NCBI GenBank assembly: GCA_963745995.1
Contig: CAVUZF010000005.1
Span: 1,266,568-1,330,567, forward strand
Direction: 5' to 3'
Source of the DNA: Bryobacterales bacterium
Lineage (GTDB): Bacteria > Acidobacteriota > Terriglobia > Bryobacterales > Bryobacteraceae
DNA length: 64,000 bases
Shown here: one piece after another, positions 1 to 64,000 of the stretch
How positions within the stretch are numbered: position 1 is the first letter of the stretch
How the letters are laid out: each line of letters begins with the position of its first letter
Position numbers and translations under genes: made by a program
The notes under the pieces: model-generated
Databases searched by the model: none
What the model was told of the DNA's origin: nothing
Seen by the model: only the letters and a program-made list of their open reading frames with translations

Positions 1-138
1 ATGGCTTAATCAAACGTCAAAAGATTTGAAGCATTACCGGCAAATCAATAACTTGAAGGCTACAGCAGTTTGGCCGCTTACTTGCGTAGGACAATTATAC
101 CGAAAAAACGGAATATCCGTCCCAAGGAGGTCAACCAC

Positions 139-3100
139 GTGACGAGACTATCCAGCGGTCCCTCGATTCGTCTTAGGCCCCTGCATGGTTGTTCTTCCTT
201 CGTCGTTCTCGTGTTGTCATTGCTTGAGGCAACTCCGGCCTGGTGCCAGAACAGAAATGCGGGCGAGATTCGCGGCACCGTCCTCGACTCCTCGGGGGCC
301 GTGGTCCCTGGCGTCACCGTGGCGGCCACCAAGATATCCACGGAGTGGTCACCACCGCGACGACGGGGAGTTCCGGTGTTTACGACATCCCCTGGGTTGA
401 GACGGGCGTTTACAGTGTAACCTTTACCAAGACCGGCTTTGAGACGGTGCTACAGAACAATGTCGACATTCACGTGGGATTTGTTACGGTTGACGCCACG
501 ATGAAAGTCGGTTCGGTCGCCACCACCATCACCGTGACCTCCACGCGCGAACTGCTGCAAACCGAGTCGTCAGAGAAAAACCTGGCTCTACCGACGACGC
601 AGGTTGAGGATTTGCCCAATGTGGGCCACGACTACGGGGCGTACATGCTGCTGGTTCCCGGTGCGAACCCCGGCCAGGGAGGCGCGGGCGACTTCAGCAA
701 TGGCGCCAACATAGGCATCAACGGCTCGCAGGCCGCGGAGGCAAGCTTTCTGCTGGATGGCGGCACCTTCACCTACCCCGGCAGCTACAACGGCAATACG
801 GGCGTTCCCTTGGAAGACATCGGCAAAGTTAACATCAACGCCAGCAATATGGGCGCCGAGTATGGCAACGGAATGTTCAGCTTCAGCGTCATCACCAAGA
901 GCGGCACGAACCAGTTTCACGGGTCGGGCTTTGAATTTGTGCAGAACAACGTGTTCAACTCCCGTAACTTTCTTCTCCCCCACGGTGGCGCCCACGCGTT
1001 GGAACGAATTTGGCGGCACGATCGGCGGCCCGATCAAGAAAGACAAGGCGTTCTTCTTTTTCAGTTACCAGCGCAACCCCGTGGTGGGTTACAACGCCTC
1101 GTTCTATACCTATCCCACCGCGGCGATGCGCGAAGGCAATTTCTCTGACCCGACTTTCCCACAGCTCTACAATCCTGCCACCACGACCATGGCAGGTGGT
1201 CAGTCCGTCCGCCAACCGTTCCCCGGCAACATCATTTCTCCCATCGAAATGGTTTCAAGCAATATACAAAACTACTACCCGATGCCGCAGACGAATGCGC
1301 TGTTTAACAACTATTTCGCCAACGACAAGTACCCCAGTACGGAGAATTGGTACAACTTTAAAGTTGACGTCAATATCTCCGCCAAGCAACGCCTGATGTA
1401 TTCCGGAATGCTTACGAACGAGTACCAGGTGCAGACCGCGCCGGATAATCCCATCAACACATTGGATATCTGGGGCCCGACGGCTCCGACAATGCAACTC
1501 ACCCACACCTACACGATCACACCTTCACTGGTGAATGAATTTCGCGTTGCCTATAACCGCGGCGCTGTCTACAACTGGGGCCCCGATTTCCAGAAGGGAT
1601 ATCCGCAGAAGTTGGGCTTGAACAACGCCGTGGTGAACGCCTTCCCGAACATCAGCATCAGCGGCGTCGTATCTCCCTCGGGCATTGGGACTGCCCCCTC
1701 CAACGGCCTCTGGCAAAACAACGGCGCACTTACCGACACGCTTGACTGGATTAAAGGAAAGCACGCCATCAAGATGGGGGGTGAATATGACAAGTGGCAG
1801 GTAAACCAGGACCCCTTCGACTTTGTGGATGCGGGTAACTTCTCGTTTGACGGGCAGTTTACCGCCGGGCCCGTTCCCACCGCAGCTACCAGCGTCGGGC
1901 TGGGTTACGCGGATTTCCTCCTGGGACTTCCCAATTCCTGGAATGTCTTGAGCGGGCCCGAAACCGGCGGCCGCGTATGGAACCTCCAGTTGTTCATCCA
2001 GGACTCCTTCAAGCTGCGGCCCAACCTGACCCTGAATTTCGGAGTCCGTTACCTCAATCAGGAGGGCTGGACAGAAGAGCACGATCACATCGCTCAATTT
2101 GATCCGACCCTCACCAACGCAGCCACCGGAACGTTGGGCGCCGTATGGTTTGGCGGGGAAGACGGCCGGCGTACTGTACAGGCGCCACAGCATGCCGTAT
2201 TCACTCCTCGTGTGGGCTTTGCCTGGTCGCCCAAGTCAACTTGGACGGTGCGCGGAGGGTATGGACTTTATAGCTTCCCCTGGGGCGACCAAAATTACTT
2301 CGGCTCGGGTCAGGGCGAGGACGGTTGGTTCATCCAGGGCACCGAGACTTCAACGGACCTCATCACACCCATCTTCACGATGACGCAAGGTCCGCCGCTG
2401 CCCGTGTATCCGCCCGCTAACCCGCATACGGCCCCGAATAGTCTGTTGAACGGCCAGAACCTTCTCTACAACCCCTACCATGTTCCCATCACTTATATGA
2501 ACCAATGGCAATTCGGCGTGCAGCACCAATGGGCAGGCGTTCTCGTCGATGTCGCGTACGTGGGGAGTTCGTTCCTGAATCTCGGCTTTGGCCTTGACTA
2601 CAATCAGGTGCCGGAAAGCAAACTGGGACCCGGCAATGCCCAACTGATGAGGACGTATCCCCAGTTTTCCGCGATTTCCGGAGTCAGCTTCAACGGCCGC
2701 TCTTCCTATAACGCGCTCCAGATTGGTGTGCGCAAACCGATGAGCCACGGCTTCTCGATTCTCACCAACTATGCCTACTCACACTCCCTCGATACCGGCA
2801 CCGGGCAAGGGGGCAACGGGATGTTGCGCACCGACGTTTGGCAGAATGGATTCAATCCCAACGCCAATTATGGAAACTCTGTAACCGACATGAGGCAGAA
2901 CTTCAACGGGGCAATCGTTTATCAGTTGCCCTTCGGCAAGGGACGCGCGTACGCCAACAAGAGCGCCGTTGCGGACCAGTTCATCGGCGGCTGGCAAGCG
3001 TCCACGATCTTCCTCGTGCACTCGGGCTTCCCGTTCACGCCGGTGATGGGCACGGCGAACATGAGCAATTCGCTGGCAGGATCGTGGTACCCCAATCGCC

Positions 3101-3432
3101 TCGGCAGCGGCGTACTTTCGAATCCGACAAATCAGGCGTGGTTCAACCCCGGAGCCTTCGCCGAACCGGCGCAATATACCTTCGGAGATTCCGGACGCAA
3201 CATTCTGTACGGCCCCGGTTTCGCCAACCTCAATTTCAGCCTGGCGAAGAGCTTTGACGTTCCTGTGGGTAGCGAGCAATTGAAACTGCAAATACGCGCG
3301 GACGCCATTGACCTCTTCAATCACCCCAACTTCGGGCAGCCAAACGCGAACATCGGCACCACCGGCGCGGGCATAGTTTCCTCGGCCATCGATAGCCGCA
3401 TTATTCAGCTCGGAGCAGTTCTGCGGTTCTGA
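139..3432 (+). pseudogene. TonB-dependent outer-membrane receptor (carboxypeptidase-regulatory-like N-domain plus beta-barrel), reading frame broken twice
   Basis: GTG at 139 lies 8 nt after AAGGAGG. A signal peptide is followed by NAGEIRGTVLDSSGAVVPGVTV, later WNEFGGTIGGPIKKDKAFFFFSYQ, and a C-terminal ...IIQLGAVLRF aromatic terminus. The product is spread over ORFs 70-420, 243-1148 and 757-3432. Frame changes sit at about 342-343 (GG run, apparent 1-nt loss) and about 969-971 (TTT run, apparent 1-nt gain). Confidence 0.85.
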
Positions 3433-4777
3433 AATGTGCTCCTTTCACGACTCCTGCTGTAGCCGGGCCACGCGCACATGACGTTTGCTGATGAGGTACG
3501 TGAATCCTCACCGGTGCCGGCGCTTATGCAGTCCGATTCGCGGTGTTTATGCCGCCAGTAAGCTAGTGTTTCCACTTGTGTCGATATTATCCAGCTTCTA
3601 ATCCGCTTTCAAGGATTAGACGTTGGAATTACTGCAATTTCGCGTATTCCGCGGCAGGCGGCCTGGCCGTGCTGCGTATCGGCCTGATACCGGTATTGGT
3701 GTTCGCCACAAACGCGACGTTGCAAGTCAACTGCGCACTCGGCAAGGTGGTTCCCAAACATCAAGTGGAAGGGATAAGTCTGGCACTCGAGGGAGGCGGT
3801 GCGGAATTCAACGAGGAAATCAGTGGGCGTGCCCTGTTTCTCTTGATGAGGCACGGAGCCGCCGCTGCTGCGATAGCGGCAGTTTCGGACGTCGATACAA
3901 AACATACGCCTACTGAGGTCCAGCAGTGATTTAAATATGTGGGGGTCAAATTAGAAGCCAACAGAAACAGGCCACGGGGGAACCGAGCCAATTCCCTCGG
4001 GGTCCGTGATGCCTCCGGCGAATTTGCGGTACATATCACTTTCCCGGATAGAGCCCCTACCTTCCAACGTAGGTCCCGGGCGAAGGGTTTAGTAATGCCG
4101 ATTCCTATTGAAATCCCCTTCCCACGAGCGATTTTCAGTTGATTGACAGCCCTGCGAGAGGATTAGACCTGTAAAGTCACTTGGCCATCAACTGCGGTAG
4201 TGCATTGCCGGCTGGATTCCGGCGACGAAGGGCGTAATCATTCCCACTCTTGTTAGGGCTGTGCGGAGGTTGTTTTCGCCGTCTACAAAATCTAGGTTTG
4301 CCTCTTGCCTTCAGCCCGCAATTCTCGCCAGTCTGAACGATCTATGGGCGCAGTCCTACGTTCGACCCGCTAGGGGGGCATCCTAATCGAGTCTAGGTAG
4401 ACGGTCTGGGGTGAGAAGAATAATCTCGCCGACGCACGGGAAGAGGCGGGAGCCGTAGCCGCGGCACAATCCAGAGTAGCAGCATCGGATCTACGTTCCA
4501 AGTACGCTGTCATTAACAATCCCGTACGGCGGCGGGTTGCTTGCAGACCCACAACCGATTTCTAGTCTATTAAAGTTTGATTTTCGACCGGGCGCACTCC
4601 ATACAGCGCTAAAACCTTTCATGTCGCATGCCAAACTGGCGCGGATCCCTGGGAGTTCTTTTGCCCTTTGCGATGTGATCACAAGAAAATGCCCAGCATC
4701 GCTGCGCTGGCGCCCGAGACTTCAACTTGGCCGCCGGCCGGCATCAAACCCAGAATACAGGACGAACAATCGGCACG

Positions 4778-5101
4778 CTAATCGAGGTGAAAAACCTCGT
4801 CCAGGTGCAACATGCTTTGGTCTGGACGCTTACCCTCCAGCGCTTCGAAGAAAGACTTCATGAGTTCCTGCCACTTTAAGCTTGCAGGTTCCGTCGCCAT
4901 GCCTGCCAGGGCGGCGTCAAAGCTTTCGGGCGTTTCAAAATAGCCGAACAGTAAACCGTCCGGGCGCATAAACAGTGAGTAGTTATGCCAACCGTTGCGG
5001 CTCAGAGCCTCGAGCATCTCCGGCCATGTGTTCCGGTGATATTCCTTGTACTCCTCCAGCCTGTCTTCCTTCACTTTTAGCAGAAATGCAACTCTTTTCA
5101 T
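4778..5101 (-). CDS. rhaM: L-rhamnose mutarotase
   Basis: 107-aa ORF. MKRVAFLLKVKEDRLEEYKEYHRNTWPEMLEAL...GWHNYSLF matches the RhaM/YiiL (DUF718) pattern. GAGGAGA RBS upstream and a TAG stop. Confidence 0.9.
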   Translation of the reverse strand: MKRVAFLLKVKEDRLEEYKEYHRNTWPEMLEALSRNGWHNYSLFMRPDGLLFGYFETPESFDAALAGMATEPASLKWQELMKSFFEALEGKRPDQSMLHLDEVFHLD

Positions 5102-5122
5102 GGGTATCTCCTCAACCTGGTG

Positions 5123-6151
5123 TTATCGAATCCCAAACGCGATGATGAATATCGCCATGACCACGAGGATCATGCCCCGCATAAATCCCCGGACCGTGCG
5201 CGCACTCGCGCCCTTCCACTCACCGGCCCGCCATCCCAGGAAGTTTGCGAACAGGACAGTTCCACTAACGAAAAGGCCGAAGCCGATCGAAGGGCCCATT
5301 CGGCCCATCTCAACCGCCGCCGCCCCATAGAGGAGAAGTCCCGAGTACCACACCGCCGCCATCAGGAAGGCCAGGCCGCAGTTGCGGACCAGTTCGTTAG
5401 TGTTTGTGTAGCGAGCGAAAGTACGATTCTGTCGCAATTTATAAAGGCAATAGATCAGATTGGCGATGAAGCCGACACTGAATGTCAGCGCCAGGGCGAC
5501 GCAACCCACGAACAGGGGATTAGCACCCGCCGCCGCGGTGGCCCGCAGCAAACCCGTGCTGGATCCCATGCCGTAAATGAAAACTGTCCCCAGGGGGCCG
5601 CTAATCAAGCAAATCGTCAAGCCCGCCCGAAAGCTCCCGTGCCCTCGCGCTGTCGGTGCTTGCGTCCCCGCTGTTTCTCTCTCTTTTTGCGCTCCCGCTT
5701 TGCCGTAAGTGTAGATTCCGAAAACGATCAGCACGATGGCAGTGATCAGAACGAGCCCTGTGGAGGTCAGGAGTTTGTCCGGCGCATATACAATCAAGGG
5801 ACCGAGGGTGCCGGCGATGGTCGACATGCTGGCGACCACGGCGTTCCCGACGGCAATGCCCGCCATATCGAGCCCCAATCCATACAGGACAAACGAGAGG
5901 CCCCAGAGAACGCCGGCGATCACGCCCGGCAGAAAGTAGGTGAGTGGGACTTCGTGCAGGAGTGACGATAGATGCGGGACGATGACGAACGCAGCCACCC
6001 AGGGCAGCAGAATCAGGGAGAAACAGGAAAAGACCAGCCAGGTGTTTTCCCATTCCCACCCCCGGGCATAACGCAACGGCAAGGCGAAAGCGCCGTTGAG
6101 AAAGCCGGCCACGATCGCTATGGCAAATCCCAGAAGAAAAAGACCTGGCAT
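5123..6151 (-). CDS. rhaT: L-rhamnose/proton symporter family transporter
   Basis: 342-aa polytopic membrane protein. The N-terminal FLNGAFALPLRYARGWEWENTWLVFS motif is characteristic of the RhaT family. It lies immediately upstream of rhaM, with an RBS GAGAGGAG. Confidence 0.85.
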   Translation of the reverse strand: MPGLFLLGFAIAIVAGFLNGAFALPLRYARGWEWENTWLVFSCFSLILLPWVAAFVIVPHLSSLLHEVPLTYFLPGVIAGVLWGLSFVLYGLGLDMAGIAVGNAVVASMSTIAGTLGPLIVYAPDKLLTSTGLVLITAIVLIVFGIYTYGKAGAQKERETAGTQAPTARGHGSFRAGLTICLISGPLGTVFIYGMGSSTGLLRATAAAGANPLFVGCVALALTFSVGFIANLIYCLYKLRQNRTFARYTNTNELVRNCGLAFLMAAVWYSGLLLYGAAAVEMGRMGPSIGFGLFVSGTVLFANFLGWRAGEWKGASARTVRGFMRGMILVVMAIFIIAFGIR

Positions 6152-6161
6152 CGCTCCTCTC

Positions 6162-7001
6162 TCAAAGCCGATAGATGCGAGTCGCGTTCCCCCCGAAAAT
6201 CATTTCTTGTTCGGCTGCCGGAAGGCGTGCCAGTAAGTCGTGCGCCACTTGCCATCCGACATTGTACTCGGCGGTCAAGCGGGCGGGCGGCCAATCGCTG
6301 CCCCACAACAGGCGTTCCGCCCCAAAGCAATTCACAACATGATCGGCGTAGGGCCGAATGCCTTTCAGGGTCCAACCGGCCTTCGCCTGGTTCAGAATTC
6401 CGGAGAATTTGCAGACGACATTCAGGTGTTTCGCCAATCGGTCGATGTCTGCTGCCCAACTCGGGAAAATGTTGTTGGCGATGTCTGGTTTGCCCAGGTG
6501 GTCGAGAATGATGCTGAGATCCGGAAAACGTTCGGCCACTGAAATGATACACGGCAGTTCGCTGAACTCTTGCACCAGTGCGTCAAACGACAGGTTGAGA
6601 TCGACCAGCGCCCTAAAGCCGACATCGTTGGCCGGGTCCTTCATCCACTGGATTGTCTTGTTGTCGTCATGACAAGGTCGAACCCCCTTGTAAAGCGGAT
6701 TGCTCTTCAGCGAACGAAGAACCGCCGCAACGTCGGGAGATGCGAGGTCAATCCAGCCAACCACTCCAGCGATAAGCGGATACTTTTGGGCAAGACCGAG
6801 AACAAAATCGGTCTCCTCCACGGTTTCGGCAGCTTCCACCACGACGATCTTGTCGACCCCCGCCGCCGCCAACCATGGGGCCAGATCATCCGGCAGATGA
6901 TCCTTCAGTAGTATCGTCATGTGCGGGTCGAGGGCCGTGTACCAACCCTTGGAAAGCTGCCAGAAATGGATGTGTGCATCGACGACATTGGCCGGGGTCA
7001 T
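6162..7001 (-). CDS. Amidohydrolase-2 family sugar-lactonase-like protein (L-fucono/L-rhamnono-lactonase type)
   Basis: 279 aa. It has an N-terminal VDAHIHFW metal-binding motif and C-terminal LLWGSDWP and GGNA..IY motifs typical of amidohydrolase_2 lactonases. RBS AAGGAGGG. Confidence 0.75.
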   Translation of the reverse strand: MTPANVVDAHIHFWQLSKGWYTALDPHMTILLKDHLPDDLAPWLAAAGVDKIVVVEAAETVEETDFVLGLAQKYPLIAGVVGWIDLASPDVAAVLRSLKSNPLYKGVRPCHDDNKTIQWMKDPANDVGFRALVDLNLSFDALVQEFSELPCIISVAERFPDLSIILDHLGKPDIANNIFPSWAADIDRLAKHLNVVCKFSGILNQAKAGWTLKGIRPYADHVVNCFGAERLLWGSDWPPARLTAEYNVGWQVAHDLLARLPAAEQEMIFGGNATRIYRL

Positions 7002-7013
7002 GTTGGCCCTCCT

Positions 7014-7946
7014 TCACGCCACGAATCGATTTCTGAGCGTTCCGATTTTTTCGATTTCCAACTCGACGATGGATCCCAGGGGAGGGAACCTGCCCTGCTC
7101 GAGGCCGCTGCCCGTTGCCGCTGTGCCCGACCCGATGACCTCCCCAGGATGAATCGTCTGGTCCATGGAAAGATGCGCGATGATGGCGTCGAACCGGTGA
7201 TACATGCCCCCCGAATTTCCCCGGCTCCACTCCTCGCCATTCACACGCGCCACCATGGTCAGATTGTGGGGATCGCCGATTTCATCCAGCGTAACGATCC
7301 ACGGCCCTAAAACATTTCCCGTGTCAAAGTCTTTGCCTTTGGCCGGACCAAGTTGGCCCGCCTGCTCCCTCATCTGGAAGTCGCGTGCCGACACATCATT
7401 GAAAATTGTGAACCCGAAGACATGGTCGTATGCCGACTCGCGGGGAATGTCGACCCCACGCTTGCCCAGAACGCAGGCAAGTTCAAGCTCGTAATCCAGG
7501 ACTTGGGCGTAGCGTGGCTTTTGCACGTCGTGTTCGGTGCCTACCACCGAATAACGATTGCATTTCGTATACAAAGGAAACTCATACCACACCGGCGGAA
7601 TATCCGGTGTTGCCCCAAACAACTTAGCCGCCATGGCATTCACGTTTTTAAAGTGCTGCTCAAAAGCAAAAAAATCCCGTATTTGCGGCGGGATGGGAAT
7701 GGGAGCGAGAAGGCGCACGCCGGCCAGCGGCAATACCGATTCGTCCGGGGGCGAGGACACGATCTCGGTGGCCAGATCGGTGGCGGCCTTTCCTCCTTCG
7801 ATCAAAGCCAGCATGTCAATGAAGAAGGGGCTGGCATTGCCCTTTGTTGCCCGATGCGCCTGTTGAAGATCCGTAACGGTTCCTGCCGTGGTGTCGACGG
7901 TCCCGATGCATTGGGTGCCGCCGAATTCAAATGTCGCCAGTTTCAT
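7014..7946 (-). CDS. Fumarylacetoacetate hydrolase (FAH) family protein, possibly a 2,4-diketo-3-deoxy-sugar-acid hydrolase
   Basis: 310 aa. Contains YELELACVLGK, FGFTIFNDVSARD, GPAKGKDFD and PGEVIGSGT, which are FAH-fold signatures. The substrate assignment rests on context only. Confidence 0.8.
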   Translation of the reverse strand: MKLATFEFGGTQCIGTVDTTAGTVTDLQQAHRATKGNASPFFIDMLALIEGGKAATDLATEIVSSPPDESVLPLAGVRLLAPIPIPPQIRDFFAFEQHFKNVNAMAAKLFGATPDIPPVWYEFPLYTKCNRYSVVGTEHDVQKPRYAQVLDYELELACVLGKRGVDIPRESAYDHVFGFTIFNDVSARDFQMREQAGQLGPAKGKDFDTGNVLGPWIVTLDEIGDPHNLTMVARVNGEEWSRGNSGGMYHRFDAIIAHLSMDQTIHPGEVIGSGTAATGSGLEQGRFPPLGSIVELEIEKIGTLRNRFVA

Positions 7947-7979
7947 GTTTCCCCCGAGTCGCGATCAAAGATGGTGATC

Positions 7980-8306
7980 TTAAGGTTGGAACGGTTTGGC
8001 AGCTCCCTGCAAGCGAAAGTATTCCGAGGCTTGTTTGGCGCTGACTGCTTCCTCCGCCACCGATGCGAATCTCTTGAAATGCGGAGTTTCCATGTGGGCA
8101 GAGAATGCGTCCTTGCTCTTATAGACCTCGTAGAAGGCAAGGCTATTAGCCCCGGCGGTTGGCGCTAAAACATTGAACTGGAGGCATCCCGGTTCATCCC
8201 AAACCGAGCATATTGAGTCGTCGAGCGCCGCTTGATAGAATTTTTCGAACGCTCCTGGTTTTACGTCAAACACCACCCAAATCACAAACGGTTGACCGTC
8301 AGCCAT
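7980..8306 (-). CDS. Antibiotic-biosynthesis-monooxygenase (ABM) domain protein
   Basis: 108 aa. The pattern FVIWVVFDVKPG...CLQFNVL...FYEVYKSKDAFSAHMETPHFKRF is typical of the ferredoxin-like ABM/YgiN family. RBS AAGGAGA. Confidence 0.7.
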   Translation of the reverse strand: MADGQPFVIWVVFDVKPGAFEKFYQAALDDSICSVWDEPGCLQFNVLAPTAGANSLAFYEVYKSKDAFSAHMETPHFKRFASVAEEAVSAKQASEYFRLQGAAKPFQP

Positions 8307-8545
8307 GCGTATTCTCCTTTGCGCACCTGATTGCCGCCACGGAACCCCCCCACGGTGCGGGGTCAGCTTGGCGCTTCTGGTGCAAGAACCGTGCTATTCA
8401 GATCTTGTGAAGGTTGGCGTTACGTTCCTGCCTTCTTCGCGTCGGGACCATCGCTGATGGGCCGAAAATTAGACCCATTGAGTTCCGCCAGGATTCCCGG
8501 CAAAGTCGGCATGTTGTCATTGGCATGTCCTTTGATCAGTGCCAA

Positions 8546-9367
8546 TTAGTAGATCTGGACCACGGCATTGGCGATGATGGTCATGGCCGGCGCCGAATCC
8601 GCCAGCCGCGCGTAGAGCTTGATGTCCTTGGCGGCGATCCGGAAAGGTCCTTTGAGATGGCTATCATCACCTTCAACGATCCACGGTTTCATCCATTGAA
8701 ACATCACACTGTTGGCGCCTCCGGCGGATAGAACCTCAACCAGAATCTTGAGATCGACCCCCAGTTGGTGGGCGGTCGCCAAGGCTTCGGCAATCAAGGC
8801 GCAACTTCCGATCGTGATGAAGTTGTTGACGAGTTTCATCGTCGTCCCCGAGCCCAGCTCACCCGTGCGGATAATCGTATCGGCATAGGTGGAAAAGACC
8901 GGCATGACCCGATCGATAGCTTCCTTCGACCCACCTACGTAGGTACTGACCTTACCCGCCTCAATTTCCTTGGGTGTCCGCCCATTGGGTGCGTCAATCA
9001 TCTGCACGGATCGCGCGGCTAGGTCCGACCCAATCTTTCGCGTGATCCGCGGATCGGCAGTGGTTGAATCGACAATGATCATCCCTGCGCGTGTCGCGCC
9101 CAGGAGGCCGTCGGCGCCATAGACAACCTGTTCAACCTCCTGCGAAGACGGCAGGCATAGAAAAACCACGTCTGATTTGCTCGCGAGTTCCACCACGGAG
9201 GCCGCTTCCGTCGCGCCCCTTTGGACCAGATCGCGAACAGAGTCCTTTGCGTAGGGATCAAACACCGTGAGAGGATAACCTCTGGTCACAATATTCTTTG
9301 CCGCTCCGTGGCCCATGAGGCCAACACCAATGTAGCCAATTCGCAAAGGGTTCTCCGTGGTTTTCAT
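8546..9367 (-). CDS. NAD(P)-dependent 3-hydroxyisobutyrate-dehydrogenase-family oxidoreductase (C-terminus cut by an in-frame TAA)
   Basis: N-terminal Rossmann motif IGYIGVGLMGHGAAKN and a central GSGTTMKLVNN motif. After the TAA at 8546-8548 the same frame continues with LALIKGHANDNMPTLPGILAEL... down to a stop at 8420-8422. That stretch looks like the natural C-terminal helix region. Confidence 0.8.
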   Translation of the reverse strand: MKTTENPLRIGYIGVGLMGHGAAKNIVTRGYPLTVFDPYAKDSVRDLVQRGATEAASVVELASKSDVVFLCLPSSQEVEQVVYGADGLLGATRAGMIIVDSTTADPRITRKIGSDLAARSVQMIDAPNGRTPKEIEAGKVSTYVGGSKEAIDRVMPVFSTYADTIIRTGELGSGTTMKLVNNFITIGSCALIAEALATAHQLGVDLKILVEVLSAGGANSVMFQWMKPWIVEGDDSHLKGPFRIAAKDIKLYARLADSAPAMTIIANAVVQIY

Positions 9368-10204
9368 TGGCTTTCTCCGTTCGTAGCTAAATTGGGAAAG
9401 ATTTGCCCTGAGTTAAACCGATATCGACCTAAGCGTTGCTAGCTCCCCGCGGTCAACCCCGCAGTATTCCCCCCTGTTGCGCAGGCAGCAATCAGCTGGG
9501 ACAAAAGACAATGGAAAGGCCCATTAACATCACAAAAAGCGGGATAGTATTCTTTCATCTGCAAAATGTCAACGTGACGTCATAGAAGCGTTTGGGAGGG
9601 CCACTCCAGAAATATTAAGCATTTTCAAATGCGTTGGACTGGACGAACGGCGTCTGGACGGGCTAAGCCCAAGCCGGTTTCAATCACATTCACTGAGTTT
9701 CCGGAATGCCGAGGAAGCGCCGGCTTACTAATTCGCGGGGGTCCGCAGACACTCAATTAAGCTACGTGTGGCTGGCTTGGTCCACAAGCGCGGATTGCCG
9801 TCATAGCTGACAAAGTGGGTCACCGCTGTAACCTCGCCGGCAACAGGGACATCATCACCTGTACCGAGGATATTCAGCCTGAAGGCCGCCTTCCCGTCGA
9901 CTGGCCCAGCACGTGACGTGGATTCTGACAGTGGATGGGCGTTTTTCGTTCGAAATCCGGCAAAGTAAGCCCTCGGCATGTTTTCAGAGTGCGCGATCCC
10001 AACAGAACCTCAGATTGGTTCCTACGTAAGATTGGTAAACCCTTGGCGACAAGGAGGACCTATTTCCTCAAACGCCGTTTGAATGCGACGCGCCGATCGG
10101 GCGCGGTCCGGCGCTGATTCCGTCGGATGGGGGTATAATACCCACTCTAACCAGTTCCATTCGCCACGTATGACCGTTCCAGGGAACGCATCGCGTTTTG
10201 GTCT

Positions 10205-11658
10205 ATGGGGCGTATCAGAATTTCTGGACTTAACACGAAGTTGCGCGGATTTATCGTTGTTGCATTTGTAGCCTTCACCTCTGGAATCGCGCGCAGAGCT
10301 CTTGCCCAAAACCAATCGGCAGATTCCGATGTCATCTCTCTCGCCGTTCCGGTCGGTGCACCGCTACATGTGGCGTTGGATAAACCCGTGTCGATCAAGC
10401 GTACCGATGTGCCCGTTGAGGCACATGTCGTCGATCCCATTTTCGTCTTTGACCACATGGTTATCCCGCCCGGCAGCCAGGTTCTTGGACGAGTGGCAAA
10501 GGTCGAAAGCGCTTCGCGCAAACAACGAGGTCTCGCGATCGCCGATGGCAACTTCTCGCCCATCCGCAAGGCCCAAGTAGATTTTGACACTCTGAAACTC
10601 AAGAACGGGACGCGGCGTACTCTGCATACGGCCGTAACGCAGGGTGCCCCGAAGATCGTTCACCTGGTGGCGGGCGAGCAGGGCAAGAAGAAAGGACACG
10701 TAAGCGAAGCTGTCGGCCAGGCTTGGCAGCAAGCCATTGCCCGGGAGCAAGAAACGATCAAGGAGATCAAGGCGCCGGGGAAGGTGCAGTTGGTCAAGGC
10801 GTGGCTGTGGGCCCGATTCCCCTATCACAATCCTAAGCTCCCGGCGGGTACAAACTTCACCGCCGAGCTCAAGGATCCGCTGAAATTCGGCGAGGAAACG
10901 GCAAAACAGTTGGGACGCATGGGATCGGAGGTACCGGCGGGAAGCGACGTGCACGTGAGGCTGATTACGCCGTTGAGTCCAGCCACCGATCATCAAGGCT
11001 CGCCGGTGAATGCAGTGGTATCCGAGCCGATATTCTCCTCCGACCATCAATTGATTCTTCCTGAAGGGGCGCGCCTGGAGGGCGTCGTAACGCAAGCGCG
11101 GCCTGCACGCCGCCTAAGCAGAAATGGACAGCTTCGCTTCACGTTTCGCGAAATCGAAATGGCTTCGGGAACGCCCCGCATGTTCAAGGAGGACCCCGCC
11201 CGGTGCAAGTAACACGACGACCGGTTCAGGGAACCATGCAGAGCGTTGATGCCGCTGCCGGCAGCCACATCGAAGTCGACACGGAGGGTGGCGCTCATGG
11301 TGTCACTCCCAAAACAAAGTTCATCGCGCCCGCCATCGATGTGCTTTTGGCGGTCTCTTCGCTTGACGGTCTCGACCCGCATAATCGTCGACGCATCGCT
11401 GAAGGGCGGGGACCCCAGGGCCCCGACTTCGGCGGAGGGGCAGTGAGAGGCGGAGCGGGTTTCGGATTGGTAGGCACTGTGGTCGGCCTAGTAGCTCACT
11501 TCCGGCCGGTCAGTGCCTGTTTCGCTTTCTACGGAACGGGCTAGACCGTTTACACCCATATCATCGCGCGGGGCAACGAAGTCGTGTTTCCCAAGAACAC
11601 TCCCATGGAGATTCGTTTTGGAATCCATGGAGGGCAGAAGTCACCACCTGGAATCTAG
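10205..11658 (+). pseudogene. Exported protein with two TrbI/VirB10-like beta-barrel-type repeats, disrupted by one frameshift and one in-frame TAG
   Basis: Signal/anchor LRGFIVVAFVAFTSGIARRALAQ. Two similar modules are present: ...VEAHVVDPIFVFDHMVIPPGSQVLGRV... and ...VNAVVSEPIFSSDHQLILPEGARLEGVV...RLSRNGQLRFTFREIEM. The frame changes at about 11170-11190. TAG at 11542-11544 is followed in frame by TVYTHIIARGNEVVFPKNTPMEIRF. The family call is tentative. Confidence 0.55.
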
Positions 11659-11888
11659 GTGATCTCTTTGAAGGCATGAAGAATTTCAACCCTTCTACAG
11701 CGCCTGGCCATCCGCTGGGCGGAGGAAATTTTGTCGCTATTTGAACGCCGGGGCGTCACAGGACCGCACAGACTATGCTCTTCGAAGTCCACCGTTTTAT
11801 GGCCCCCCAACGCCTTCCAGGAACTTTGTGCCGACCTGGATACCGTACTTGCTGCCCTTGCTGATGCTTACCGTAGGAGGTCGTGACC

Positions 11889-12236
11889 ATGACCAGGAAG
11901 AAACCGACCGCAGGACAACGCATGATCGCCAGTGCCAAACAGGCCCTCGCCTTCGCCAAGGGCCAGAGCGATGCCTGCGTGGTCCATATCCCCGACGAAA
12001 TAGACACGGCACGGATCCGCAAGAAAATCAACATGAGCCAAAGCCGGTTTGCGGCGTATATTGGCGTCAGCGTCCGCACAATACAGGAATGGGAACAAGG
12101 ACGCGTCGTGCCCTCAGGAGCTGCACGAGGCTTCCTGACCGTGATTGACCGAGAGCCGGATGCCGTGCGTCGCGCGCTCGTGCATTTTGCAGTAAGCGGT
12201 AATCGCACATCGGGAGATCACCCCGCGCACCCGTAA
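11889..12236 (+). CDS. XRE-family HTH antitoxin-like regulator (HigA/COG2944 type)
   Basis: ATG lies 8 nt after AGGAGG. The sequence ...IDTARIRKKINMSQSRFAAYIGVSVRTIQEWEQGRVVPSGAARGFLTVIDREPDAV is the typical HTH_3 antitoxin pattern. No intact toxin ORF lies upstream. Confidence 0.7.
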   Translation: MTRKKPTAGQRMIASAKQALAFAKGQSDACVVHIPDEIDTARIRKKINMSQSRFAAYIGVSVRTIQEWEQGRVVPSGAARGFLTVIDREPDAVRRALVHFAVSGNRTSGDHPAHP

Positions 12237-12370
12237 GGAAAGGAAATGGAGGCACGCCTGCCCGACACGAACTCATGAGCTGCCGTTCCAGCGTGCGATA
12301 GCGTGCAATGGTTTATGGCAACGGTGGCAATTTTGGCATGTATGGCAATATAGAATCTGTAACTTGCTGA

Positions 12371-12410
12371 TAGGGCAGGGTGCCAACGGGTTCGAATCCC
12401 ACCCTCTCGG
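12371..12410 (+). other. Degenerate tRNA 3-prime fragment (type II, Ser-like variable arm, T-arm and acceptor strand)
   Basis: GGCA-GGG-TGCC is a variable-arm-like hairpin. It is followed by ACGGG TTCGAAT CCCAC CCTCTCG G, which resembles a tRNA-Ser 3-prime end, but the T-stem is mismatched, there is no CCA, and no matching 5-prime half lies upstream. Confidence 0.3.
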
Positions 12411-12671
12411 TCAGTCAATCTTAGCAATCTCAATTGGTCGGGAGTATTTTGTTCATAGCGAGCCCCTGGCGTCAGTCTCGTTCATTGGACACGCCTCAAC
12501 TTCTGAGGATCAGCCCTGTTAGAATGGGTTGTGAGATTTGGTAGCTCTGTTGAACACCGTTTGAACACCATTAAGCGCCAAACGGAAGTTCATAATGAAA
12601 ACTGGGTATCCTGTATCGCCAGAACAAGATCGACAAAAACGCTATGTTCTTTATTGTCAATTGACCGTCGT

Positions 12672-12717
12672 CTTCCCAAGCTGGACGTCGCGGGTTCGAT
12701 CCCCGTCTCCCGCTCCA
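12672..12717 (+). tRNA. tRNA-Gly(CCC) 3-prime half only (anticodon loop to CCA), a probable integration scar rather than a functional gene
   Basis: The sequence CTTCCCAA GCTGG ACGTC GCGGG TTCGATC CCCGT CTCCCGC T CCA reads as anticodon loop, 3-prime anticodon stem, variable loop, T-arm, acceptor strand, discriminator U and CCA. This is collinear with bacterial tRNA-Gly. The 5-prime acceptor strand GCGGGAG, the D-arm and the 5-prime anticodon stem are absent upstream. Confidence 0.6.
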
Positions 12718-12818
12718 TCTTCTCCACAACCGGCATATTCTTCAATAATATGATCGCAAGCTACGGTCGTTTAGTAGCGCCGACTTTTGAACCTTGTTGG
12801 TCAGTACGCGAAAGGGGC

Positions 12819-14623
12819 TCACGCCTCGCGGAACAGAATTTGCCGCCGGCAAGGATCCTTCTCGGATATTGAGAGCACATTCAAGTCATTGATCCGGGTA
12901 AGACGAATGCCCGTGGCTTTGGCGCGGAAGCTGCCGGGCCCTTCGGGTGTAAGTTCTGCATCCTGGGGCAAGGCGATTTCCGTTGGTCCCTCATAACCGA
13001 GCACCAGGGGTCCTGAGTGGAAGGCATGATAACCGCGAATACTGTGAGGGTTGAAGGTGTCCAGCGCTCCGGTGACAAGGTCAAAATCGAGCGCGATCAT
13101 ATCGCCCGCGCGCAGGGGGCTTTGCATAGCAACAAATCCGTTGCTTATCTTTGCCGGCACATCTTTGCCGTTGAAGAACAGCCGGTGGGATTTTGTCCAC
13201 GAAGGCGCGGCAAAGCGCACGCGCACCGGCCCGTTCAAGCTCGACGAAATTATTTCCAGCTTGACCTTGCCCTGATAGGGATAGCCCGTCGTCTGGCGCA
13301 GCGTGACGGTCGCCCTCTCCGATCCGGAGCGAGGCCTTGGAATCATGAAAGAAGGGAAGTACGATTTCGCCTGGCCGCGAAAAGTAGGCGGACTCAATAG
13401 CGCGGGCATTCCCCTCGCCACCGCGCATTGTGCAACACCAGTAGGCCTCGTAGAATACGTCCTTGATATAGGGGTCGTGGGCTCCCGCACAGGTGTCAAC
13501 TCCGTATCCACCATTATTTCGCTGGCCACGCCCCATTCCGTTGAAGTAAATCAGGTGGGCGTCTTCCAGATACGCCGTGTTCCACGGTATGACGCCAAAG
13601 CTGGACGGGGATCATGAACGAGTCGATGATGGCACAACATTCGCTCCACTCCGGCCGTTCGAACCAGTTGAAGTTGGCATAAGTCTCGGTCATCGCCTCG
13701 CCAAGGTATAACTTATAGCGTTTCTCGACAGCTTCCAGAAGCTGAGGATCACCGGAATTTTCATACTGGCGAAGGAGCGCCCGCATCCCGGTGAGTGTAG
13801 CGTGCGTCTGGGCTTTAATGGCGATCACGTCCACTTCAAGGAAGCGGGCAATCATTTCGTCGATCACGGCCTTCAGGTCAGCCCCGCCGCGGACTTGATA
13901 GGCGTGCGTTACTCCGTCGAGGAAAATGAAGTCGCACCCGATATCGGAAGAGAGTTTCCAGTTGCCAACACGGGCAACGATCTCCCCCGCGGCGCCGCCC
14001 TGGTGAGACCGGATGGCAGGGTCAATCGGGTAGCTGGAGTGCTGCCCCGCGGTGGGCAGGACGAGGTTCCGGACTATCTTGTCGATCATCTCGAGGACGC
14101 GCTCGTCGTGCTTCCACTCGTAATATTCACACAGCCCGCGCAAGACCCAGCCATGACCCGACAACTGCTGCTCATCGACCGCCTTGGGATCCAGCAGCGG
14201 TCCGAAATATCCCTGACTGTTCATCTTGGCGGGATAAAGGCGCAGAATCTCGTCGAGATACCGGGCCTCACGGTGTGTGCTGCGGGAAAGAAGCGTCAAT
14301 CCCAACACCGTGCGCCCTTCCCAATCGCCGGGCCAGGACTTTGCGGATTCGCTCTCGAACACCATCGGCGGTTGGTAGATGTTGGATTCCAGCCGGTCGT
14401 AATTCAAGTTGGCACGCTGGGCCAAGTCGCCTGCGATCTCTATTCCATCAAAGGACGCAGGGACCCATCGCGATTCACCGGCGGCAGTTGCCTGAGCCAT
14501 CATCGCTGGACAATCCGCAAGAGCCAGCGCGGTCAATCCACTCAAGCAGAAATCCCGCCGCGAAATTCCATGCTGCGCCGCTGCTGTTTTGCCGATCGCC
14601 AAATCATCTCTTCTTTTCGCCAC
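12819..14623 (-). pseudogene. GH127/DUF1680-type beta-L-arabinofuranosidase-like glycoside hydrolase, two frameshifts
   Basis: Tat-type signal SRRDFCLSGLTALALA. Conserved stretches include EWSECCAIIDS, then in a second frame NGGYGVDTCAG...YEAYWCCTMRGGEG, then in a third frame TVTLRQTTGYPYQGKVKLEI...GPLVLGYEG. The frame changes at about 13571-13590 and about 13320-13345. Confidence 0.7.
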
Positions 14624-15009
14624 GGTTGTTCCCCTCAGGTGATTTCTAACTCATGCAGTCTACACCACACCGCAAGACCCCGAGTGCAGCAAATCGGGAC
14701 TATTCCATCCGAGATTAGAGCCAGCCAAACAAAGTGGGACACGGCCCGCCAAAACCCGCATTGACGCATCTTGGCACACTCAAGGCCGGAGGAGCGCCGG
14801 AATAAACGGACAATAAGTCTTCGGCGCGCCCGGGCACTCCTCGGGTGTGCCGCATTCCCGGCACGGGCATTCCGTCCACCCATAGCAATGTCTGGCGAGA
14901 ATATACTTGCACAGAAAATTTTTTTTCATTACTATACACGCGACGTCGAATAATATTTCGCTGCAAGAAAGCGAGATGGAGCAAAACCGGGGAGGGTGAC
15001 GTCAGCAAG

Positions 15010-15879
15010 ATGGACGGTGCGTGTCTCAGTAAAATCCGGGCGGCAATCGAGCAAGCACCCGATGCCACGGTAAAGATCGGGCGCTTTATCCTGAAGAACC
15101 CCTTGCGGGCGCGCAACTTGTCGATTGGCGTTTTGGCAAAGGGGTGTGGCGTCAGCCCCGCTACCGCTTTCAGGTTTTGCCGGGACTTGGGCTACGAGGG
15201 ATACAAGGAATTTCAACTGGACCTGGCGGCGGCGGTGGCTCATAACGACGCGATGGCCCTGGAGGAATTCTCCGAGGACCCCAGCCCGGAGTCCATCGTG
15301 CGCCAGGTGTTTGAGTACAACCGGCGGAGCCTGGCGGAGACGGCGCGCATGCTGGACATCCACGTGCTGGAGCGGGTTGCCCGGCAGCTCCAGGACAGCC
15401 GGCGGAGCATGTTTCTGGGGATTGGGGCCTCCGCGCTGGTGGCTCAATACGCGGGTTTCCGGTTGGTCAGTCTGGGATTCTCAGCGCTCTCCGTCGTGGA
15501 TCCTTACCTGCAAATATTCGCCACCGAAAATGTAGGGCCCGGGGATGTGGTGGTGGGAATCAGCCACACGGGCCAGACCGACCACGTGGTGGAGGCCCTC
15601 CGCACAGCCCGGCGGCGGGGAGCCCGCACCGTGGCCATTACGAATTACCCGCAGTCGCCCCTGGCGGCAGCGTGCCAATTTCAGCTTATCACGGCCTTCC
15701 ACGAGCACCGCATCAACGCCGCGTTCTCGTCCTCCATCACCGCCCAACTGTGCGTTATCAACTCCCTCTTTTTCATTCTAGGCAGTTGGGGTGGGCAAGG
15801 CGCAAAGAAACTGGCTGAGCAAGCGGAGGAGCGTAGCCAAAAGCTGCTGCGAGCGCAGCGTATGAAGAAACGTAAGTAA
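15010..15879 (+). CDS. MurR/RpiR-family transcriptional regulator (HTH_6 plus SIS domain)
   Basis: The N-terminal HTH region reads IGRFILKNPLRARNLSIGVLAKGCGVSPATAFRFCRDLGYEGYKEF. The C-terminal SIS motifs are MFLGIGASALVAQY and VVVGISHTGQT...ARTVAITN. Confidence 0.85.
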   Translation: MDGACLSKIRAAIEQAPDATVKIGRFILKNPLRARNLSIGVLAKGCGVSPATAFRFCRDLGYEGYKEFQLDLAAAVAHNDAMALEEFSEDPSPESIVRQVFEYNRRSLAETARMLDIHVLERVARQLQDSRRSMFLGIGASALVAQYAGFRLVSLGFSALSVVDPYLQIFATENVGPGDVVVGISHTGQTDHVVEALRTARRRGARTVAITNYPQSPLAAACQFQLITAFHEHRINAAFSSSITAQLCVINSLFFILGSWGGQGAKKLAEQAEERSQKLLRAQRMKKRK

Positions 15880-15902
15880 CCTAATAATGGAGGAGCAACT
15901 GT

Positions 15903-17273
15903 ATGTATACAAGGTATTACGACCCAGAGATTTTTGTAAATTGTTTTGAAGGAATCGACCGAACCAACCACATCGTCGCCACCTACTTCATGGAAGACGA
16001 ACTGCCCGGCGAGGATTTTATCGATCACTTTTCGCTGATTCAATCCATGGCGGTTGAAGGCTCCACCGGCACCTGGCAGAAGGTGAAAGAGGAAACCGAC
16101 GAAGTACGGCACATGCTCAGCGGAAAAATGCTGGGTTACTTCGAAATTCCCACCAGCAAGCCCAACTGCCGCGCGGCGGTTGTGCAATTGGCCTTCCCCA
16201 TCGACGCGTGGATTGACAACGTCCCCATGATGCTGCTCAGCATTGCAGGCAACTGTTTTGCCTTCAGCCCCAAGCTCCGGCTGCTGGATGTTTTCATTCC
16301 CGAAAAGCAGTTGGCCAAATTCAAGGGGCCCAAGTTTGGCGTTCCCGGAATCCGCAAGCTTCTGAATGTTCCGGACCGGCCGCTTTCCCTTCACATCATC
16401 AAGCCCAAGATGGGCATGACGCCGCAACAGGTTGCCGACCAGTGCTACCAGACGGCCCTGGGCGGGGCTGACATGATGAAAGACGACGAGATGACCAGCG
16501 ACCTTTACAACAGCAATTTCGAGGATCGCGTGACGGCCGTGGGCAAGGCTCTGGAAAATGCCGAGGCCAAAACCGGAAAACGCCCCATTTATTTCGTGAG
16601 CATCACGGACGAACCACGGCGCATCTTTGCCAAAGCAGCGCGTGCGGTGGAATTGGGCGCTCGGGGCCTGTTGGTCTGTTACTCAGCCGGACTGCCGGTC
16701 ATTCGCCAATTGGCGGAAGATCCCAAGATCAACGTCCCCATTCTCATTCACGCCTCGCACATGATCGCCGCCCAGCCGCGCATTGCCTGGCCGGTCTTTG
16801 CCAAGCTGGTGCGCATTTGCGGTGGAGACCTGATGCTGACGCCCACCTACTGGTCGAGCATTCCGATGGTCAGCCTGGAGGAGGGAATCCGCACCTCGCA
16901 GATTAAGCTGGCGCCTCTTGGGCACATCAAGCCGATGTTCCCCATGCCCTGCGCGGGCGTGTATCCCGGCCTGACGCCTATCCTGATTGGGGAATACGGC
17001 ACGGACATCGTGATTCCTTCCGGCGGCGGCATGCTGGGCCATCCGGACGGCTACACGGCGGGCGCCAAGGCATGGCAGCAGGCCATTGCCGGATCGCTCT
17101 CCAATGAGGACTTCCTGACATTTGCGAAAAAGCCGGAAAACAAGGAACTGCGCCGCGCCATCGAGAAGTGGGGTTATATCGAGCGCCCCAAGACTCCGTG
17201 GCTGCGCGTTTCTCCCAAGTATCAGCCCAAACCCATGAGTTTGGATGTAGCACCATTACGTCGAACGGCGTAA
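15903..17273 (+). CDS. RuBisCO-like protein (form IV RuBisCO large-subunit homologue)
   Basis: 456 aa with RBS GGAGGA. The motifs are collinear with RuBisCO large chain: GNCFAF (N123 region), GVPGIR, HIIKPKMGM (K175/K177), GGADMMKDDEMT (K201-D203-E204), PILIHASH (H294 region), ICGGDLML and SGGGMLGHPDG (GGGxLGHP). Confidence 0.9.
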   Translation: MYTRYYDPEIFVNCFEGIDRTNHIVATYFMEDELPGEDFIDHFSLIQSMAVEGSTGTWQKVKEETDEVRHMLSGKMLGYFEIPTSKPNCRAAVVQLAFPIDAWIDNVPMMLLSIAGNCFAFSPKLRLLDVFIPEKQLAKFKGPKFGVPGIRKLLNVPDRPLSLHIIKPKMGMTPQQVADQCYQTALGGADMMKDDEMTSDLYNSNFEDRVTAVGKALENAEAKTGKRPIYFVSITDEPRRIFAKAARAVELGARGLLVCYSAGLPVIRQLAEDPKINVPILIHASHMIAAQPRIAWPVFAKLVRICGGDLMLTPTYWSSIPMVSLEEGIRTSQIKLAPLGHIKPMFPMPCAGVYPGLTPILIGEYGTDIVIPSGGGMLGHPDGYTAGAKAWQQAIAGSLSNEDFLTFAKKPENKELRRAIEKWGYIERPKTPWLRVSPKYQPKPMSLDVAPLRRTA

Positions 17274-17348
17274 CACTGAGCCGAGATGTCCAATAAAGGT
17301 CCCCCGGCGCGGCGATTTACCACGCTGCGATACTTTAGGGGGACTTCT

Positions 17349-17408
17349 GGAGGGGTGGGGCTTAACCTTTGCTAACTCGTCGGGAGTCCCGCCCTTCCAA
17401 AGTTTTTT
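17349..17408 (+). terminator. Candidate intrinsic terminator downstream of the RLP gene
   Basis: GGAGGGGTGGGGC (17349-17361) can pair with GAGTCCCGCCCTTCC (17384-17398). The roughly 13-bp pairing includes G-U pairs and the loop is large, about 21 nt. AAAG and TTTTTT (17403-17408) follow. Confidence 0.4.
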
Positions 17409-17493
17409 ACCAGATGTAGTACGAAGTCCACAGTTGACCCTTGATGTGCAGGGTCACGTTAAAGTCCAAGAAGTTCCCCGAAGGGGAACAAGA

Positions 17494-17586
17494 TCATTAG
17501 CCGTAGGTGAAACCTACGGGCAGATATTCGACCCCGCAGGGTCGAATATCTGCACGCTTTCCACGGGCTTCACCCGAGGCTAATGA
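17494..17586 (+). other. Cloverleaf-like four-way structured element in the RLP-kinase spacer
   Basis: The outer stem is TCATTAGCC/GGCTAATGA (9 bp). It encloses three hairpins: GTAGG-TGAAA-CCTAC, CAGATATTCGACCC-CGCA-GGGTCGAATATCTG (14 bp, perfect) and CGGG-CTTCA-CCCG. Flanking hairpins are GTTCCCC-GAA-GGGGAAC (17473-17489) and CGGCCCC-TCC-GGGGCCG (17591-17607). Confidence 0.5.
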
Positions 17587-17671
17587 CCTTCGGCCCCTCC
17601 GGGGCCGTGATATTTCCTCAACTTTGACGCGACTCTGCTTGAAGTGAAAGTCCGTATTGCGCGAGGTTCTC

Positions 17672-19159
17672 ATGGTGGATCATCACCGCTTCCTTGCCTT
17701 CGATCTTGGCGCCGAGAGTGGGCGTGCTGTGGTGGGCACCCTGCAGGAAGGCCGCCTTTCCCTCGAAGAGATTTCCCGATTTCCCAACACCCCCGTGCAG
17801 GTTCACGAAACCCTTTATTGGGACGTTCTGGCTCTTTACAACCACATCCTGGAAGGTCTGCGGGAGTATACGCGACGCTACGGCGCCGAGGTGGAAGGGA
17901 TTGGGATTGACACCTGGGGCGTCGATTTTGGACTGCTCTCCGCGCGGGGCGAGTTGCTCCAGAACCCTGTCCACTACCGTGACCGCCGGACGGTCACCAT
18001 GATGGAGCAAGTGAAGTCCCTGATCTCGGCGGAGGAACTGTTTCGTCTTACGGGCATGGCGCTGCTCCCTTTCAATACCTCCCTCCAACTTCTCTCCCTG
18101 CGCTTAACCCGGAATCCGATTCTTGATCGTGCGGCGACGATGCTGATGATGCCGGATCTGTTCGCCTACTTCCTTACCGGGCGGAAGTGCTGCGAACGGA
18201 CGAACGCAATCTCGACGCAATTGCTGGATCCTTGGAAAAGTGAGTGGAGCACGGAGATTGTTCGCAAGCTGGATCTACCGGCGTCGATCTTGCCGGAGCT
18301 CGTGGACCCGGGCACGGTGCTGGGCGATGTGCTCGGCCCGGTGCGGGACGCCGTGGGCCTGAAAAGCGGCGTGGTGATCGCTCCTTGCACCCACGATACG
18401 GGCTCAGCCGTGGCGGCGGTCCCCGGCCAGGGGGATGACTGGGCCTTCTTGAGTTGTGGCACGTGGTCGGTGCTGGGGACGCTGAACCCCGATGTGGTGA
18501 CAACCCCGCGGGCTTATGCCGCGGGAATGTTCAACGAGCTGACGATTCATAGCCGAATTCTCTGCCGCAACATTGTCGGCTTGTGGTTGCTTCAGCAAGC
18601 GCGGGCGGCATGGATGCGGGCGGGCAAATCGTATTCTTATGAAGAAATCGTCAAGCTGGCCGCGCAGGCGCCGGAAGGCGGGCCACTGATCAATGCGGAC
18701 GCGCCGCGATTCCACGCGCCGCAGGATATGCTCGTCGCGATCCAACAGTACTGCGCGGAGACGGGGCAGGCGGTCCCGCAACATCCGGGAGAAACGGCCC
18801 GGTGCATCCTGGAAAGCCTGGCGTTTGCCTACCGCCGGTGGCTGGATGAAATTACCGCGTTGTCGGGCCGTTCCTTCCGCGTGTTGCACTTGGTGGGCGG
18901 GGGTTCAAAGAATTCGCTGCTTTGCCAGCTCACGGCCAATGCCACGGGGCTTCCCGTTATGGCCGGACCTTCCGAGGCAACCGTGGCAGGCAATGTGATG
19001 GTGCAGGCGCTGGCGAAAGGGTTGGTCCGAACGACTCAGGAAATGCGCGACGTTATCGGCCGCTCCTCCGAGCTTGTGGAGTATCAACCTCAGGATGTGG
19101 CAAGTTACCAGCGGCGTTTTGACGAGTATTTGCGCCTGGCGGAGAAGTTTCCGGAGTGA
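17672..19159 (+). CDS. FGGY-family carbohydrate kinase, rhamnulokinase (RhaB)-like
   Basis: Collinear with E. coli RhaB over its length: FDLGAESGR, GIGIDTWGVDFGLL, PVHYRDRRT, PFNTSLQL, LMMPDLFAYFLTG, HDTGSAVAA, LSCGTWSVLG, GLWLLQ and HLVGGGSKNSLLCQLTANATG. Confidence 0.85.
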   Translation: MVDHHRFLAFDLGAESGRAVVGTLQEGRLSLEEISRFPNTPVQVHETLYWDVLALYNHILEGLREYTRRYGAEVEGIGIDTWGVDFGLLSARGELLQNPVHYRDRRTVTMMEQVKSLISAEELFRLTGMALLPFNTSLQLLSLRLTRNPILDRAATMLMMPDLFAYFLTGRKCCERTNAISTQLLDPWKSEWSTEIVRKLDLPASILPELVDPGTVLGDVLGPVRDAVGLKSGVVIAPCTHDTGSAVAAVPGQGDDWAFLSCGTWSVLGTLNPDVVTTPRAYAAGMFNELTIHSRILCRNIVGLWLLQQARAAWMRAGKSYSYEEIVKLAAQAPEGGPLINADAPRFHAPQDMLVAIQQYCAETGQAVPQHPGETARCILESLAFAYRRWLDEITALSGRSFRVLHLVGGGSKNSLLCQLTANATGLPVMAGPSEATVAGNVMVQALAKGLVRTTQEMRDVIGRSSELVEYQPQDVASYQRRFDEYLRLAEKFPE

Positions 19160-19171
19160 CTAAGCCGAAGG

Positions 19172-19328
19172 CCTTGGAGTGCGGTAGCAGCAGCCACCGC
19201 CTTCCGCCCATTGTTTATGCGGGAATCGGGCCAGAACACTCGTTGTCGCCGCTCTCGCTCGAACTCTTGTACGATCGCGGTATGAGCCTCGGGCGGAAGG
19301 CGGTGGCTGCTGCTACCGCACTCCAAGG
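19172..19328. repeat. MITE-like element bounded by 38-bp perfect terminal inverted repeats
   Basis: CCTTGGAGTGCGGTAGCAGCAGCCACCGCCTTCCGCCC at 19172-19209 is exactly reverse-complementary to 19291-19328, with an 81-nt unique core between them. It sits between the kinase stop and the cyclase start. No transposase is present. Confidence 0.7.
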
Positions 19329-19375
19329 CGTTCGACCGAGGACGACAGAAGCTTGCTGAGGTAGAGAGGAGTTCC

Positions 19376-20059
19376 GTGATTCGAGGAAGGATTGTTGACC
19401 TGAGCCATCGGCTCCGTCCCGGCAAGGAAGAGTATCCGCTCGAACTGGAAACTCATTTCACCGACGAAGTCTTGCCGCAATATCAGCGCGGCGCTGACGT
19501 TTGGTACATCCTCCAGACCATCCACATGTCCTCCCACTGTGGCACGCATATCGAGTTCCCTTATCATCACAACCGCCACGGGCTGGACGCGGGATCGTTT
19601 CCGCTCGAAAGGTTGATGGGTGATTGCCTGCTTCTGAACTTTACCCATAAGCGAGCGGGGGACGCCGAGACCAGTGAGGCCATTACCCTGGCGGAGCTCA
19701 AGGCCTTTGAGGATGAAATCCAGCCCGGAATCATGTTGATGTTCAATTTCAACTGCGCGCAGTACTACGGGACGCCGCGTTCCCATGACCGGCCGCACTT
19801 GACTTATGAGGCGATCGAGTGGCTGGCCCTGGAGAAGAAAATCGGGTTGCTCGGCAGTGACGCATCGGGATTTGAAAAAAAAGGAGTACCCAACCAGCCG
19901 GGCCACCAGATCCTGATGGACCATCAGATTCCCGTCATCGAATCCGCCACCAACCTGGACCAGCTTCGGAAGCGAAAGTTCACGCTGCTGGTGCTTGCCC
20001 TGAGCGTGGAAGGGCTGGATGCCTGCCCAGTTCGTTTGTTGGGGATTGAGGACGAATAA
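19376..20059 (+). CDS. Cyclase-family (kynurenine-formamidase-like) metal hydrolase
   Basis: 227 aa. Contains the HxGTHxD/ExPxH-type motif SSHCGTHIEFPYH. GTG start after GAGAGGAG. Confidence 0.7.
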   Translation: MIRGRIVDLSHRLRPGKEEYPLELETHFTDEVLPQYQRGADVWYILQTIHMSSHCGTHIEFPYHHNRHGLDAGSFPLERLMGDCLLLNFTHKRAGDAETSEAITLAELKAFEDEIQPGIMLMFNFNCAQYYGTPRSHDRPHLTYEAIEWLALEKKIGLLGSDASGFEKKGVPNQPGHQILMDHQIPVIESATNLDQLRKRKFTLLVLALSVEGLDACPVRLLGIEDE

Positions 20060-20075
20060 GAGCGAGACATCTATC

Positions 20076-21029
20076 GTGGAAAAAGAACAAGCCTTTTCGC
20101 TTTATCAGCAGATGGTGCGCATCCGGCGGTTCGAGGAAGAACTCTATCAGCTCTTTCTGAACCGGCCCATGCCCGGAAGCATGCACCAGTACATCGGGGA
20201 AGAGGCCGTGGCAGTGGGGGTTTGTGCGCATCTTACCCGGGAGGATTATGTCACCAGCACCCATCGTGGCCACGGCCACTGCATCGCCAAGGGGGTGGAC
20301 CTGAACGCCATCATGGCGGAGATGTTTGCCAAGAAGACCGGCTGCTGCAAGGGCCTGGGGGGCTCGATGCACATCGCCGACTTCAGCGTGGGAATGCTGG
20401 GGGCCAACGGCATTGTGGGGGCGGGGATTCCCATTGCCACTGGCGCCGGATGGGCTTGCCAGTTGCGCTATCCGGGCCGTGTCTCGGTGGTTTTCTTCGG
20501 GGAAGGGGCAGCCAACGAAGGCGCCTTTCACGAAGGGCTGAATCTGGCCTCGGTCTGGAAACTCCCAGTGGTCTTTGTGTGTGAGAACAATCTGTATAAC
20601 TTCTCCGTCCACTATAAGAAAACGATGGCCCTTGACGATGTTGCGGACCGTGCCGTGGCTTATGGCATTCCCGGCAGGGTAGTGGACGGCATGGATCTGG
20701 TAACGGTCTATCATGCTGCGGGCGAAGCGATCGAGCGCGCGCGAAGGGGAGGCGGCCCGACTTTGCTGGAGTGCAAGACTTATCGATTTATGGGCCATTC
20801 GCGCTTCGAGCCGGCGGGGTATCGCACCAAGGAAGAAGTGGCCGAGTGGAAGAAAAGGGATCCGCTTTTCATGTTTCAGCAAGTACTTATTTCGAAGTTC
20901 CAGGCATCGCCGGCGGATTTCGAGAAGATCGATGCGGACGTCAATCGAGAGATCAATGAGGCCGTGACGTTTGCCGAGCAAAGCCCCGATCCCGCTCCTA
21001 ATGATTACGCGCAGTTCATTTTTGCTTGA
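20076..21029 (+). CDS. Thiamine-diphosphate-dependent dehydrogenase E1 alpha subunit (acetoin/pyruvate dehydrogenase AcoA type), copy 1
   Basis: RIRRFEE..., GGSMH, and the TPP-binding stretch VVFFGEGAANEGAFHEGLNLASVWKLPVVFVCENN. The GTG start was chosen just after the cyclase stop; the ORF is open from 20019. Confidence 0.85.
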   Translation: MEKEQAFSLYQQMVRIRRFEEELYQLFLNRPMPGSMHQYIGEEAVAVGVCAHLTREDYVTSTHRGHGHCIAKGVDLNAIMAEMFAKKTGCCKGLGGSMHIADFSVGMLGANGIVGAGIPIATGAGWACQLRYPGRVSVVFFGEGAANEGAFHEGLNLASVWKLPVVFVCENNLYNFSVHYKKTMALDDVADRAVAYGIPGRVVDGMDLVTVYHAAGEAIERARRGGGPTLLECKTYRFMGHSRFEPAGYRTKEEVAEWKKRDPLFMFQQVLISKFQASPADFEKIDADVNREINEAVTFAEQSPDPAPNDYAQFIFA

Positions 21030-21047
21030 AGGCGAGATGCGTTCACC

Positions 21048-22070
21048 ATGGAAGCCGCCACACTTTCGCAGGCTTTGAGGCAGGCGATTATCGAGGAAAT
21101 GCAGCGCGATGACTCGGTGGTCCTCCTAGGAGAGGACATCGGAGTTTTGGGGGGAGCTTATACCGTGACCTCCGGCCTGCTCGAGATGTTTGGCGGGCAG
21201 CGTGTGCGTGATACACCCATTTCCGAAACCGCCATCGTGGGCGCTGCGGTGGGAGCGGCGATGACCGGCTTGCGCCCGGTGGCGGAGATTCAATTCAATG
21301 ACTTCCTGGCTTGCGCCATGGATCAGGTCTGCAACCAGGCAGCGAAGCTGCGATTCATGATGGGCGGGCAGGTCAAAATTCCCATCGTCATCCGCGCGCC
21401 CATCGGGGCGGTGGGGCGGGCGGCGCAACACTCGCAATCCCTGGAGGCTTGGTTTATGCACACGCCCGGACTGAAAGTGGTGCTGCCCTCCACACCTTAT
21501 GACGCCAAGGGCCTACTGAAGACCGCCATTCGCGACGACAATCCGGTGATGTTCTTTGAGCACAAGCTGCTGTACGGGGCGCGCTCGCCGGGGGGGAAAG
21601 CGGCGACGGCGGTGGGCAGCCTGACCGCAGCATTCCGGCCGGCTCCCCCCGACGATTACACCGTGCCTTTTGGCGTGGCGGATATTAAGCGCAATGGGAA
21701 AGACGTTACGGTGGTAGCGACGGGCTTCATGGTGCACCAGGCGCTTCAGGCGGCGCGGGAATTGGAGAAAGAGGGGATCGACGTAGAAGTGCTTGACCCA
21801 CGAACGCTCGTACCTCTGGACAAAGCTGCAATCCTCAGCTCCGTGCGCAAGACGTCGCGGCTGGTCATCGTGAGCGAAGATGTTTTGACTTGCGGCGTGG
21901 CGTCGGAAATTTCCGCTCTGGTGGCCGAGCACGGCATCTTTTCCCTGGACGCTCCCATCCGCCGGATTTCTGTTCCTGACACACCCATACCCTTCGCGCC
22001 GGCAATGGAACGGGCAGTCGTACCCCAACTTCACCAGATCACCGGCGTGATCAGGGAACTTTTCCATTAG
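21048..22070 (+). CDS. Dehydrogenase E1 beta subunit (AcoB type), copy 1
   Basis: 340 aa. Contains LGEDIGVLGGAYTVTSGL, DTPISETAIVGAAVGAAMTGLRPVAEIQF and a C-terminal transketolase-C-like domain ending PDTPIPFAP. Confidence 0.85.
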   Translation: MEAATLSQALRQAIIEEMQRDDSVVLLGEDIGVLGGAYTVTSGLLEMFGGQRVRDTPISETAIVGAAVGAAMTGLRPVAEIQFNDFLACAMDQVCNQAAKLRFMMGGQVKIPIVIRAPIGAVGRAAQHSQSLEAWFMHTPGLKVVLPSTPYDAKGLLKTAIRDDNPVMFFEHKLLYGARSPGGKAATAVGSLTAAFRPAPPDDYTVPFGVADIKRNGKDVTVVATGFMVHQALQAARELEKEGIDVEVLDPRTLVPLDKAAILSSVRKTSRLVIVSEDVLTCGVASEISALVAEHGIFSLDAPIRRISVPDTPIPFAPAMERAVVPQLHQITGVIRELFH

Positions 22071-22154
22071 GAGCTGTGCCTTGCAGAGGAGCGTCCCAAT
22101 CTGTAGAATCTCGAACGCCCAAGCGCTTCGCAAGGTGGGCGCCGGGAGGCTGGT

Positions 22155-22721
22155 TTGAGTTTCGCTTATATTTTCGATGTTGATGGCGTGCTCCTGAGAA
22201 CCATGAAGGCGCATTTTGCGTGTTACAAGCAGGCCCTGGCGGAGTCAAATGTACCCATCGATAAGACGCAGTTTTACACCCAGGCGGGCATGACCGGGCA
22301 GGAGCAGATCAGATATTTCGCTGAAAAAGCCGGCGTGAAAGTTGACGCGGAAAAGATCTATGTAAGGAAGCGCGAGATTTTTCAGGAGCATAAGGACTCT
22401 GCCGAAGCCATCGACTGCAATGTTGGCTTGCTCAATGTCTTGAAATCCGCGAGGGTTCCCGTGGCGATTGCCAGCGGAAGCTCCCGGAAATCCTGGGTTC
22501 CGCTGCTGGCCAAGTTTGGGATCCAGGCGGATGCGTTGGTGGGGGCGGAAGACGTCAAGCGTGGCAAGCCCCATCCCGACCTTTTCCTTTGCGCAGCGGA
22601 GAAACTCGGAGTCCCACCCGCGAATTGTATTGTCATTGAAGACTCGGAGGCGGGTATTGATGCGGCGAAGGCCGCCGGAATGAAGGTAATGCATTTTTAC
22701 GATAACGTGAACGAAACATAA
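22155..22721 (+). CDS. HAD-IA family hydrolase (beta-phosphoglucomutase / sugar-phosphatase type)
   Basis: TTG start 5 nt after GGGAGG. Motif I is FDVDGVL, motif II is IASGSS, and motifs III/IV are KRGKPHPDLF...VIEDSEAGIDAAKAAG. Confidence 0.8.
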   Translation: MSFAYIFDVDGVLLRTMKAHFACYKQALAESNVPIDKTQFYTQAGMTGQEQIRYFAEKAGVKVDAEKIYVRKREIFQEHKDSAEAIDCNVGLLNVLKSARVPVAIASGSSRKSWVPLLAKFGIQADALVGAEDVKRGKPHPDLFLCAAEKLGVPPANCIVIEDSEAGIDAAKAAGMKVMHFYDNVNET

Positions 22722-22743
22722 TCATGGTAAGGAGGAGGCTCTC

Positions 22744-23721
22744 ATGATCGAAAATCATTTATTCGGAGCGTGCTTGCCGACCTTTGGAAATTGTGCGGAC
22801 CGCTATTGCCTGAGCGGCTATGGTGGGGGCGGCAAGAATATGCAGGAGATGCTGGACTTGGCGACCACGGTCAAGGGTCTGGACGGTCTGGAATTGGTAG
22901 GCAACTGGCATGTGAATGACGAAAACATCCGCGACGTGGCCGCGATGTTCCAGGACCGGGGACTCAAGATTTCCATGTTGGTCCCCGACCTGTGGACGCA
23001 GGCCAAATGGGGCAGGGGAAGCATCGCCGCGCCTGACGCCAAGACGCGCCAAGCCGCGATAGATGAAGTCAAGAAGGTCATGGACTGGGGCGCCGAACTG
23101 GGCTGCCCTTATGTGGATGTGTGGCCCGGTCAGGATGGATTCGACTATGGCTTCCAGGCTGACTACGTCGAAGTCTGGAAATGGCTTCGTGAAGGTCTGG
23201 TGGCCTGTGCGAATCATAATGACAAGGTGCGAGTGCTGGTGGAATACAAGCTCAAGGAGCCCCGCACCCACTGCTTTGTGAACTCCGCCGCCAAGGTGCT
23301 TCTGCTGCTTCAAGGTCTTGACAAAGTGGGTGTGCTGCTGGATATCGGCCATTCCATGGCGGCCGGCGAAAATGCCGCCGAGGCTGCCGCGCTGTTGGCG
23401 AGCTACGGCAAGCTCGATTACCTTCACCTGAACGACAATTATGGCAATTGGGACGACGACATGATCCTGGGGGCCCAGCACCTGGTGGAATATCTGGAAC
23501 TCGTTTACTGGATCAAACGGTTGGGATATAAAGGTTGGCTGACTCTCGATATCTTCCCCTATCGGGAAGATGGCGTCTGCGCGGCGACGCAATGCCGGGA
23601 GTGGATGGCAGCTTTCTTCCGGGCTGTTTGCCGGGGCGGAGTTGAAAACTTTACGGAAGTCATTCAGAGCGGGGATGCTTGCGGCGCGTCGGAACTTGTG
23701 CGGCGGGCGCTGAACATCTAA
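22744..23721 (+). CDS. Xylose-isomerase-like TIM-barrel sugar or sugar-phosphate isomerase/epimerase
   Basis: 325 aa with RBS AAGGAGGAGG. The pattern VLVEYKLKEPRTH ... LLDIGHSMAAGE ... LHLNDNYGNWDDD parallels the metal-ligand pattern of the xylose/L-rhamnose isomerase superfamily. Confidence 0.7.
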   Translation: MIENHLFGACLPTFGNCADRYCLSGYGGGGKNMQEMLDLATTVKGLDGLELVGNWHVNDENIRDVAAMFQDRGLKISMLVPDLWTQAKWGRGSIAAPDAKTRQAAIDEVKKVMDWGAELGCPYVDVWPGQDGFDYGFQADYVEVWKWLREGLVACANHNDKVRVLVEYKLKEPRTHCFVNSAAKVLLLLQGLDKVGVLLDIGHSMAAGENAAEAAALLASYGKLDYLHLNDNYGNWDDDMILGAQHLVEYLELVYWIKRLGYKGWLTLDIFPYREDGVCAATQCREWMAAFFRAVCRGGVENFTEVIQSGDACGASELVRRALNI

Positions 23722-23736
23722 CCGCCCTATGAAATG

Positions 23737-23772
23737 CTTGGAGTGCGGTGGCTGCTGCTACCGCACTCCAAG
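23737..23772. repeat. Hairpin copy of the 19172/19291 inverted-repeat sequence, directly after the TIM-barrel gene
   Basis: CTTGGAGTGCGGT - GGCTGCTGCT - ACCGCACTCCAAG. The stretch GGCTGCTGCTACCGCACTCCAAGG (24 nt) is identical to part of the 19291-19328 arm. Confidence 0.65.
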
Positions 23773-23853
23773 GTTTCATTTATGGTGGTGAGCCGGAGGA
23801 ACGGCGCGACATGTGCCAATATCTCTGACGTGCCACACCAGGAGGGACGATCC

Positions 23854-24943
23854 ATGGCGATCATCGAGCCCTTTGCGGGCGCACCGCACAAAGACCGCTT
23901 CCTGGCGGCCTTGCGTGGGGAGCGCACGGACCGGGTGCCCCATTTCGAAATCCTCGTCGAGGACCAGCATGTTGAGAAGTTCCTCGGCCGGCCCGCCGGC
24001 AACACGCTGGGCGTGGGCGGCGACCCTGCCAAGGGTGCAGCGGCCGCGGAGGGTTGCCGCCCCATGTTTCCGCGCGACTATATTGATCTATGCAGGATCA
24101 CCGGGCAGGATGTGATTGCCCTGGAGGCCATCTGGACGCCTATCAAACACGTTCGGGCGGATGGCACTAAAGGTCCAATTACCGACCGGAGCATCAAGAC
24201 GCGGGCGGACTTCGACCGCATCATTTGGCCCGGCGAGGCCGAGATCGAAGAACGCATTCAGTATGTTCGCGAGTACGTTGCCGCCGCCAAGGGCACGGGC
24301 TTCGGCGTGGTGTTCCTTTGCGCCTCCATTTTCCAGACCCTGTACGAATTTGTCGTGGGCCTCTCCGACTGCATGATCATGGTCATGGAGGACCAGGACT
24401 TCTTTGCGGAGCTGATGTCCCGCTCGGCCGATTACTTTGAGGAAGTGGTGCGGCGCGCCGTGCATGAAGGGGTGGATGTGGTTTTTGCGGCGGATGATTT
24501 TGCCTTCAAAACCGGCTTCTTCGTGCGGCCGGAAATTTTCAGGAAAGCGTGGCGCCCTCATTATGACCGCATCCTGGCGCCGGCTCGCGATGCCAAGGTT
24601 CCCATCGTGTTCCACTCCGACGGGAAGATTGACGAAGGCATCGAGATGCTCGCTGGAAATGGGAGTGAAGGCCATCCACCCCATGGACCCTTCCGGCATC
24701 GATTATCGGGATTACAAGAAGCGATATGGGGATCGCCTGACGCTGTTTGGCAATATCGACATCACCTGGCCGCTCGTCGAGGGGACTCCGGCCGATGTCG
24801 AGCGCGACGTTCGGGATCACATGGAGGCGCTCAAGCCGGGCGGCCGATGGGTTGCCGGCAGCAGCCACAGCATCGTGAACTATATTCCCCACGATAATTT
24901 CGTCACCATGATCAATGCGATCCATAAGTATGGAGCGTATTGA
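23854..24943 (+). pseudogene. Uroporphyrinogen-decarboxylase (URO-D) family protein, one frameshift
   Basis: ATG follows GGAGGG. The N-terminus FLAALRGERTDRVPHFE is a typical URO-D-family start. The frame changes at about 24646-24655, from ...KIDEGIEML to LEMGVKAIHPMDPSGIDYRDYKKRYGDRLTLFGNIDI... in ORF 24437-24943. Confidence 0.7.
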
Positions 24944-24980
24944 GCGCTGTATCCGCAGACGAGAAAAGAGGTAAGGAAAT

Positions 24981-26140
24981 ATGGCTGTTGCCATCAAGCT
25001 GCCCGACATGGGAACCAACGTTGAGGAGTGCAAGCTGCAGACTTGGCGAGTGCAGGAGGGGCAGCGCGTAAAACGCGGCGACGTTCTTGCCGATATCGAA
25101 ACCGACAAGGCCGTGGCCGAACTCGAATCAACCGCGGAAGGCGTGTTGCTGCGCCAAGTGGTAAAAGCCGGCGTCATGGCACAGATGGGTGATGTTCTTG
25201 CTTACGTCGGGCAGCCCGGCGAGTCCGTGCCGGATCCCGCAGCCGCAGGCATCAGCGGCGAGTGGTGCGGCTGCCCCGGCTCCCGCCGCGTCTCGGCCGC
25301 AAACCGCAATCGCGCCCGGCACGCCAGCGCGGGTTTCACCCATGGTTCGCAATCTGGCGGCGAAGATGGGCGTTGATCTCGCCGCCATTCGCGGGACCGG
25401 CGCGGGAGGCATGATCACGCGCGAGGACGTCCTTAAAGCCAGCCGCGCCACGCCCAGCGCGCCATCCGCGCCGGCGGCGGGCGAGCAGCCTTCCCGGGGG
25501 CAAGCTGCGGTGGCGCGAGCGGTCACGCAAAAGTTGGAAGGAAACGCCGCACCTGTATGTTTCCATGAGCATCGATATGACCGCCGCCGTGAAGGCCCGG
25601 GGTGATAAAGATGCAACGGGCACGCGGCCCAGCTTTGATGCCATCTTTCTGAAGGCCCTGGCGCGGGCGATTGGCGCCGTGCCTGTTGTCGCTGCCCGGT
25701 GGGAAGGCGATCGAATCGTCAAAACGCCGGGAATCCACATCGCGCTGGCGGTGGGTTTCGGAAACGATCTGTTTCTGCCGGTTATTCGCGATGTGAACCA
25801 GAAGAACCTCTTGACTCTGCAAGCAGAGATCGCCGCTGTTTCCGCCAGTGTTCGCGCCGGCTCGCTGAAGCCCGAACAGATGACGGGCGGTTGCATGGCT
25901 TTAAGCAACCTGGGAATGTATCCCGTGGAAGCATTCGAGGGTATTATCTTTCCCGGGCATAGTTCGATTCTGACCGTCGGGACCGTGCGCGAGACGCCGG
26001 TGGTGGTGGAGGGTCGAGTGGAAATCCGGCCGCTCGCCAAGGCTACGCTGGCGGCGGACCATCGTTTGATCAACGGGCGAGTGGCGGCGGAATTTTTGAC
26101 CAAAGTTAAGGAAGTCCTGGAAGCAGGAGATCTTGGGTGA
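24981..26140 (+). pseudogene. Dihydrolipoamide acyltransferase E2 (lipoyl domain, E3/E1-binding domain, catalytic domain), two frameshifts
   Basis: The lipoyl domain carries DIETDKAVAELES. In a second frame lie an Ala/Pro linker and VSPMVRNLAAKMGVDLAAIRGTGAGGMITREDV. In a third frame lies the catalytic domain, ending ATLAADHRLINGRVAAEFL. Shifts sit at about 25230-25265 and at the A run 25529-25532. Confidence 0.8.
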
Positions 26141-26160
26141 CCCCAACAGGGAGTGTAGGA

Positions 26161-27121
26161 ATGACTTACGACAAAGAATTTCTTCTATCACTTTACAAAA
26201 GGATGGCGCTGATCCGCCACTTTGAGGAACGCGTCAAGTTTCTGTTTCTGGAAGGCGTGATGCCCGGCACCATCCATCAGTACAACGGCCAGGAAGGCGT
26301 TGCCGTGGGCGTGTGCAGCGCGCTCAAGCCGGGCGACGTTATCACCAGCACGCACCGTCCGCACGGCCACGCGCTGGCGCGAGGGTTGAGCGTGGAATCG
26401 CTGATGCACGAGCTGTTCGGCAAGACCACCGGATGCTGCAAAGGCAAGGGTGGCTCGATGCACATGGGCGACCTGGATAAGGGCATGGTGCCCGCCGTCG
26501 CCATCGTGGCCGGGGCGATTCCCATGGCGACGGGTATCGCCCTGGCCATGAAGATGAAGAAGCAGCCGAACGTGGTGGCCTGCTTCATGGGCGACGGCGC
26601 GGTGAATGAGGGAGCGTTTCACGAAGGCGTGAACATGGGCTCCATCTGGTCAGTCCCGATCATTTACGTCATCGAGAACAATCTCTACTCAGCATCGACG
26701 CCCATTTTCGATATGGTGCGTGTAAAGAAGCTCTCTGACCGCGGCGCGGCGTACGGCATTCCCGGCGTAACGGTGGACGGCAACGATGTGTTGGCGGTGC
26801 ATGAGGCGGCGCGGGCTGCCATCGACCGCGCCCATCGCGGCGAAGGTCCCACGCTGCTCGAGTGCATGACCTATCGGATCACCGGCCACTCGCGGCGCGA
26901 TCCTTGCAACTATCAGCCTGAGACGGAACGGAAGAAAGCGCTCGAGAATGAACCCATCCGGCGCTTTCGCAGCTACCTGCTCGACCAAGGGCTGGCGACA
27001 GAGGACGACGTGACAAGAGTCGATGGTGAGAATTGAAGCGGAAATTGAAGCGGCCGTCAAGTCAGCAATGGCGGCGCCAGACCCAGCGCCCGAAGCGGCT
27101 CTGGAAGATCTTTTCGTGTGA
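26161..27121 (+). pseudogene. Dehydrogenase E1 alpha subunit (AcoA type), copy 2, C-terminal frameshift
   Basis: LIRHFEERV, GGSMHMGD and CFMGDGAVNEGAFHEGVNMGSIWSVPIIYVIENN. The ORF stops at 27036, but the +1 frame continues with RIEAEIEAAVKSAMAAPDPAPEAALEDLFV to the stop at 27119-27121. This is the expected C-terminus. The shift sits at about 27015-27030. Confidence 0.8.
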
Positions 27122-27135
27122 GGAGTGCAAAGAGC

Positions 27136-28155
27136 ATGGCACGGTTAACGATTGCGGAAGCGTTGCGTGAGGGGTTGCGGGACGAGATGATCCGCGACCC
27201 GCGGGTTTTTTGCATTGGCGAGGACATCGGGATTCGCGGCGGCTGGGGCGGGGCATTTACCGTCACCCTCGGCCTGGAGCAGGACTTTCGGAACCGGATC
27301 ATCGACACGCCGATCTCCGAAGCCGGCATTTTCGGCGTGGCCCTGGGGGCGGCGGTGATGGGCTTGCGGCCGGTCGCGGACGTCCAGTATGGAGACTTCC
27401 TATTTTGCGCCATGGACCAGGTGGTGAATCAGATCGCCAAGATGCGCTACATGTCCGGCGGAAAGCTCACCGTGCCGCTGGTGATGCGCGCCCCCGTTGG
27501 CGCTACGGGCCGCGGCGCCCAGCATGGACAGAATCTGGAATCGTTTTTCCTCAGCGTGCCGGGGATCAAGATTGCCTGTCCTGCCACCGCCTATGACGCC
27601 CTGGGAATTCTCCGGGCGGCGATTCGCGATGACAATCCGGTGCTGATGTTCGAGCACAAACTGCTGTACGGGGCCAAAGGCGCGCGCGCGGAATCCGACT
27701 CGGTTGATGCTTCCAGCGAAATTCCGGCGGAGGATTACGTCGTGCCGCTGGGCAAAGGCATCATCAGGCGGGAAGGAACCGACGTCACGATTATCGCAAC
27801 GCTCCTGATGATGCATCGGGCGCTCCAGGCCGCGGAACAGTTGGCGGGGGAGGGCATCAGCGCCGAGGTGATCGATCCTCGCAGCCTCGTTCCTTTTGAC
27901 TGGGACCTGGTGAAGGCTTCGGTGATGAAGACCACGCGGGCGGTGATTGTTGAGGAAGGCCCCAAGCGCGGCGGCTGGAGCGCGGAAATCGCCGCCACCC
28001 TGGCGGAGTCGATGAGCGACTACCTTACCGCGCCCGTCATGCGCGTCGCCTCGCCTGACATTCCGGTACCGTTTGCTCCGCCCATGGAAAAGTTCTACCG
28101 GCCTGATTCCAAACGCGTTGTCGAGGCCGTGCGCACTTTGGTTGTGCCCGCATAG
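27136..28155 (+). CDS. Dehydrogenase E1 beta subunit (AcoB type), copy 2
   Basis: 339 aa. Contains IGEDIGIRGGWGGAFTVTLGL, DTPISEAGIFGVALGAAVMGLRPVADVQY and SPDIPVPFAPP. It is paralogous to 21048-22070. Confidence 0.85.
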   Translation: MARLTIAEALREGLRDEMIRDPRVFCIGEDIGIRGGWGGAFTVTLGLEQDFRNRIIDTPISEAGIFGVALGAAVMGLRPVADVQYGDFLFCAMDQVVNQIAKMRYMSGGKLTVPLVMRAPVGATGRGAQHGQNLESFFLSVPGIKIACPATAYDALGILRAAIRDDNPVLMFEHKLLYGAKGARAESDSVDASSEIPAEDYVVPLGKGIIRREGTDVTIIATLLMMHRALQAAEQLAGEGISAEVIDPRSLVPFDWDLVKASVMKTTRAVIVEEGPKRGGWSAEIAATLAESMSDYLTAPVMRVASPDIPVPFAPPMEKFYRPDSKRVVEAVRTLVVPA

Positions 28156-28226
28156 ACCGGGGCATCGTCGAAGTTCAATCTGATAGCGTTACGAGCAACG
28201 CGCAACTACCCAGGAATTAACAGCAC

Positions 28227-29064
28227 TCAGTGCGTCACCGGCCTGGTTTTTGAAGCGGCTGCGCTGATTTCCTGGCCCACGGCGTCCTGAGTCTCCATCA
28301 TGGTGGTCCGCATAATGTTTCGGGATAGGCGTTCCGCCAGCGGCTGGATCAGCCAGCGAAACGCCAGCGGAATGCTCGCGGCTCAAGTCCATCAATTCGA
28401 TCTCAACGTACACTCCGTCGTCACGCTGTTCGACCCGCGTTATGGTGAATGTCCGCCAGACGTAACCCGGTCCGTGATCCTCCGGAAATGCGTGCTCGCC
28501 GGGTTGCCCATAGTCGGCGATCTCCTGCACCCGGACGGAATTGCTCAAGCTGTATGCCCTGCTGGCGTCCAGCCTTGTGATGTCGACATCGTTGTCGGTT
28601 TCCACAGCGGCGGTAACGGAATAAGCCTTCTGCACCATCAGCAGGGTTACCTTCTCATGGCCCGGTGTTTGCGTGAGCAGCCTTGATTTCGCCACCATGG
28701 GTTTATAGAAATCCTTGTAGCGTTCGTAATCAGCGAGCACGCCCAATACCTCATCGAGCCTGGCCTTCGGAACGAACACCGCGCCGATCCAGTCATGGAT
28801 CAGTCCGTGCGGCACCGGGTGTGGGCTTTCACCGTCCGCCGGTTCCACCAGAATCTCGCCCGCCCGCACTCGCTGGGCTCGCTCCCGATTCTCATCCACC
28901 CACAGGAAAGGAGCATGGCCACTGGCGCGCTTCTCCATGCGCGTCTTCGCGGCACGAACATAAGCGTCCCAGGCCTGAACCGTCTCGGGCTTGAGATCTA
29001 TCGCGTTTGACAATGCAGGAGCCAGCAGAAGAAAAAGAATTGCGAAGCCAGGTCTGAACCTCAC
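28227..29064 (-). pseudogene. Exported hypothetical protein (START/SRPBCC-like fold suspected), one frameshift; appears fused to the upstream MFS ORF in the six-frame track
   Basis: GTG follows GGGAGG, with signal peptide RFRPGFAILFLLLAPALSNA. After ...VEIELMDLSR the frame shifts at about 28370-28380 into IPLAFRWLIQPLAERLSRNIMRTTMMETQDAVGQEISAAASKTRPVTH, ending at a stop at 28227-28229. The fold guess is weak. Confidence 0.5.
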
Positions 29065-29253
29065 CTTGCGCCGCCTCCCAACAAATCGGGAGAAGAGACT
29101 TGTGAGATTAACGACAATCCGTCGTGGAAGCTTCGCGAGGTCCGTCCCGTATTGCCTTTGGCGCTTCAACCTCTGCTGCTCAGGTCTGGCGTTCACGGTG
29201 ATCGTGGGCATGGCGTTTGCGTTCCCCGGTTTGCCGGCCTGGCGAGCAGCATT

Positions 29254-30852
29254 CAGTGCGCCATCGGCTGGGAAGATTGGCCTTTGTGCGGCCGCTCCGT
29301 AAGAGCAATGATGGGAATCAGGACGAGAACCATCACTGCCAGATATTGAAACACCCGAACCAGCGCCACCATGGCGGCCTGGCGCTCGATCATTCCAAAT
29401 AGCGTGGCATAGGCTTGCTGATCCGCCAACACCGGCCCGGAACCCGCAAATATACCCTTGAGCCCAGCGACCAGCCTCAGCGTCGAAGGGGAGCTCTGAG
29501 GAGATATTGGATACCAGAAAGCTGGTATGTTGCTGTCCCATACGGGTCAGCATGGTTTCCACTAATGAGATGCCCACCCCCCCGCCGATGTTCCGCATCA
29601 TGTTGAACAGCCCTGTGGCATTCCCCATTTTCTCTTTGGGGATGGCGGTCATGGCCAGCACCGTCAGCGGCACAAACACCAATCCCAGCGCGAGACCTTG
29701 CAGGAACTGTGGCCCGAACACATCCCAGAAGCCGACCGTGAGGTTGAATCCCATCAACTGATAGAAAGAAAGAACGAAGCCCACCACTCCACACACAAAT
29801 ACCTTGCGAGGATCGATCCAATTCATCAGAGTGGAAGCCAGTGGCATGGAGATGAGCCCTCCCAATCCCATGGCGACCATGGCGACCCCGGCTTGCAGCG
29901 AGGGATAGCCCAGCAGAGTTTGCAGCCAGAGGGAAATGGTTACCTGGCTCCCATACATCACAAAGACCAGGACCGCGTTGGCCAGGGTGGCAGCCGCGAA
30001 GGACATCCGTCCAAACACACGCAGGTCGGCAACCGGATCGCGTGCCGTCAACTCGCGCGCTATCCAGAAGATGAGCGCTGCCGCGAACGTCACTGCCAGG
30101 AACACGATGTATCGGGAGTCGAACCAATCCGCCTCCTGCCCTTTGTCCAGCATGATCTGGAGCGCCGCCACCCAGATAAACAGTGTGGCCAATCCCCACG
30201 AATCCACCGGCGCCGAGGAACGCCGAATGTAATGGGGATCCTTCACAAACGCTTTGATCATGAGGACGGAAATCACTCCCACGGGCAAGTTGATGTAGAA
30301 GACCCACCGCCATGAGAAGTTGTCGGTCAGCCAGCCGCCCATAACCGGTCCGAGCACTGGCGCTACAATCACCCCCAGCGCCCAGATTGCCATCGCTTTG
30401 CCGTGTTGCTTGGGAGGAAAGGCCTCCAGCAGCACGGCTTGCGACAAGGGTTGCAGGGATCCGCCACAGGCGCCCTGGATAACCCGGAAGGTCACCAGAA
30501 GACCCATGGTAGGGGCGATCCCACACAACAGAGAGGCCACGGTGAAGCCTACCGTGGACACAAAGAGCAGGTTCTTTCGTCCAAAGTGATTGGCCAGCCA
30601 TCCGGAAATCGGAATGACCACTCCATTGGCCACCAAGTACGAAGTCAGCACCCAAGTCGCTTCGCTGGTGGTGGCGGAGAGGCTTCCGGCAATGTGCGTC
30701 AAGGAAACGTTGACGACGGTGGAGTCCAGCACCTCCATGAAGGTCGAAAGCATCACGGCGATAGTGATCAGCCACGGGCCCTCGGCAAAACCCCCGTCGT
30801 GGTGCGTCGCCGCCAACGGATGATGCCTCTCTGCCTGGGAAACGGGCGTCAT
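29254..30852 (-). pseudogene. MFS transporter, DHA2/EmrB-type 14-TMS drug:H+ antiporter, one frameshift near the C-terminus
   Basis: The N-terminal part of the 887-aa ORF is a typical EmrB/QacA-type MFS: LDSTVVNVSL..., GWLANHFGRKN and GACGGSLQP. After ...QQHTSFLVSNI the true continuation ...LKGIFAGSGPVLADQQAYATLFGMIERQAAMVALVRVFQYLAVMVLVLIPIIAL... lies in another frame and ends at 29254-29256. The shift sits at about 29495-29512. Confidence 0.8.
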
Positions 30853-31166
30853 CGGCAGTTCTCGCCAACGGAAATTCCAAGGCGCTCACACAGGGCTCGC
30901 GGGAAGGGGAAGGTGCAGAGGAATCGCCCATGCGCCTGCCAGAGGGAGAGCAGGGCTTTTTCACCAGCGCGGTCCACACAAGTGATTCCATCCAGGTCGA
31001 TTTCGACGGCGTCGCGAGTTGAGCAATACTGGGGGATCGCTTTGGGCAGACATTCCGCCCATTCCCCGACCAACTGTCCATTGACGACGACCTTGGTTCG
31101 GTCCCGGAGATAGAGAATCGTGGTTCGTAACATGACCACGATAAGTGCAGATTCCTCACCAAGCAT
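30849..31166 (-). CDS. Small STAS-like protein (hypothetical)
   Basis: 105 aa with an AGGAG RBS 4 nt before the ATG. Its stop overlaps the MFS start (ATGA). The stretch EIDLDGITCVDRAGEKALLSL resembles the STAS/anti-sigma-antagonist core. Function is unproven. Confidence 0.5.
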   Translation of the reverse strand: MLGEESALIVVMLRTTILYLRDRTKVVVNGQLVGEWAECLPKAIPQYCSTRDAVEIDLDGITCVDRAGEKALLSLWQAHGRFLCTFPFPRALCERLGISVGENCR

Positions 31167-31273
31167 TACTCCTAAGTAAGCCTATTTATTTTATGTACTT
31201 ACAACCAAATGCGACGAGCTCAACGGAGCCGCGACGGCCCAAAGGCCGGCAATTGCCCAATAGTTGGCATTTG

Positions 31274-33376
31274 TCAACTTGATTCGGAAGGGTGATAAGA
31301 CAGTTTGATATTCAGGAGCCGCATTCGATATTGGAGGGTTGTGCGTTTCAGGCCGAGCAGTGCCGCTGCTCCTCCCGGGCCACTAACCCGCCCGTTGGTT
31401 TTCCGCAAGGCTTCGAGGATCGCCTCGCGCTCGATCTCCCGCAGGCTCAGGCTCTTGGCGATTTCCATTGAAGCGCGTTCCATGGTGGACGGTTTCAGTT
31501 CCTCAATGGGCACTTGCAGGCATTCGCCCGTTGTCAATATTACGGCCCGCTCGATGAAGTTTTGCAATTCCCGGATATTCCCGGGCCATGCCCACTCGGT
31601 CATAGCCTGCAACGCAGGAGTGGAAATCTCCTTGATTCTCTTTTTCATGCGCCGGGCGAAGCGAGCCACAAAGTATTCCACCAGCAGGGGAATGTCTTCC
31701 CGCCTCTCGCGCAGGGGGGGCAACTGGATGGGAAAAACCGCCAACCGATAATAGAGGTCCTCGCGAAACTCTCCACTCTCGACCATTTGGGCAAGATCCC
31801 GGTTGGTGGCGGCAATCAGGCGGGCGTCCACTTTCTGCGTCCGCGTGCTTCCCAGGCGTTCGAATTCCTTTTCCTGCAAGACGCGCAGAAGCTTGGGTTG
31901 AAGATCCAGCCCGATGTCGCCCACCTCGTCGAGGAAAATGCTCCCCCGGTGTGCCAACTCGAAGCGCCCGGCTTTCGCCGCCACCGCTCCCGTAAACGCG
32001 CCGCGCTCGTGCCCGAAGAGGTCGCTCTCCATGAGGCCGGAGGGAACCGCCGCGCAATTCAACTTCACAAACGTATGATCGCGGCGTGAACTCAGGTTGT
32101 GGATCAACCGAGCGACGAGCTCCTTTCCGGTTCCTGTTTCGCCGGTGAGCAGGACGGTGGCGTCGGTCTGGGCAACCACCTCTGCCTTGCTCAGGGTCTC
32201 GCGCAAAACGCGGCTCTTGCTAATGATGTCCTCAACGTTGTGGTCGTAGCGGATCTCATCTTCCAGGTAGGTGATCTCGGTGTTCAGGTGGTTCCGTGCC
32301 TCCGCCAGATTTTCATAGGCCAGAGCGTTTTCGATCGCCATCGCCACCTGGTTGCCGACTTGCACGAGAAAACCCAGCTCTTCTTGCTGGAATGTCGATT
32401 CGTCCGTGCTCGCCAGCGACAAGACGCCCAGCGCCTTGGACCCCGTGACCAAGGGAATGGTGACTCCGGACCGCAGGTTCTCTTCCCGGGCGGGCGAAGC
32501 GAATTGGGCGGGAAGTTGCGCGATATCACTTTGTGTGATGAGCCGGGGGAGGCGGGCGCGGACGTCCGCGACTTCCTCCGGCGTCAGGTCCGTTGACTGG
32601 ATCCTTTCGATGAACCCGCGAGTGCTGGGGAAGTCCATGCCGACGCACCGCAGCCGCGACGTGCCCTCCTCAAACAACCACAAGCCCGTGTACTCATGGT
32701 GGAAGCAAGCGCGCAGCGCGGAGGACACCGCCTGGAAAAGGTCACCCAGTTCCAAGTGCGAAATGACGTTGTTGTTCACTTCTAGCAGCAGCCGCAGGCG
32801 GTCGCGTTCATGCGCCAGAAGTTGCTGATAGGAACGCGCCTCCTCAAAATTCAAGGCATTTTCTACGGCGATGGCCACATGGGCGGCGATCGCCGACATT
32901 AGCTTCAAATCCTCATCGTTATAGTCCTTCTGGTGAGTGGCCCCGAACGTCAGCAGGCCGAGGCGTCGCCGGGGCGAACTTAGCGGAAGGAGGCACAGGG
33001 AGCGAACCCCGTACTGCCGTGCCCGCTCGACGATATCGGCAAACCTAGTCTCCTTCTCGACATCATTGAGAATGATAGGCTTCAGCTCTTCGAGCAGCAT
33101 GGCGGTGATGGCGGGATCGGCCTCCGGAATTTCCGTCGCGATTTCCGGGCTGCCGGCCAGCGTGCCTCCAAAGGCATAGAGGCGAAAGAGCCGGCGCTCC
33201 GGATCGTGCAGGGCCACGCCCAGGAACTCAAAACTGACCATGGCGGGAAGAAAGCGAGCGAGGTCCTCCAGCACTCCGTTCAGGTCTGCCTGTGAGGCAA
33301 TAACGTCAGAGACCTGTTGCAACGCTTCATAGCGCGACTGCTGGCCTGCACCCATTTCATGGTCTTTCAGTTCCAA
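31274..33376 (-). CDS. Sigma-54-dependent transcriptional activator (GAF-GAF-AAA+-HTH_8, FhlA/NtrC class)
   Basis: 700 aa with a TTG start after GGGAGGA. It has two GAF-like N-terminal domains, Walker A GETGTGKE, the sigma-54 contact loop ESDLFGHERGAFTGA, R-finger region motifs, and a C-terminal Fis-type HTH ending AAALLGLKRTTLQYRM. Confidence 0.9.
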   Translation of the reverse strand: MELKDHEMGAGQQSRYEALQQVSDVIASQADLNGVLEDLARFLPAMVSFEFLGVALHDPERRLFRLYAFGGTLAGSPEIATEIPEADPAITAMLLEELKPIILNDVEKETRFADIVERARQYGVRSLCLLPLSSPRRRLGLLTFGATHQKDYNDEDLKLMSAIAAHVAIAVENALNFEEARSYQQLLAHERDRLRLLLEVNNNVISHLELGDLFQAVSSALRACFHHEYTGLWLFEEGTSRLRCVGMDFPSTRGFIERIQSTDLTPEEVADVRARLPRLITQSDIAQLPAQFASPAREENLRSGVTIPLVTGSKALGVLSLASTDESTFQQEELGFLVQVGNQVAMAIENALAYENLAEARNHLNTEITYLEDEIRYDHNVEDIISKSRVLRETLSKAEVVAQTDATVLLTGETGTGKELVARLIHNLSSRRDHTFVKLNCAAVPSGLMESDLFGHERGAFTGAVAAKAGRFELAHRGSIFLDEVGDIGLDLQPKLLRVLQEKEFERLGSTRTQKVDARLIAATNRDLAQMVESGEFREDLYYRLAVFPIQLPPLRERREDIPLLVEYFVARFARRMKKRIKEISTPALQAMTEWAWPGNIRELQNFIERAVILTTGECLQVPIEELKPSTMERASMEIAKSLSLREIEREAILEALRKTNGRVSGPGGAAALLGLKRTTLQYRMRLLNIKLSYHPSESS

Positions 33377-33546
33377 AAGTTCCTCCCGCCGCGTTCCTGC
33401 GCGCCTTTACTTTAACATGGGCGTAAGGCTGGGCCACCGTAGACGAATGGGCAGGTATTGCCCTGTTCAATTTGAAGGGTCGAGGGGACAAAAACGAGAG
33501 TGGTCATTGGCGCACGCCCCTCTCCATTTCTCGATTTGGGGTTTGA

Positions 33547-34081
33547 GCTAAGTTCATTTGTTTTCATACACATAATGGCTGTAATAGTGTAAGTCTTGCA
33601 TTTTCATAGATATAATGGCAAGGCCAAAATCCGACATTTTTTCTACATTTATTTTCAACAACATAATGGCTCTATCCCTCATTTTTGACCCCCGCCTTTT
33701 TCCGACGCCGCGCCCGCAACTTTTCGATAACTCCTTTTGCATCAGGGACATACAATTTTAGGCAGCCTTCCCTGATTTTCGGTAAGTCCTTGTCTTTTCA
33801 TATACATAATGGCAAGCGCCGCTATTTTCCGGGGCTGAGCGCGCCCACCCAGGCGCCCCAAAAGGCTCCCCTCCTGATTTAGGAGGGGCGGCGCGGCTAG
33901 CGCCGGGGTGGTTACTTGCACCTGCGAGTTTATCCGCAAACTCCTTGGTCCCCCCGACAAATGGACCTGACACCTGATACCCCGCACCTTGACACCCGGT
34001 GCTTAGCCTCTGACACCTGGCACCCAATCCATAATTTGTCCGATTTTCACGTGTTTTCAATAACATTCCGGCTTCGAACCC
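33547..34081 (-). repeat. Array of five AT-rich units of about 30 nt (consensus GCCATTATGTnTATGAAAAnAAAnGaACTTA) upstream of the sigma-54 activator
   Basis: Copies on the plus strand lie at 33547-33579, 33587-33619, 33637-33670, 33781-33813 and 34050-34081. Read on the minus strand each contains ATGTnnATGAAAA (or TTGAAAA), and most have (A/G)ACTTA 6-7 nt later. Confidence 0.65.
33968..34019 (+). promoter_or_regulatory. Three direct repeats TGACACC(T/C)G spaced 21-22 bp apart (candidate protein-binding array)
   Basis: TGACACCTG at 33968, TGACACCCG at 33990 and TGACACCTG at 34011. The spacing corresponds to about two helical turns. Confidence 0.3.
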
Positions 34082-34351
34082 AATAAATAATTCTTCAAGC
34101 GTGCGGTAGGGCCGAACAGCGTTCGGCCTGTCGTTGAATTGGGGTCTCCTCCCGAATACACGCCACGCCCGTGAATGAGGGAATCCGCTTTTGAACGGCA
34201 ATTCGACCAGGAGTCAAGGCGGGAGATTTACCGAACGGCACGAGCACACCTCCGTGGAAATAGAGTGTATACCATATCGATACTGTTGTCAAGTAGAATA
34301 AATCAGCGTTAGAGCCTAGAGGCTACTTTGCCCTGAGTTGCAGAGAAAAGG

Positions 34352-34512
34352 AGGTGTCGGGTGCAAAGGAAAAGGGTAAAGCATGAAGGTAAAAGCTAAA
34401 GGGTACAGGATAAGGGCTGAAGTGCAACCCCTGCACATCCGTCATCATTTACCGTTTACCATTTACCCCTTACCATTTACCCCTTACCCTCTACCCTTCA
34501 ACCTTTTCTTTT
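34352..34512. repeat. Heptamer-periodic imperfect palindrome (GGTAAAG-type units facing NNTTACC units around a central hairpin)
   Basis: The left half is GGTAAAG CATGAAG GTAAAAG CTAAAGG GTACAGG ATAAGGG. The centre is GTGCA-ACCCC-TGCAC. The right half is ATTTACC GTTTACC ATTTACC CCTTACC ATTTACC CCTTACC CTCTACC. The outer ends GCAAAGGAAAAGG and CCTTTTCTTTTGC are near-complementary. Confidence 0.6.
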
Positions 34513-34595
34513 GCCCCAACATGCGACACCTGCGGCCGGCGGATTCATTGGCAATTGGATGGCAGGGAAACAGGAAGGTAGGGCGCGCACGCCCC

Positions 34596-34859
34596 TCAGC
34601 GCTCGTATACCTCGCGCCGATGGCCAATGCGCGTGACACTGATAAGCTTGGCCGGGTCGTCGACAATCTACACGACGCGCCAGTCACCTACGCGGACGCG
34701 CCACTGATCTTTGTAGCCTTTCAACTTTTTGCGGCCTGCGGGCCGTGGTGTATCGCGCAAAGAGTCCATTTTGCGCACGACACGGGCCAGCACTTTGTCC
34801 GGCAACGCTTCGAGTTCCTTTCGCGCCGGAGGCTTGACCTCAACAGCGTAGTTACTCAC
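34596..34859 (-). pseudogene. RelE/ParE-family toxin interrupted by an in-frame TAG
   Basis: The sequence YAVEVKPPARKELEALPDKVLARVVRKMDSLRDTPRPAGRKKLKGYKDQWRVRVGDWRVV is followed by TAG (34668-34670) and then IVDDPAKLISVTRIGHRREVYER. This is the canonical RelE/ParE core, with the stop at a position normally occupied by Tyr. Confidence 0.8.
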
Positions 34860-35043
34860 GTAGCCGACCGCGCTTCACTAGATCCGCTTTGATTGTCTCC
34901 AGCGGTATTCCCTTTTCGTTGCGGCGCGATTCCGAAATCAGCCCGTCCCAAAAATCCTCTAACACCGCGCCATATCTCTTCAGGTTGATTTGAACAGCCA
35001 CCTTGCGGCCCTTCGCATCGGTTACGAACTGGATTCCGGTCAT
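34852..35043 (-). CDS. Small antitoxin-like protein paired with the RelE/ParE pseudogene
   Basis: 63 aa starting MTGIQFVTDAKGRKVAVQINLKRYGAVLEDFWDGLISE. It overlaps the toxin start by 8 nt. In the six-frame track it is fused in frame to an upstream VapC N-terminal fragment. Confidence 0.6.
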   Translation of the reverse strand: MTGIQFVTDAKGRKVAVQINLKRYGAVLEDFWDGLISESRRNEKGIPLETIKADLVKRGRLRE

Positions 35044-35166
35044 AGTCGAAGCTCTCCTTACGGCTCTTCTCACTCGGAGTGCTTGCAGTCGCCGGGTCAC
35101 GGCCTCGACTCCGTTGAAGTGGTCAATAACCCAATCGGTGTCAACCAGGAAGGAAGCCAGCGTCAT
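35044..35166 (-). pseudogene. VapC (PIN-domain) toxin, N-terminal fragment only
   Basis: MTLASFLVDTDWVIDHFNGVEAVTRRLQAL is a typical PIN/VapC N-terminus including the first acidic residue. Its ATG overlaps the upstream antitoxin stop (ATGA). The rest of the PIN domain is missing, and the frame runs straight into the next antitoxin. Confidence 0.6.
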
Positions 35167-35399
35167 AGGCGCGGTCCCGGACACGTCGTCACCAGGCGGC
35201 TTTCGTTAACCTCACCCTTGAGTCTTTCTGCGTCAATCAGTCCTGCCCAACCACCAGCCGTGCGAGTGAGAAAATCCACGTCAATCCTCAAAGGCAAACT
35301 AAAAATCGTCACCGTGACCTCCTGGCCCTCTGTCAGCTCGAGCTTTTCCAAGGGCTCCAGGACGCCTCCTGTGTAACTTGCTTTGATTGTTGTGCTCAC
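35163..35399 (-). CDS. DUF104/AF2212-type (VapB-like) antitoxin
   Basis: GTG start. TTIKASYTGGVLEPLEKLELTEGQEVTVTI is the hallmark N-terminus of this antitoxin family. The C-terminal TAGGWAGLIDAERL segment follows. Confidence 0.65.
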   Translation of the reverse strand: MSTTIKASYTGGVLEPLEKLELTEGQEVTVTIFSLPLRIDVDFLTRTAGGWAGLIDAERLKGEVNESRLVTTCPGPRL

Positions 35400-35533
35400 G
35401 TGTTTTTCCTTTGTTTCATAACCCTTGCTCCAGAACACTATTTTAGTATTTCGATTGCCCCTGCCCGCACAAATCTCCTCCGCGTGAACTCGGATGCTGC
35501 CAGGGGGAACCCGCGATCAGGGCTTTAGTGACC

Positions 35534-35747
35534 GCGGGCTTTTCCTTCGACGACAAACCCCACGGTCAATCGCCAAGGCGAATTAGCCGTAGTTACCTCG
35601 GGGTCACACAAGCTCAGGGGTCGTTCGAACCGGTGGATGCGATCACGAGATGCCGGGCTTGCCCTACCGGCGTTCCGGGTGGCGGATGTGGAATCGAGGG
35701 GGGCGGCGAGCCGTCCCCCTACAGGACGGGTTTTGCCGACATCGGGG
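35534..35747. repeat. Copy 1 of a diverged non-coding repeat of about 215 nt within the TA island
   Basis: Alignable by eye with 36450-36665 along its whole length. Shared blocks include GCGGGCTTTTC, CACGGTCAAT, TCGAAC, ATCAC-AGATGCCGGGCTTGCCCT, GTTCCG, ATGTGGAA and ATCGGGG. Stops occur in all frames in at least one copy. Confidence 0.6.
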
Positions 35748-35779
35748 ACACCCGCGTCTTCGAGATCCTTCGCTCCAAA

Positions 35780-35977
35780 CTACTCTTGATGTTTTGCAAT
35801 GAGTTCGCGGACGGCAGGGACAAGATCGTGGGGAACCTTCATGACGGTGTCGTCCGAATCCGCGAATGCCGCTTCATCCTCGGCCACTGCTTCTTCCGGC
35901 GTCTGCTGCTCATAGTGTGCGAGGACGCGGCGAACTCTCTCTTCGTCCCATCCCGCGGGAAATCTACTTTGGATCAT
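35780..35977 (-). CDS. Hypothetical 65-aa acidic protein (possible TA-associated)
   Basis: MIQSRFPAGWDEERVRRVLAHYEQQTPEEAVAEDEAAF...VPHDLVPAVRELIAKHQE. It is a clean ORF directly downstream of the ParD-like gene. No family could be assigned with confidence. Confidence 0.4.
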   Translation of the reverse strand: MIQSRFPAGWDEERVRRVLAHYEQQTPEEAVAEDEAAFADSDDTVMKVPHDLVPAVRELIAKHQE

Positions 35978-36055
35978 ATCTGTCTCCTGCGCCGGCGTCT
36001 CCGGTAAGCACCTAACGGTTTGCCCTTCAATTCGTAGGCGGTAATTTAAGCTGTT

Positions 36056-36325
36056 TCAAAGCTTCTTCTGCGCGCGGTGTTTACGTGCAATCCCGGCGGC
36101 CTCGCTCTTAAGTTCCCTCCAGAACTCTTTGATCAGCGGAATTTCTTCGCCGGATGCCAAGCCTTCAACCAGCAACGCTTCCAGCCGGGCATCCTCCTCC
36201 CTGGCCCGAGCTTCGCGCAACAGGGTGCGGAAGTACTCGCTGACGTTGCCATAATCCTTCGTGGCAACCTGGCGCTCCACAAAGCCCTTAAGCGACTCGG
36301 GGAGGGAGATGGTCACAGTCTTCAT
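36056..36325 (-). CDS. ParD/CopG-type ribbon-helix-helix antitoxin (no ParE partner)
   Basis: MKTVTISLPESLKGFVERQVATKDYGNVSEYFRTLLREARAREEDARLEALLVEGLASGE is the typical ParD4/COG3609 pattern. The ORF is open from 36385, but the internal Met was chosen as the start. Confidence 0.7.
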   Translation of the reverse strand: MKTVTISLPESLKGFVERQVATKDYGNVSEYFRTLLREARAREEDARLEALLVEGLASGEEIPLIKEFWRELKSEAAGIARKHRAQKKL

Positions 36326-36449
36326 CGGCGCGCCGCCAATCTTATCCTCTCGGTGCATTGCGTAGTTTCTCTTACCTATTCCCATTAGATAAGATACTAC
36401 CGGGGCTGGTCGTTGTAAAGCCGTAGCCAGGGTAAGCGCTTTCGTAGTG

Positions 36450-36665
36450 GCGGGCTTTTCTTATTAAGACGACCTCACGGTCAATTCCCAAGACGAGTTG
36501 GCCGTGGCTGCCTCCGGGTCGCACAACCCCAGGCGCCAATCGAACGGGCGAATGCAATCACAAGATGCCGGGCTTGCCCTGCCCGGTGTTCCGCATGGTG
36601 AATGTGGAACCAGAGCGCGGCAAGCCATCCCCCCATGGCAACAGGGCCTGTGGAGATCGGGGGCT
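36450..36665. repeat. Copy 2 of the diverged repeat of about 215 nt
   Basis: See 35534-35747. It contains the perfect hairpin CCGGGC-TTGCCCT-GCCCGG. It also contains GGCTTGCC...GGCAAGCC and CCCCC...GGGGG pairings, which are preserved in copy 1 (one becomes a G-U pair). Confidence 0.6.
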
Positions 36666-36677
36666 ACGAGCGGGCAA

Positions 36678-36893
36678 TTAGAGGTCTTCCGGCTTCAGAC
36701 CGGTGTGCTTGGCCATACGGGCAAGCATTTTGGGGCCGATTTCTTCCGAGTCATGGAAAGCCCAGGTGAACCGGCCCTTTGTCGGGTGGATAAGCTGGAC
36801 GTGCGAAGAGCCGATATGCTCCTTAACAGACCATCCGCTACGGAGAAGGGCGCTGAAGACTTTGCCGGCTATTGTACTCGGCCAGTGACTCAA
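36678..36893 (-). CDS. hicA: HicA-family mRNA interferase toxin
   Basis: 71 aa. The pattern KVFSALLRSGWSVKEHIGSSHVQLIHPTKGRFTWAFHDSEEIGPKMLARMAKHTGL fits the YcfA/HicA pattern (GSH...HP...H...G). It overlaps hicB by 4 nt. Confidence 0.75.
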   Translation of the reverse strand: MSHWPSTIAGKVFSALLRSGWSVKEHIGSSHVQLIHPTKGRFTWAFHDSEEIGPKMLARMAKHTGLKPEDL

Positions 36894-37096
36894 GGGCAGC
36901 AGGCAATGGAGATGTCGATGGGGTTGTCCTGTTTTTCTTTCTCAACTTCGTCGGCAAGCACGCGCAGGGCAAGCGCCTTAACCTTGGCGATCGCCTCCTG
37001 TTTGCTCGTGCCGTAAGCGAGGACGCCCGGGAGTGTGCTGATTTCGGCGATCCAGCGCCCATCCTCTTCACGGTCCAGTTCAATCTCAAATTTCAC
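36890..37096 (-). CDS. hicB: HicB-family antitoxin (UPF0150 fold)
   Basis: 68 aa. MKFEIELDREEDGRWIAEISTLPGVLAYGTSKQEAIAKVKALALRVLAD is the typical HicB N-domain. Confidence 0.75.
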   Translation of the reverse strand: MKFEIELDREEDGRWIAEISTLPGVLAYGTSKQEAIAKVKALALRVLADEVEKEKQDNPIDISIACCP

Positions 37097-37501
37097 TCGG
37101 CTCTCTCCCCCTCGCTAATGTCATCGTAGAGCATCGAGCACGTCGGGTCAATCCTGAAATTCTATGTTGAAATATCAATGCGACGCTGCGCTCGGCCCTT
37201 ACTCCGGTGCAGTCCAAGGTAACGCTATTATATCAGCGCCATGGGCTATATCACCCCGCCACTCTTTGGCTCAACGCGCTCCATGGCCCAGTTGGACAGC
37301 CGCGCTGGCCCTTCGCTCCTTGTGTGCGGGCATGGGCGCGAGTATATTAGCGTGTCGGCCAGAGATTCAGCGAGGATGACCAACCCCACCTTGCACCTTT
37401 CGACGCTTAATGGACTCCTGCTTTAGCAGTGGCGAATCTCAGCACAACCGGAAAGAGTTTGCGTGGTCGCACGCGGGGATTAATAGATCGGAGAGTTAGG
37501 A

Positions 37502-39241
37502 ATGAAAATCTTGTACCAAGCTGCCACGTTAGGGTTCCTGATGGCAGCTTGTCTCGCGCCTGGCTCCGGCGGTTCGGGGCCAGCGCCTTCGAAGAAAACG
37601 GACGACGTCCTGCTCTCCACGATGGAACGAGAGCTCCAGCGGGCGCATGGCCAACTAGGGAAGCTGGATCCGCCTGCTTACTTCATGAGTTATTCGGTTC
37701 ATGATCAAAGCGAGGCCGTGGCCATTGGCAGCCAAGGCAGCCTCCTGAATTCTATGCATACACGCACCCGGACCGCCGACGTGGTAATACGGGTTGGCAG
37801 CCCCGCCCTGGACAACAGTCATGAAACGAATCGTTCTTCGGCCATCAGTTCCGGGGAGCTTCCCCTCGACAATGACGCGGATGCCGTGGCTCGCGAGCTG
37901 TGGCAGTTGACCTACGGCGAATATCGCAAGGCGTCGAAAGCGTATCTGAATGTGAAGACCTCAACCGAGGTCAACGCGAAAGAAGAAGACACGTCTCCGG
38001 ATTTTTCCACTGAATCCCCTCAGGTCCATGCGGATTACCGCGAGCTGCCGGCCTTTCCAGACCAGGCGCGATTGGAACAAATGGTGCGCAAGTATTCGGA
38101 ACCCTTCAGCAAGTACCCGTACATTTATCGTTCCGCAGTTTTGTTGACGGTGGAGAACGTCCGTCGGCACTTTGTTTCCAGCGAGGGCAGCCGCGAAGTG
38201 CTTCCGTCAACCCTGGTGAGACTGGTGATTCAGGCCGAAAGCCAGGCGGATGACGGGATGGAGTTGCTGCGGGTGGAAACCTTTCAAGCGGAGACCCTCG
38301 AGCACCTGCCGGGGGAAGCAGAGATTGCCGTACGGGTGGAGAAGATGGCCTCGGACCTCAAGGCTTTACGCGTGGCGCCACTCGCGGAACCTTATGATGG
38401 CCCTGCCCTGCTCTCCGGTCGAGCCGCCGCCGTGTTCTTTCACGAGGTGTTGGGACACCGATTGGAAGGCCACCGGCAACGTGGGGAGGAAGAAGGGCAG
38501 ACTTTTACGAAGAAGGTGAATACGCAAGTGCTGCCGGAATTCTTGAGCGTGGTTGACGACCCGACGATGCGCAGCTTAAACGGCTACGAACTGGGTGGTT
38601 GGTATACCTATGACGATGAGGGAATGCCGGCCACTGCGGTCAACGTCATCACCAACGGCATTCTGAAGAATTTTCTGATGTCCCGCCTTCCCATCAAGGG
38701 ATTCAACGTGTCGAATGGACACGGGCGAGCGCAAGCGAGGTTAATGCCCAACGGCCGGCAAGGGAACCTGATCGTAACTTCGACTCATACAGTGAAGGAC
38801 GCCGAACTTCGCCAGAGACTCATCGACGAGGTCAAGAGGCAAAGCAAACCTTACGGCCTCTATTTCGAGGATATTCAAGGCGGGTTCACGCTTACGCAGA
38901 GCGCCGCGCCGCAGGTCTTCCAGGTCCTGCCCGTCCTGGTGTGGCGGGTCTATCCGGATGGCCGCCCGGACGAACTGGTGCGCGGAGTTGATATCGTGGG
39001 CACGCCGCTGGCGGCGCTGAACCGCATCCTGGTGACGGGCGACACGACGGACATCTTCAATGGGGTCTGTGGCGCAGAATCAGGAAGCGTTCCGGTTTCC
39101 GCCGCCGCACCCGCCATGCTGTTCTCCGAAATCGAAGTGCAGAAGCGCCAACACTCCTTGAACCGGCCACCCATCCTGCCGCCCCCGGGTTTCGAAGGCA
39201 GCGATGCGGCGTCCCCGGCGAATAAGGGAGGCACGCGATGA
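37502..39241 (+). CDS. TldD-family metalloprotease with lipoprotein-type signal
   Basis: 579 aa with RBS GGAGAG. The N-terminus reads MKILYQAATLGFLMAAC (Cys after a hydrophobic segment). The metal motif FFHEVLGHRLEGHRQ is of the TldD HExxxH type. The C-terminal GxC motif reads FNGVCGAESGSVPVS. Confidence 0.8.
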   Translation: MKILYQAATLGFLMAACLAPGSGGSGPAPSKKTDDVLLSTMERELQRAHGQLGKLDPPAYFMSYSVHDQSEAVAIGSQGSLLNSMHTRTRTADVVIRVGSPALDNSHETNRSSAISSGELPLDNDADAVARELWQLTYGEYRKASKAYLNVKTSTEVNAKEEDTSPDFSTESPQVHADYRELPAFPDQARLEQMVRKYSEPFSKYPYIYRSAVLLTVENVRRHFVSSEGSREVLPSTLVRLVIQAESQADDGMELLRVETFQAETLEHLPGEAEIAVRVEKMASDLKALRVAPLAEPYDGPALLSGRAAAVFFHEVLGHRLEGHRQRGEEEGQTFTKKVNTQVLPEFLSVVDDPTMRSLNGYELGGWYTYDDEGMPATAVNVITNGILKNFLMSRLPIKGFNVSNGHGRAQARLMPNGRQGNLIVTSTHTVKDAELRQRLIDEVKRQSKPYGLYFEDIQGGFTLTQSAAPQVFQVLPVLVWRVYPDGRPDELVRGVDIVGTPLAALNRILVTGDTTDIFNGVCGAESGSVPVSAAAPAMLFSEIEVQKRQHSLNRPPILPPPGFEGSDAASPANKGGTR

Positions 39242-40898
39242 GCCTGAAACTGTCGAAGTTGACCTCCGCGTTCATGCTAGTGCTGGTTGTGCTGGTTTCA
39301 GCCCAGGGTGATCCGCCCCAGCCCTGCCGCCACTCCCGAGGATCCCGTGCTGCGGGCGATGAAGATCGAACTTGAGCGCTCCAAGTCGCAACTCAAGCTG
39401 GAGCAAATGGCGGCGCCTTACTATATCGACTATCAGGTTGTGGATATGGATCAGCGCACGGCGGAAGCGGCTTATGGCGCCCTACGATCGGATCTGCACC
39501 TGCGGCTGCGGTTTCTGCGGGTGGTGGTGCGGGTGGGCGACTACAAGCAAGACAGCTATTTTCGGACAGGGAGAGGGGACGATGGATCTCGCTCCCCTGG
39601 GTGACGATGAGATCGCTCTGCGTCATCAGCTCTGGCTGGCCACCGACCGGGCTTACAAGGCCGCCACAGAATCCCTGGCGGCCAAGCAAGCGCAACTCAA
39701 GCAATTGACCATCGACCAGCCGGTGGACGATTTCGCGCACGCTGATCCCGTGCAACACCTGGAGCCACTGGCCAAGCTCGATGGCGATGCTGCCGCCTGG
39801 CTGAAAAACATCGAGGATGCGACGGCGCTCTACAAAACCGATCCGGATGTCCAGTCCATGACTTCATCCATCGAATTTCAGGCCGTGAACCGATATTTCG
39901 TCAACTCCGAAGGCAGCATGGTCCGTGCGGGTGAAACGACCTATCAGGCGCGTTTGGAGGCAAGTGCCCAGGCAGCCGATGGGATGCGGCTGGAGCAGTC
40001 CGCCGGGTACGTAGTAAGAGACTTGATGGATCTCCCTACGCCTGAAAAGTTCCTGGCCCGTGGCGGTGAGATGATCAGCAAACTAAAGGATTTGCGCGCG
40101 GCGCCGCTGGCCGAGGAAGAGTTCAGGGGCCCGGTGCTTTTCTCCAGCCACGCTGCGTCCACGGTGTTCGCGGACTTGGTGGGAGAGAATATTCGCGGCC
40201 GCAGGCCAAACCTGGGGCAACCGGCACGCACCAAGGGCGCGTTCGCGTCCAACTACAAGAGCCGGGTGCTTCCCGATTTCCTCTCCGTCGCGGACGATCC
40301 CGCGCCTGCGTCATATGACGGAAAGCCCCTTCTTGGCCACTATGAAGTCGATGACGAGGGTGTAAAAGCCCTGAGGGTGCTCGCGATCGACAAGGGAAAT
40401 CTGGCGAACTACCTGTTGGGCCGGCAGCCCATCCGCGACTTCCCTAACTCCAACGGCCATGGCCGGTCCCGATTGCCTGTAGGCCCGCCGGAGCCCAACG
40501 TGGGAAGCCTGTTCATTACTTCCTCCGAGAGTGTAGCCCGGGCGGACTTGAAGAAGAAACTCATCGGCCTTTGCCAGCAGCGCGGGCAGCCGTATGGATA
40601 CTACGTGGATGTCCTATCGAACCTGCGCGGTCCCCAGTTTCTATACAGAGTTTGGGCCAAAGATGGGCATGAGGAACTCATCCGAGGCGCGGTTTTCGCG
40701 GACCTCGACGTCCGCTCGCTGCGCAATGACCTGGTTGCAGCGGGTGATGATATGACCGCCTGGAACTGGACCCAGAGTGTTCCGCACAGTGTGGTGAGTC
40801 CGTCTATACTGTTTGACGAGTTGGAGGTGAAGCGCGTGGATCAGAATAAATCCAAGCTTCCCGAATATCCTCCACCACCCCTCACCTCGGCGCCGTGA
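39238..40898 (+). pseudogene. PmbA/TldE-family protease partner with signal peptide, two frameshifts
   Basis: The ATG overlaps the TldD stop (ATGA). The signal peptide MSLKLSKLTSAFMLVLVVLVSAQG is followed by a frame change at about 39305-39335 into ...PEDPVLRAMKIELERSK..., and a second change at about 39563 into GQGEGTMDLAPLGDDEIALRHQLWLATDRAYKAA... A long TldD/PmbA-like body runs to 40898. Confidence 0.7.
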
Positions 40899-40964
40899 GC
40901 ACGTCATCGAAGGGCCGGGGCGACGCCCGCCCGACGATAGAGAAGCCACCGAGGAGCCAATGTC

Positions 40965-42071
40965 ATGCCGAACCTGTTCGATCCGCTTACGATCCGAGAC
41001 GTGACGCTTTCCAATCGTATCGTTGTTTCACCGATGTGTGAGTATTCCAGCATCAATGGATTCGCGAACGACTGGCATCTGGTTCACCTGGGGAGCCGAG
41101 CCGTAGGGGGCGCAGGATTAGTGATGACGGAAGCCGCAGCCGTCACTGCGGAAGGGCGGATCAGTCCGGAGGATCTGGGCATTTGGAACGACGATCACAT
41201 TGAGTTTCTCGCCCGTATTACCCGCTTCATCCACTCCCAGGGCAGCGTGGCCGGTGTGCAATTGGCGCATGCCGGGCGTAAGGCCAGCACCTATCGCCCC
41301 TGGGACGGGAACGGCGCCGTGCCCGAAAAGTCGGGTGGTTGGAAGAACGTTGTTGCGCCCAGCGCGATTCCCTTCGCCGAGAACTTTGTGGGGCCGCAGG
41401 CCCTAACCCCGGAAGGAATTCAGGCTGTTGTCCGGGCATTCGCGGAATCCGCTATGCGCGCCCGCGAAGCGGGGTTTCGCGTGATTGAGATTCACGCTGC
41501 CCACGGCTATCTGATTTCGGAATTCCTTTCGCCGCTGGCCAATCACCGTACCGATGAGTATGGTGGTTCATTTGAAAACCGCACCCGCTTGCTGCTCGAA
41601 GTGGTTTCCGCGATTCGGGGAGCGTGGCCCGACCGCGCGCCTTTATTCGTGCGCATTTCTGCCACCGATTGGGCGGAAGGCGGATGGACCCTCGATGAAT
41701 CCGTGGAACTTGCCAAGCGCCTCGAAGATTCACGTGTGGACCTGGTGGATTGTTCCTCCGGCGGAAATGTGCCGCCCAATCAAATCCCCGTCGGCCCGGG
41801 GTATCAAACACCGTTTGCGGAAAGAATTCGCCGCGAAGCGAAAATCCTGACGGGCGCGGTGGGAATGATCACAGCTCCAGCACAGGCGGACCACATCATC
41901 CGCACTGGCCAAGCGGATCTGGTCATTATCGCGCGCGAGTTCTTGCGTGATCCCTACTGGCCTTTGCGAGCAGGTCGCGACTTGGGATATTCCGTCCCAT
42001 GGCCCGTGCAGTATTTGCGAGCCGCTCCCCATGGCACGACGGCGCGTGCGCCGAAACATAATCCGATTTGA
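40965..42071 (+). CDS. NADH:flavin oxidoreductase, Old Yellow Enzyme family (YqjM/NamA type)
   Basis: 368 aa. Contains LSNRIVVSPMCEYS, WHLVHLGSRAVGGAGLVMTEAAAV, GVQLAHAGRKAS, IEIHAAHGYLISEFLSPL.N.RTDEYGGS and FVRISATDW. Confidence 0.85.
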   Translation: MPNLFDPLTIRDVTLSNRIVVSPMCEYSSINGFANDWHLVHLGSRAVGGAGLVMTEAAAVTAEGRISPEDLGIWNDDHIEFLARITRFIHSQGSVAGVQLAHAGRKASTYRPWDGNGAVPEKSGGWKNVVAPSAIPFAENFVGPQALTPEGIQAVVRAFAESAMRAREAGFRVIEIHAAHGYLISEFLSPLANHRTDEYGGSFENRTRLLLEVVSAIRGAWPDRAPLFVRISATDWAEGGWTLDESVELAKRLEDSRVDLVDCSSGGNVPPNQIPVGPGYQTPFAERIRREAKILTGAVGMITAPAQADHIIRTGQADLVIIAREFLRDPYWPLRAGRDLGYSVPWPVQYLRAAPHGTTARAPKHNPI

Positions 42072-42104
42072 GAGGACTTCTCGGATGGCCAGATTTCCAA
42101 TCGG

Positions 42105-43298
42105 TCACGGGCAGTTCGCCTGGGCAATGGCCGTCGCGCTCCAGGAGGCGGAGGTGGCGCCCCTTGCGCCACCTACCACTGAGTTTCGAAACTTCTCCGG
42201 GGTGCCAGCAGGGTCGTCGTTGTTGTGGAGGCACGCGCTTTGGTGCGAGGGCTTAACTCCCAACGAATTGTAGTCTGTGCTGAAGGACGAGAAGACCGTC
42301 GCATTCCACCTCCATTGGATGGAGACGCCCGGGGCATTGCTTGCGAATGACTCGCTCCAATTAACCAGGTTTAAGCCACCTTGCAAACCTGACGCCGGGA
42401 CAGGGAAGGAGACACCCGAAAGGAAAATCTCGTTAGTTCCGCTGACGGGAACCGTAGTCTGCCAGGTGTTGGTTCCCGGGTCAAAACTTGTCGAGGCGCA
42501 ACTGACTGAGGATGAGAAAGTGATGACGGCATTGGGGACATGAAGGATGTAGGTATTGCCGTTGGCTGGGAATTGAATGAACGCGCCCTGAAACTGAAGG
42601 ACCGTTCCATCGTGTATTCCGGTGGCGCTGAAATTGGCGTTAAACCAGATCGAACCACCGGGCGCCGGCGTGCCGTTAACAGTAGAGAGAATCATGCTCG
42701 CGGCCCGGCACGGTGAGGCAGGAGTCAGGGATGACAGATTGCCTATTCCTCCACTGATCGATCCCGTTGTGCCAACCAAGGTTGATAGGTTGTTTTTCCC
42801 TATGGCCAAAGTCAAATTCAGGCTTCCCGGGCCCGAAGCAAAGTCCGGGCCGAAAGAGCCCCCCGTGACCTCCAGCGTCCCCGTGAGATAGGCTGCAATG
42901 GAGCCCTGATTTTGCAGAATGGAAGTGAAATGCGCCAGCCCTACCAGGGTTCCATCCGAGGCTGTGTAGCTGAACGAGATTGTAGATGATTGGTCAACGT
43001 TAAAGAGTCCAACCCCCGAGGTCGCGACCAGCTTAAAGGGTCTCGCGGTGGTAGACGAAAACTTGTACATCCCCACCGGCCTGAACTCAGCCGTCCTTGT
43101 GGCGGTTCCTTCCAACGTGCAGCCACTGCTGTTGCAGTTCTGCCATGCGACATTGATGATCTGGGTGCCGGTTCCCTGAAAGGTCATCTCACCCTTCGAA
43201 CTACCCATGCCGATGACGTCCTGGGCGAAAACAGTGGGCCCGGCCACGGACACTATCAATAGGATTAAGAGGAAGACAAACTTCGTCTGCTGCGTCAT
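42105..43298 (-). CDS. Exported hypothetical protein (Ser/Thr/Gly/Asn-rich)
   Basis: 397 aa with RBS GGGAGA and a clear signal peptide MTQQTKFVFLLILLIVSVAGPTVFAQ. I could recognise no family. Confidence 0.55.
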   Translation of the reverse strand: MTQQTKFVFLLILLIVSVAGPTVFAQDVIGMGSSKGEMTFQGTGTQIINVAWQNCNSSGCTLEGTATRTAEFRPVGMYKFSSTTARPFKLVATSGVGLFNVDQSSTISFSYTASDGTLVGLAHFTSILQNQGSIAAYLTGTLEVTGGSFGPDFASGPGSLNLTLAIGKNNLSTLVGTTGSISGGIGNLSSLTPASPCRAASMILSTVNGTPAPGGSIWFNANFSATGIHDGTVLQFQGAFIQFPANGNTYILHVPNAVITFSSSVSCASTSFDPGTNTWQTTVPVSGTNEIFLSGVSFPVPASGLQGGLNLVNWSESFASNAPGVSIQWRWNATVFSSFSTDYNSLGVKPSHQSACLHNNDDPAGTPEKFRNSVVGGARGATSASWSATAIAQANCP

Positions 43299-43573
43299 GG
43301 CTCATCTCCCAATTGCATAATATCCGGGATTCCATTGCGATGGAAGAGGCTGCGGTCAACGTAATCCCGGCCCGGTCCCAGGCCTGGCCAACGATTCAGA
43401 AGCGATATCGTATGGGGTCCAGCCCAGGCGAGCCTGCCATGAGCGTTAACGCAAGGGTCCCCGCCCCAAAGCCCGTGAAACCGGCGCTGTCATTTAGCCC
43501 ACGGCAAGCCAGCCGTGGGATAGAACGCGAGAGGCAAGATTGATTTGCCCCTTCCTGGGGCTAAGGGTGGCGC

Positions 43574-45913
43574 TTAGCGGCCCTTCCATTTCGCCGCCAG
43601 CAGCGCGACTTGCTCTTCAAATGTGAGTTCGGGTTTTGGCTGTGGTTTCGGTTTCGATTGAGGCTTCGGTTTCGGCTGTGGTTTCGATTGCAGTTTCGTT
43701 TGTGTTTTCGGCTGCGCTTTTGGCTGCGGTTTGGGCGGTCGCTTGGCCGGAGGTTCGTGCAGGGCCTTGATGGATAGGGCGATGCGCTTGGTTTTGGGGT
43801 CGGCGCTCAAAACCTTCACCTTGACGATTTGCCCCGCCTTCACCACATCCGATGCGTCCTTGATATAGCGGTTGGAAAGCTCACTGATGTGGACCAGGCC
43901 GTCCTGATGAACGCCGACGTCCACGAAGGCGCCGAACTTGGTGACGTTGGTCACCACCCCTTCCAGCACCATGCCGGGCTGCACGTCCGTGAGTTCGCGC
44001 ACCTGCTCGTTGAAGCTGGGCGCCACGAATTTGTCGCGCGGGTCGCGCCCCGGTTTGCGTAACTCCTCCAGAATATCGTTCAGAGTATAGGTTCCGGCCG
44101 AAACGCGGTTGCGGTCCACCTTTTCCAAGAGCGCCGGGTTCTTAATCAATTCTTCAATGGGAACGCCCAGCGATTGAGCGATCTGTTCCACGATTTGGTA
44201 GGACTCGGGGTGGACAGCGGTCATATCGAGCAGATTCTCGCCATTGCGGATGCGCAGGAACCCGGCAGCCTGCTCGAACGTCTTGGGCCCGATGCCCGGC
44301 ACCTTCCGCAATTGTGCGCGCGAACGGAAGCTGCCGTTCTCATTCCGAAAGTTGACGATGTTGAGGGCGGTCCGTTCCGTGACGCCGGCGACATAGCGCA
44401 ACAGCGTCCACGAGGAAGTGTTCAGATCAACGCCTACCCGGTTGACGCAGCTTTCGATCACGCTTTCGAGCGACGCCTGAAGCTGGCGCTGGTCAACGTC
44501 GTGCTGATATTGGCCGACCCCGATCGACTTGGGATCAACCTTGACCAGCTCGGAGAGCGGGTCCTGCAAGCGGCGGGCGATGGAAATGGCTCCGCGCACG
44601 GTGAGATCGAGATCGGGAAATTCCTGCCGCGCCACCTCCGAGGCGGAGTAGACGCTGGCGCCGGATTCGCTGACCGTCACGGAAAAAATGTTATCGAGTT
44701 TCCTCTCCCGCAGGAACTCGCGCACGAAAGCGTCCGTCTCGCGGGAGGCCGTGCCGTTGCCGATGGCGATGGCGCGCACGTTGTGCCGCTGCAACAACGA
44801 TTCGAGCGCCCGGGCGGCGGTTTCCGCCTCGCCCTGGGAACGATGCAGGTAGATGACGTCGTGGGCAAGAAATTTGCCGGTCTCGTCAATCACCGCAATT
44901 TTGCAGCCGGTGCGCATGCCGGGATCGATTCCCAACACGGAAATGGGGCCCGCCGGCGGCGCCAGCAGCAGGTTATGCAGATTGTCACGGAACACCTGAA
45001 TCGCTTCCCCATCGGAACGCTGTTTCGCCTCCAGGCGGATTTCACCCTGAATGGAAGAGTCCAGCAGCCGCTTCCACGAGTCCTCAATGGCGAGTTCAAG
45101 CTGCGGCGTCCAATCGCCTTGGGCGCGCAGAATGCGGGCTTTCAGCATGGAACTGACATGTAAGGGATCCAGCTCAATGAGGAAGTGGAGCACGCCTTCG
45201 CTTTCGCCGCGCCGAATGGCCAACATGCGGTGCGAAGGAATGGCCTTCACCGGCTCACGGTACTCGTAATACATCTTGAACTTCTCTTGCTCGTCCGCGG
45301 CATCGGGCACTTTGGTGCTCACCACCACGCCCTCATCCAACATCATCTGCCGCAGAGCTTTGCGCAGGTCGGCATCCTCGCTGATCATCTCAGCAACGAT
45401 GTGGCGCGCGCCCTCCAGCGCCTCTTCCACACTGTTCACGCCTTTTTCCGCATTTACAAAACTGCCGGCGAGAGTTTCCAGCGGTTCGGCGGCGGGCTGC
45501 TGCGCCCACAAATAAAGGGCAAGCGGCTCCAGCCCCTTCTCTCGCGCCACGGTGGCTTTGGTGCGTCGCTTCGGCCGGTAGGGTAAGTACAGGTCCTCCA
45601 ACTCGCTTTTGTCGAAGGTGGCTTCGATACGCGCTTTGAGTTCGTCGGTGAGCTTGCCCTGCTCGGCGATGGAAGCAAGAATCGTCTCCCGGCGCGCCAC
45701 CAGTTCGCGGAAGTATTCCAGCTTTTCTTCGATGCCACGGATTTTGACCTCATCAAGATTTCCGGTGGCCTCCTTGCGATAGCGCGCGATGAACGGCACT
45801 GTGCCGCCATCGTCCAGCAGTTCGATGACTGCCACCAGACCGTGCATGGGAATTTCGAGTACTTTGGCGATGTGAAGCAATAAATCGGTGGAGAGAATTC
45901 TTTGGTCAATCAT
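43574..45913 (-). CDS. tex: Tex-family transcription accessory protein (YqgF/RuvX-like, HhH and S1 domains) with a Lys/Pro-rich C-terminal tail
   Basis: 779 aa. Contains VPFIARYRKEATGNLDE, GIDPGMRTGCKIAVIDETGK, IAIGNGTASRET, GVGQYQHDV and S1 domain GMVLEGVVTNVTKFGAFVDVGVHQDGLVHISEL. The tail is PKPQPKAQPKTQTKLQSKPQPKPKPQSKPKPQPKP. Confidence 0.9.
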   Translation of the reverse strand: MIDQRILSTDLLLHIAKVLEIPMHGLVAVIELLDDGGTVPFIARYRKEATGNLDEVKIRGIEEKLEYFRELVARRETILASIAEQGKLTDELKARIEATFDKSELEDLYLPYRPKRRTKATVAREKGLEPLALYLWAQQPAAEPLETLAGSFVNAEKGVNSVEEALEGARHIVAEMISEDADLRKALRQMMLDEGVVVSTKVPDAADEQEKFKMYYEYREPVKAIPSHRMLAIRRGESEGVLHFLIELDPLHVSSMLKARILRAQGDWTPQLELAIEDSWKRLLDSSIQGEIRLEAKQRSDGEAIQVFRDNLHNLLLAPPAGPISVLGIDPGMRTGCKIAVIDETGKFLAHDVIYLHRSQGEAETAARALESLLQRHNVRAIAIGNGTASRETDAFVREFLRERKLDNIFSVTVSESGASVYSASEVARQEFPDLDLTVRGAISIARRLQDPLSELVKVDPKSIGVGQYQHDVDQRQLQASLESVIESCVNRVGVDLNTSSWTLLRYVAGVTERTALNIVNFRNENGSFRSRAQLRKVPGIGPKTFEQAAGFLRIRNGENLLDMTAVHPESYQIVEQIAQSLGVPIEELIKNPALLEKVDRNRVSAGTYTLNDILEELRKPGRDPRDKFVAPSFNEQVRELTDVQPGMVLEGVVTNVTKFGAFVDVGVHQDGLVHISELSNRYIKDASDVVKAGQIVKVKVLSADPKTKRIALSIKALHEPPAKRPPKPQPKAQPKTQTKLQSKPQPKPKPQSKPKPQPKPELTFEEQVALLAAKWKGR

Positions 45914-46034
45914 GATGGAAAAAAGAGGTCCTTGGCTCCGCTAGCTACCGCAAAGAGCTGAAGAAGTATACCTCGACTCCCGGTTCATGTCCTATAATCA
46001 ACATTCAAAATTTGATGGCTACAGGAGAAAAAGC

Positions 46035-46478
46035 ATGCGCCTTTCCTATAACACGACGGTCGTCAGGCCGGCCGGTTCCCTCGTCGCAAAGTCAAAGATT
46101 GCCTTTTGGATGTTGACTACCTGGTTCCTTCTATTGGGGGGCGTTCAGTCGCTGGCCGGAAATCCGGCTGATGTGCCCAGCATCAGTGCGGGCATGGGAC
46201 CATGCACCGCGGACTTCACGGTGGTTGACTCTGCCAGTAAACCGGTCTTTGACGCCAAGGTTCACGTCAAGTTGAAGTACGGTTTCATGAGCAAGAAAGA
46301 TACTGACATGGAAGTGGGCACCAACAACGACGGCAAGGCGCACGTGGAAGGGCTGCCCTCAAAGCTCAAGAAGCCTCCCCTGGAGTACACCATCCAAAGC
46401 GGCGGGCTGACCCAGACCGTGACCAGCGATCCTGCTGCCGATTGCCACCCCACTTTCAAAGTCACGTTGGGGAAGTAA
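46035..46478 (+). CDS. Small exported hypothetical protein (carboxypeptidase-regulatory-like beta-sandwich suspected)
   Basis: ATG lies 7 nt after AGGAGA, followed by a hydrophobic anchor FWMLTTWFLLLGGVQSLAG. The stretch FTVVDSASKPVFDAKVHVKL...GTNNDGKAHVEGLP resembles CarboxypepD_reg-type modules. The call is weak. Confidence 0.45.
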   Translation: MRLSYNTTVVRPAGSLVAKSKIAFWMLTTWFLLLGGVQSLAGNPADVPSISAGMGPCTADFTVVDSASKPVFDAKVHVKLKYGFMSKKDTDMEVGTNNDGKAHVEGLPSKLKKPPLEYTIQSGGLTQTVTSDPAADCHPTFKVTLGK

Positions 46479-46503
46479 GCGGTTTAAGTGAACAGCCTTG
46501 GAT

Positions 46504-47628
46504 CTATCCGGTTGATCCGGAGGGTTTAGAATTCCTGGCGCGAAGGGGGAGGGCCTTCAAGCTTGGGGCATCCAGATCCGGGAACAGGACTCTGGCTTCG
46601 TATTGCCACCCGCGGCGTTTGTCGATTGCCCGCCGGCTGCGGTCAAGATAATGACGCAGTTCCTCCATTCCGTATTGCCTGGCAAGTTCGCGAGCGCTCA
46701 CTCCCGGGCGTTTGGCTTTGAGCACAAACCACTGCTCTGACTCTAACCACTTTTCCTGGTCTACATCTTCGGGGCGTTCTTTCAGCAACTTGTCCCGTTG
46801 GGGGATATTGAAGTTGATGTGATAGATGCCGCGATCCAGGTCCAACGTAACGCTCGTCACATTGACTCGTTCGCTCTTCTGGTAAAGGAGATTCTCTCCG
46901 GTAATGTCGAACACCAAGCAATCGCTCATCTGAGTTGTTGAAACAATGTAGTAATGGTGATTGAGAGCGTGCGCTTGCAGGGAAGTGCCGGCGGAATAGG
47001 CACTCGGCCAAATCACTACTTCCGCACCTTTGTCTGCCAAGCGCTGCCAAACCTCGGGGAAATTGACGTCAAAACAGGTGGCAAATCCCAGCAGTCCGAA
47101 GTCCGCACGGTAGACCTGTGCTTCATCGCCCACGTCTACAGGGGGGTGAACATCAAATTCATCCCAATAAGGAAAAATCTTGTCATAGACGCAGGCCACT
47201 TCGCCGCGGCGATCAAGCAGCACGACGGTATTGAGCCTGCGGTTCCCATCGATCCGGTCGATGGGGCACACAATGTAGGTGTTGTATTTCTTTGCCAGGG
47301 CAGCCATTCTCGTCACGGTTGGGCCGTGCAAGTCTTCTTTGCTTTGATCGTTTTGTCCTCGGGCGAGCTCTGGCAGGGCTATCATATCTACGCCGGCAGG
47401 CCCGGCTTTATCCACGTACCCGGCGATTTCTTCCAGCGACAAGCCGTTCGGGAAACTGATGCTCGTAATTCTGACGGGTCGGCCGACCTTATCATCAGAC
47501 GTGCTCGCGTGTTCTGCTTTCGCCTCGCTCATTCCATGGGCTGCGCCTGATACCAGGCCGGAATAGGTCGTTCCCGCGAGGCCACTCATACCTACCATGG
47601 AGTTCTTTAGGAAGGCTCGTCTTTTCAC
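46504..47628 (-). CDS. Carbon-nitrogen hydrolase (nitrilase superfamily) with Tat-type signal
   Basis: GTG follows AAGGAG. The N-terminus is KRRAFLKNSMVGMSGLAG. The candidate E-K-C triad context is IALPEL, VYDKIFPYW and GFATCFDVNFPE. Confidence 0.75.
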   Translation of the reverse strand: MKRRAFLKNSMVGMSGLAGTTYSGLVSGAAHGMSEAKAEHASTSDDKVGRPVRITSISFPNGLSLEEIAGYVDKAGPAGVDMIALPELARGQNDQSKEDLHGPTVTRMAALAKKYNTYIVCPIDRIDGNRRLNTVVLLDRRGEVACVYDKIFPYWDEFDVHPPVDVGDEAQVYRADFGLLGFATCFDVNFPEVWQRLADKGAEVVIWPSAYSAGTSLQAHALNHHYYIVSTTQMSDCLVFDITGENLLYQKSERVNVTSVTLDLDRGIYHINFNIPQRDKLLKERPEDVDQEKWLESEQWFVLKAKRPGVSARELARQYGMEELRHYLDRSRRAIDKRRGWQYEARVLFPDLDAPSLKALPLRARNSKPSGSTG

Positions 47629-48077
47629 ACAAACTCCTTTTCCTCAGCTTGCCCCGGAATTTTTCGCTAATCCTTTCCACTTTAGCTCTACTTTAGCTTC
47701 AAGAAAAGGCGCCGCTAAAGCCGGCCTTCAAAAAGGCCTGCACGCCTCCTACTTTCCCTTCTCGCCGGGACTCGTATGAAGCGCTCGCTGCCCGCTGCCG
47801 TCGACCTACTGCTGGCTTCCCGGCTGCAATCAAAGCCCTCGCCGATGAGGGGTCGGTGGGCAGAAATCTGGCGTCGGGATTCATGACCCGATACCAGTAC
47901 CATCTTCCCGAAGTCCCTCCCTGGGCAACCGAAACCGCACAGGATTCTTGATTCCCCACTGTGCCTCCTATTGCCAACGAACAATGGACGTATAATGGCT
48001 TGACTTTGCTAGACCGCCTCCCATATTGTCGGCGCGTTTGACGCATTTACTATGCGGAGCTTCAGGGTGATTCCTAA

Positions 48078-50679
48078 ATGAAAAAAGAGAACCGTTCTCA
48101 TGAGCTCAACCGCCGCGAGGCGCTGATTGGACTAGCCGGGTTTGCTGCAACGCCCATACTTGCCGAGCAAGGCGCAGGTGAACCGAAGCCGCATCCTTCT
48201 GCCTCTCCCAAGGAATTGCCATCCCCGTCGCTTGTGGTAAACGGCCGCGACCAATCTTTCGACCGGGACTGGCGGTTCCATCGTGGGGACGTCCCCGGCG
48301 CGGAGGCGCCGGGCTTCGATGACTCTCACTGGCGCAAGCTCGATCTTCCCCACGATTGGAGCATTGAGGATCTCACGCCCGTTTCCGAGGCATCGGGCGA
48401 GGGCACGATCTGGGTGGGGGGTAATGCACCGACGCGCATTGGCCCTTTCGATGTCGCACTTAGTGCCGGGCAAGAGGCAACGGGGTGGGTAGTGGGTGGG
48501 ACTGCGTACTACAGGAAGCGCTTTCGCACTCCACCTTCGGGCGAGAAGTCTGAAATTGAGATCCGCTTCGACGGGGTCTACATGAACTCCGACGTCTGGC
48601 TTAATGGACATCATGTCGGTTCTCACCCCTATGGCTACACCTCATTCGCCTACGATCTGACCCCATATCTGAACCATGGCGGCGAGAACATTTTGGCTGT
48701 TCGAGTCGCGTAATGAAGGCCAGAACAGCCGCTGGTACTCTGGTTCGGGAATTTACCGCCATGTTTGGCTCACTTTGACCGAAAAGGTCCGCCTGCCGCT
48801 TTGGGGCGTAAGTGTGACCACGCCCAAGGTGGCGGCTGATCTTTCCACCGTCGAAGTTGCCGTAAAAGTGGAAAATCGTGACAAGACTTCCGCAACCGTC
48901 ACGGTTCGTACCCAAATCATCGGGCCAAAGCGTGAAGTGGCGGGCAAAGCGGAGCAAGCGCTTGATCTTCCGGCGTCGGGGGAATCCACGGCGACCCAGT
49001 CTTTTGAAGTTAAGTCTCCGCAGCTCTGGTCACACGCCACGCCGCATCTCTACCACGCCGAAGTTGAGCTCCTGGTGGCGGGAAAAGTAGTGGACCAATC
49101 CGCGGTGACCTTCGGAATTCGCAGCATCGAAGTTGACGTCGACCACGGACTGCGCATCAACGGCGAGGTGGTGAAGTTGAAGGGCGGTTGTGCGCACCAT
49201 GACAACGGCTTGCTGGGTTCGGCCGCTGTTGACCGCGCGGAAGAACGCCGGGTTGAGTCCATGAAAGCGAACGGTTTCAACGCCATTCGAACCGCTCACA
49301 ACCCTCCTTCGCCGGCTTTTCTCGATGCCTGCGATCGCTTGGGAATGATGGTGATTGACGAAGCTTTTGACTGCTGGAATCTGGGCAAGAACGATGACGA
49401 TTATCATCTCTACTTCAACGACTGGTGGAAGCGGGATCTTGATAGCATGTTGCTGCGGGACCGGAATCATCCCAGCGTGATTTTCTGGAGCATCGGTAAT
49501 GAGATTGACGGCCGCCGCACGCCGGAGGGTGTGGCCATCGCCAAGCAGCTTCACGACGAGGTAAAGCGACTCGATCCCGTGCGCCCCGTCACCATGGCGG
49601 TTCCCGGGCCGTACGATCATAACCTGCCGCAGTGGCAAGCCAACGATCCCTGTTTTCTCCACGTGAATGTGGGGGGCTACAACTATCAGTGGCAGCAGTA
49701 CGAGCTGGACCACAAGCGATTTCCGCAGCGAATCATGATGGGCACGGAATCCTTCCCCATTGAAGCCTATGACAGTTGGCGTTCTGCGGAAAAACTCAGC
49801 TACGTGCTCGGGGATTTTGTTTGGACGGCCATCGATTACTTGGGAGAGTCCGCGATCGGGCACTCACTCCTTTCCCAAGAGCCTGCCAATTGGCGCCAGA
49901 AGTATCCCTGGTTTATTTCCTACTGCGGCGATATCGATGCCGTCGGCCACAAGAAACCGCAATCGTATTATCGCGACGTCCTTTGGGGGCAAAGCAAGCT
50001 GGAGATGGCGGTGCAGCGTCCGCTGCCGCCGGGAAGAACGGAAACGCTATCTTCGTGGGGCTGGTTGGACGAAGTGCGCAGTTGGACGTGGCCCGGTGTT
50101 GTTGGAAAACCTCTCAACGTGCGGGTGTATACCTCGGGCGATCAAGTTAAGATGGTTCTGAATGGAAAGGAAATTGGCTCCAAGCCGGTGCCGGAATCCG
50201 CTAAACTCATAGCGGAGTTCCAGGTGCCATACGAGGAAGGCGAATTGCGGGCTGTTGCCTTCAAAAACGGAACGGAAATCGCCTCGCAGACTTTAAAGAC
50301 GGTGGGGAAGCCGGCACGGCTTCGCTTGAGCGCCGATCGGCAAACCATCCTCGCCAGCCGCAACGATCTGGCCTATGTTACGGTACAAATAACAGATGCG
50401 GCGGGCATGCCGATCCCCGATGGCGTCCGCGCCATCGATTTCCAAATCGAGGGAGTGGGAGAACTGGCTGCCGCCGGTAGTGCCAATCCGAAAGACGTCA
50501 CCAGCTTCCGGCAGCCCACCTGTAGAACCTTCCGCGGAAAGTGCATTGCCATCTTGCGCCCCTCCGGGCATGGGGGCACAATCACCCTTAGGGCCAAATC
50601 TGCCGGACTTCAGCCCGCCGCCGTGGTGGTTACATGCTCAACGCATATGCCCGAAGCCGTGAGGCGGCCTATTTCGTAG
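48078..50679 (+). pseudogene. Glycoside hydrolase family 2 (beta-galactosidase/glucuronidase type), one frameshift
   Basis: Tat-like signal NRREALIGLAGFAATPILA. The GH2 N-terminal sugar-binding region reads DWRFHRGD...DDSHWRKLDLPHDWSIE. The frame changes at about 48708 from ...ENILAVRV to RNEGQNSRWYSGSGIYRHVWL. The TIM-barrel region contains FNAIRTAHNP, HPSVIFWSIGNE and GTESFP. Confidence 0.8.
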
Positions 50680-50702
50680 CGTGGGCGGGCTGCAAACCGT
50701 GC

Positions 50703-50787
50703 GTCTCGTAGGGTCTGGGCTTGCCTTGCCCTCGTTCCATGTGTCGACCGTACTACAAGGGCAGGGCAAGCACAGCCCCTACGAGAC
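50703..50787 (+). terminator. Long imperfect hairpin immediately after the GH2 stop (terminator or REP-like)
   Basis: GTCTCGTAGGGTCTGGGCTTGCCTTGCCC (50703-50731) pairs with GGGCAGGGCAAGCACAGCCCCTACGAGAC (50759-50787). 26 of 29 positions are complementary, with a 27-nt loop. There is no strong T tract. Confidence 0.4.
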
Positions 50788-51017
50788 ACTCAAATTGTTT
50801 GCTAAGAAAACGAGAACTTACCGTATTGCAGCGCGGCGCGGCAAAGCTGCTGAAGCAAGTCAAAAGGCAAAGCGCAAAAGGCAAAAGTTAAAAGCCGGAT
50901 GTTCAATATGAACTTGCCATAACAACAAGAAATCTGCGCCATTTGAGGTATCGTCCTATAAAGCACGGATTCTATGGAGTCATTCGCATCGTATAGAGGA
51001 CGTTTAGAGGTGGGGAC

Positions 51018-53516
51018 ATGCATCATGAAAAAGGGAAGCGGAAGCACACAGAACGTAGGCAACGAGCAATGACGCTCCTCAGCCGGCGGGATTTCCTTTC
51101 CTCCGTGGCGGTGGCAAGCGCGGCAGTTGTGGCGCCGGGGGCGCTCCCGAGCGCCATAGCGGCACCTCAAGCAAGTGTAACCTCGCCGATGCGTACGGTG
51201 CTCCCGCCTCCTGCCGGACAAGAGGCAAGTTACCAATGGTATTTGGGGCAATACACCGACCCCACGATGTTCACCGCGATCGGGCTACCCGCGGACCCCG
51301 CGGAGACCGCAGTATCACCCAACGGCGAGTTGGTGTACGCGAACGACATCGTCATCCAGGGCAGCAAGTACAAGAGCCACCTCATCACCGGAACGCCGTA
51401 TACGCGAAACTCGCTGGCATTCGCGTTATATGCGGAGGGCAAGATTGTGCCCATCGGCACAGGGGAACCCGCGCGGCAGTCCTTGGCAGACGGTTACATG
51501 CCCATTGTTGTGACCCGCTGGAAATATGGCCGCCTGGAAGTCCGCGAGACTGCGTTCTCCCAGCCCTTAGAGCAGACCGGCTACCAATCGGGGCTGGAGA
51601 GTACGCTGGGCTGGGCAGTCTTTGAAGTTACAAACCACAGCCAGACGGCAAGCCCGCTGACGCTGCTTGCCGCGCAGATGGGGGATGAGAGGGTCCCGAG
51701 ACGCGACCTCACCTATGGCCACGGAGCCGTGCAGGAGAAGGGCAGCGCCCTTTTCTCTGCGCAGGTTCCGGAAGGATTTGCGGCGGAATTTCACTCCGTC
51801 TTCCCGGCCGGAACAGAGGCCACAGCGGAAGCCGATCCGCTGGGTTTCCTGCGTACCTATACCGGCCTGTTTAATGTGCTCGCTGTGCAGGGCAAGATCG
51901 GGGCAGGCCGAACGGCGCGAATAGTTTTCAACCGAAGGTTTGACTTCCCCGGTGCGCTCCACTGGGGACCCAGCCCGCAACCCCCCGTCGCGGCAGAAGA
52001 GATCGCCAAGCGCTCCGCCGATGAGGCAATGCAAGCGGCGAACGTCGCCTGGAGCTCTCTCCACGGACGAGTGCAGCGCTTCATGACTCCGGACCAAAAC
52101 CTGAACAACATTGTCGACAAAGCGATGCTCGATGGCTATTTCCTGACCAAGCGCTGGAACGGCCAGTACATTGTGTTTGATTCGGTTTGCTACCGCTGCC
52201 AATGGGACGACTCGAGCACCAAGTGGATTTATGCCCTCGATCTTATGGGCGACCACCGAACGTCGGAGCGCTTGCTGGATACGGTTTTTGCGAGGCAGGG
52301 ACAGCGCAAGCCTGCCGGCACACGCATGCACGAAGGGTGTTTCTCCGACGTTACGAACACGGATCGCGACGGCAGCGATGCCTCCTGGGCCGCCTGCAAC
52401 GGCTGGGCGCTGTGGGCCATGACTGAGCATGTCCGGCTCACCCATAACCTCGGTTGGATCGAAAAACACCAGCAAAAGATTCTCGAGGGATGTGCATGGA
52501 TTCGCCGCGAGCGGCGATTTTCCCTGGAGAAGGTCGGCAATTCTTGCGCCGGTCTGCTTTACGGCAAGTTCGTCTGCGACCTGCCGGACCAGGGCAACGT
52601 GAGCGGAATAGGTTATTTTACCTACACGGACGCTATCAGCTACATGGGGCTGCATGGCATGGGTGAATTGTTAGTGGAATGTGGTCATGCGGAGGGAGAA
52701 CCTTGGCGGAGAGAGGCGGAACTCTATCGGAACGACATCATTGCTGCTATCGACCGTTTGACGGACAAATCCCAGGATCCCTGGTATATCCCCTGGATGC
52801 TGCACGCTCCGAAGTATGTAAACCGCTACTTCTACGATGCCGTCGGACCTATCAACCTTGCTTACGGCGGCGTATTGCCCCGTGACGATGAGCGCATTCA
52901 GAATGTCATCAGGTGGATCGTCGATCGAACCCATCATGGCAGCCTGGAGGAGGCCACTGCGGGCAGCAAACAAGCGACGGAAGGCGCCATGTTTTACAGC
53001 CAGGACCTGGCGATCGTCCTCCTGGAGCTCGGGCGAGTTGAGGACTTTCTGCGGATTTTCTACACCTTGCTGGCAGCGAACATCTCGCACCAAACACTCA
53101 CCACTTGCGAGTGGCGGAGCAACACGCAGCCCCACGTGCACTCGATCTCGAGTCTCATTCGGATGTTCCGCACCATGATGATCCAGGAAAGGGACGGCGG
53201 GCTCTATCTGCTGCAAGGGACTCCCCGGCGCTGGATGGAGCAAGGGAAGGGGTTGACCATTACCGAAGCTCCAACTTGGTACGGGGCGCTCTCTTTGGAG
53301 GTCAGGTCCGACATTCAAGCCCGCCAGGTAAAGGCCCAGATTAAGATCCCGGAACGGATTGGATCGACGCCCGTGCGCCTCCGCCTGCGCCTACCGGGCG
53401 GGAAGCGAATCGAGCGAGTTCAGGTCAATGGGCAGCCGCACCCGGGCGTTGAAGGGGAGTGGATTATCCTGAAGGGCCTTACGGGCAAGGCTGACGTAAT
53501 GGCCTTTTTGGTCTGA
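51018..53516 (+). CDS. Tat-exported 832-aa hypothetical protein, probably a glycoside-hydrolase-like (alpha/alpha)6-type enzyme
   Basis: ATG follows GAGGTGGGG. The twin-arginine signal is LLSRRDFLSSVAVASAAVVAPGALPSAIAAPQ. It is a large soluble protein sitting between GH2 and GH28 genes. The fold and function are inferred from context only. Confidence 0.5.
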   Translation: MHHEKGKRKHTERRQRAMTLLSRRDFLSSVAVASAAVVAPGALPSAIAAPQASVTSPMRTVLPPPAGQEASYQWYLGQYTDPTMFTAIGLPADPAETAVSPNGELVYANDIVIQGSKYKSHLITGTPYTRNSLAFALYAEGKIVPIGTGEPARQSLADGYMPIVVTRWKYGRLEVRETAFSQPLEQTGYQSGLESTLGWAVFEVTNHSQTASPLTLLAAQMGDERVPRRDLTYGHGAVQEKGSALFSAQVPEGFAAEFHSVFPAGTEATAEADPLGFLRTYTGLFNVLAVQGKIGAGRTARIVFNRRFDFPGALHWGPSPQPPVAAEEIAKRSADEAMQAANVAWSSLHGRVQRFMTPDQNLNNIVDKAMLDGYFLTKRWNGQYIVFDSVCYRCQWDDSSTKWIYALDLMGDHRTSERLLDTVFARQGQRKPAGTRMHEGCFSDVTNTDRDGSDASWAACNGWALWAMTEHVRLTHNLGWIEKHQQKILEGCAWIRRERRFSLEKVGNSCAGLLYGKFVCDLPDQGNVSGIGYFTYTDAISYMGLHGMGELLVECGHAEGEPWRREAELYRNDIIAAIDRLTDKSQDPWYIPWMLHAPKYVNRYFYDAVGPINLAYGGVLPRDDERIQNVIRWIVDRTHHGSLEEATAGSKQATEGAMFYSQDLAIVLLELGRVEDFLRIFYTLLAANISHQTLTTCEWRSNTQPHVHSISSLIRMFRTMMIQERDGGLYLLQGTPRRWMEQGKGLTITEAPTWYGALSLEVRSDIQARQVKAQIKIPERIGSTPVRLRLRLPGGKRIERVQVNGQPHPGVEGEWIILKGLTGKADVMAFLV

Positions 53517-53596
53517 CTTCAAACCTGAAAAAGTGGTCATCGGATTGAATCCCATGGAGAATCCCTACCAGATGGTGGTTCGGTACTGAGGGAAGC

Positions 53597-55282
53597 ATGG
53601 AGGGAAACGTGAGATTTCGATTTGATCCAAACAAATTCCTGGCAGGAGTGACCCTGCTGACGTTGCTTCTTGCCGGAAGCACCCGTCTTTTTGCGGGACC
53701 CGATGCAGTCTCGCACGGAAAGGTCGTTTACAACGTCAAAGATTTTGGCGCGACGGGGAACAAAGCTGACAATGCCCTGCCGGCGATTCAGAATGCCATT
53801 GACGCTGCTGCCGTCAAGGGTGGAACCGTCTACCTTCCCCCGGGCGATTACACCTCCGGGACGATTCACCTGCGCAGCCACGTGAATTTTTACCTGGAAG
53901 CGGGTGCCACGCTTTACGCTTCGGAAAACCCCAATGACTTTGCAGTGCAAAAGGTCAAGTCAAAGGACGCCTTGCTGTTCGGTGAAGACCTGGAAGACAT
54001 CTCGATCGGCGGCCGGGGAACCATCGACGGCCAGCAGACGTACTTTTGGGCTCCGGACACCATTGAACGCTCCTTCAGCCACAAGGTTCTGGTAGAGACG
54101 CTGCACAAGTCGCAGATGCGCAGCTATCCGTCGGGCTTTCCCAATCAGCAGGACTATCCTCATCTCTTATGGCTGGGACGCTGCAATAATGTGAGGATCA
54201 CCGGGCTCTCGTGGCTCCATTCACCGAGTTGGAGCTTTGCGCTGTTTGCCTGCTCGCGGGTGGTGATTGATGGCATCTACATTTACACCAGCCTGAAGGA
54301 AGCCGTCTGGGCCGATGGCATCGACATCGTGAGCAGCCACGACATCAGCATTTCCAACTGTACGATTGCCACCGGCGATGACTGCATTGCCATCGTCTGC
54401 GGCATTCCGGAATGGGGCCCCGATTACCCCACTGAAAATATCACCATAACTAATTGCCGGTTTTCTTCCGGCTCCGCCGCTATCAAGTTCACTGAGGGGA
54501 ACAGCCGCCTGGTGCAGCATGTGGTGGTCAGTAACTGTGCCATCTTCGACTGCAACCGCGGCATCACGCTGCAAATTGCCACCGGCGGCACGGTTCGCGA
54601 CGTGGTGTTCTCCAACATCACCATGGACCTCCACCGCTTTGATTGGTTCTGGGCGGGGGACGGCAACGCCTTCAATATCGAGATCCATCGGCCCAGCGAA
54701 TGGAACCAAGAGCCGCCCAAGCCCGGCGAACCGGGCCCCGGCTTGATTAAGGACGTCATCTTCCACGACATCATCGTGCACTGCCAGGGAACCTCCAAAA
54801 TCGAGGGGCATCCGGAAAGACCGCTGGAGGGAATTACCTTCTCGAACATCAAATTCTTCATTTCCAGCGATCCCAAGGCACCTTACGACACGGCGACTTC
54901 CGCCATGATCTTCCGCCGGGCAAAGAATCTGAGGCTGCGGAATATCGAGGTGTATTGGGACGAGCCCACATACGACAAATGGCAAAGTGCGCTGCTGGTG
55001 GAAGATGTCGATGGCCTTCAGCTTAGTGGTTTCACTGGGAATGCCGCGTGGCCGGAGCAAAATATACCCGCCGTTCAGTTCAATCGGGTGAAGAATGCGA
55101 ACGTGGATAGTTCGGTCGCGCCGGAGGGGACGAACATCTTCTTAAAGATCGCGGGCGCCGAAAGCCATGAAATTCATCTGTTTGGCAACGATTTTCACCA
55201 GGCCAAAGTGCCCTACGTACTTGACCCGGACGTGAAAACTGACACCGTGACGGCCTTGGATAATTTCATGCCCGCCAAATAG
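53597..55282 (+). CDS. Glycoside hydrolase family 28 (polygalacturonase / rhamnogalacturonase type, parallel beta-helix)
   Basis: Signal peptide, then YNVKDFGATGNKADNALPAIQNAIDAAAVKGGTVYLPPGDY (pectate-lyase-3-like start). The catalytic region reads WADGIDIVSSHDISISNCTIATGDDCIAI. Confidence 0.8.
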   Translation: MEGNVRFRFDPNKFLAGVTLLTLLLAGSTRLFAGPDAVSHGKVVYNVKDFGATGNKADNALPAIQNAIDAAAVKGGTVYLPPGDYTSGTIHLRSHVNFYLEAGATLYASENPNDFAVQKVKSKDALLFGEDLEDISIGGRGTIDGQQTYFWAPDTIERSFSHKVLVETLHKSQMRSYPSGFPNQQDYPHLLWLGRCNNVRITGLSWLHSPSWSFALFACSRVVIDGIYIYTSLKEAVWADGIDIVSSHDISISNCTIATGDDCIAIVCGIPEWGPDYPTENITITNCRFSSGSAAIKFTEGNSRLVQHVVVSNCAIFDCNRGITLQIATGGTVRDVVFSNITMDLHRFDWFWAGDGNAFNIEIHRPSEWNQEPPKPGEPGPGLIKDVIFHDIIVHCQGTSKIEGHPERPLEGITFSNIKFFISSDPKAPYDTATSAMIFRRAKNLRLRNIEVYWDEPTYDKWQSALLVEDVDGLQLSGFTGNAAWPEQNIPAVQFNRVKNANVDSSVAPEGTNIFLKIAGAESHEIHLFGNDFHQAKVPYVLDPDVKTDTVTALDNFMPAK

Positions 55283-55436
55283 AATCGTAACGCAGGCGTT
55301 GACGTGAGTCCGCAACGGAACTAATTCTCGAAGCGTCGGCAGCAGCTACGCCCTGGAGTTTCCACATTTTTCACGCGTCGCCGACCTGGGTAAGAGTGCG
55401 ATCTGCGAGTCGAAAATCGGAAACGTGCAACCCGGC

Positions 55437-55496
55437 TTTCCTACCGGCAGGAAATGTTGAGCCGATTTTGTAAAATTTTTTCCTACCGGCAGGAAA
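55437..55496. promoter_or_regulatory. Two identical 18-bp palindromic sites TTTCCTACCGGCAGGAAA (candidate operator pair)
   Basis: Exact copies lie at 55437-55454 and 55479-55496, 42 bp centre to centre. Each has TTTCCT/AGGAAA arms. They sit in the roughly 1.1-kb spacer between the GH28 and GH78-like genes. Confidence 0.5.
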
Positions 55497-55877
55497 AAGG
55501 CCAAGAATTCTCTTGACAGAACACCTGGGCTATGTATTAGCCTTGAATCGTAGGCTTGGGGGGGCCGTGGCGCCCCCGCCAAGATGCCCTGAAGATCGGA
55601 GGAAGATTCATGGAAAGGGGCCGATGGCGGCGTGGGTAAAGCTTCTCGTGGCGATCGCCCGTAAATGCTTCGTCGATGTCGCCGGCACGAGAGGGCCACA
55701 AAGCGTCGGTCCCAAGTTCCATTGCCGGAAGGCGCAGACGCAACTGATCCTTGAAAATGGGCGATGGAATTTTGAGACCGGGTAGTCCTGTCGCGGCGAG
55801 TTTAACGGCTTGGCTTCTTGATGGCGTTGGTTGGTTTCCTGTAACGGCGGGAAGCAGGTTCGGGAAAAACTCAATGG

Positions 55878-56155
55878 ATCCGGGAATGTTGATGAAGATA
55901 AAGGAACTTAGGGAGGGATCGCAGAGATGGGTCGGCTTTTCCCGAAAACCAAGTATTTGAAAGTAAATCGGTTATCAATTTCTATTGTAGGCTATCAAAG
56001 AGCAGAAGAATGACAGCAAAAATGAAGGGATATCCGGGAATGTTGATGAAAATAAATAACTTAAAAAATGACCTCGGGAATATCCGGGAATGTGTATGAA
56101 AAATAAACCACTTACCGACAAGAGCCGGGAATGTTGATGAAAGGAAAGAAGATAG
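55878..56155 (+). repeat. Four AT-rich direct repeats (CCGGGAATGTTGATGAAAATAAA-type) upstream of the GH78-like gene
   Basis: Copies lie at 55878-55910, 56032-56063, 56082-56114 and 56124-56155. Three share the identical 17-mer CCGGGAATGTTGATGAA. The core ATGTnnATGAAAA plus ACTTA matches the 33547-34081 array. Confidence 0.7.
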
Positions 56156-56382
56156 TTTCGCAATGCGATTACAAGGAACGAATCTCTCTTCAAAATGTAG
56201 AAACTCGATCGCGGTGGCAGAGGCCATCGCCTTCTGCCCGCGCCCCATACGGCGAAGGCTGCAAGAGTGAAAGAAAGGCGGTGGCGGATGCCACTCCAAG
56301 GAGAGTTGCGGCCGCGCCGTTTCATCGGCGCATGATTGTCAATCACCCGTCTCTGAATTCCGTGACAAGAAGGAGCAACACT

Positions 56383-58938
56383 TTGAAACTCCAGCAAACG
56401 AAGGAAGCCTTGACTCGGCGGAACTTTCTGAGCGGCTCGGTGGCGGCGACGGTTGCCTCCCTCGGCCTCCCGGGAAGTATGCCGGCTGTCGCGGGTGAAA
56501 ATGCAGGGCAGGGAACTGCACCGTCCGAAATTGCTTTTCGATCTGCCAAGCCCATGTGGCCGCAGGGGCGGGACAAAGAGATGAATCTCTGGGTCGGCTT
56601 TCGAGCGGTGTTTGAAGCTCCCCCCGGAAAGCACGTTTATCTGCGCACGGCCGGCTGCACGTTCTACCGAATCTTCCTCAATGGAAAGTTCCACGCCTGG
56701 GGACCGGCGCGCGGCCCCAAAGATTACTTCCGCGTCGATCTTTGGGACATCACTCCGCTGCTGGCAAAGGGTAGGAACTTCGTTTGCGCCGAAGTGGCGG
56801 GTTACAACGTCAACAGCTATTACGTGTTGGATCAACCTTCGTTTTTTCAGGCGGAGGTTACAACGGACTCGGAAGTCCTGGCGTCCACGGGCGGTGAAGG
56901 GCAGCGCTTCGAAACCCAGATTCTTCCGCAACGCATCGAAAAGGTGCAGCGTTACACATTTCAGCGAACCTTTTCCGAAGTGTACCACCTCGATCCCCAG
57001 TCCGCCGAGTGGCGCGAGCGTGCCGACGCTCCCATGGAGACCGTGAAGTGCACGGTCTTTGCGCCGCGAAAGTATATTGCCCGCGGAGTCCCGTACCCCA
57101 ATTATGCCAAGCGCCAGCCGGAAATGATCGCCGCCGAAGGCGAGTTCGACTGGAGCGGCAAGGCGCCCAAGAGTTTATACGAGGATCGCTCCATTCCTTC
57201 CGCCGCGCGCATCGGCCCGAATATGCTCGGTTATCCGTGGTCGGATCTTACCGAGATCCCCTACTTGGAGTTGCAAAAGACGAAAACTACCGTCAGCAAC
57301 CGCGTCGATAATCCGTACGATTGCGATCAGCCCCTGCGGCTGAAAGCCAATCAATTCCGGACGCTCAATTTTGGCACCGACCTGCCGGGATTCTTTGGCG
57401 CGCGCGTGACGGTGCACACGCCTTCCAAGCTCTACTTCACATTTGATGAGACGTTTACGGATGGCGACGTGGATTTCAAGCGCCTGATGTGCTGCAATGT
57501 TGTCGCTTACACCCTTGCGCCCGGCACGTATGACCTGGAAACATTCGAGCCCTATGGACTTGAATTCCTGAAGCTGATGGTGCTGCAAGGGGAGTGCGAG
57601 GTTGACCACGTTTACCTGCGGGAATACGCGGCGTCCGACGTTTGGACGGCCCATTTCGCCTGCGGCCAGGACGCGCTGAACAGACTGTTCGCGGCGGGCA
57701 GGGAATGCTTCCGCGACAACGTGATTGACACCTACCAGGATAACCCCACGCGCGAGCGCGCGGGGTGGCTCTGCGACCCTTTATTTTCGGCCAGCGCCGC
57801 GCCGCTCCTCACCGGCCAAACCTGCGCCGAAAGGAACTTGTTCGAAAACTACCTGCTGCCGGACCGCTTTGCGGACATGCCCGACGGCATGCTGCCCGAC
57901 TGCTATCCCTCGGATCACCTGGGCGGAGACTTCAATCCCAACTGGGCATTGTGGTTTGTCATTCAACTGCAACACTACCTGGAACGCAGCGGCGACCAGG
58001 AAATGGTGACGGCGCTTCGGCCCCGCGTGCTGAAAGTATTCGACTACTTCCGGCCTTTCCAGGATTCCGATGGGCTGCTGGAGGATTTGCAGGGTTGGGT
58101 CTTCATCGAGTGGTCAAAATCCAATGACTACACGAAGAACGTGAGCTATCCGACGAATATGCTTTATGCGGCAGCCCTGATGGCCACCGGACAGATGTAC
58201 AACCTGCCACGATTTATCGATCAGGCACAAGCGCTGCGCAAAGTGATCCGGCAGCAGTCCTATGACGGCCACTTTTTCGTCGATAATGCTGTGCGCGAGA
58301 ATGGAAAGCTTGTCCCCACGCATAATCGTACCGAAACGTGCCAGTATTACGCGTTCTTCTTTGATGTCGCCACGCCGCAAACTTATCCCCAGCTCTGGCA
58401 GACGTTGGTGACGCAGTTTGGACCGCAGCGGAGAACCACCCACGCCTATCCGGATATTCCTCCTTCTAATGCTTTCATGGGCAACGTGATGCGGCAGGAT
58501 CTGCTCTCGCGCGCGGGGTTGACCGAGCAACTGGTTCGGGAAGCTATTTCCAGCCTCCTCTATATGGCCGACATTAGCGGTACGTTGTGGGAAAACAGCA
58601 GCGATGAAGCCAGCATGGACCACGCCTTTGAAGCGCACATCGTGACAACGCTGTATCGCGATGTCGTGGGCCTTTATAAAGTCGACATGGTGAATAAACA
58701 AGTTCACGTGCGGATTACCAACCTGTCGCTCGATTGGTGCGAAGGACGCGTCCCCACCCCGGAGGGGTTCGTGTTTATGCGGTGGGTAAAGACTCCGGAC
58801 GCGCTGACGTATCAAGTGGATGTTCCCGCTGGATACCACGTTCACGTTGAGAATTTGTCAAAGCTCAAGGTCGTGCAAAAGCATTTCCCGCACGGAAAAG
58901 TGAACTTCGGATATAAGGTTGCCGGTGGGTATAAGTAG
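56383..58938 (+). CDS. Alpha-L-rhamnosidase-like glycoside hydrolase (GH78-type six-hairpin enzyme)
   Basis: TTG lies 6 nt after AAGGAG. The Tat signal is TRRNFLSGSVAATVASLG. The N-domain reads KPMWPQG...LRTAGCTFYRIFLNGKFHAWGP. The catalytic-domain motif QDNPTRERAGWLCDP parallels the GH78 D.P.RER.GW.GD motif. Confidence 0.7.
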   Translation: MKLQQTKEALTRRNFLSGSVAATVASLGLPGSMPAVAGENAGQGTAPSEIAFRSAKPMWPQGRDKEMNLWVGFRAVFEAPPGKHVYLRTAGCTFYRIFLNGKFHAWGPARGPKDYFRVDLWDITPLLAKGRNFVCAEVAGYNVNSYYVLDQPSFFQAEVTTDSEVLASTGGEGQRFETQILPQRIEKVQRYTFQRTFSEVYHLDPQSAEWRERADAPMETVKCTVFAPRKYIARGVPYPNYAKRQPEMIAAEGEFDWSGKAPKSLYEDRSIPSAARIGPNMLGYPWSDLTEIPYLELQKTKTTVSNRVDNPYDCDQPLRLKANQFRTLNFGTDLPGFFGARVTVHTPSKLYFTFDETFTDGDVDFKRLMCCNVVAYTLAPGTYDLETFEPYGLEFLKLMVLQGECEVDHVYLREYAASDVWTAHFACGQDALNRLFAAGRECFRDNVIDTYQDNPTRERAGWLCDPLFSASAAPLLTGQTCAERNLFENYLLPDRFADMPDGMLPDCYPSDHLGGDFNPNWALWFVIQLQHYLERSGDQEMVTALRPRVLKVFDYFRPFQDSDGLLEDLQGWVFIEWSKSNDYTKNVSYPTNMLYAAALMATGQMYNLPRFIDQAQALRKVIRQQSYDGHFFVDNAVRENGKLVPTHNRTETCQYYAFFFDVATPQTYPQLWQTLVTQFGPQRRTTHAYPDIPPSNAFMGNVMRQDLLSRAGLTEQLVREAISSLLYMADISGTLWENSSDEASMDHAFEAHIVTTLYRDVVGLYKVDMVNKQVHVRITNLSLDWCEGRVPTPEGFVFMRWVKTPDALTYQVDVPAGYHVHVENLSKLKVVQKHFPHGKVNFGYKVAGGYK

Positions 58939-59154
58939 CTTGATGAGCGGCTCCGCCTTTTCGCAAAGACGACCGTGCGCCCTGGCGTGAGATACCGACG
59001 ATGCAAATGCGCGAAGCGCTTTGGACTGCTGTTACCGCAGTCCAAAGTGCCTTCGGCACAATTATTAATGACGGCAGGCGGCGGGGCCGGAGGGAAGGGG
59101 GCACTGGGAATGGATATTGCCCCTTACGAACAGACTCAATGAGGTGACATCAGT

Positions 59155-61681
59155 ATGGAGAGCGAACTTTCCCGGCGTAATTTCCTGCGTCTCTCGGCGG
59201 GCGCCAGTGCGCTGGCGGCGAATGGCCTGAAGGGTTTTGCCGGGGCGGGTGCGGTTTCTGAGGCGCCCGTGCCCATGGATCCGAAAGAGCCGGACCGGCT
59301 GTTTTCGCCGGGGTTGAAAGGCGGCGAATGGAACACCTTCAGCGCCGCGGGTTACGCAAAGCCCGTGTCAGGCATCTGCTATCGCACCAAGCCTGAGGGC
59401 TACTTTGGCTTGTACATTGATAAGCCGCTGCCTGTCTCCGGCATGCCGTTGGGTGGGATTGATACGGGGGCATTGTACCTGGAGCCCTCGGGCCAATTTG
59501 GCTACACCTCCATCTTCAATCACCTCACTCCGATTGGCGGTCCCTTGAATACTCCTTATCTGGGAGTCGCTATGGGCGGCCGAGGGTGGGTTTTCGGCAC
59601 CGGCCAGACCAAAAACTATGCAGGAAATAATCGGCCTTCATTTGGCATCGGCGTGTGCGGCGGAATGCAGGAGAGCGAGTATTGGGGCCACTATCCCATC
59701 GCCGACGTTGAATATAAATCCGACGCGCCGGTGCAGATCGGCGTGCGGAGTTGGTCGCCGTTTATCCCCGGCGATTCGAAGGCGTCCAATACTCCCGGCG
59801 CGGTTTTCGAAGTGCATCTGCGCAATAAGGGAACAACCGGGGCAAAAGGGTGCGTGGTCTTCAGCTTTCCGGGGTTTGCCGATCATCACACCCGTGACTT
59901 CTCGATTGGCTGGCCCAATTTGCCGAAGAAGCCGGTAATGCCTCCTCCCCAGATTTCCCGGCGTGCCGCGCCCGCCGGCCTGAAAGGCGTGTGGGTGGAG
60001 GACAAGGCGTGGGGCATGAGCTACGTTCTGGCGACGACGGACAAAGGCGATGTGCGCAGCGGCGGCGCCCTGGGTGTCGATGGAGATGTTTGGAATAAGG
60101 CGGAAGAAAAACTACCCTCCACTGCGGAGCACTACGACGGTGGCTCGTCCCTGACGGTTGACTTCAATATCGGGCCGGATGAGGAAAAGGTGATTCGAAT
60201 CATTCTGGCTTGGTACGCGCCGGAGTGGGAAGGCAATGGCCTGCCGGGAACCGGCGGAGAACGAATCTGGACGTATGCTCCGGAGGGCGAGACGCTTTCC
60301 ACCACCGGCAAGCGCTTCACGCATATGTACACCACGCGCTTCGCCAATGCCGGCGAAGTGGCGAGTTACCTCGCCCGCCATCATCAGCAGTTGCTGAAAC
60401 GGATCATTGCGTGGCAATCGGCCATTTACGATGACCCGACGCTGCCCGGATGGTTGGCAGATTCGCTCATCAACGCTCTTTATTACTTCGCTCCATGCAG
60501 CATGTGGGCGCAGGCCAAAGATCCCATTGGAAGCTGGTGCAGGCCGGAGGACGGGCTCTTCGCATTGGAGGAAGCCCCGCGCGCCTGCCCGCACATGAAC
60601 ACGCTCTCCAACGTGGGCATGGCGGGGCCTACCCTTTCATTCTTCTTCCCGGATCTGGCGTTGTCCATGCTGCGAACGATTCGCTCCACCCAGAGGGAGA
60701 ACGGCGACGTGGCTCAGCTACTGGGGCGCTGGGCCGATCCGGCAAACGCCATGTCCTACGACTATCAGGAGGTGGTTTCCGGCTTCTGCTATGTCTCGGC
60801 GGCATATTTGCACTGGAAAATCACCGGCGATATAGAATTCATGAAAGAATTTTATCCGTCTGTAAAGAAGGCGCTGCAATATTCCTTTACGCAGCGGCCG
60901 GACTTGGGCCCATCGCAGATCATCGCCATGCCGCCGCATCGGGAACATGCCTGGAACGACATCGAATGGTTCGAGGATCGTTCCATGTACGGTTACGTCA
61001 CTCACCCGGGCGGATTGCGCATGGCGGGCGCCGAAATGCTGAAGGCGTGGGCAGAGGCCATGGGGGACGCGGAAGAGGTTGCGTACCTCGATTCCTTGGT
61101 GGCCGCCGGCCAGGAAACCATGCAAAAGTATTTGTGGAAAGGTGATCATTACCTGATTTACAATGATACGAAGACCGGAAAGACGCTGGATGCCGTCTTT
61201 TCGCCGACGCTCAACGGCCAGTATTTTGCGCATTTCTCCGGCGTGGCGCTTGTCTTTCCCAAGGAAAACGTCGAGAAGATCCTTACCCTACAGCGGGACA
61301 AGGTTTGTAAGATCAGCAAGCTCGGGATGCCACCGATCTACGCGAATCCCGACGGCACGATGTGGAACAAGGATAAAACCGGGTACCTGACGGGAGCATA
61401 TCCTCTACACTAACCACCAGGTGATCTGGAATGCCATCACCTTCATTTACGAAGGGCACAAGGACTTCGGGCTGGAGTTGTTACGAAGTAACTTGGAAAT
61501 CAGTTACTTGGACTGGGGCTATATTTGGGATGGCACCAATTGCTGTAGCGCGGGTGGGGATACGGGGGAGGTAAACTACGGCTGGGACTATTGGTTCAAC
61601 TGGTCCATCTGGACCGCCCCGGCAGCGCTACTGAATAAGGACATTACCGCATTAGTCGCAACCCGGCGGATTGGTACATAA
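59155..61681 (+). pseudogene. GH116-like (GBA2-type beta-glucosidase family) glycoside hydrolase, one frameshift near the C-terminus
   Basis: Tat signal SRRNFLRLSAGASALAA. N-domain motifs are GMPLGGIDTGALYLEPSGQFG and YWGHYPIADVEYKSDAPVQIGVRSWSPFIPGD. The ORF stops at 61413, but the +1 frame continues with HILYTNHQVIWNAITFIYEGHKDFGLELL... to 61681. The shift sits at the GGG run 61392-61394. Confidence 0.7.
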
Positions 61682-61781
61682 ATTGCTAGAAGCTGGAAAG
61701 GATATATCGTAGGCTTCCCTCCAATTAACAGGGCTGAAACGGGTAGCTTATCGAATTCTGAATTAGAGGTATTTTCAAAGC

Positions 61782-62854
61782 ATGTTGTATCGTTTTACTA
61801 TTGCTGTATTGCTAGTTGCAGGTCTTGCCGCCAGTTCGTCTCTGGGGACGGCCGGTGGCCCCCCGGCGGCGCCAGACACTTCCGATCAAACCGCCATCCA
61901 GGAAGCCGCCAATTGGATTGGGCGCGCAGAACAAATTGATACTGAATATCGTTATGTCATGACCTGCAAGGTGCGTTTTGTGTTTTTCTGGGGCGGGCGT
62001 GACGACGTGGGCGGTGGGTACGTCCGCATCGGGAAGGCGGCTGGAGATGAGCGAGCAGCAGATGATCCAGATCCTTTTTGGGTCAGACCCTGCCAAGGCT
62101 CCGCTGGCCATCAATCGCTGGGGAGGCGGCACGGAAGTCCTGCGCGGTCAGGACTCCGGTGAGCCGGCGTCGAGCGCCTTCTTTGGCTTTATGAAATCCT
62201 CCAAAGGGTCAATCCGTGGTCGCGATGCGAAGGGAGCTTTCCAAGGAGAAGGCCAACGGAACCCACCTTTTTGAGGGGATCATCAGCCGAGTGGACGAGG
62301 GCCGGGCGCTTACCACATCCGTTCCCTACACCTCGAGCCAGGATTTCGATCTGCACCAATATTCCGAGGCGGAAAAAGCGACGCTGCAACAACTGGAGAA
62401 TAATCCTTCGCGCCATATCCGAGCGCCTGGAGGGCGCGGCGCGGGCAGGCGTGTCCACGCGCCGGGGAATTCCTGTCGACGACTCTCCAACTCATGGATG
62501 ACGCCGTGGACGGCCGCTCCACGCCCGAATCACTTTGCTACATCTACAATGCCCGCCATTACAAGGCGACCCTGCTGAGTGTCCAACCCGTCGCGGAAAA
62601 AACCGTACACGTCTCGCTGCGATGGGAACCGTGGCGCTTTTGATCAGACTTATCGCCATCTCCGGCAAGCGCACTTCGAGGTGGTGTGCCAGGAGACCGG
62701 CGGCAAGTCGATCTTCGATATCGTGCTCGGCACGGAAGGAAACCTGCGCGGCGCGCCCATTCAGATCTCCTACCAACCCAACTGGTGGTTCCAGGTCATT
62801 CTTAACCTCGCGCCCGGGACGCTTCCGGCCAACGAAGCAGCCTTGCATCAGTGA
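61782..62854 (+). pseudogene. Exported hypothetical protein, at least five frame changes
   Basis: Signal peptide MLYRFTIAVLLVAGLAASSS. Protein-like segments continue across ORFs 61782-62162, 61978-62274, 62216-62578, 62271-62501, an unlisted frame (LQLMDDAVDGRSTPESLCYIYNARHYKATLLSV...) and 62579-62854 (...IQISYQPNWWFQVILNL). Confidence 0.45.
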
Positions 62855-63078
62855 GTGGCAATCGCCCGCTACCGCCCGAGTTTCAATCGCATTATCGAAG
62901 ACGACCCAAATCGTGGCGGGAAAGTTGGTTGAGACGGCGTGTAACCATCAAAATGGAGTTGACTTAGGTTTAAAAGTTAAGAAATCTGGCCTTGCAGCTT
63001 GCCGGTGTCCAGACTAGTATTTTCAACGTAGGACGAGGTTGAAGTTCCTAGGGCTTCTTTAATCTCGCATTTGATGCA

Positions 63079-64000
63079 GTGAGCATTTCTTCGATTTACC
63101 AATTACTTGAGGATCGGTCCAGACTCTCGCCGGATTCTGTGGCGATAATCGCGCCGGAGCGCGCCCTGACGACTTTCGCGTGTTTGTTACGACACGCCCG
63201 AAAGGTTGTGGCTTGCCTGAACGCGCTCGGCATCCATCACAACGACAAGGTGGCGATCGTCCTTCCCAATGGTCCGGAGATGGCGGTGGCGTTTCTTTCC
63301 ATTGCCTGCGGTGCGGTGGCGGCGCCGTTGAATCCGGCCTACGGCGCCTCAGAATTTGAGTACTACCTGTCGGACCTGAATGCCCAGGCGTTGCTAGTCC
63401 AGGCCGGAATGATTTCCCCCGCCCTGGAGGTCGCGAGAGGGCGAGGAATCCCCATCATTGAAATAGTGCCGAGTTGGCGAGAGGCCGCAGGGCTCTTCGA
63501 CTTTCAGGGAGTCACACCCACACCTGGCACTTCTCCTGCCATGGCTAAAGCGGAAGACGTCGCCCTAGTGCTGCACACTTCCGGATCAACGTCGCGGCCG
63601 AAGATGGTTCCACTCAGCCACCAGAACCTGTGCGCCTCGGCTAAACACATACGCGAGGCGCTGGCACTTACCCCCTCGGATCGCTGCCTGAACATCATGC
63701 CGCTATTCCACATTCATGGTCTTATGGCGGCGGTTCTTTCTACCCTCGGTGCGGGAGCGAGTGTGGTAGCGACACCGGGCTTTGATGCCCCACGGTTTTT
63801 TGATTGGGTATCGGCCTTCCAACCGACTTGGTATACCGCCGTGCCTACCATGCACCGTGCGATTCTGGCCCGCAGCGCGCAGAGCGGCCAGACGAGCGGC
63901 AAGGGCTGCCTGCGATTCATTCGTTCTTGTTCTTCTGCCCTCCCCGCCAGCTTGATGGCGGAGTTGGAAGCCAGGTTCGGCGTCCCGGTGATTGAGGCTT
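63079..64000 (+). CDS. AMP-dependent acyl-CoA synthetase/ligase (oxalate-CoA-ligase-like), 5-prime partial, runs off the window end
   Basis: Not in the ORF track because no stop is reached. My own translation from GTG 63079 gives the AMP-binding motif LVLHTSGSTSRPKMVPLSH, then IMPLFHIHGL, TWYTAVPTMH and LRFIRSCSSALP. Confidence 0.8.
   Translation, partial: MSISSIYQLLEDRSRLSPDSVAIIAPERALTTFACLLRHARKVVACLNALGIHHNDKVAIVLPNGPEMAVAFLSIACGAVAAPLNPAYGASEFEYYLSDLNAQALLVQAGMISPALEVARGRGIPIIEIVPSWREAAGLFDFQGVTPTPGTSPAMAKAEDVALVLHTSGSTSRPKMVPLSHQNLCASAKHIREALALTPSDRCLNIMPLFHIHGLMAAVLSTLGAGASVVATPGFDAPRFFDWVSAFQPTWYTAVPTMHRAILARSAQSGQTSGKGCLRFIRSCSSALPASLMAELEARFGVPVIEA

Follow-up and report, generated by a model that had tools for sequence, protein, structure and literature searches.

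The window analysed here is a 64,000-nt stretch of DNA, and the operon under study occupies positions 15010-28155 of it: 13 genes, all on the + strand, with every one of the domain assignments of the preliminary description borne out by Pfam profile matches on + strand ORFs. The operon opens with an RpiR-family regulator (15010-15879; HTH_6, 4e-15; phosphosugar-binding SIS domain, 1.8e-22), followed by a 456-residue form IV RuBisCO-like protein (RLP; 15903-17273; RuBisCO_large, 7.7e-37; RuBisCO_large_N, 3.3e-10) and a RhaB-like FGGY kinase (17672-19159; FGGY_N, 9e-29; FGGY_C, 1.6e-37). A cyclase-family metal hydrolase (19376-20059; PF04199, 4.9e-22), the TPP-binding subunit E1α-1 (20019-21029; E1_dh, 2.3e-86), E1β-1 (21048-22070; Transket_pyr and Transketolase_C) and a HAD hydrolase of the β-phosphoglucomutase family (22155-22721; HAD_2, 5.7e-30) come next. 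They are succeeded by a xylose-isomerase-like TIM barrel (22744-23721; AP_endonuc_2, 2.5e-27), a URO-D-family protein (23854-24943; assembled in two frames, with Pfam URO-D on both pieces), an E2 dihydrolipoamide acyltransferase (24981-26140; assembled in three frames, with lipoyl, E3-binding and 2-oxoacid_dh domains), E1α-2 (26137-27121; E1_dh, 2.9e-81; its C-terminus in another frame) and E1β-2 (27136-28155; Pfam). Intergenic gaps are short, except between the RLP and FGGY genes (~400 bp) and the FGGY and cyclase genes (~215 bp). The former spacer holds a GC-rich hairpin (17591-17607, + strand) that comes from a consensus scan only and for which an Rfam search gave no match; a perfect hairpin with a 16-bp stem (23737-23772, + strand) separates the TIM barrel stop codon at 23721 from the URO-D start at 23854. 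The window contains no class II (RhaD-type) aldolase detectable by tblastn with E. coli RhaD and the class II aldolase of a related locus (L029; L-numbers label the related loci and assemblies compared), and no E3-type domain is found among its ORFs of at least 370 aa, just as had been noted at the outset.

The gene set is real, but it is not the single 13-gene unit that it had been taken for. The locus is composite: a conserved core (RpiR-RLP-FGGY-TIM-URO-D-E2-E1α2-E1β2) into which a rarer module B (cyclase-E1α1-E1β1-HAD) has been inserted. The cyclase has orthologues (65-67% identity) in L048, L058 and L081 alone, and in each of them E1α1-E1β1-HAD comes next; the same three loci hold the orthologues of E1α-1 (64-67% identity); a HAD gene follows E1β in L001 too. 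It is the second E1 pair, adjoining E2, that normally accompanies the RLP. Among the 41 loci with enough flanking sequence around the RLP, its neighbours include E1α in 35, E1β in 34, E2 in 33, an RpiR gene (upstream of the RLP) in 28, the TIM barrel in 27, the FGGY kinase in 23, URO-D in 17 and HAD in 4; no other family is comparably conserved in these loci. The co-occurrence of RLP, kinase, TIM barrel, E1α/β, lipoyl E2 and URO-D proposed from the single locus is thus conserved across phyla. Since 35/41 loci, drawn from more than 15 phyla, show the RLP linked to E1/E2, mostly by direct adjacency, the arrangement is far beyond chance, and it probably marks an undescribed route from a deoxy-sugar phosphate to acyl-CoA. 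A literature search found no paper tying an RLP to an E1/E2 complex, which agrees with the preliminary belief that no RLP is coupled to a TPP/lipoyl dehydrogenase complex. The linkage is asymmetric: orthologues of E1β with 81-88% identity exist without an RLP within 10 kb, so that the complex is not tied to the RLP, a point against such a route.

The RLP was to be placed among the form IV proteins; compared by sequence, it falls in a distinct and uncharacterised clade with an active-site signature of its own (E60 T65 N123 K175 K177 K201 D203 E204 P294 I295 H298 L327 C379). The clade is tight (62-91% identity internally; 34% to MtnW), and its members are known only from MAGs and metagenomes, spread over more than 15 phyla; the protein is identical in L087 and L088 despite 31 nucleotide differences. 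Against the two NCBIfam MtnW models the RLP reaches 255 and 211 bits, where the cut-offs are 409 and 514. Among PDB entries MtnW comes nearest (2oek; E = 1e-58, 202 bits), with the Rhodospirillum rubrum isomerase (3qfw) at 100 bits, and this greater proximity to an enolase than to the isomerase weighs against the route suggested above. However, where MtnW has its catalytic lysine (RuBisCO position N123), all members of the clade have asparagine. The metal/carbamate triad and the P1-phosphate glycines are retained, and the second-phosphate site (R295, H327) and K334 are swapped for I/V, L and S. This pattern would suit a substrate that has a single phosphate and an apolar end, and it speaks for the deoxy-sugar route.

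The kinase and the TIM barrel point in the same direction. Judged by identity, the FGGY kinase is closest to rhamnulokinase RhaB (35.6% to the E. coli enzyme, as against 25% to LsrK and 24% to the apulose kinase AplK), scoring 418 bits on TIGR02627 (cut-off 528); RhaB-like genes are found in 45 loci. RhaB is a ketose 1-kinase. The TIM barrel, whose best PDB matches are 3ktc ("xylose isomerase", E = 2.5e-54) and Thermus xylose isomerase 1bxb (E = 4e-22), is the probable aldose-ketose isomerase of the core; its NCBIfam matches to XylA and RhaI are weak, and its orthologues in the 27 loci have 55-82% identity. The E2 carries both the lipoyl-lysine motif DKA and the catalytic motif DHRLING, and is full-length in 30 related loci. 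Orthologues of E1α-2 (60-77% identity) and E1β-2 (64-86%) adjoin the RLP in most loci. The HAD protein scores 144 bits on TIGR02009 (cut-off 153).

These features suffice for a tentative scheme, to which we give a probability of roughly 40%: the operon would be an intact catabolic system for a terminally deoxygenated sugar, running through RLP, kinase and E1/E2. Its input would probably be L-rhamnose or another 6-deoxyhexose, a 5-deoxypentose, or both. The xylose-isomerase-like barrel would convert the aldose to the ketose, and the RhaB-like kinase would phosphorylate it to the ketose-1-phosphate. The RLP, by Mg2+/carbamate enediolate chemistry, would then shift the carbonyl along the chain (tautomerisation or 1,3-shift), generating an α-ketol that the dedicated E1αβ/E2 could split oxidatively, the acyl group passing by way of lipoamide to CoA with release of a triose or aldose phosphate; a shared cellular E3 would re-oxidise the lipoamide. 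If true, this would replace the class II aldolase step and conserve a thioester. The specific mechanism of the preliminary description, in which the RLP would make a methyl-ketol for E1/E2 to cleave to acetyl-CoA and an aldose phosphate, is a plausible hypothesis that gains indirect support. A difficulty is that an R. rubrum-type two-carbon carbonyl shift on a 6-deoxyhexulose-1-phosphate gives no methyl ketone; if acetyl-CoA is to be the product, 5-deoxypentoses and 5-deoxypentuloses are therefore the better fit, and for rhamnulose-1-phosphate the scheme would predict lactoyl-CoA and glyceraldehyde-3-phosphate. Also counting against the scheme, URO-D, cyclase and HAD have no part assigned in it, and none of the 2-oxoacid-dehydrogenase-type E1 enzymes is known to accept a sugar phosphate.

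About 11 related loci add a further module, consisting of an LsrF thiolase orthologue, an RPE-like epimerase and an SDR. These LsrF proteins are 56-62% identical to E. coli LsrF, score 493 bits on NF006081 (cut-off 297) and keep the Schiff-base K203 invariant. LsrF converts 3-hydroxy-2,4-pentanedione-5-phosphate to acetyl-CoA and DHAP, and this diketone corresponds to a 1-deoxy- or 5-deoxy-pentulose phosphate oxidised at C4, which speaks for the scheme. In some lineages the SDR and thiolase, with the epimerase, might provide a parallel oxidative cleavage to acetyl-CoA and DHAP. L090 has lost E2-E1α-E1β through an in-frame deletion that left a scar, and has kept LsrF-RPE-SDR: a pattern consistent with two redundant cleavage branches, and favourable to the scheme.

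The deoxy-sugar and pectin genes that had been taken to indicate the input are all present: RhaM (4778-5101) and RhaT (about 5123-6154), both on the strand opposite to the operon, a GH127-like gene adjacent to it (12822-14650), GH28 (53549-55279) and a GH78-like gene (56107-58935). However, rhaT and rhaM lie 9-10 kb off on the other strand together with a lactonase-type amidohydrolase and a FAH hydrolase, and look like a separate, non-phosphorylative deoxy-sugar operon. The link to 6-deoxy-sugars recurs elsewhere, in support of the scheme: RhaM is present in 9 loci of 7 phyla, L091 has RhaM and RhaT inside the operon, and GH78 and GH106 adjoin the cluster in L090 and L001, respectively. No MtnN-type nucleosidase is found near the cluster, which counts against the 5-deoxypentose version.

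The strongest competing explanation, though an unlikely one, has the RLP work as an enolase or tautomerase of diketones, in the manner of MtnW or LsrG, on a 2,3-diketo compound formed from the ketose-1-phosphate by dehydration or phosphate loss. Its product would pass to LsrF as a β-diketone; alternatively, HAD would dephosphorylate it and, some steps later, E1/E2 would decarboxylate the resulting 2-oxoacid to acyl-CoA, much as in methionine salvage. MtnW is after all the nearest characterised relative of the RLP, a 2-oxoacid is the textbook substrate of E1, a HAD hydrolase is at hand in the window and in L001, and about 10 loci contain genes of the class II aldolase/MtnB family. Moreover, none of the 11 LsrF-bearing loci has LsrG, so that the substrate of LsrF must come from something else. 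Against this stand the replacement of the catalytic lysine throughout the clade, the scarcity of HAD in the 41 loci, and the MtnB-like and cupin (ARD) genes, which are not conserved with the cluster and are absent from the window; many hosts are apparently anaerobes, in which the O2-dependent ARD step would be unavailable.

Somewhat less probable is that E1/E2 is a conventional dehydrogenase for pyruvate, a 2-oxoacid or acetoin, merely sharing its regulation with a sugar operon and oxidising a common end product (e.g., pyruvate from lactaldehyde), with the RLP on an unrelated step. The E1α subunits score 331-374 bits on the pyruvate dehydrogenase model TIGR03182 (374 for E1α-1), just under its cut-off of 394, so that they could be ordinary 2-oxoacid enzymes; E1β-1 (364 bits) and E1β-2 (327 bits) both exceed the cut-off of 321 of the PDH E1β subfamily NF006667. 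Orthologous E2-E1α-E1β sets without an RLP exist in L099 and L098, and isolates lacking the RLP also have E1/E2 sets in sugar clusters. Against this reading, the RLP stands beside this type of E1/E2 in 85% of loci, which is unusual for a housekeeping complex; no E3 goes with it, two such complexes are present in the window, L048 and L058, and an RpiR phosphosugar regulator accompanies the E1 genes even in L098.

It is improbable that the RLP is a β-keto-acid phosphate decarboxylase or transcarboxylase like OiaC/OiaX, serving a branched or acidic pectin sugar (D-apiose, aceric acid). A passage in PMC6302742 cites decarboxylase/transcarboxylase-type RLPs in apiose catabolism. RG-II/pectin glycosidase surroundings are common, the GH127-like gene is adjacent in the window, and 7 loci, from 6 phyla, have apiosidase-like PF13204 genes next to the cluster, although PF13204 is a broad family. 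The OiaX model scores just 118 bits on the RLP (cut-off 700), no DUF1537 kinase, the companion of such RLPs, is present, the FGGY kinase is remote from AplK, and K177/L327/C379 of this clade stand where DUF1537-linked RLPs have S177/H327/S379.

The integrity of the operon was checked against L094, the assembly of a closely related strain (98.5% identical), whose alleles mend three of the window's four frame shifts. An extra G at 24652 in URO-D is absent from L094, and its removal yields a single 362-aa ORF; the E2 shifts at 25330 and 25526 are likewise mended; and L094 lacks the extra G at 27030 in E1α-2 and has this gene intact (327 aa). A shift in the Ala/Pro linker of E2 (25247-25312) is common to both assemblies. 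L094 has breaks of its own elsewhere, in RLP, HAD and a sigma-54 activator, and is intact for GH127 and an MFS gene; unrelated window genes (GH127, GH2, MFS) are split too, and the short-read MAG L010 has intact orthologues (URO-D, 368 aa). Synonymous codon differences from L094 far outnumber non-synonymous ones in URO-D (30:4), E2 (19:7), E1α-2 (19:3) and E1β-2 (18:1), a bias that marks the genes as functional and supports the deoxy-sugar scheme. On these comparisons the frameshifts in URO-D, E2 and E1α-2 are assembly errors and the operon is intact, so that the decaying relic envisaged in the preliminary description is very improbable, four frame breaks within 2.4 kb and a linker break common to two assemblies notwithstanding. 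In assembly L087 a 2-nt indel changes the stop codon of the RpiR gene.

Every part of the operon at 15010-28155 comes from a known superfamily; what appears to be new, as far as sequence comparison can tell, is a clade of RuBisCO-like proteins (RLPs) tied to an E1/E2 complex in a sugar-phosphate cluster. We know of no RLP in fixed partnership with a TPP/lipoyl complex, and a literature search turned up no paper in which an RLP is linked to E1/E2, to FGGY, to rhamnulose or to LsrF. Most form IV RLPs still lack an assigned function. ORF calls and Pfam searches bear out the preliminary description of this locus as 13 co-directional genes on the + strand with the domain content listed for them: 5' to 3', RpiR, RLP (15903-17273), the FGGY kinase (17672-19159), a PF04199 cyclase, E1alpha, E1beta, HAD, the AP_endonuc_2 TIM barrel (22744-23721), URO-D, E2, and a second E1alpha and E1beta. 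The RLP has both RuBisCO large-chain domains, and E2 has lipoyl, E3-binding and catalytic domains. As had also been described, the window encodes no RhaD-type aldolase (class II is absent by tblastn with E. coli RhaD and the aldolase of a related locus, L029) and no E3 (all ORFs of at least 370 aa were annotated, and none is E3-like), and the neighbours named earlier, RhaM, RhaT and the GH127-like, GH28 and GH78-like glycosidases, are all present, together with GH2 and GH116. Neither an Rfam family nor a tRNA was found anywhere in the window. Two hairpins, likewise without an Rfam match, lie within the operon: a perfect one with a 16-bp stem at 23737-23772, in the gap that separates the TIM barrel and URO-D genes, and a GC-rich one at 17591-17607, in the unusually long (~400 bp) RLP-FGGY spacer. 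Also in the window, and unrelated to the RLP operon, are a TldD/PmbA-like metallopeptidase gene pair (37487-40895) and an Old-Yellow-Enzyme-type flavin oxidoreductase (40941-42068).

The RLP is of form IV (PF00016, 7.7e-37; PF02788, 3.3e-10), with loss of residues essential for carboxylation: alignment with the form III enzyme 6hun gives the replacements K334 to S, H294 to P, R295 to I and H327 to L, which are the same throughout the clade. The clade signature (RuBisCO numbering) is E60, T65, N123, K175, K177, K201, D203, E204, P294, I/V295, H298, L327, C379, G381, G403 and G404. This signature retains the carbamate/metal triad and the first phosphate site, and has apolar or small residues in place of the second phosphate site and K334. 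A neighbour-joining tree that includes reference RLPs from annotated plasmids shows a tight clade, with MtnW (the RLP enolase of methionine salvage) as a distant sister; the DUF1537-kinase-linked RLPs and a photosynthesis-cluster RLP fall elsewhere. Scores below the MtnW and OiaX cut-offs, a signature of its own and the tree together place the protein among RLPs, but outside the functionally assigned subgroups tested; the phylogenetic placement called for earlier thus yields a distinct form IV clade.

The clade is large and highly conserved: a single protein search scored more than 1,200 homologues, of which the best 120 are 67-100% identical and belong to Terriglobia, Bryobacteraceae, Armatimonadota, Omnitrophota, Ratteibacteria and others. 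In a scan limited to a single genome per species, 162 genomes contained relatives. The 80 best loci of that scan (62-88% identity) are all in MAGs, with hosts from Acidobacteriota, Armatimonadota, Omnitrophota, Planctomycetota, Spirochaetota, Bacteroidales, Clostridia, Chloroflexota, Actinomycetota, Verrucomicrobiota, Hydrogenedentota, Aerophobetes, Atribacteria, Latescibacterota, Sumerlaeota and Rhodospirillales. A second protein search, with a Planctomycetaceae query, returned only MAG and metagenome proteins, and a search of plasmids gave no match above 34% identity, hence no isolate with the clade among them. So far its organisms are all uncultured, from peat, soils, sediments and groundwater.

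The window proteins were compared by tblastn with all loci, and conservation of the neighbourhood was counted on the 41 whose flanks reach at least 3 kb upstream and 6 kb downstream. The association proposed for a check across phyla recurs: E1alpha is found in 35/41 loci, E1beta in 34, E2 in 33, RpiR in 28, the TIM barrel in 27, FGGY in 23 and URO-D in 17. Much rarer are an LsrF-like DeoC (6/41), RPE and SDR (5/41 each), HAD (4/41) and the cyclase (3/41). RhaB-like kinases occur in 45 loci overall. When the ORFs of the loci were clustered all against all, neither a further widely conserved family nor a conserved transporter emerged. It is the window's second E1 pair, adjoining E2, that has orthologues across loci (60-86% identity). 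The first pair forms a separate module with the cyclase and HAD, its orthologues (54-75% identity) being confined to three related loci (L048, L058 and L081), in which cyclase-E1alpha1-E1beta1-HAD sits upstream of RpiR-RLP and not inside the operon. The window operon is therefore composite: its genes are real, but the single 13-gene unit first described resolves into a core, RpiR-RLP-FGGY-TIM-URO-D-E2-E1alpha2-E1beta2, and a cyclase-E1alpha1-E1beta1-HAD module inserted between FGGY and TIM. Full E2 is encoded in most loci, and stand-alone lipoyl proteins genuinely replace it only in L038 and L079.

Among FGGY subfamilies RhaB matches the kinase best by far, yet the scores fall short of the models (TIGR02627, 418 versus 528 bits; NF007925, 372 versus 639 bits); its identity to E. 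coli RhaB is 35.6%, and it is far from the AI-2 and apulose kinases. The TIM barrel (PF01261, 2.5e-27) is far below all equivalog cut-offs; it comes closest to xylose and rhamnose isomerases (Thermus xylose isomerase 1bxb, E = 4e-22), and the nearest solved structure, 3ktc (E = 2.5e-54), bears the label 'xylose isomerase'. Homologues of 3ktc on a Pantoea plasmid (36% identity) are an orphan gene there and offer no functional clue. For the URO-D protein there is a Pfam family match only: the orthologue in L010, a short-read MAG, scores 58 versus 244 bits on the MtaA-type model and has no HemE match, and no PDB relative was found at E <= 0.001. The canonical L-rhamnose pathway has in common with these loci a RhaB-like kinase, a barrel of the xylose/rhamnose isomerase fold and, in some loci, RhaM/RhaT; RhaD and E. 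coli-type RhaA are missing, and the RLP and E1/E2 occupy the place of the aldolase. None of the loci searched contains LsrG, LsrB, RhaD or E. coli-type RhaA.

A composite scheme can be drawn from these parts. The xylose-isomerase-like barrel would convert an aldose to a ketose, and the RhaB-like kinase would phosphorylate this to a ketose-1-phosphate; the RLP would then bring about carbonyl migration or tautomerisation by way of a metal-bound enediolate; and the resulting alpha-ketol would be split oxidatively by E1alpha-beta, the acyl group passing to lipoyl E2 and on to CoA, with release of a triose or aldose phosphate. With a 5-deoxypentose as input, 1-deoxy-pentulose-5-P would yield acetyl-CoA and glyceraldehyde-3-P; with L-rhamnulose-1-P, a two-carbon shift would generate a 4-ketose, and its cleavage lactoyl-CoA and glyceraldehyde-3-P. 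E1/E2 may act on a 1-deoxy-pentulose-5-P or on rhamnulose-1-P in its 4-keto isomeric form. That some member of this family of isomerase-kinase-RLP-E1/E2 schemes is right we hold tentatively, at somewhat worse than even odds. The fuller reading, to which a probability of roughly 0.3 is given, is that an E1alpha-beta/E2 complex has been recruited to act after a new RLP isomerase, whose product, a phosphorylated deoxy-ketose, it cleaves to an acyl-CoA and a triose phosphate; this would be an aldolase-free, thioester-conserving route of uncultured bacteria, most of them from peat, sediment and groundwater, in more than 15 phyla.

If E1/E2 does take the RLP product, the catalytic range of both superfamilies would be widened by a new reaction for each, and a 2-oxoacid-dehydrogenase-type complex would acquire its first sugar-phosphate substrate. 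A hidden route in soil and sediment from deoxy-sugars to acyl-CoA would then exist, fed by pectin (rhamnose) or by radical-SAM waste (5-deoxyribose). With specific gene sets that can be synthesised and only a few substrates to try, the question can now be tested directly.

The mechanistic template for the proposed RLP step is the Rhodospirillum rubrum RLP, the 5-methylthio-D-ribulose-1-P 1,3-isomerase of the MTA-isoprenoid shunt, which converts a ketose-1-P with an apolar end to a 1-substituted ketose-5-P (cited in PMC6302742). It is farther away in sequence (form IV-DeepYkr; 3qfw, 100.6 bits, under MtnW and form III RuBisCOs), and its downstream partner is a cupin methylsulfurylase where the present clade has an E1/E2 complex. 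Salvage of SAM by-products was considered as the context of the clade and rejected: no locus has an MtnN homologue, and a methylthio-sugar or nucleosidase context is likewise lacking.

A second cleavage module occurs among the related loci. In 11 loci the 'DeoC' gene is truly orthologous to lsrF: its product shares 56-62% identity with the E. coli protein, and the Schiff-base K203 is invariant (in one of these loci, L001, 493 bits on NF006081 versus a cut-off of 297, and 62% identity over 286 aa); the window has no LsrF. LsrF converts 3-hydroxy-2,4-pentanedione-5-P to DHAP and acetyl-CoA, as the E. coli annotation also has it, and this diketone is a C4-oxidised 5-deoxy-pentulose-1-P or 1-deoxy-pentulose-5-P. 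The companions of LsrF are an RPE-like epimerase and an SDR that resembles the dehydrogenase half of RhaD-ADH fusions; in Salmonella, lsrE accompanies lsrF just as the RPE-like gene does here. These 11 loci share LsrF, an RPE-like gene (compare lsrE) and an FGGY kinase with the Lsr system for phospho-AI-2, and would give acetyl-CoA and DHAP; they differ from it in that LsrG, LsrB and LsrR are missing and the kinase is RhaB-like, not LsrK-like. In one related locus (L090), E2-E1alpha-E1beta has been deleted and FGGY, RLP, URO-D, TIM, LsrF, RPE and SDR have been kept; what remains at 12492-12776 is a 94-aa ORF in which a lipoyl N-terminus is fused in frame to the C-terminal tail of E1beta. This deletion suggests that E1/E2 and LsrF-RPE-SDR are alternative cleavage branches.

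The existence of this module lends itself to another account, in which the RLP is a diketone tautomerase that feeds LsrF or, via a 2-oxoacid, E1/E2. MtnW, the 2,3-diketo-5-methylthiopentyl-1-phosphate enolase of methionine salvage (form IV-YkrW, from Bacillus and Geobacillus), is indeed the nearest characterised relative (33-34% identity; PDB 2oek, E = 1e-58), sharing the K175/K201/D203/E204 core and the P294, I295 and L327 replacements. The window RLP nevertheless scores below the MtnW equivalog cut-offs (NF007095, 255.5 versus 409 bits; TIGR03332, 211 versus 513.6), and it retains E60 and K177, which MtnW has lost. The catalytic lysine of MtnW (Lys98 in G. kaustophilus) sits at the position of RuBisCO N123; this residue is Lys in Priestia MtnW but Asn in the window RLP and in 12/12 aligned clade members, which speaks against a tautomerase of the MtnW kind. 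The mtnK, mtnX, mtnB and cupin (mtnD) genes that surround Priestia mtnW were found neither in the window nor among the conserved neighbours. On balance, a diketone tautomerase is unlikely.

On another account, E1/E2 is an ordinary pyruvate or acetoin dehydrogenase that happens to be co-located with the RLP. The proteins belong to the same superfamilies as AcoABC and PDH with heterotetrameric E1, with TPP motif, lipoyl-lysine and catalytic DHR motif all present: E2 fits a 2-oxoacid dehydrogenase E2 (three Pfam domains, 'ETDKAV' lipoyl and 'DHRLING' catalytic motifs; its frame can be mended save for one linker shift), and E1beta-1 and -2 score 364 and 327 bits, above the 321 of PDH subfamily NF006667. 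E1alpha-1 and -2 (374 and 331 bits) are below the PDH cut-off of 393.85. Unlike in AcoABC and PDH, no E3 is encoded, and the genes lie inside a phosphosugar operon with an RpiR regulator. The E1/E2 set can do without the RLP: reverse linkage failed in two of two cases, E1beta orthologues of 81% and 88% identity lying on two contigs (L098 and L099) with no RLP within 10 kb, so that the linkage is asymmetric. L098 has URO-D, a lipoyl/E3BD/E1alpha fusion, E1beta and RpiR beside a GH38/PfkB/class II aldolase set; in L099, E2-E1alpha-E1beta adjoins a recurrent ~1050-aa protein. Mere co-location is judged improbable, even with these RLP-free sets in its favour.

Two plasmids of isolates also carry E1/lipoyl systems within sugar clusters that lack an RLP: Arthrobacter NZ_CP084551.1 (L097; 1-4642) combines a class II FBP aldolase and a fused E1alpha/beta with an 85-aa lipoyl protein, an FGGY kinase and a sugar ABC transporter, and on Rhizobium NZ_CP072144.1 (L096) E1alpha, E1beta and E2 accompany a sorbitol PTS and an oxidoreductase. 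Both isolates are possible culturable models for sugar-linked E1 complexes.

Plant-cell-wall sugars provide the setting for a further alternative, that the RLP is a decarboxylase acting on a pectin sugar in the manner of OiaC. OiaC and OiaX, the RLPs of D-apionate catabolism, and other DUF1537-linked RLPs likewise act in plant-cell-wall sugar clusters on a phosphate ester made by a kinase, and apiosidase-like PF13204 genes, with DUF5060, stand beside the RLP cluster in 7 loci of 6 phyla (L009, L020, L030, L067, L069, L070 and L073) as the sole recurring glycosidase family. The window RLP is only 26-29% identical to these proteins, however, and differs from them in branch, signature and kinase family: on the OiaX model NF042437 it scores 118 bits versus a cut-off of 700, and the DUF1537 (four-carbon acid sugar) kinases that flank the Phyllobacterium, Rufibacter and Halalkalicoccus RLPs are absent beside this clade. 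A decarboxylase of this type is very improbable. The known D-apiose pathway (E. coli SE15 cluster) was also compared and set aside: its AplK shares only 24% identity with the kinase of the window, and the likeness of AptB to E1beta is confined to the C-terminal domain.

RhaM homologues are found in 9 loci from different phyla, GH78 is adjacent in L090 and GH106 in L001, and in another related locus (L091) rhaM, URO-D, a FucI-like isomerase and RhaT form a same-strand run with LsrF-RpiR-RPE-SDR-RLP-E2-E1alpha-E1beta-TIM. In the window, RhaM and RhaT belong to a separate operon on the - strand (4778-9412), with an Amidohydro_2 (lactonase-type) protein, an FAA-hydrolase, an ABM protein and a 3-hydroxyisobutyrate-dehydrogenase-like protein, which looks like a non-phosphorylative 6-deoxy-sugar route; rhaT and rhaM may therefore serve that operon and not the RLP operon. 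The ~1050-aa protein recurs next to the RLP cluster in L008 (6558-9869), L009 (16144-19311), L015 (15362-18538), L017, L038 and L066, and next to the stand-alone E2-E1alpha-E1beta set of L099 (4465-7620); it does not occur in the window. It has no Pfam match and very weak GH27/GH36-like PDB matches, and may be a glycosidase that releases the pathway sugar.

Decay of the locus to a relic, which the preliminary description had allowed for should URO-D, E2 and E1alpha-2 prove truly broken, is essentially excluded. The window operon has four frame breaks (URO-D ~24652; E2 25247-25312 and ~25530; E1alpha-2 ~27030), unrelated window genes (GH127-like, GH2, an MFS transporter) are likewise split, and the single-base indel sites (13311, 13586, 24652, 25330, 25526, 27030, 28378-29497 and ~48690) are typical of long-read assemblies. 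A sister assembly (L094), 98.5% identical and spanning window 12746-33725 with 24 single-base gap openings in 21 kb, is broken elsewhere: its RLP, HAD and sigma-54 activator genes are split, and its GH127, E1alpha-2 and MFS genes are intact. When its alleles are applied to the window (delete G 24652, insert A 25330, delete C 25526, delete G 27030), a 362-aa URO-D and a complete E1alpha-2 result, and the E3-binding and catalytic parts of E2 are joined. Codon differences between the two are mainly synonymous (synonymous and non-synonymous, respectively: URO-D, 30 and 4; E2, 19 and 7; E1alpha-2, 19 and 3; E1beta-2, 18 and 1; RLP, 19 and 2), and in the short-read MAG L010 all the frame-broken genes are intact. 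The repairs, the synonymous bias and the intact L010 genes imply that the locus is functional and that the breaks are long-read assembly errors. The single shift left after repair, in the Ala/Pro-rich E2 linker (25247-25312), is common to the window and L094; if real, it would leave E2 as two proteins, a lipoyl one of 130 aa and another with the E3BD and catalytic parts, and stand-alone lipoyl proteins do occur in L038 and L079.

A second sister assembly (L087) is 99.56% identical and spans window 9906-22830. Of its 54 SNPs relative to the window, 31 fall within the RLP gene (15974-17060) and leave the protein unchanged, and a further assembly (L088) has the same allele; this stretch is a local divergence hot spot under strict purifying selection, and the allele possibly a recombined one.

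Follow-up and report, generated by a model that had tools for sequence, protein, structure and literature searches.

The window analyzed here, a stretch of 64,000 nucleotides from a Bryobacterales bacterium, encodes a RuBisCO-like protein (RLP) among genes for a regulator, a sugar kinase, a putative sugar isomerase and a TPP-dependent E1/E2 system, which raises the question of what reaction this protein catalyzes and which pathway it serves. To our knowledge, only few RLP functions are established, namely those of the MtnW enolase, the DeepYkr isomerase and the apiose-pathway enzymes. Full-text literature searches found no paper on the RLP clade or operon under study, nor any that pairs an RLP with a TPP/lipoate E1/E2 system. 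The gene itself is preceded by a GGAGGAG ribosome-binding site 7-13 nt 5' of its ATG and is the only RuBisCO-family gene of the host genome (Table 1).

Table 1. Features of the RLP locus by position in the window; equivalences read RLP residue = spinach RbcL residue, and counts refer to 118 clade homologues.
Feature	Position	Strand	Remarks
RpiR-family regulator	14845..15879	+	HTH_6 and SIS phosphosugar-binding domain; 23 nt upstream of RLP
RLP gene	15903..17273	+	456 aa, intact open ORF
EGSTGTW	16056..16076	+	E52=E60 (E in 116/118), T57=T65 (T in 105/118, S in 12), W58=W66 (W in 117/118); N-domain residues
GNCFAF	16248..16265	+	N117=N123; N in 118/118; Lys in MtnW enolases
IIKPKMG	16395..16415	+	K167=K175, K169=K177, I165 in place of T173; invariant
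MMKDDE	16473..16490	+	K193=K201 (carbamylated in RuBisCO), D195/E196=Mg2+ ligands D203/E204; invariant
LIHASHM	16743..16763	+	H283=H294; A284 for R295; M287 (H286 adjoining) for H298
GGDLMLTPTYWSSIPMVSLEEG	16821..16886	+	L310/L312 for H325/H327; remodeled loop 6 with 6-residue insertion, without Lys334
PMPCAGVY	16941..16964	+	C350 for S379 (C in 115/118), A351=G380, G352=G381, Y354 for H383
GGGMLGHP	17022..17045	+	G374/G375=G403/G404
C-terminal extension	17175..17273	+	Past the end of aligned MtnW sequences; R428, W433, R435 invariant in clade
FGGY kinase, RhaB/FucK type	17657..19159	+	418 bits to the rhamnulokinase model TIGR02627, below its cut-off of 528
Accessory module: cyclase-family hydrolase, E1alpha-1, E1beta-1, HAD phosphatase	19376..22721	+	
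Xylose-isomerase-like TIM barrel (AP_endonuc_2)	22744..23721	+	Candidate aldose-ketose isomerase
URO-D/MtaA-like protein	23734..24897	+	Accessory; in 25% of loci
Lipoyl E2 acyltransferase	24981..26140	+	Here split over three reading frames
E1alpha-2/E1beta-2, TPP-dependent pair	26137..28155	+	Accompanies RLP clade in 80-82% of loci

Protein family and active-site residues

The RLP matches the Pfam families RuBisCO_large (PF00016, E=7.7e-37) and RuBisCO_large_N (PF02788, E=3.3e-10), in both cases above the gathering score and with E values far beyond chance, and displays the domain arrangement of the superfamily, an N-terminal alpha+beta domain followed by a C-terminal TIM-barrel catalytic domain. 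In Foldseek searches, its predicted model reached TM scores of 0.70-0.75 against RLP and RuBisCO structures. This AlphaFold2 model, built from a 14-sequence alignment, has a pLDDT of 66.9 with values below 50 over residues 312-381, and is good enough for a fold search but too uncertain for active-site geometry.

The active-site residues were mapped by means of MAFFT alignments and a HMMER alignment to MtnW structures, with the numbering of spinach RbcL (100% identical to PDB 8RUC/1IR1), and all mapped positions are invariant or nearly so among the 118 clade homologues. The motifs quoted in the initial annotation (IIKPKMG, MMKDDE, GNCFAF, the IH pair, GGGMLGHP, ICGGDLMLTPTYW and PCAGVYPG) were all recovered where it had placed them, and its view that the carbamyl-lysine/metal core is retained was borne out: the counterparts of K201, D203 and E204 are, like K167, invariant in all 118 homologues, K193 being predicted to be carbamylated. 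The first 11 of the diagnostic positions, E60 through H294 (ETWNIKKKDEH), match the representatives of the tree that carry the RuBisCO pattern, while every P2 and loop-6 position is replaced. In this respect the RLP resembles form III RuBisCO (e.g. Thermococcus kodakarensis 1GEH, Pyrococcus horikoshii 2CWX), from which it differs by the replacement of R295, H298, H327, K334 and S379 and by a TIGR03326 score below the cut-off. T65/W66 and G403/G404 are taken here to belong to the RuBisCO P1 phosphate site; likewise, the assignment of the P1 and P2 sites and the role of Lys334 in stabilizing CO2 addition follow published RuBisCO structures.

At the distal (C5) phosphate site, A284, M287 and L312 stand for the R295, H298 and H327 of bona fide RuBisCO (forms I-III), in agreement with the earlier observations that Ala follows the counterpart of H294 and that H327 and K334 are not conserved. 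Depending on gap placement, the counterpart of K334 is L325 or a Ser, the clade having Leu/Met/Ile or Ser; the alignments place no Lys within RLP residues 310-329, and Lys334 is missing and loop 6 remodeled in 118/118 clade members. Within this loop-6 segment, T313, P314, T315, W317, V323 and E327 are invariant in the clade. The loss of S379 likewise stood, though in another register than first proposed: the earlier alignment was off by two, and the correspondence of PMPCAGVY with PVASGGIH places Cys at this position instead of Gly. In a sister lineage of 55% identity, the counterpart of Cys350 is Ala, despite the same gene partners.

Lacking K334 and all of the distal-phosphate site (R295/H298/H327), the RLP is, judged by its sequence, almost certainly a non-carboxylating form IV RuBisCO-like protein, as the initial annotation had held; S379 is replaced as well, and the metal-binding triad is intact. 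There is also no sign of a bisphosphate substrate. CO2 chemistry could still be envisaged in the form of a carboxylase acting on a monophosphate or of a beta-keto-acid decarboxylase like OiaX of the apiose pathway, given that the RLP keeps more RuBisCO catalytic residues (E60, N123, K175, K177, K201, D203, E204, H294) than the MtnW and Photo clades compared, that sister lineages keep Lys334 and that apiosidase-like genes lie near the RLP in 7 loci. However, with the remodeling of loop 6 throughout the clade, 118 bits for the OiaX equivalog NF042437 against a cut-off of 700, and a kinase that is a ketose kinase, no acid-sugar (DUF1537-type) kinase being found among the recurrent neighbor families, any such activity is very improbable. 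The carboxylase reading in particular was rejected for the absence of Lys334 and the P2 site.

Position among curated families and known enzymes

The clade to which the RLP belongs is an uncharacterized ('orphan') one that is strongly conserved, its members being 62-91% identical across about 20 phyla; 80 of its loci were recovered, all from metagenome-derived assemblies. In the tree, this lineage is well supported and separate from the MtnW and Photo RLPs. MtnW and the RLP clade share a supergroup of 58 leaves (support 0.954), in which MtnW sequences are separately monophyletic (support 1.0), and the IV-Photo branch, labeled by 430 bits to 1TEL/1YKW, is a clade of its own (support 0.978) with a pattern (E123, N177, F295, R334) that the RLP does not match. 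The scores of the RLP remain below the cut-offs of the MtnW models (NF007095, 255.5 vs 409; TIGR03332, 211.3 vs 513.6) and of the RuBisCO models (TIGR03326, 214.7 vs 497; NF003252, 205 vs 438; NF010002, 105 vs 489). Among the placements considered earlier, the orphan one holds, the MtnW and OiaX cut-offs not being reached. Two further, unlabeled RLP lineages queried against the PDB returned MtnW-type structures as best matches and no distinct DeepYkr structure, and the sampled RLP diversity lies mostly outside any curated functional family.

The nearest solved relative in both sequence and fold is the 2,3-diketo-5-methylthiopentyl-1-phosphate enolase MtnW/YkrW (PDB 2OEK, 2ZVI, 4NAS), which is matched at 1e-58 with 30-31% identity in the structural alignment and, for the predicted model, TM scores of 0.75/0.82. 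Both proteins have K175, K201, D203, E204, H294, G381 and G403/404 as well as the exchanges T173 to I, H327 to L and G380 to A, and MtnW, like the RLP, is devoid of the P2 site and Lys334. On the other hand, the RLP deviates from MtnW by Asn at 123, Lys at 177, Glu at 60, Cys instead of Ser at 379 and Tyr instead of His at 383, by an additional conserved C-terminal tail, and by an operon with sugar kinase and E1/E2 genes but no methionine-salvage genes. The description of the residue pattern as the 'classic' signature of an enolase or isomerase could therefore not be upheld, since MtnW has Lys 123, Met/Val 177 and Gly 60 where the RLP carries the RuBisCO residues.

An MtnW-type enolase would tautomerize a 2,3-diketo-1-phosphate, either as part of methionine salvage or with a diketone of sugar origin furnished by an MtnB-like dehydratase of the class II aldolase family, with a HAD phosphatase acting next. 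This is suggested by the best HMM and PDB matches (MtnW) and the nearest fold (2OEK), by the common supergroup, by an MtnA encoded in the genome, and by HAD phosphatases and, in 10 loci, class II aldolase-family genes near some RLP copies. It is countered by position 123, which is Asn in 118/118 clade members and Lys in both MtnW references and all 14 MtnW-clade leaves; the corresponding Lys98 of the Geobacillus kaustophilus enzyme is reportedly the catalytic base. In addition, the equivalog cut-offs and the separate monophyly of MtnW speak against it, no ARD/MtnD was found in the genome (79.5% complete), MtnA lies on another contig, HAD genes occur in just 7% of loci, and 10 of the 80 contain a gene of the class II aldolase family. 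Altogether, an enolase of this kind is improbable, and methionine salvage was rejected on the grounds of Asn117, the HMM cut-offs, the gene context RpiR-RLP-FGGY-E1/E2-TIM and the missing MtnD.

A functional precedent is provided by RLP1 (IV-DeepYkr) of Rhodospirillum rubrum and Rhodopseudomonas palustris, the 5-methylthio-D-ribulose-1-phosphate 1,3-isomerase, in which the carbonyl of a ketose 1-monophosphate that bears a non-polar tail is moved by enolization (PMC5893883); the comparison made here is one of function. The DeepYkr enzyme belongs to the MTA-isoprenoid shunt and is found beside a cupin methylsulfurylase; among the recurrent neighbor families of the 80 RLP loci, of which the larger clusters were annotated, no cupin family was recognized.

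Gene neighborhood and linkage

The candidate substrate-supplying genes of the operon point to deoxy sugars. The nearest solved relatives of the FGGY kinase are L-fuculose kinase (PDB 4C23, 324 bits) and L-rhamnulose kinase (2CGJ, 270 bits), and it is the only RhaB-like kinase of the genome. The TIM-barrel protein is best matched in the PDB by 3KTC (188 bits), followed by xylose and L-rhamnose isomerases. Its relationship to proven rhamnose and xylose isomerases is distant (80-90 bits), and the protein could instead act on a phosphorylated intermediate. The URO-D/MtaA-like protein has no sequence match in the PDB, and the module of hydrolase, E1alpha-1, E1beta-1 and HAD phosphatase recurs in three further loci (L051, L061, L084). 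A RhaT gene lies 10 kb upstream of the RLP in the window.

Linkage was quantified in the 55 loci that span 12 kb or more, with the larger neighbor clusters annotated, and amounts to 82% for E1alpha, 80% for E1beta, 76% for the TIM barrel, 69% for E2 and 64% each for FGGY kinase and RpiR; conversely, the kinase is absent from 36% and the TIM barrel from 24% of these well-flanked loci. In 55 of 67 scorable loci, FGGY, E2, TIM or E1alpha immediately follows the RLP; RpiR lies directly upstream in 30 of the 64 with scorable upstream sequence, and the gene partners are the same in the sister lineage of 55% identity. Less frequent companions comprise a thiolase of the LsrF equivalog (494 bits, cut-off 297) in 15% of clusters, L-rhamnose mutarotase in 5 loci, a FucI-like isomerase in 4 and a GH106 rhamnosidase-family gene in one (L007). 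The apiosidase-like genes and those of the URO-D/B12 type suggest that other sugars, or methylated ones, may be involved.

Across genomes, the RLP is present in 4 of 151 of the class, too few for statistics on an anticorrelation with aldolases. In all 4, the sole RhaB-like kinase adjoins the RLP, and no RhaB-like kinase was found in two genomes of the same genus that lack the RLP. RhaA was detected in none of these six genomes, and none of the class II aldolases of the host genome reaches the RhaD, FucA or MtnB cut-off; absences in this genome are provisional, as it is 79.5% complete.

A candidate route for 6-deoxy-hexoses

Taken together, we infer that the RLP is an Mg2+/carbamyl-lysine enolizing enzyme that acts as a ketose 1-monophosphate isomerase and feeds E1/E2 cleavage, a reading to which we assign roughly an even chance. 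The enolate chemistry on a phosphorylated ketose that the initial annotation had proposed would fit the K175/K201/D203/E204/H294 core, the P1 site and the adjoining ketose kinase. With carbamylated Lys193, the Asp195/Glu196 Mg2+ site, Lys167, Lys169, Asn117, His283 and Glu52, the residues of the RuBisCO enolization machinery are all retained; Thr57, Trp58, Gly352 and Gly374/375 preserve the proximal P1 site, and the P2 site and the CO2-stabilizing Lys334 are exchanged for mostly hydrophobic residues (Ala284, Met287, Leu312, Tyr354). The substrate most likely is a ketose 1-monophosphate that ends in a non-polar tail, probably L-rhamnulose-1-phosphate or L-fuculose-1-phosphate, supplied by the TIM-barrel isomerase and the RhaB/FucK-like kinase. 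Abstraction of the C3 proton would yield an Mg2+-bound 2,3-enediolate, the reprotonation of which would shift the carbonyl from C2 in a 1,2- or 1,3-isomerization, as in the Rhodospirillum rubrum RLP; the 1,3-isomerization of a ketose-1-phosphate by an RLP has precedent (PMC5893883).

From the alpha-hydroxyketone phosphate so formed, the dedicated TPP-dependent E1alpha/beta and lipoyl E2 would next release an acyl-CoA and an aldehyde, for instance lactyl-CoA and glyceraldehyde-3-phosphate or acetyl-CoA and tetrose-4-phosphate, a cleavage that would take the place of the usual class II aldolase. At the level of the pathway, this resembles acetoin dehydrogenase/PDH-type E1alpha-beta and lipoyl E2, which convert an alpha-hydroxyketone to acyl-CoA and aldehyde by oxidative thiolytic cleavage, as well as the Lsr pathway (LsrK-LsrG-LsrF), in which an FGGY kinase and an isomerase act before a phosphorylated diketone is split thiolytically to release acyl-CoA. 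We know of no E1/E2 of the acetoin/PDH type that acts on a sugar phosphate or is fed by an RLP, and literature searches found no such case.

The same 2,3-enediolate could have another fate, with the RLP acting as a C3 epimerase of the ketose-1-phosphate or as a beta-eliminating lyase that expels the C1 phosphate or C4 hydroxyl, in the latter case to give a deoxy-2,3-diketone for cleavage by an acetoin/diacetyl-type E1. The retained enolization core would serve equally well, RuBisCO itself is known to beta-eliminate phosphate from its enediolate as a side reaction, E1/E2 of the acetoin dehydrogenase type act on alpha-hydroxyketones and diketones alike, and the substrate of the LsrF thiolase, the equivalog of which accompanies some copies, is a 3-hydroxy-2,4-dione phosphate. 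Elimination of phosphate would, however, forfeit the ATP invested by the kinase, and the strictly conserved P1 site suggests that phosphate is held and not expelled; epimerization alone would leave the tight coupling to E1/E2 unexplained. These outcomes, which the sequence itself does not separate, are on balance unlikely. Since the enediolates of RuBisCO react with O2, attack on O2 by an RLP oxygenase might be considered too; yet many hosts belong to presumed anaerobic lineages (Omnitrophota, Atribacteria, Aerophobetes, Brocadiaceae and Spirochaetota of sediments, all generally regarded as anaerobes) and the E1/E2 coupling would again be unexplained, leaving this fate scarcely credible.

If the RLP is the proposed isomerase, it may together with E1alpha-beta and lipoyl E2 constitute an undescribed route for the catabolism of 6-deoxy-hexoses that is largely independent of aldolases, which we put forward tentatively. 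With class II aldolase-family genes present at 10 of the 80 loci, the route is not strictly aldolase-free. It would process L-rhamnose, L-fucose or their O-methylated forms in uncultured soil and sediment bacteria that degrade glycans, among which it may be widespread, and a 2-oxoacid-dehydrogenase-type complex would split the sugar phosphate directly, yielding an energy-rich acyl-CoA along with a phosphate ester of glycolysis and no free lactaldehyde. The residue map offers K193, K167, K169, N117, H283, C350, Y354 and the loop-6 residues W317 and E327 as targets for mutagenesis, and the coupling enzymes for an assay come from the operon itself.

The clade stands out by an identity of at least 62% across about 20 phyla, by a RuBisCO catalytic core more complete than in the MtnW and Photo clades compared, and by its genetic tie to a TPP/lipoate E1/E2 system. 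If the proposal is true, it would add a new reaction to the RuBisCO superfamily, provide the first 2-oxoacid-dehydrogenase-type complex acting on a sugar phosphate, and reveal a missing route by which the communities of peat, soil and sediment turn over deoxy sugars.

Active-site residues of the RuBisCO-like protein

The gene for the RuBisCO-like protein (RLP) is preceded by a ribosome-binding site, GGAGGAG, 7-13 nt 5' of the ATG, and both Pfam domains of the RuBisCO large chain are recognised in its product (E=7.7e-37 and 3.3e-10); as a RuBisCO-family feature it is genuine and well above chance. It is the sole gene of that family in the host genome, which comprises 5.7 Mb on five contigs at an estimated completeness of 79.5%.

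In RuBisCO, residue roles are reported from structural and mechanistic work (Andersson 1996; Cleland et al. 1998). Enolisation of the 2-keto-3-hydroxy substrate involves K201, D203 and E204 together with K175 and H294; the C1 phosphate is bound by T65, W66, G381 and G403/404, the C5 phosphate by R295, H298 and H327, and CO2 addition is stabilised by K334. RLP was aligned with 117 homologues, the sequences of two structures of MtnW (YkrW-type enolase) and spinach RbcL, which is 100% identical in sequence to PDB 8RUC/1IR1 and serves as numbering reference (RLP's own numbers in brackets). Retained are E60 (E52), T65 (T57), W66 (W58), N123 (N117), K175 (K167), K177 (K169), K201 (K193), D203 (D195), E204 (E196), H294 (H283), G381 (G352) and G403/G404 (G374/G375). 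The alignment bears out the carbamyl-lysine/metal core proposed in the initial annotation, and the motifs quoted there are all found in the sequence. Substituted are T173 (I165), R295 (A284), H298 (M287, with H286 one residue before it), H325/H327 (L310/L312), S379 (C350), G380 (A351) and H383 (Y354). Loop 6 is lysine-free and contains a six-residue insertion, TPTYWSSIPMVSLEEG, and K334 is matched by L325 or by a Ser according to how the gaps are set; in the AlphaFold model, confidence is poor around the loop-6/beta-7 region. Non-conservation of R295, H327 and K334 had been correctly recognised, as had that of S379, except that its homologous position holds Cys and not the Gly first assigned, the only register error. 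The mapped positions are invariant or almost so across 118 clade members.

As judged from this alignment, RLP has kept the core for enolisation and the site for the proximal phosphate. It lacks the site for the distal phosphate and the lysine for carboxylation, and mainly hydrophobic residues fill the distal side. Hence, the substrate is predicted to be a ketose 1-monophosphate whose far end is non-polar, and carboxylation is not expected. Loop 6 speaks against CO2 chemistry, which we consider very improbable, and oxygenase chemistry is more improbable still, given hosts that are apparently anaerobic.

Lineage and distribution

None of the curated MtnW, form III or OiaX (apiose-pathway RLP) cut-offs is reached by RLP, which scores 255.5 bits with NF007095 (MtnW, cut-off 409), 211 with TIGR03332 (MtnW, 514), 215 with TIGR03326 (form III, 497) and 118 with NF042437 (OiaX, 700). 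MtnW enolases are the nearest solved structures (1e-58 by sequence; TM 0.75/0.82 by fold), though Photo (C. tepidum-type) RLPs and form III RuBisCOs are nearly as near. An exhaustive search over 1.84 billion representatives, combined with a tree and a tabulation of the pattern in each sequence, joined the core RLP clade to 55%-, 48%- and ~40%-identical lineages (supports 0.998, 0.997 and 0.966), apart from a monophyletic MtnW clade (support 1.0); 0 of 10 sister-lineage representatives reached a curated cut-off. The core pattern ETWNIKKKDEH, followed by AMLSCAGY, equals that of RuBisCO-pattern representatives over its first 11 positions, whereas the MtnW clade reads G-[TSGA]-W-K-I-K-x-K-D-E-H-P, with Gly60, Lys123 and a non-lysine at 177, and the Photo clade, identified by a 430-bit match with the RLP of C. 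tepidum, has E123, N177 and F295. The catalytic lysine of MtnW, reportedly Lys98 (Imker et al. 2007), is specifically missing from the RLP clade. Given the scores below the cut-offs, the distinct pattern and the separate lineage, the signature is that of an orphan clade and not the "classic" enolase or isomerase one initially claimed, although the accompanying interpretation, a non-carboxylase with enolate chemistry on a ketose phosphate, seems right in substance. An MtnW-like enolase would find support in the MtnA of the host genome, yet it is improbable in view of Asn117, the cut-offs, the gene context and the lack of a detectable MtnD in that genome (79.5% complete). By its sequence, RLP belongs to an uncharacterised, widespread lineage set apart from MtnW and Photo; DeepYkr (R. 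rubrum-type isomerase RLPs) is likened to it by reaction only.

Homologues 62-91% identical occur in at least 162 genomes of the species-representative set, including Acidobacteriota, Armatimonadota, Omnitrophota, Planctomycetota, Spirochaetota, Bacteroidota, Chloroflexota, Verrucomicrobiota, Hydrogenedentota, Latescibacterota, Aerophobetes, Atribacteria, Actinomycetota, Clostridia and others, and all 80 listed loci stem from metagenome-derived assemblies. In the host's class the gene is found in 4 of 151 genomes, and two genomes of its own genus lack it. This patchiness fits an accessory catabolic module, horizontally spread and under strong purifying selection. The RLP-E2-E1 cluster occurs twice in one MAG (loci L011 and L022), and likewise twice in another (L071 and L073). 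Distant sisters (38-40% identity; L101, L102) keep Lys334 yet lack R295 and H327, and lie near FGGY kinases with differing partners (UPF0261 and creatininase versus 2-phosphosulfolactate-phosphatase-like and HAD); they are further uncharacterised RLP functions.

Operon and conserved partners

Features of the window and of two homologous loci
Feature	Coordinates	Strand	Remark
RhaT-like transporter, Amidohydro_2, FAH-family hydrolase, 3-hydroxyisobutyrate-dehydrogenase-like gene	5123-9367	-	
GH127 (aceric-acid-hydrolase-like) fragment	12819-14623	-	middle domain alone recognisable, within a 236-aa ORF
RpiR (HTH+SIS) regulator			ends 23 nt before RLP
RLP	15903-17273	+	uninterrupted ORF, 456 aa
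RLP-kinase spacer	17274-17656		383 nt
FGGY kinase, RhaB/FucK-type		+	downstream of RLP
Cyclase-family hydrolase, E1alpha-1, E1beta-1, HAD phosphatase	19376-22721	+	downstream of RLP
Xylose-isomerase-like TIM barrel		+	downstream of HAD phosphatase
URO-D-like protein		+	downstream of TIM barrel
Lipoyl E2	24975-26140	+	after URO-D-like gene
E2 lipoyl domain	24981-25376		
E2 E3-binding domain	inside ORF 25165-25605		
E2 catalytic domain	inside ORF 25415-26140		
Second E1alpha/E1beta pair		+	downstream of E2
LsrF-type module, L001	5163-8939	-	divergently placed
B12-binding-domain protein and URO-D-like gene, L099 (48%-identity sister)	7180-8954		URO-D-like gene immediately second

Over 55 RLP loci of at least 12 kb, RLP is accompanied by the TPP-dependent E1alpha (82%) and E1beta (80%), the TIM barrel (76%), the lipoyl acyltransferase E2 (69%), RpiR and the FGGY kinase (64% each), a URO-D-like protein (25%) and an LsrF-like one (15%). 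The TPP/lipoate cleavage system is hence a regular partner of the lineage. In 55 of 67 scorable loci, the next gene 3' of RLP encodes FGGY, E2, TIM barrel or E1alpha; the 55%-identical sister lineage has the same partner genes, and FGGY kinases adjoin more distant sisters (39-48%) too. The recurring E1 pair corresponds to the second pair of the window, its E1alpha belonging to the PDH/2-oxoacid heterotetramer class (180 bits against human PDH E1alpha, narrowly under PDH equivalog cut-offs). The hydrolase/E1alpha-1/E1beta-1/phosphatase module recurs beside the core in L051, L061 and L084, so that two distinct E1 pairs are apparently served by one E2. The RLP-kinase spacer measures 8-131 nt in homologous loci (L003, L001).

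Roughly 15% of loci also carry an LsrF thiolase (494 bits, cut-off 297) together with a gene akin to ribulose-phosphate-3-epimerase and an SDR similar to the RhaW part of RhaEW. Besides L001, this divergent module is found in L007, L036, L038, L039, L054, L070 and L082, and in Armatimonadota loci E2 lies beside it. The module ties the operon to Lsr-type thiolytic chemistry and adds weight to the theme of phosphorylated hydroxy-diketones being cleaved by thiolysis.

RLP itself is intact, while the E2 of the window, intact in homologues (439-459 aa), is split across three frames. This requires two frameshifts in Ala/Pro-rich linkers, hence a pseudogene or assembly indels, and this operon copy may be damaged or mis-assembled at E2; together with the low completeness, the split points to the kind of indel errors to which long-read assemblies are prone. 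The GH127 fragment, whose adjoining long ORFs gave no Pfam matches, is probably a frameshifted glycosidase gene.

Predicted substrate and reaction

The nearest solved relatives of the kinase, L-fuculose kinase 4C23 (324 bits) and L-rhamnulose kinase 2CGJ (270 bits), phosphorylate 6-deoxy-L-ketohexoses at C1. In the four genomes of the host's class that have RLP, the sole rhamnulokinase-like gene adjoins it, and two RLP-negative congeners have none; E. coli-type RhaA was found in 0 of these 6 genomes. The host genome (79.5% complete) has four genes of the class II aldolase family, and none reaches the RhaD, FucA or MtnB cut-offs. L-rhamnose mutarotase occurs in five RLP loci, a FucI-like isomerase in four and a GH106-family gene in one, and RhaT lies 10 kb 5' of RLP. 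RhaT and the genes grouped with it resemble a portion of a non-phosphorylative pathway for deoxy-sugars (rhamnose/fucose). Pointing the other way, 10 loci have genes of the class II aldolase family and seven have apiosidase-like genes, and in one sister locus (L099) the URO-D-like gene lies beside a B12-binding protein. Judging by this adjacency, the URO-D-like proteins common in the clusters would be corrinoid methyltransferases of the MtaA type, which might serve in corrinoid-dependent demethylation of methylated (O-methyl) sugars.

In the proposed pathway, the TIM barrel would convert an aldose to a ketose and the kinase would yield the ketose-1-phosphate. RLP would then abstract H3 via its carbamate/Mg2+ site and, upon reprotonation, shift the carbonyl towards the deoxy end. 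Subsequently, E1 would cleave beside the new carbonyl and the acyl group would pass via lipoyl-E2 to CoA, a 4-keto isomer giving glyceraldehyde-3-P and lactyl-CoA, a 5-keto isomer tetrose-4-P and acetyl-CoA. The carbonyl shift would parallel the established carbonyl-moving reaction of DeepYkr RLP on 5-methylthio-ribulose-1-P (PMC5893883). Another fate of the same enediolate, epimerisation or beta-elimination, is a less likely but plausible alternative. As a variant of a known superfamily, the RLP lineage lends itself well to experimental study.
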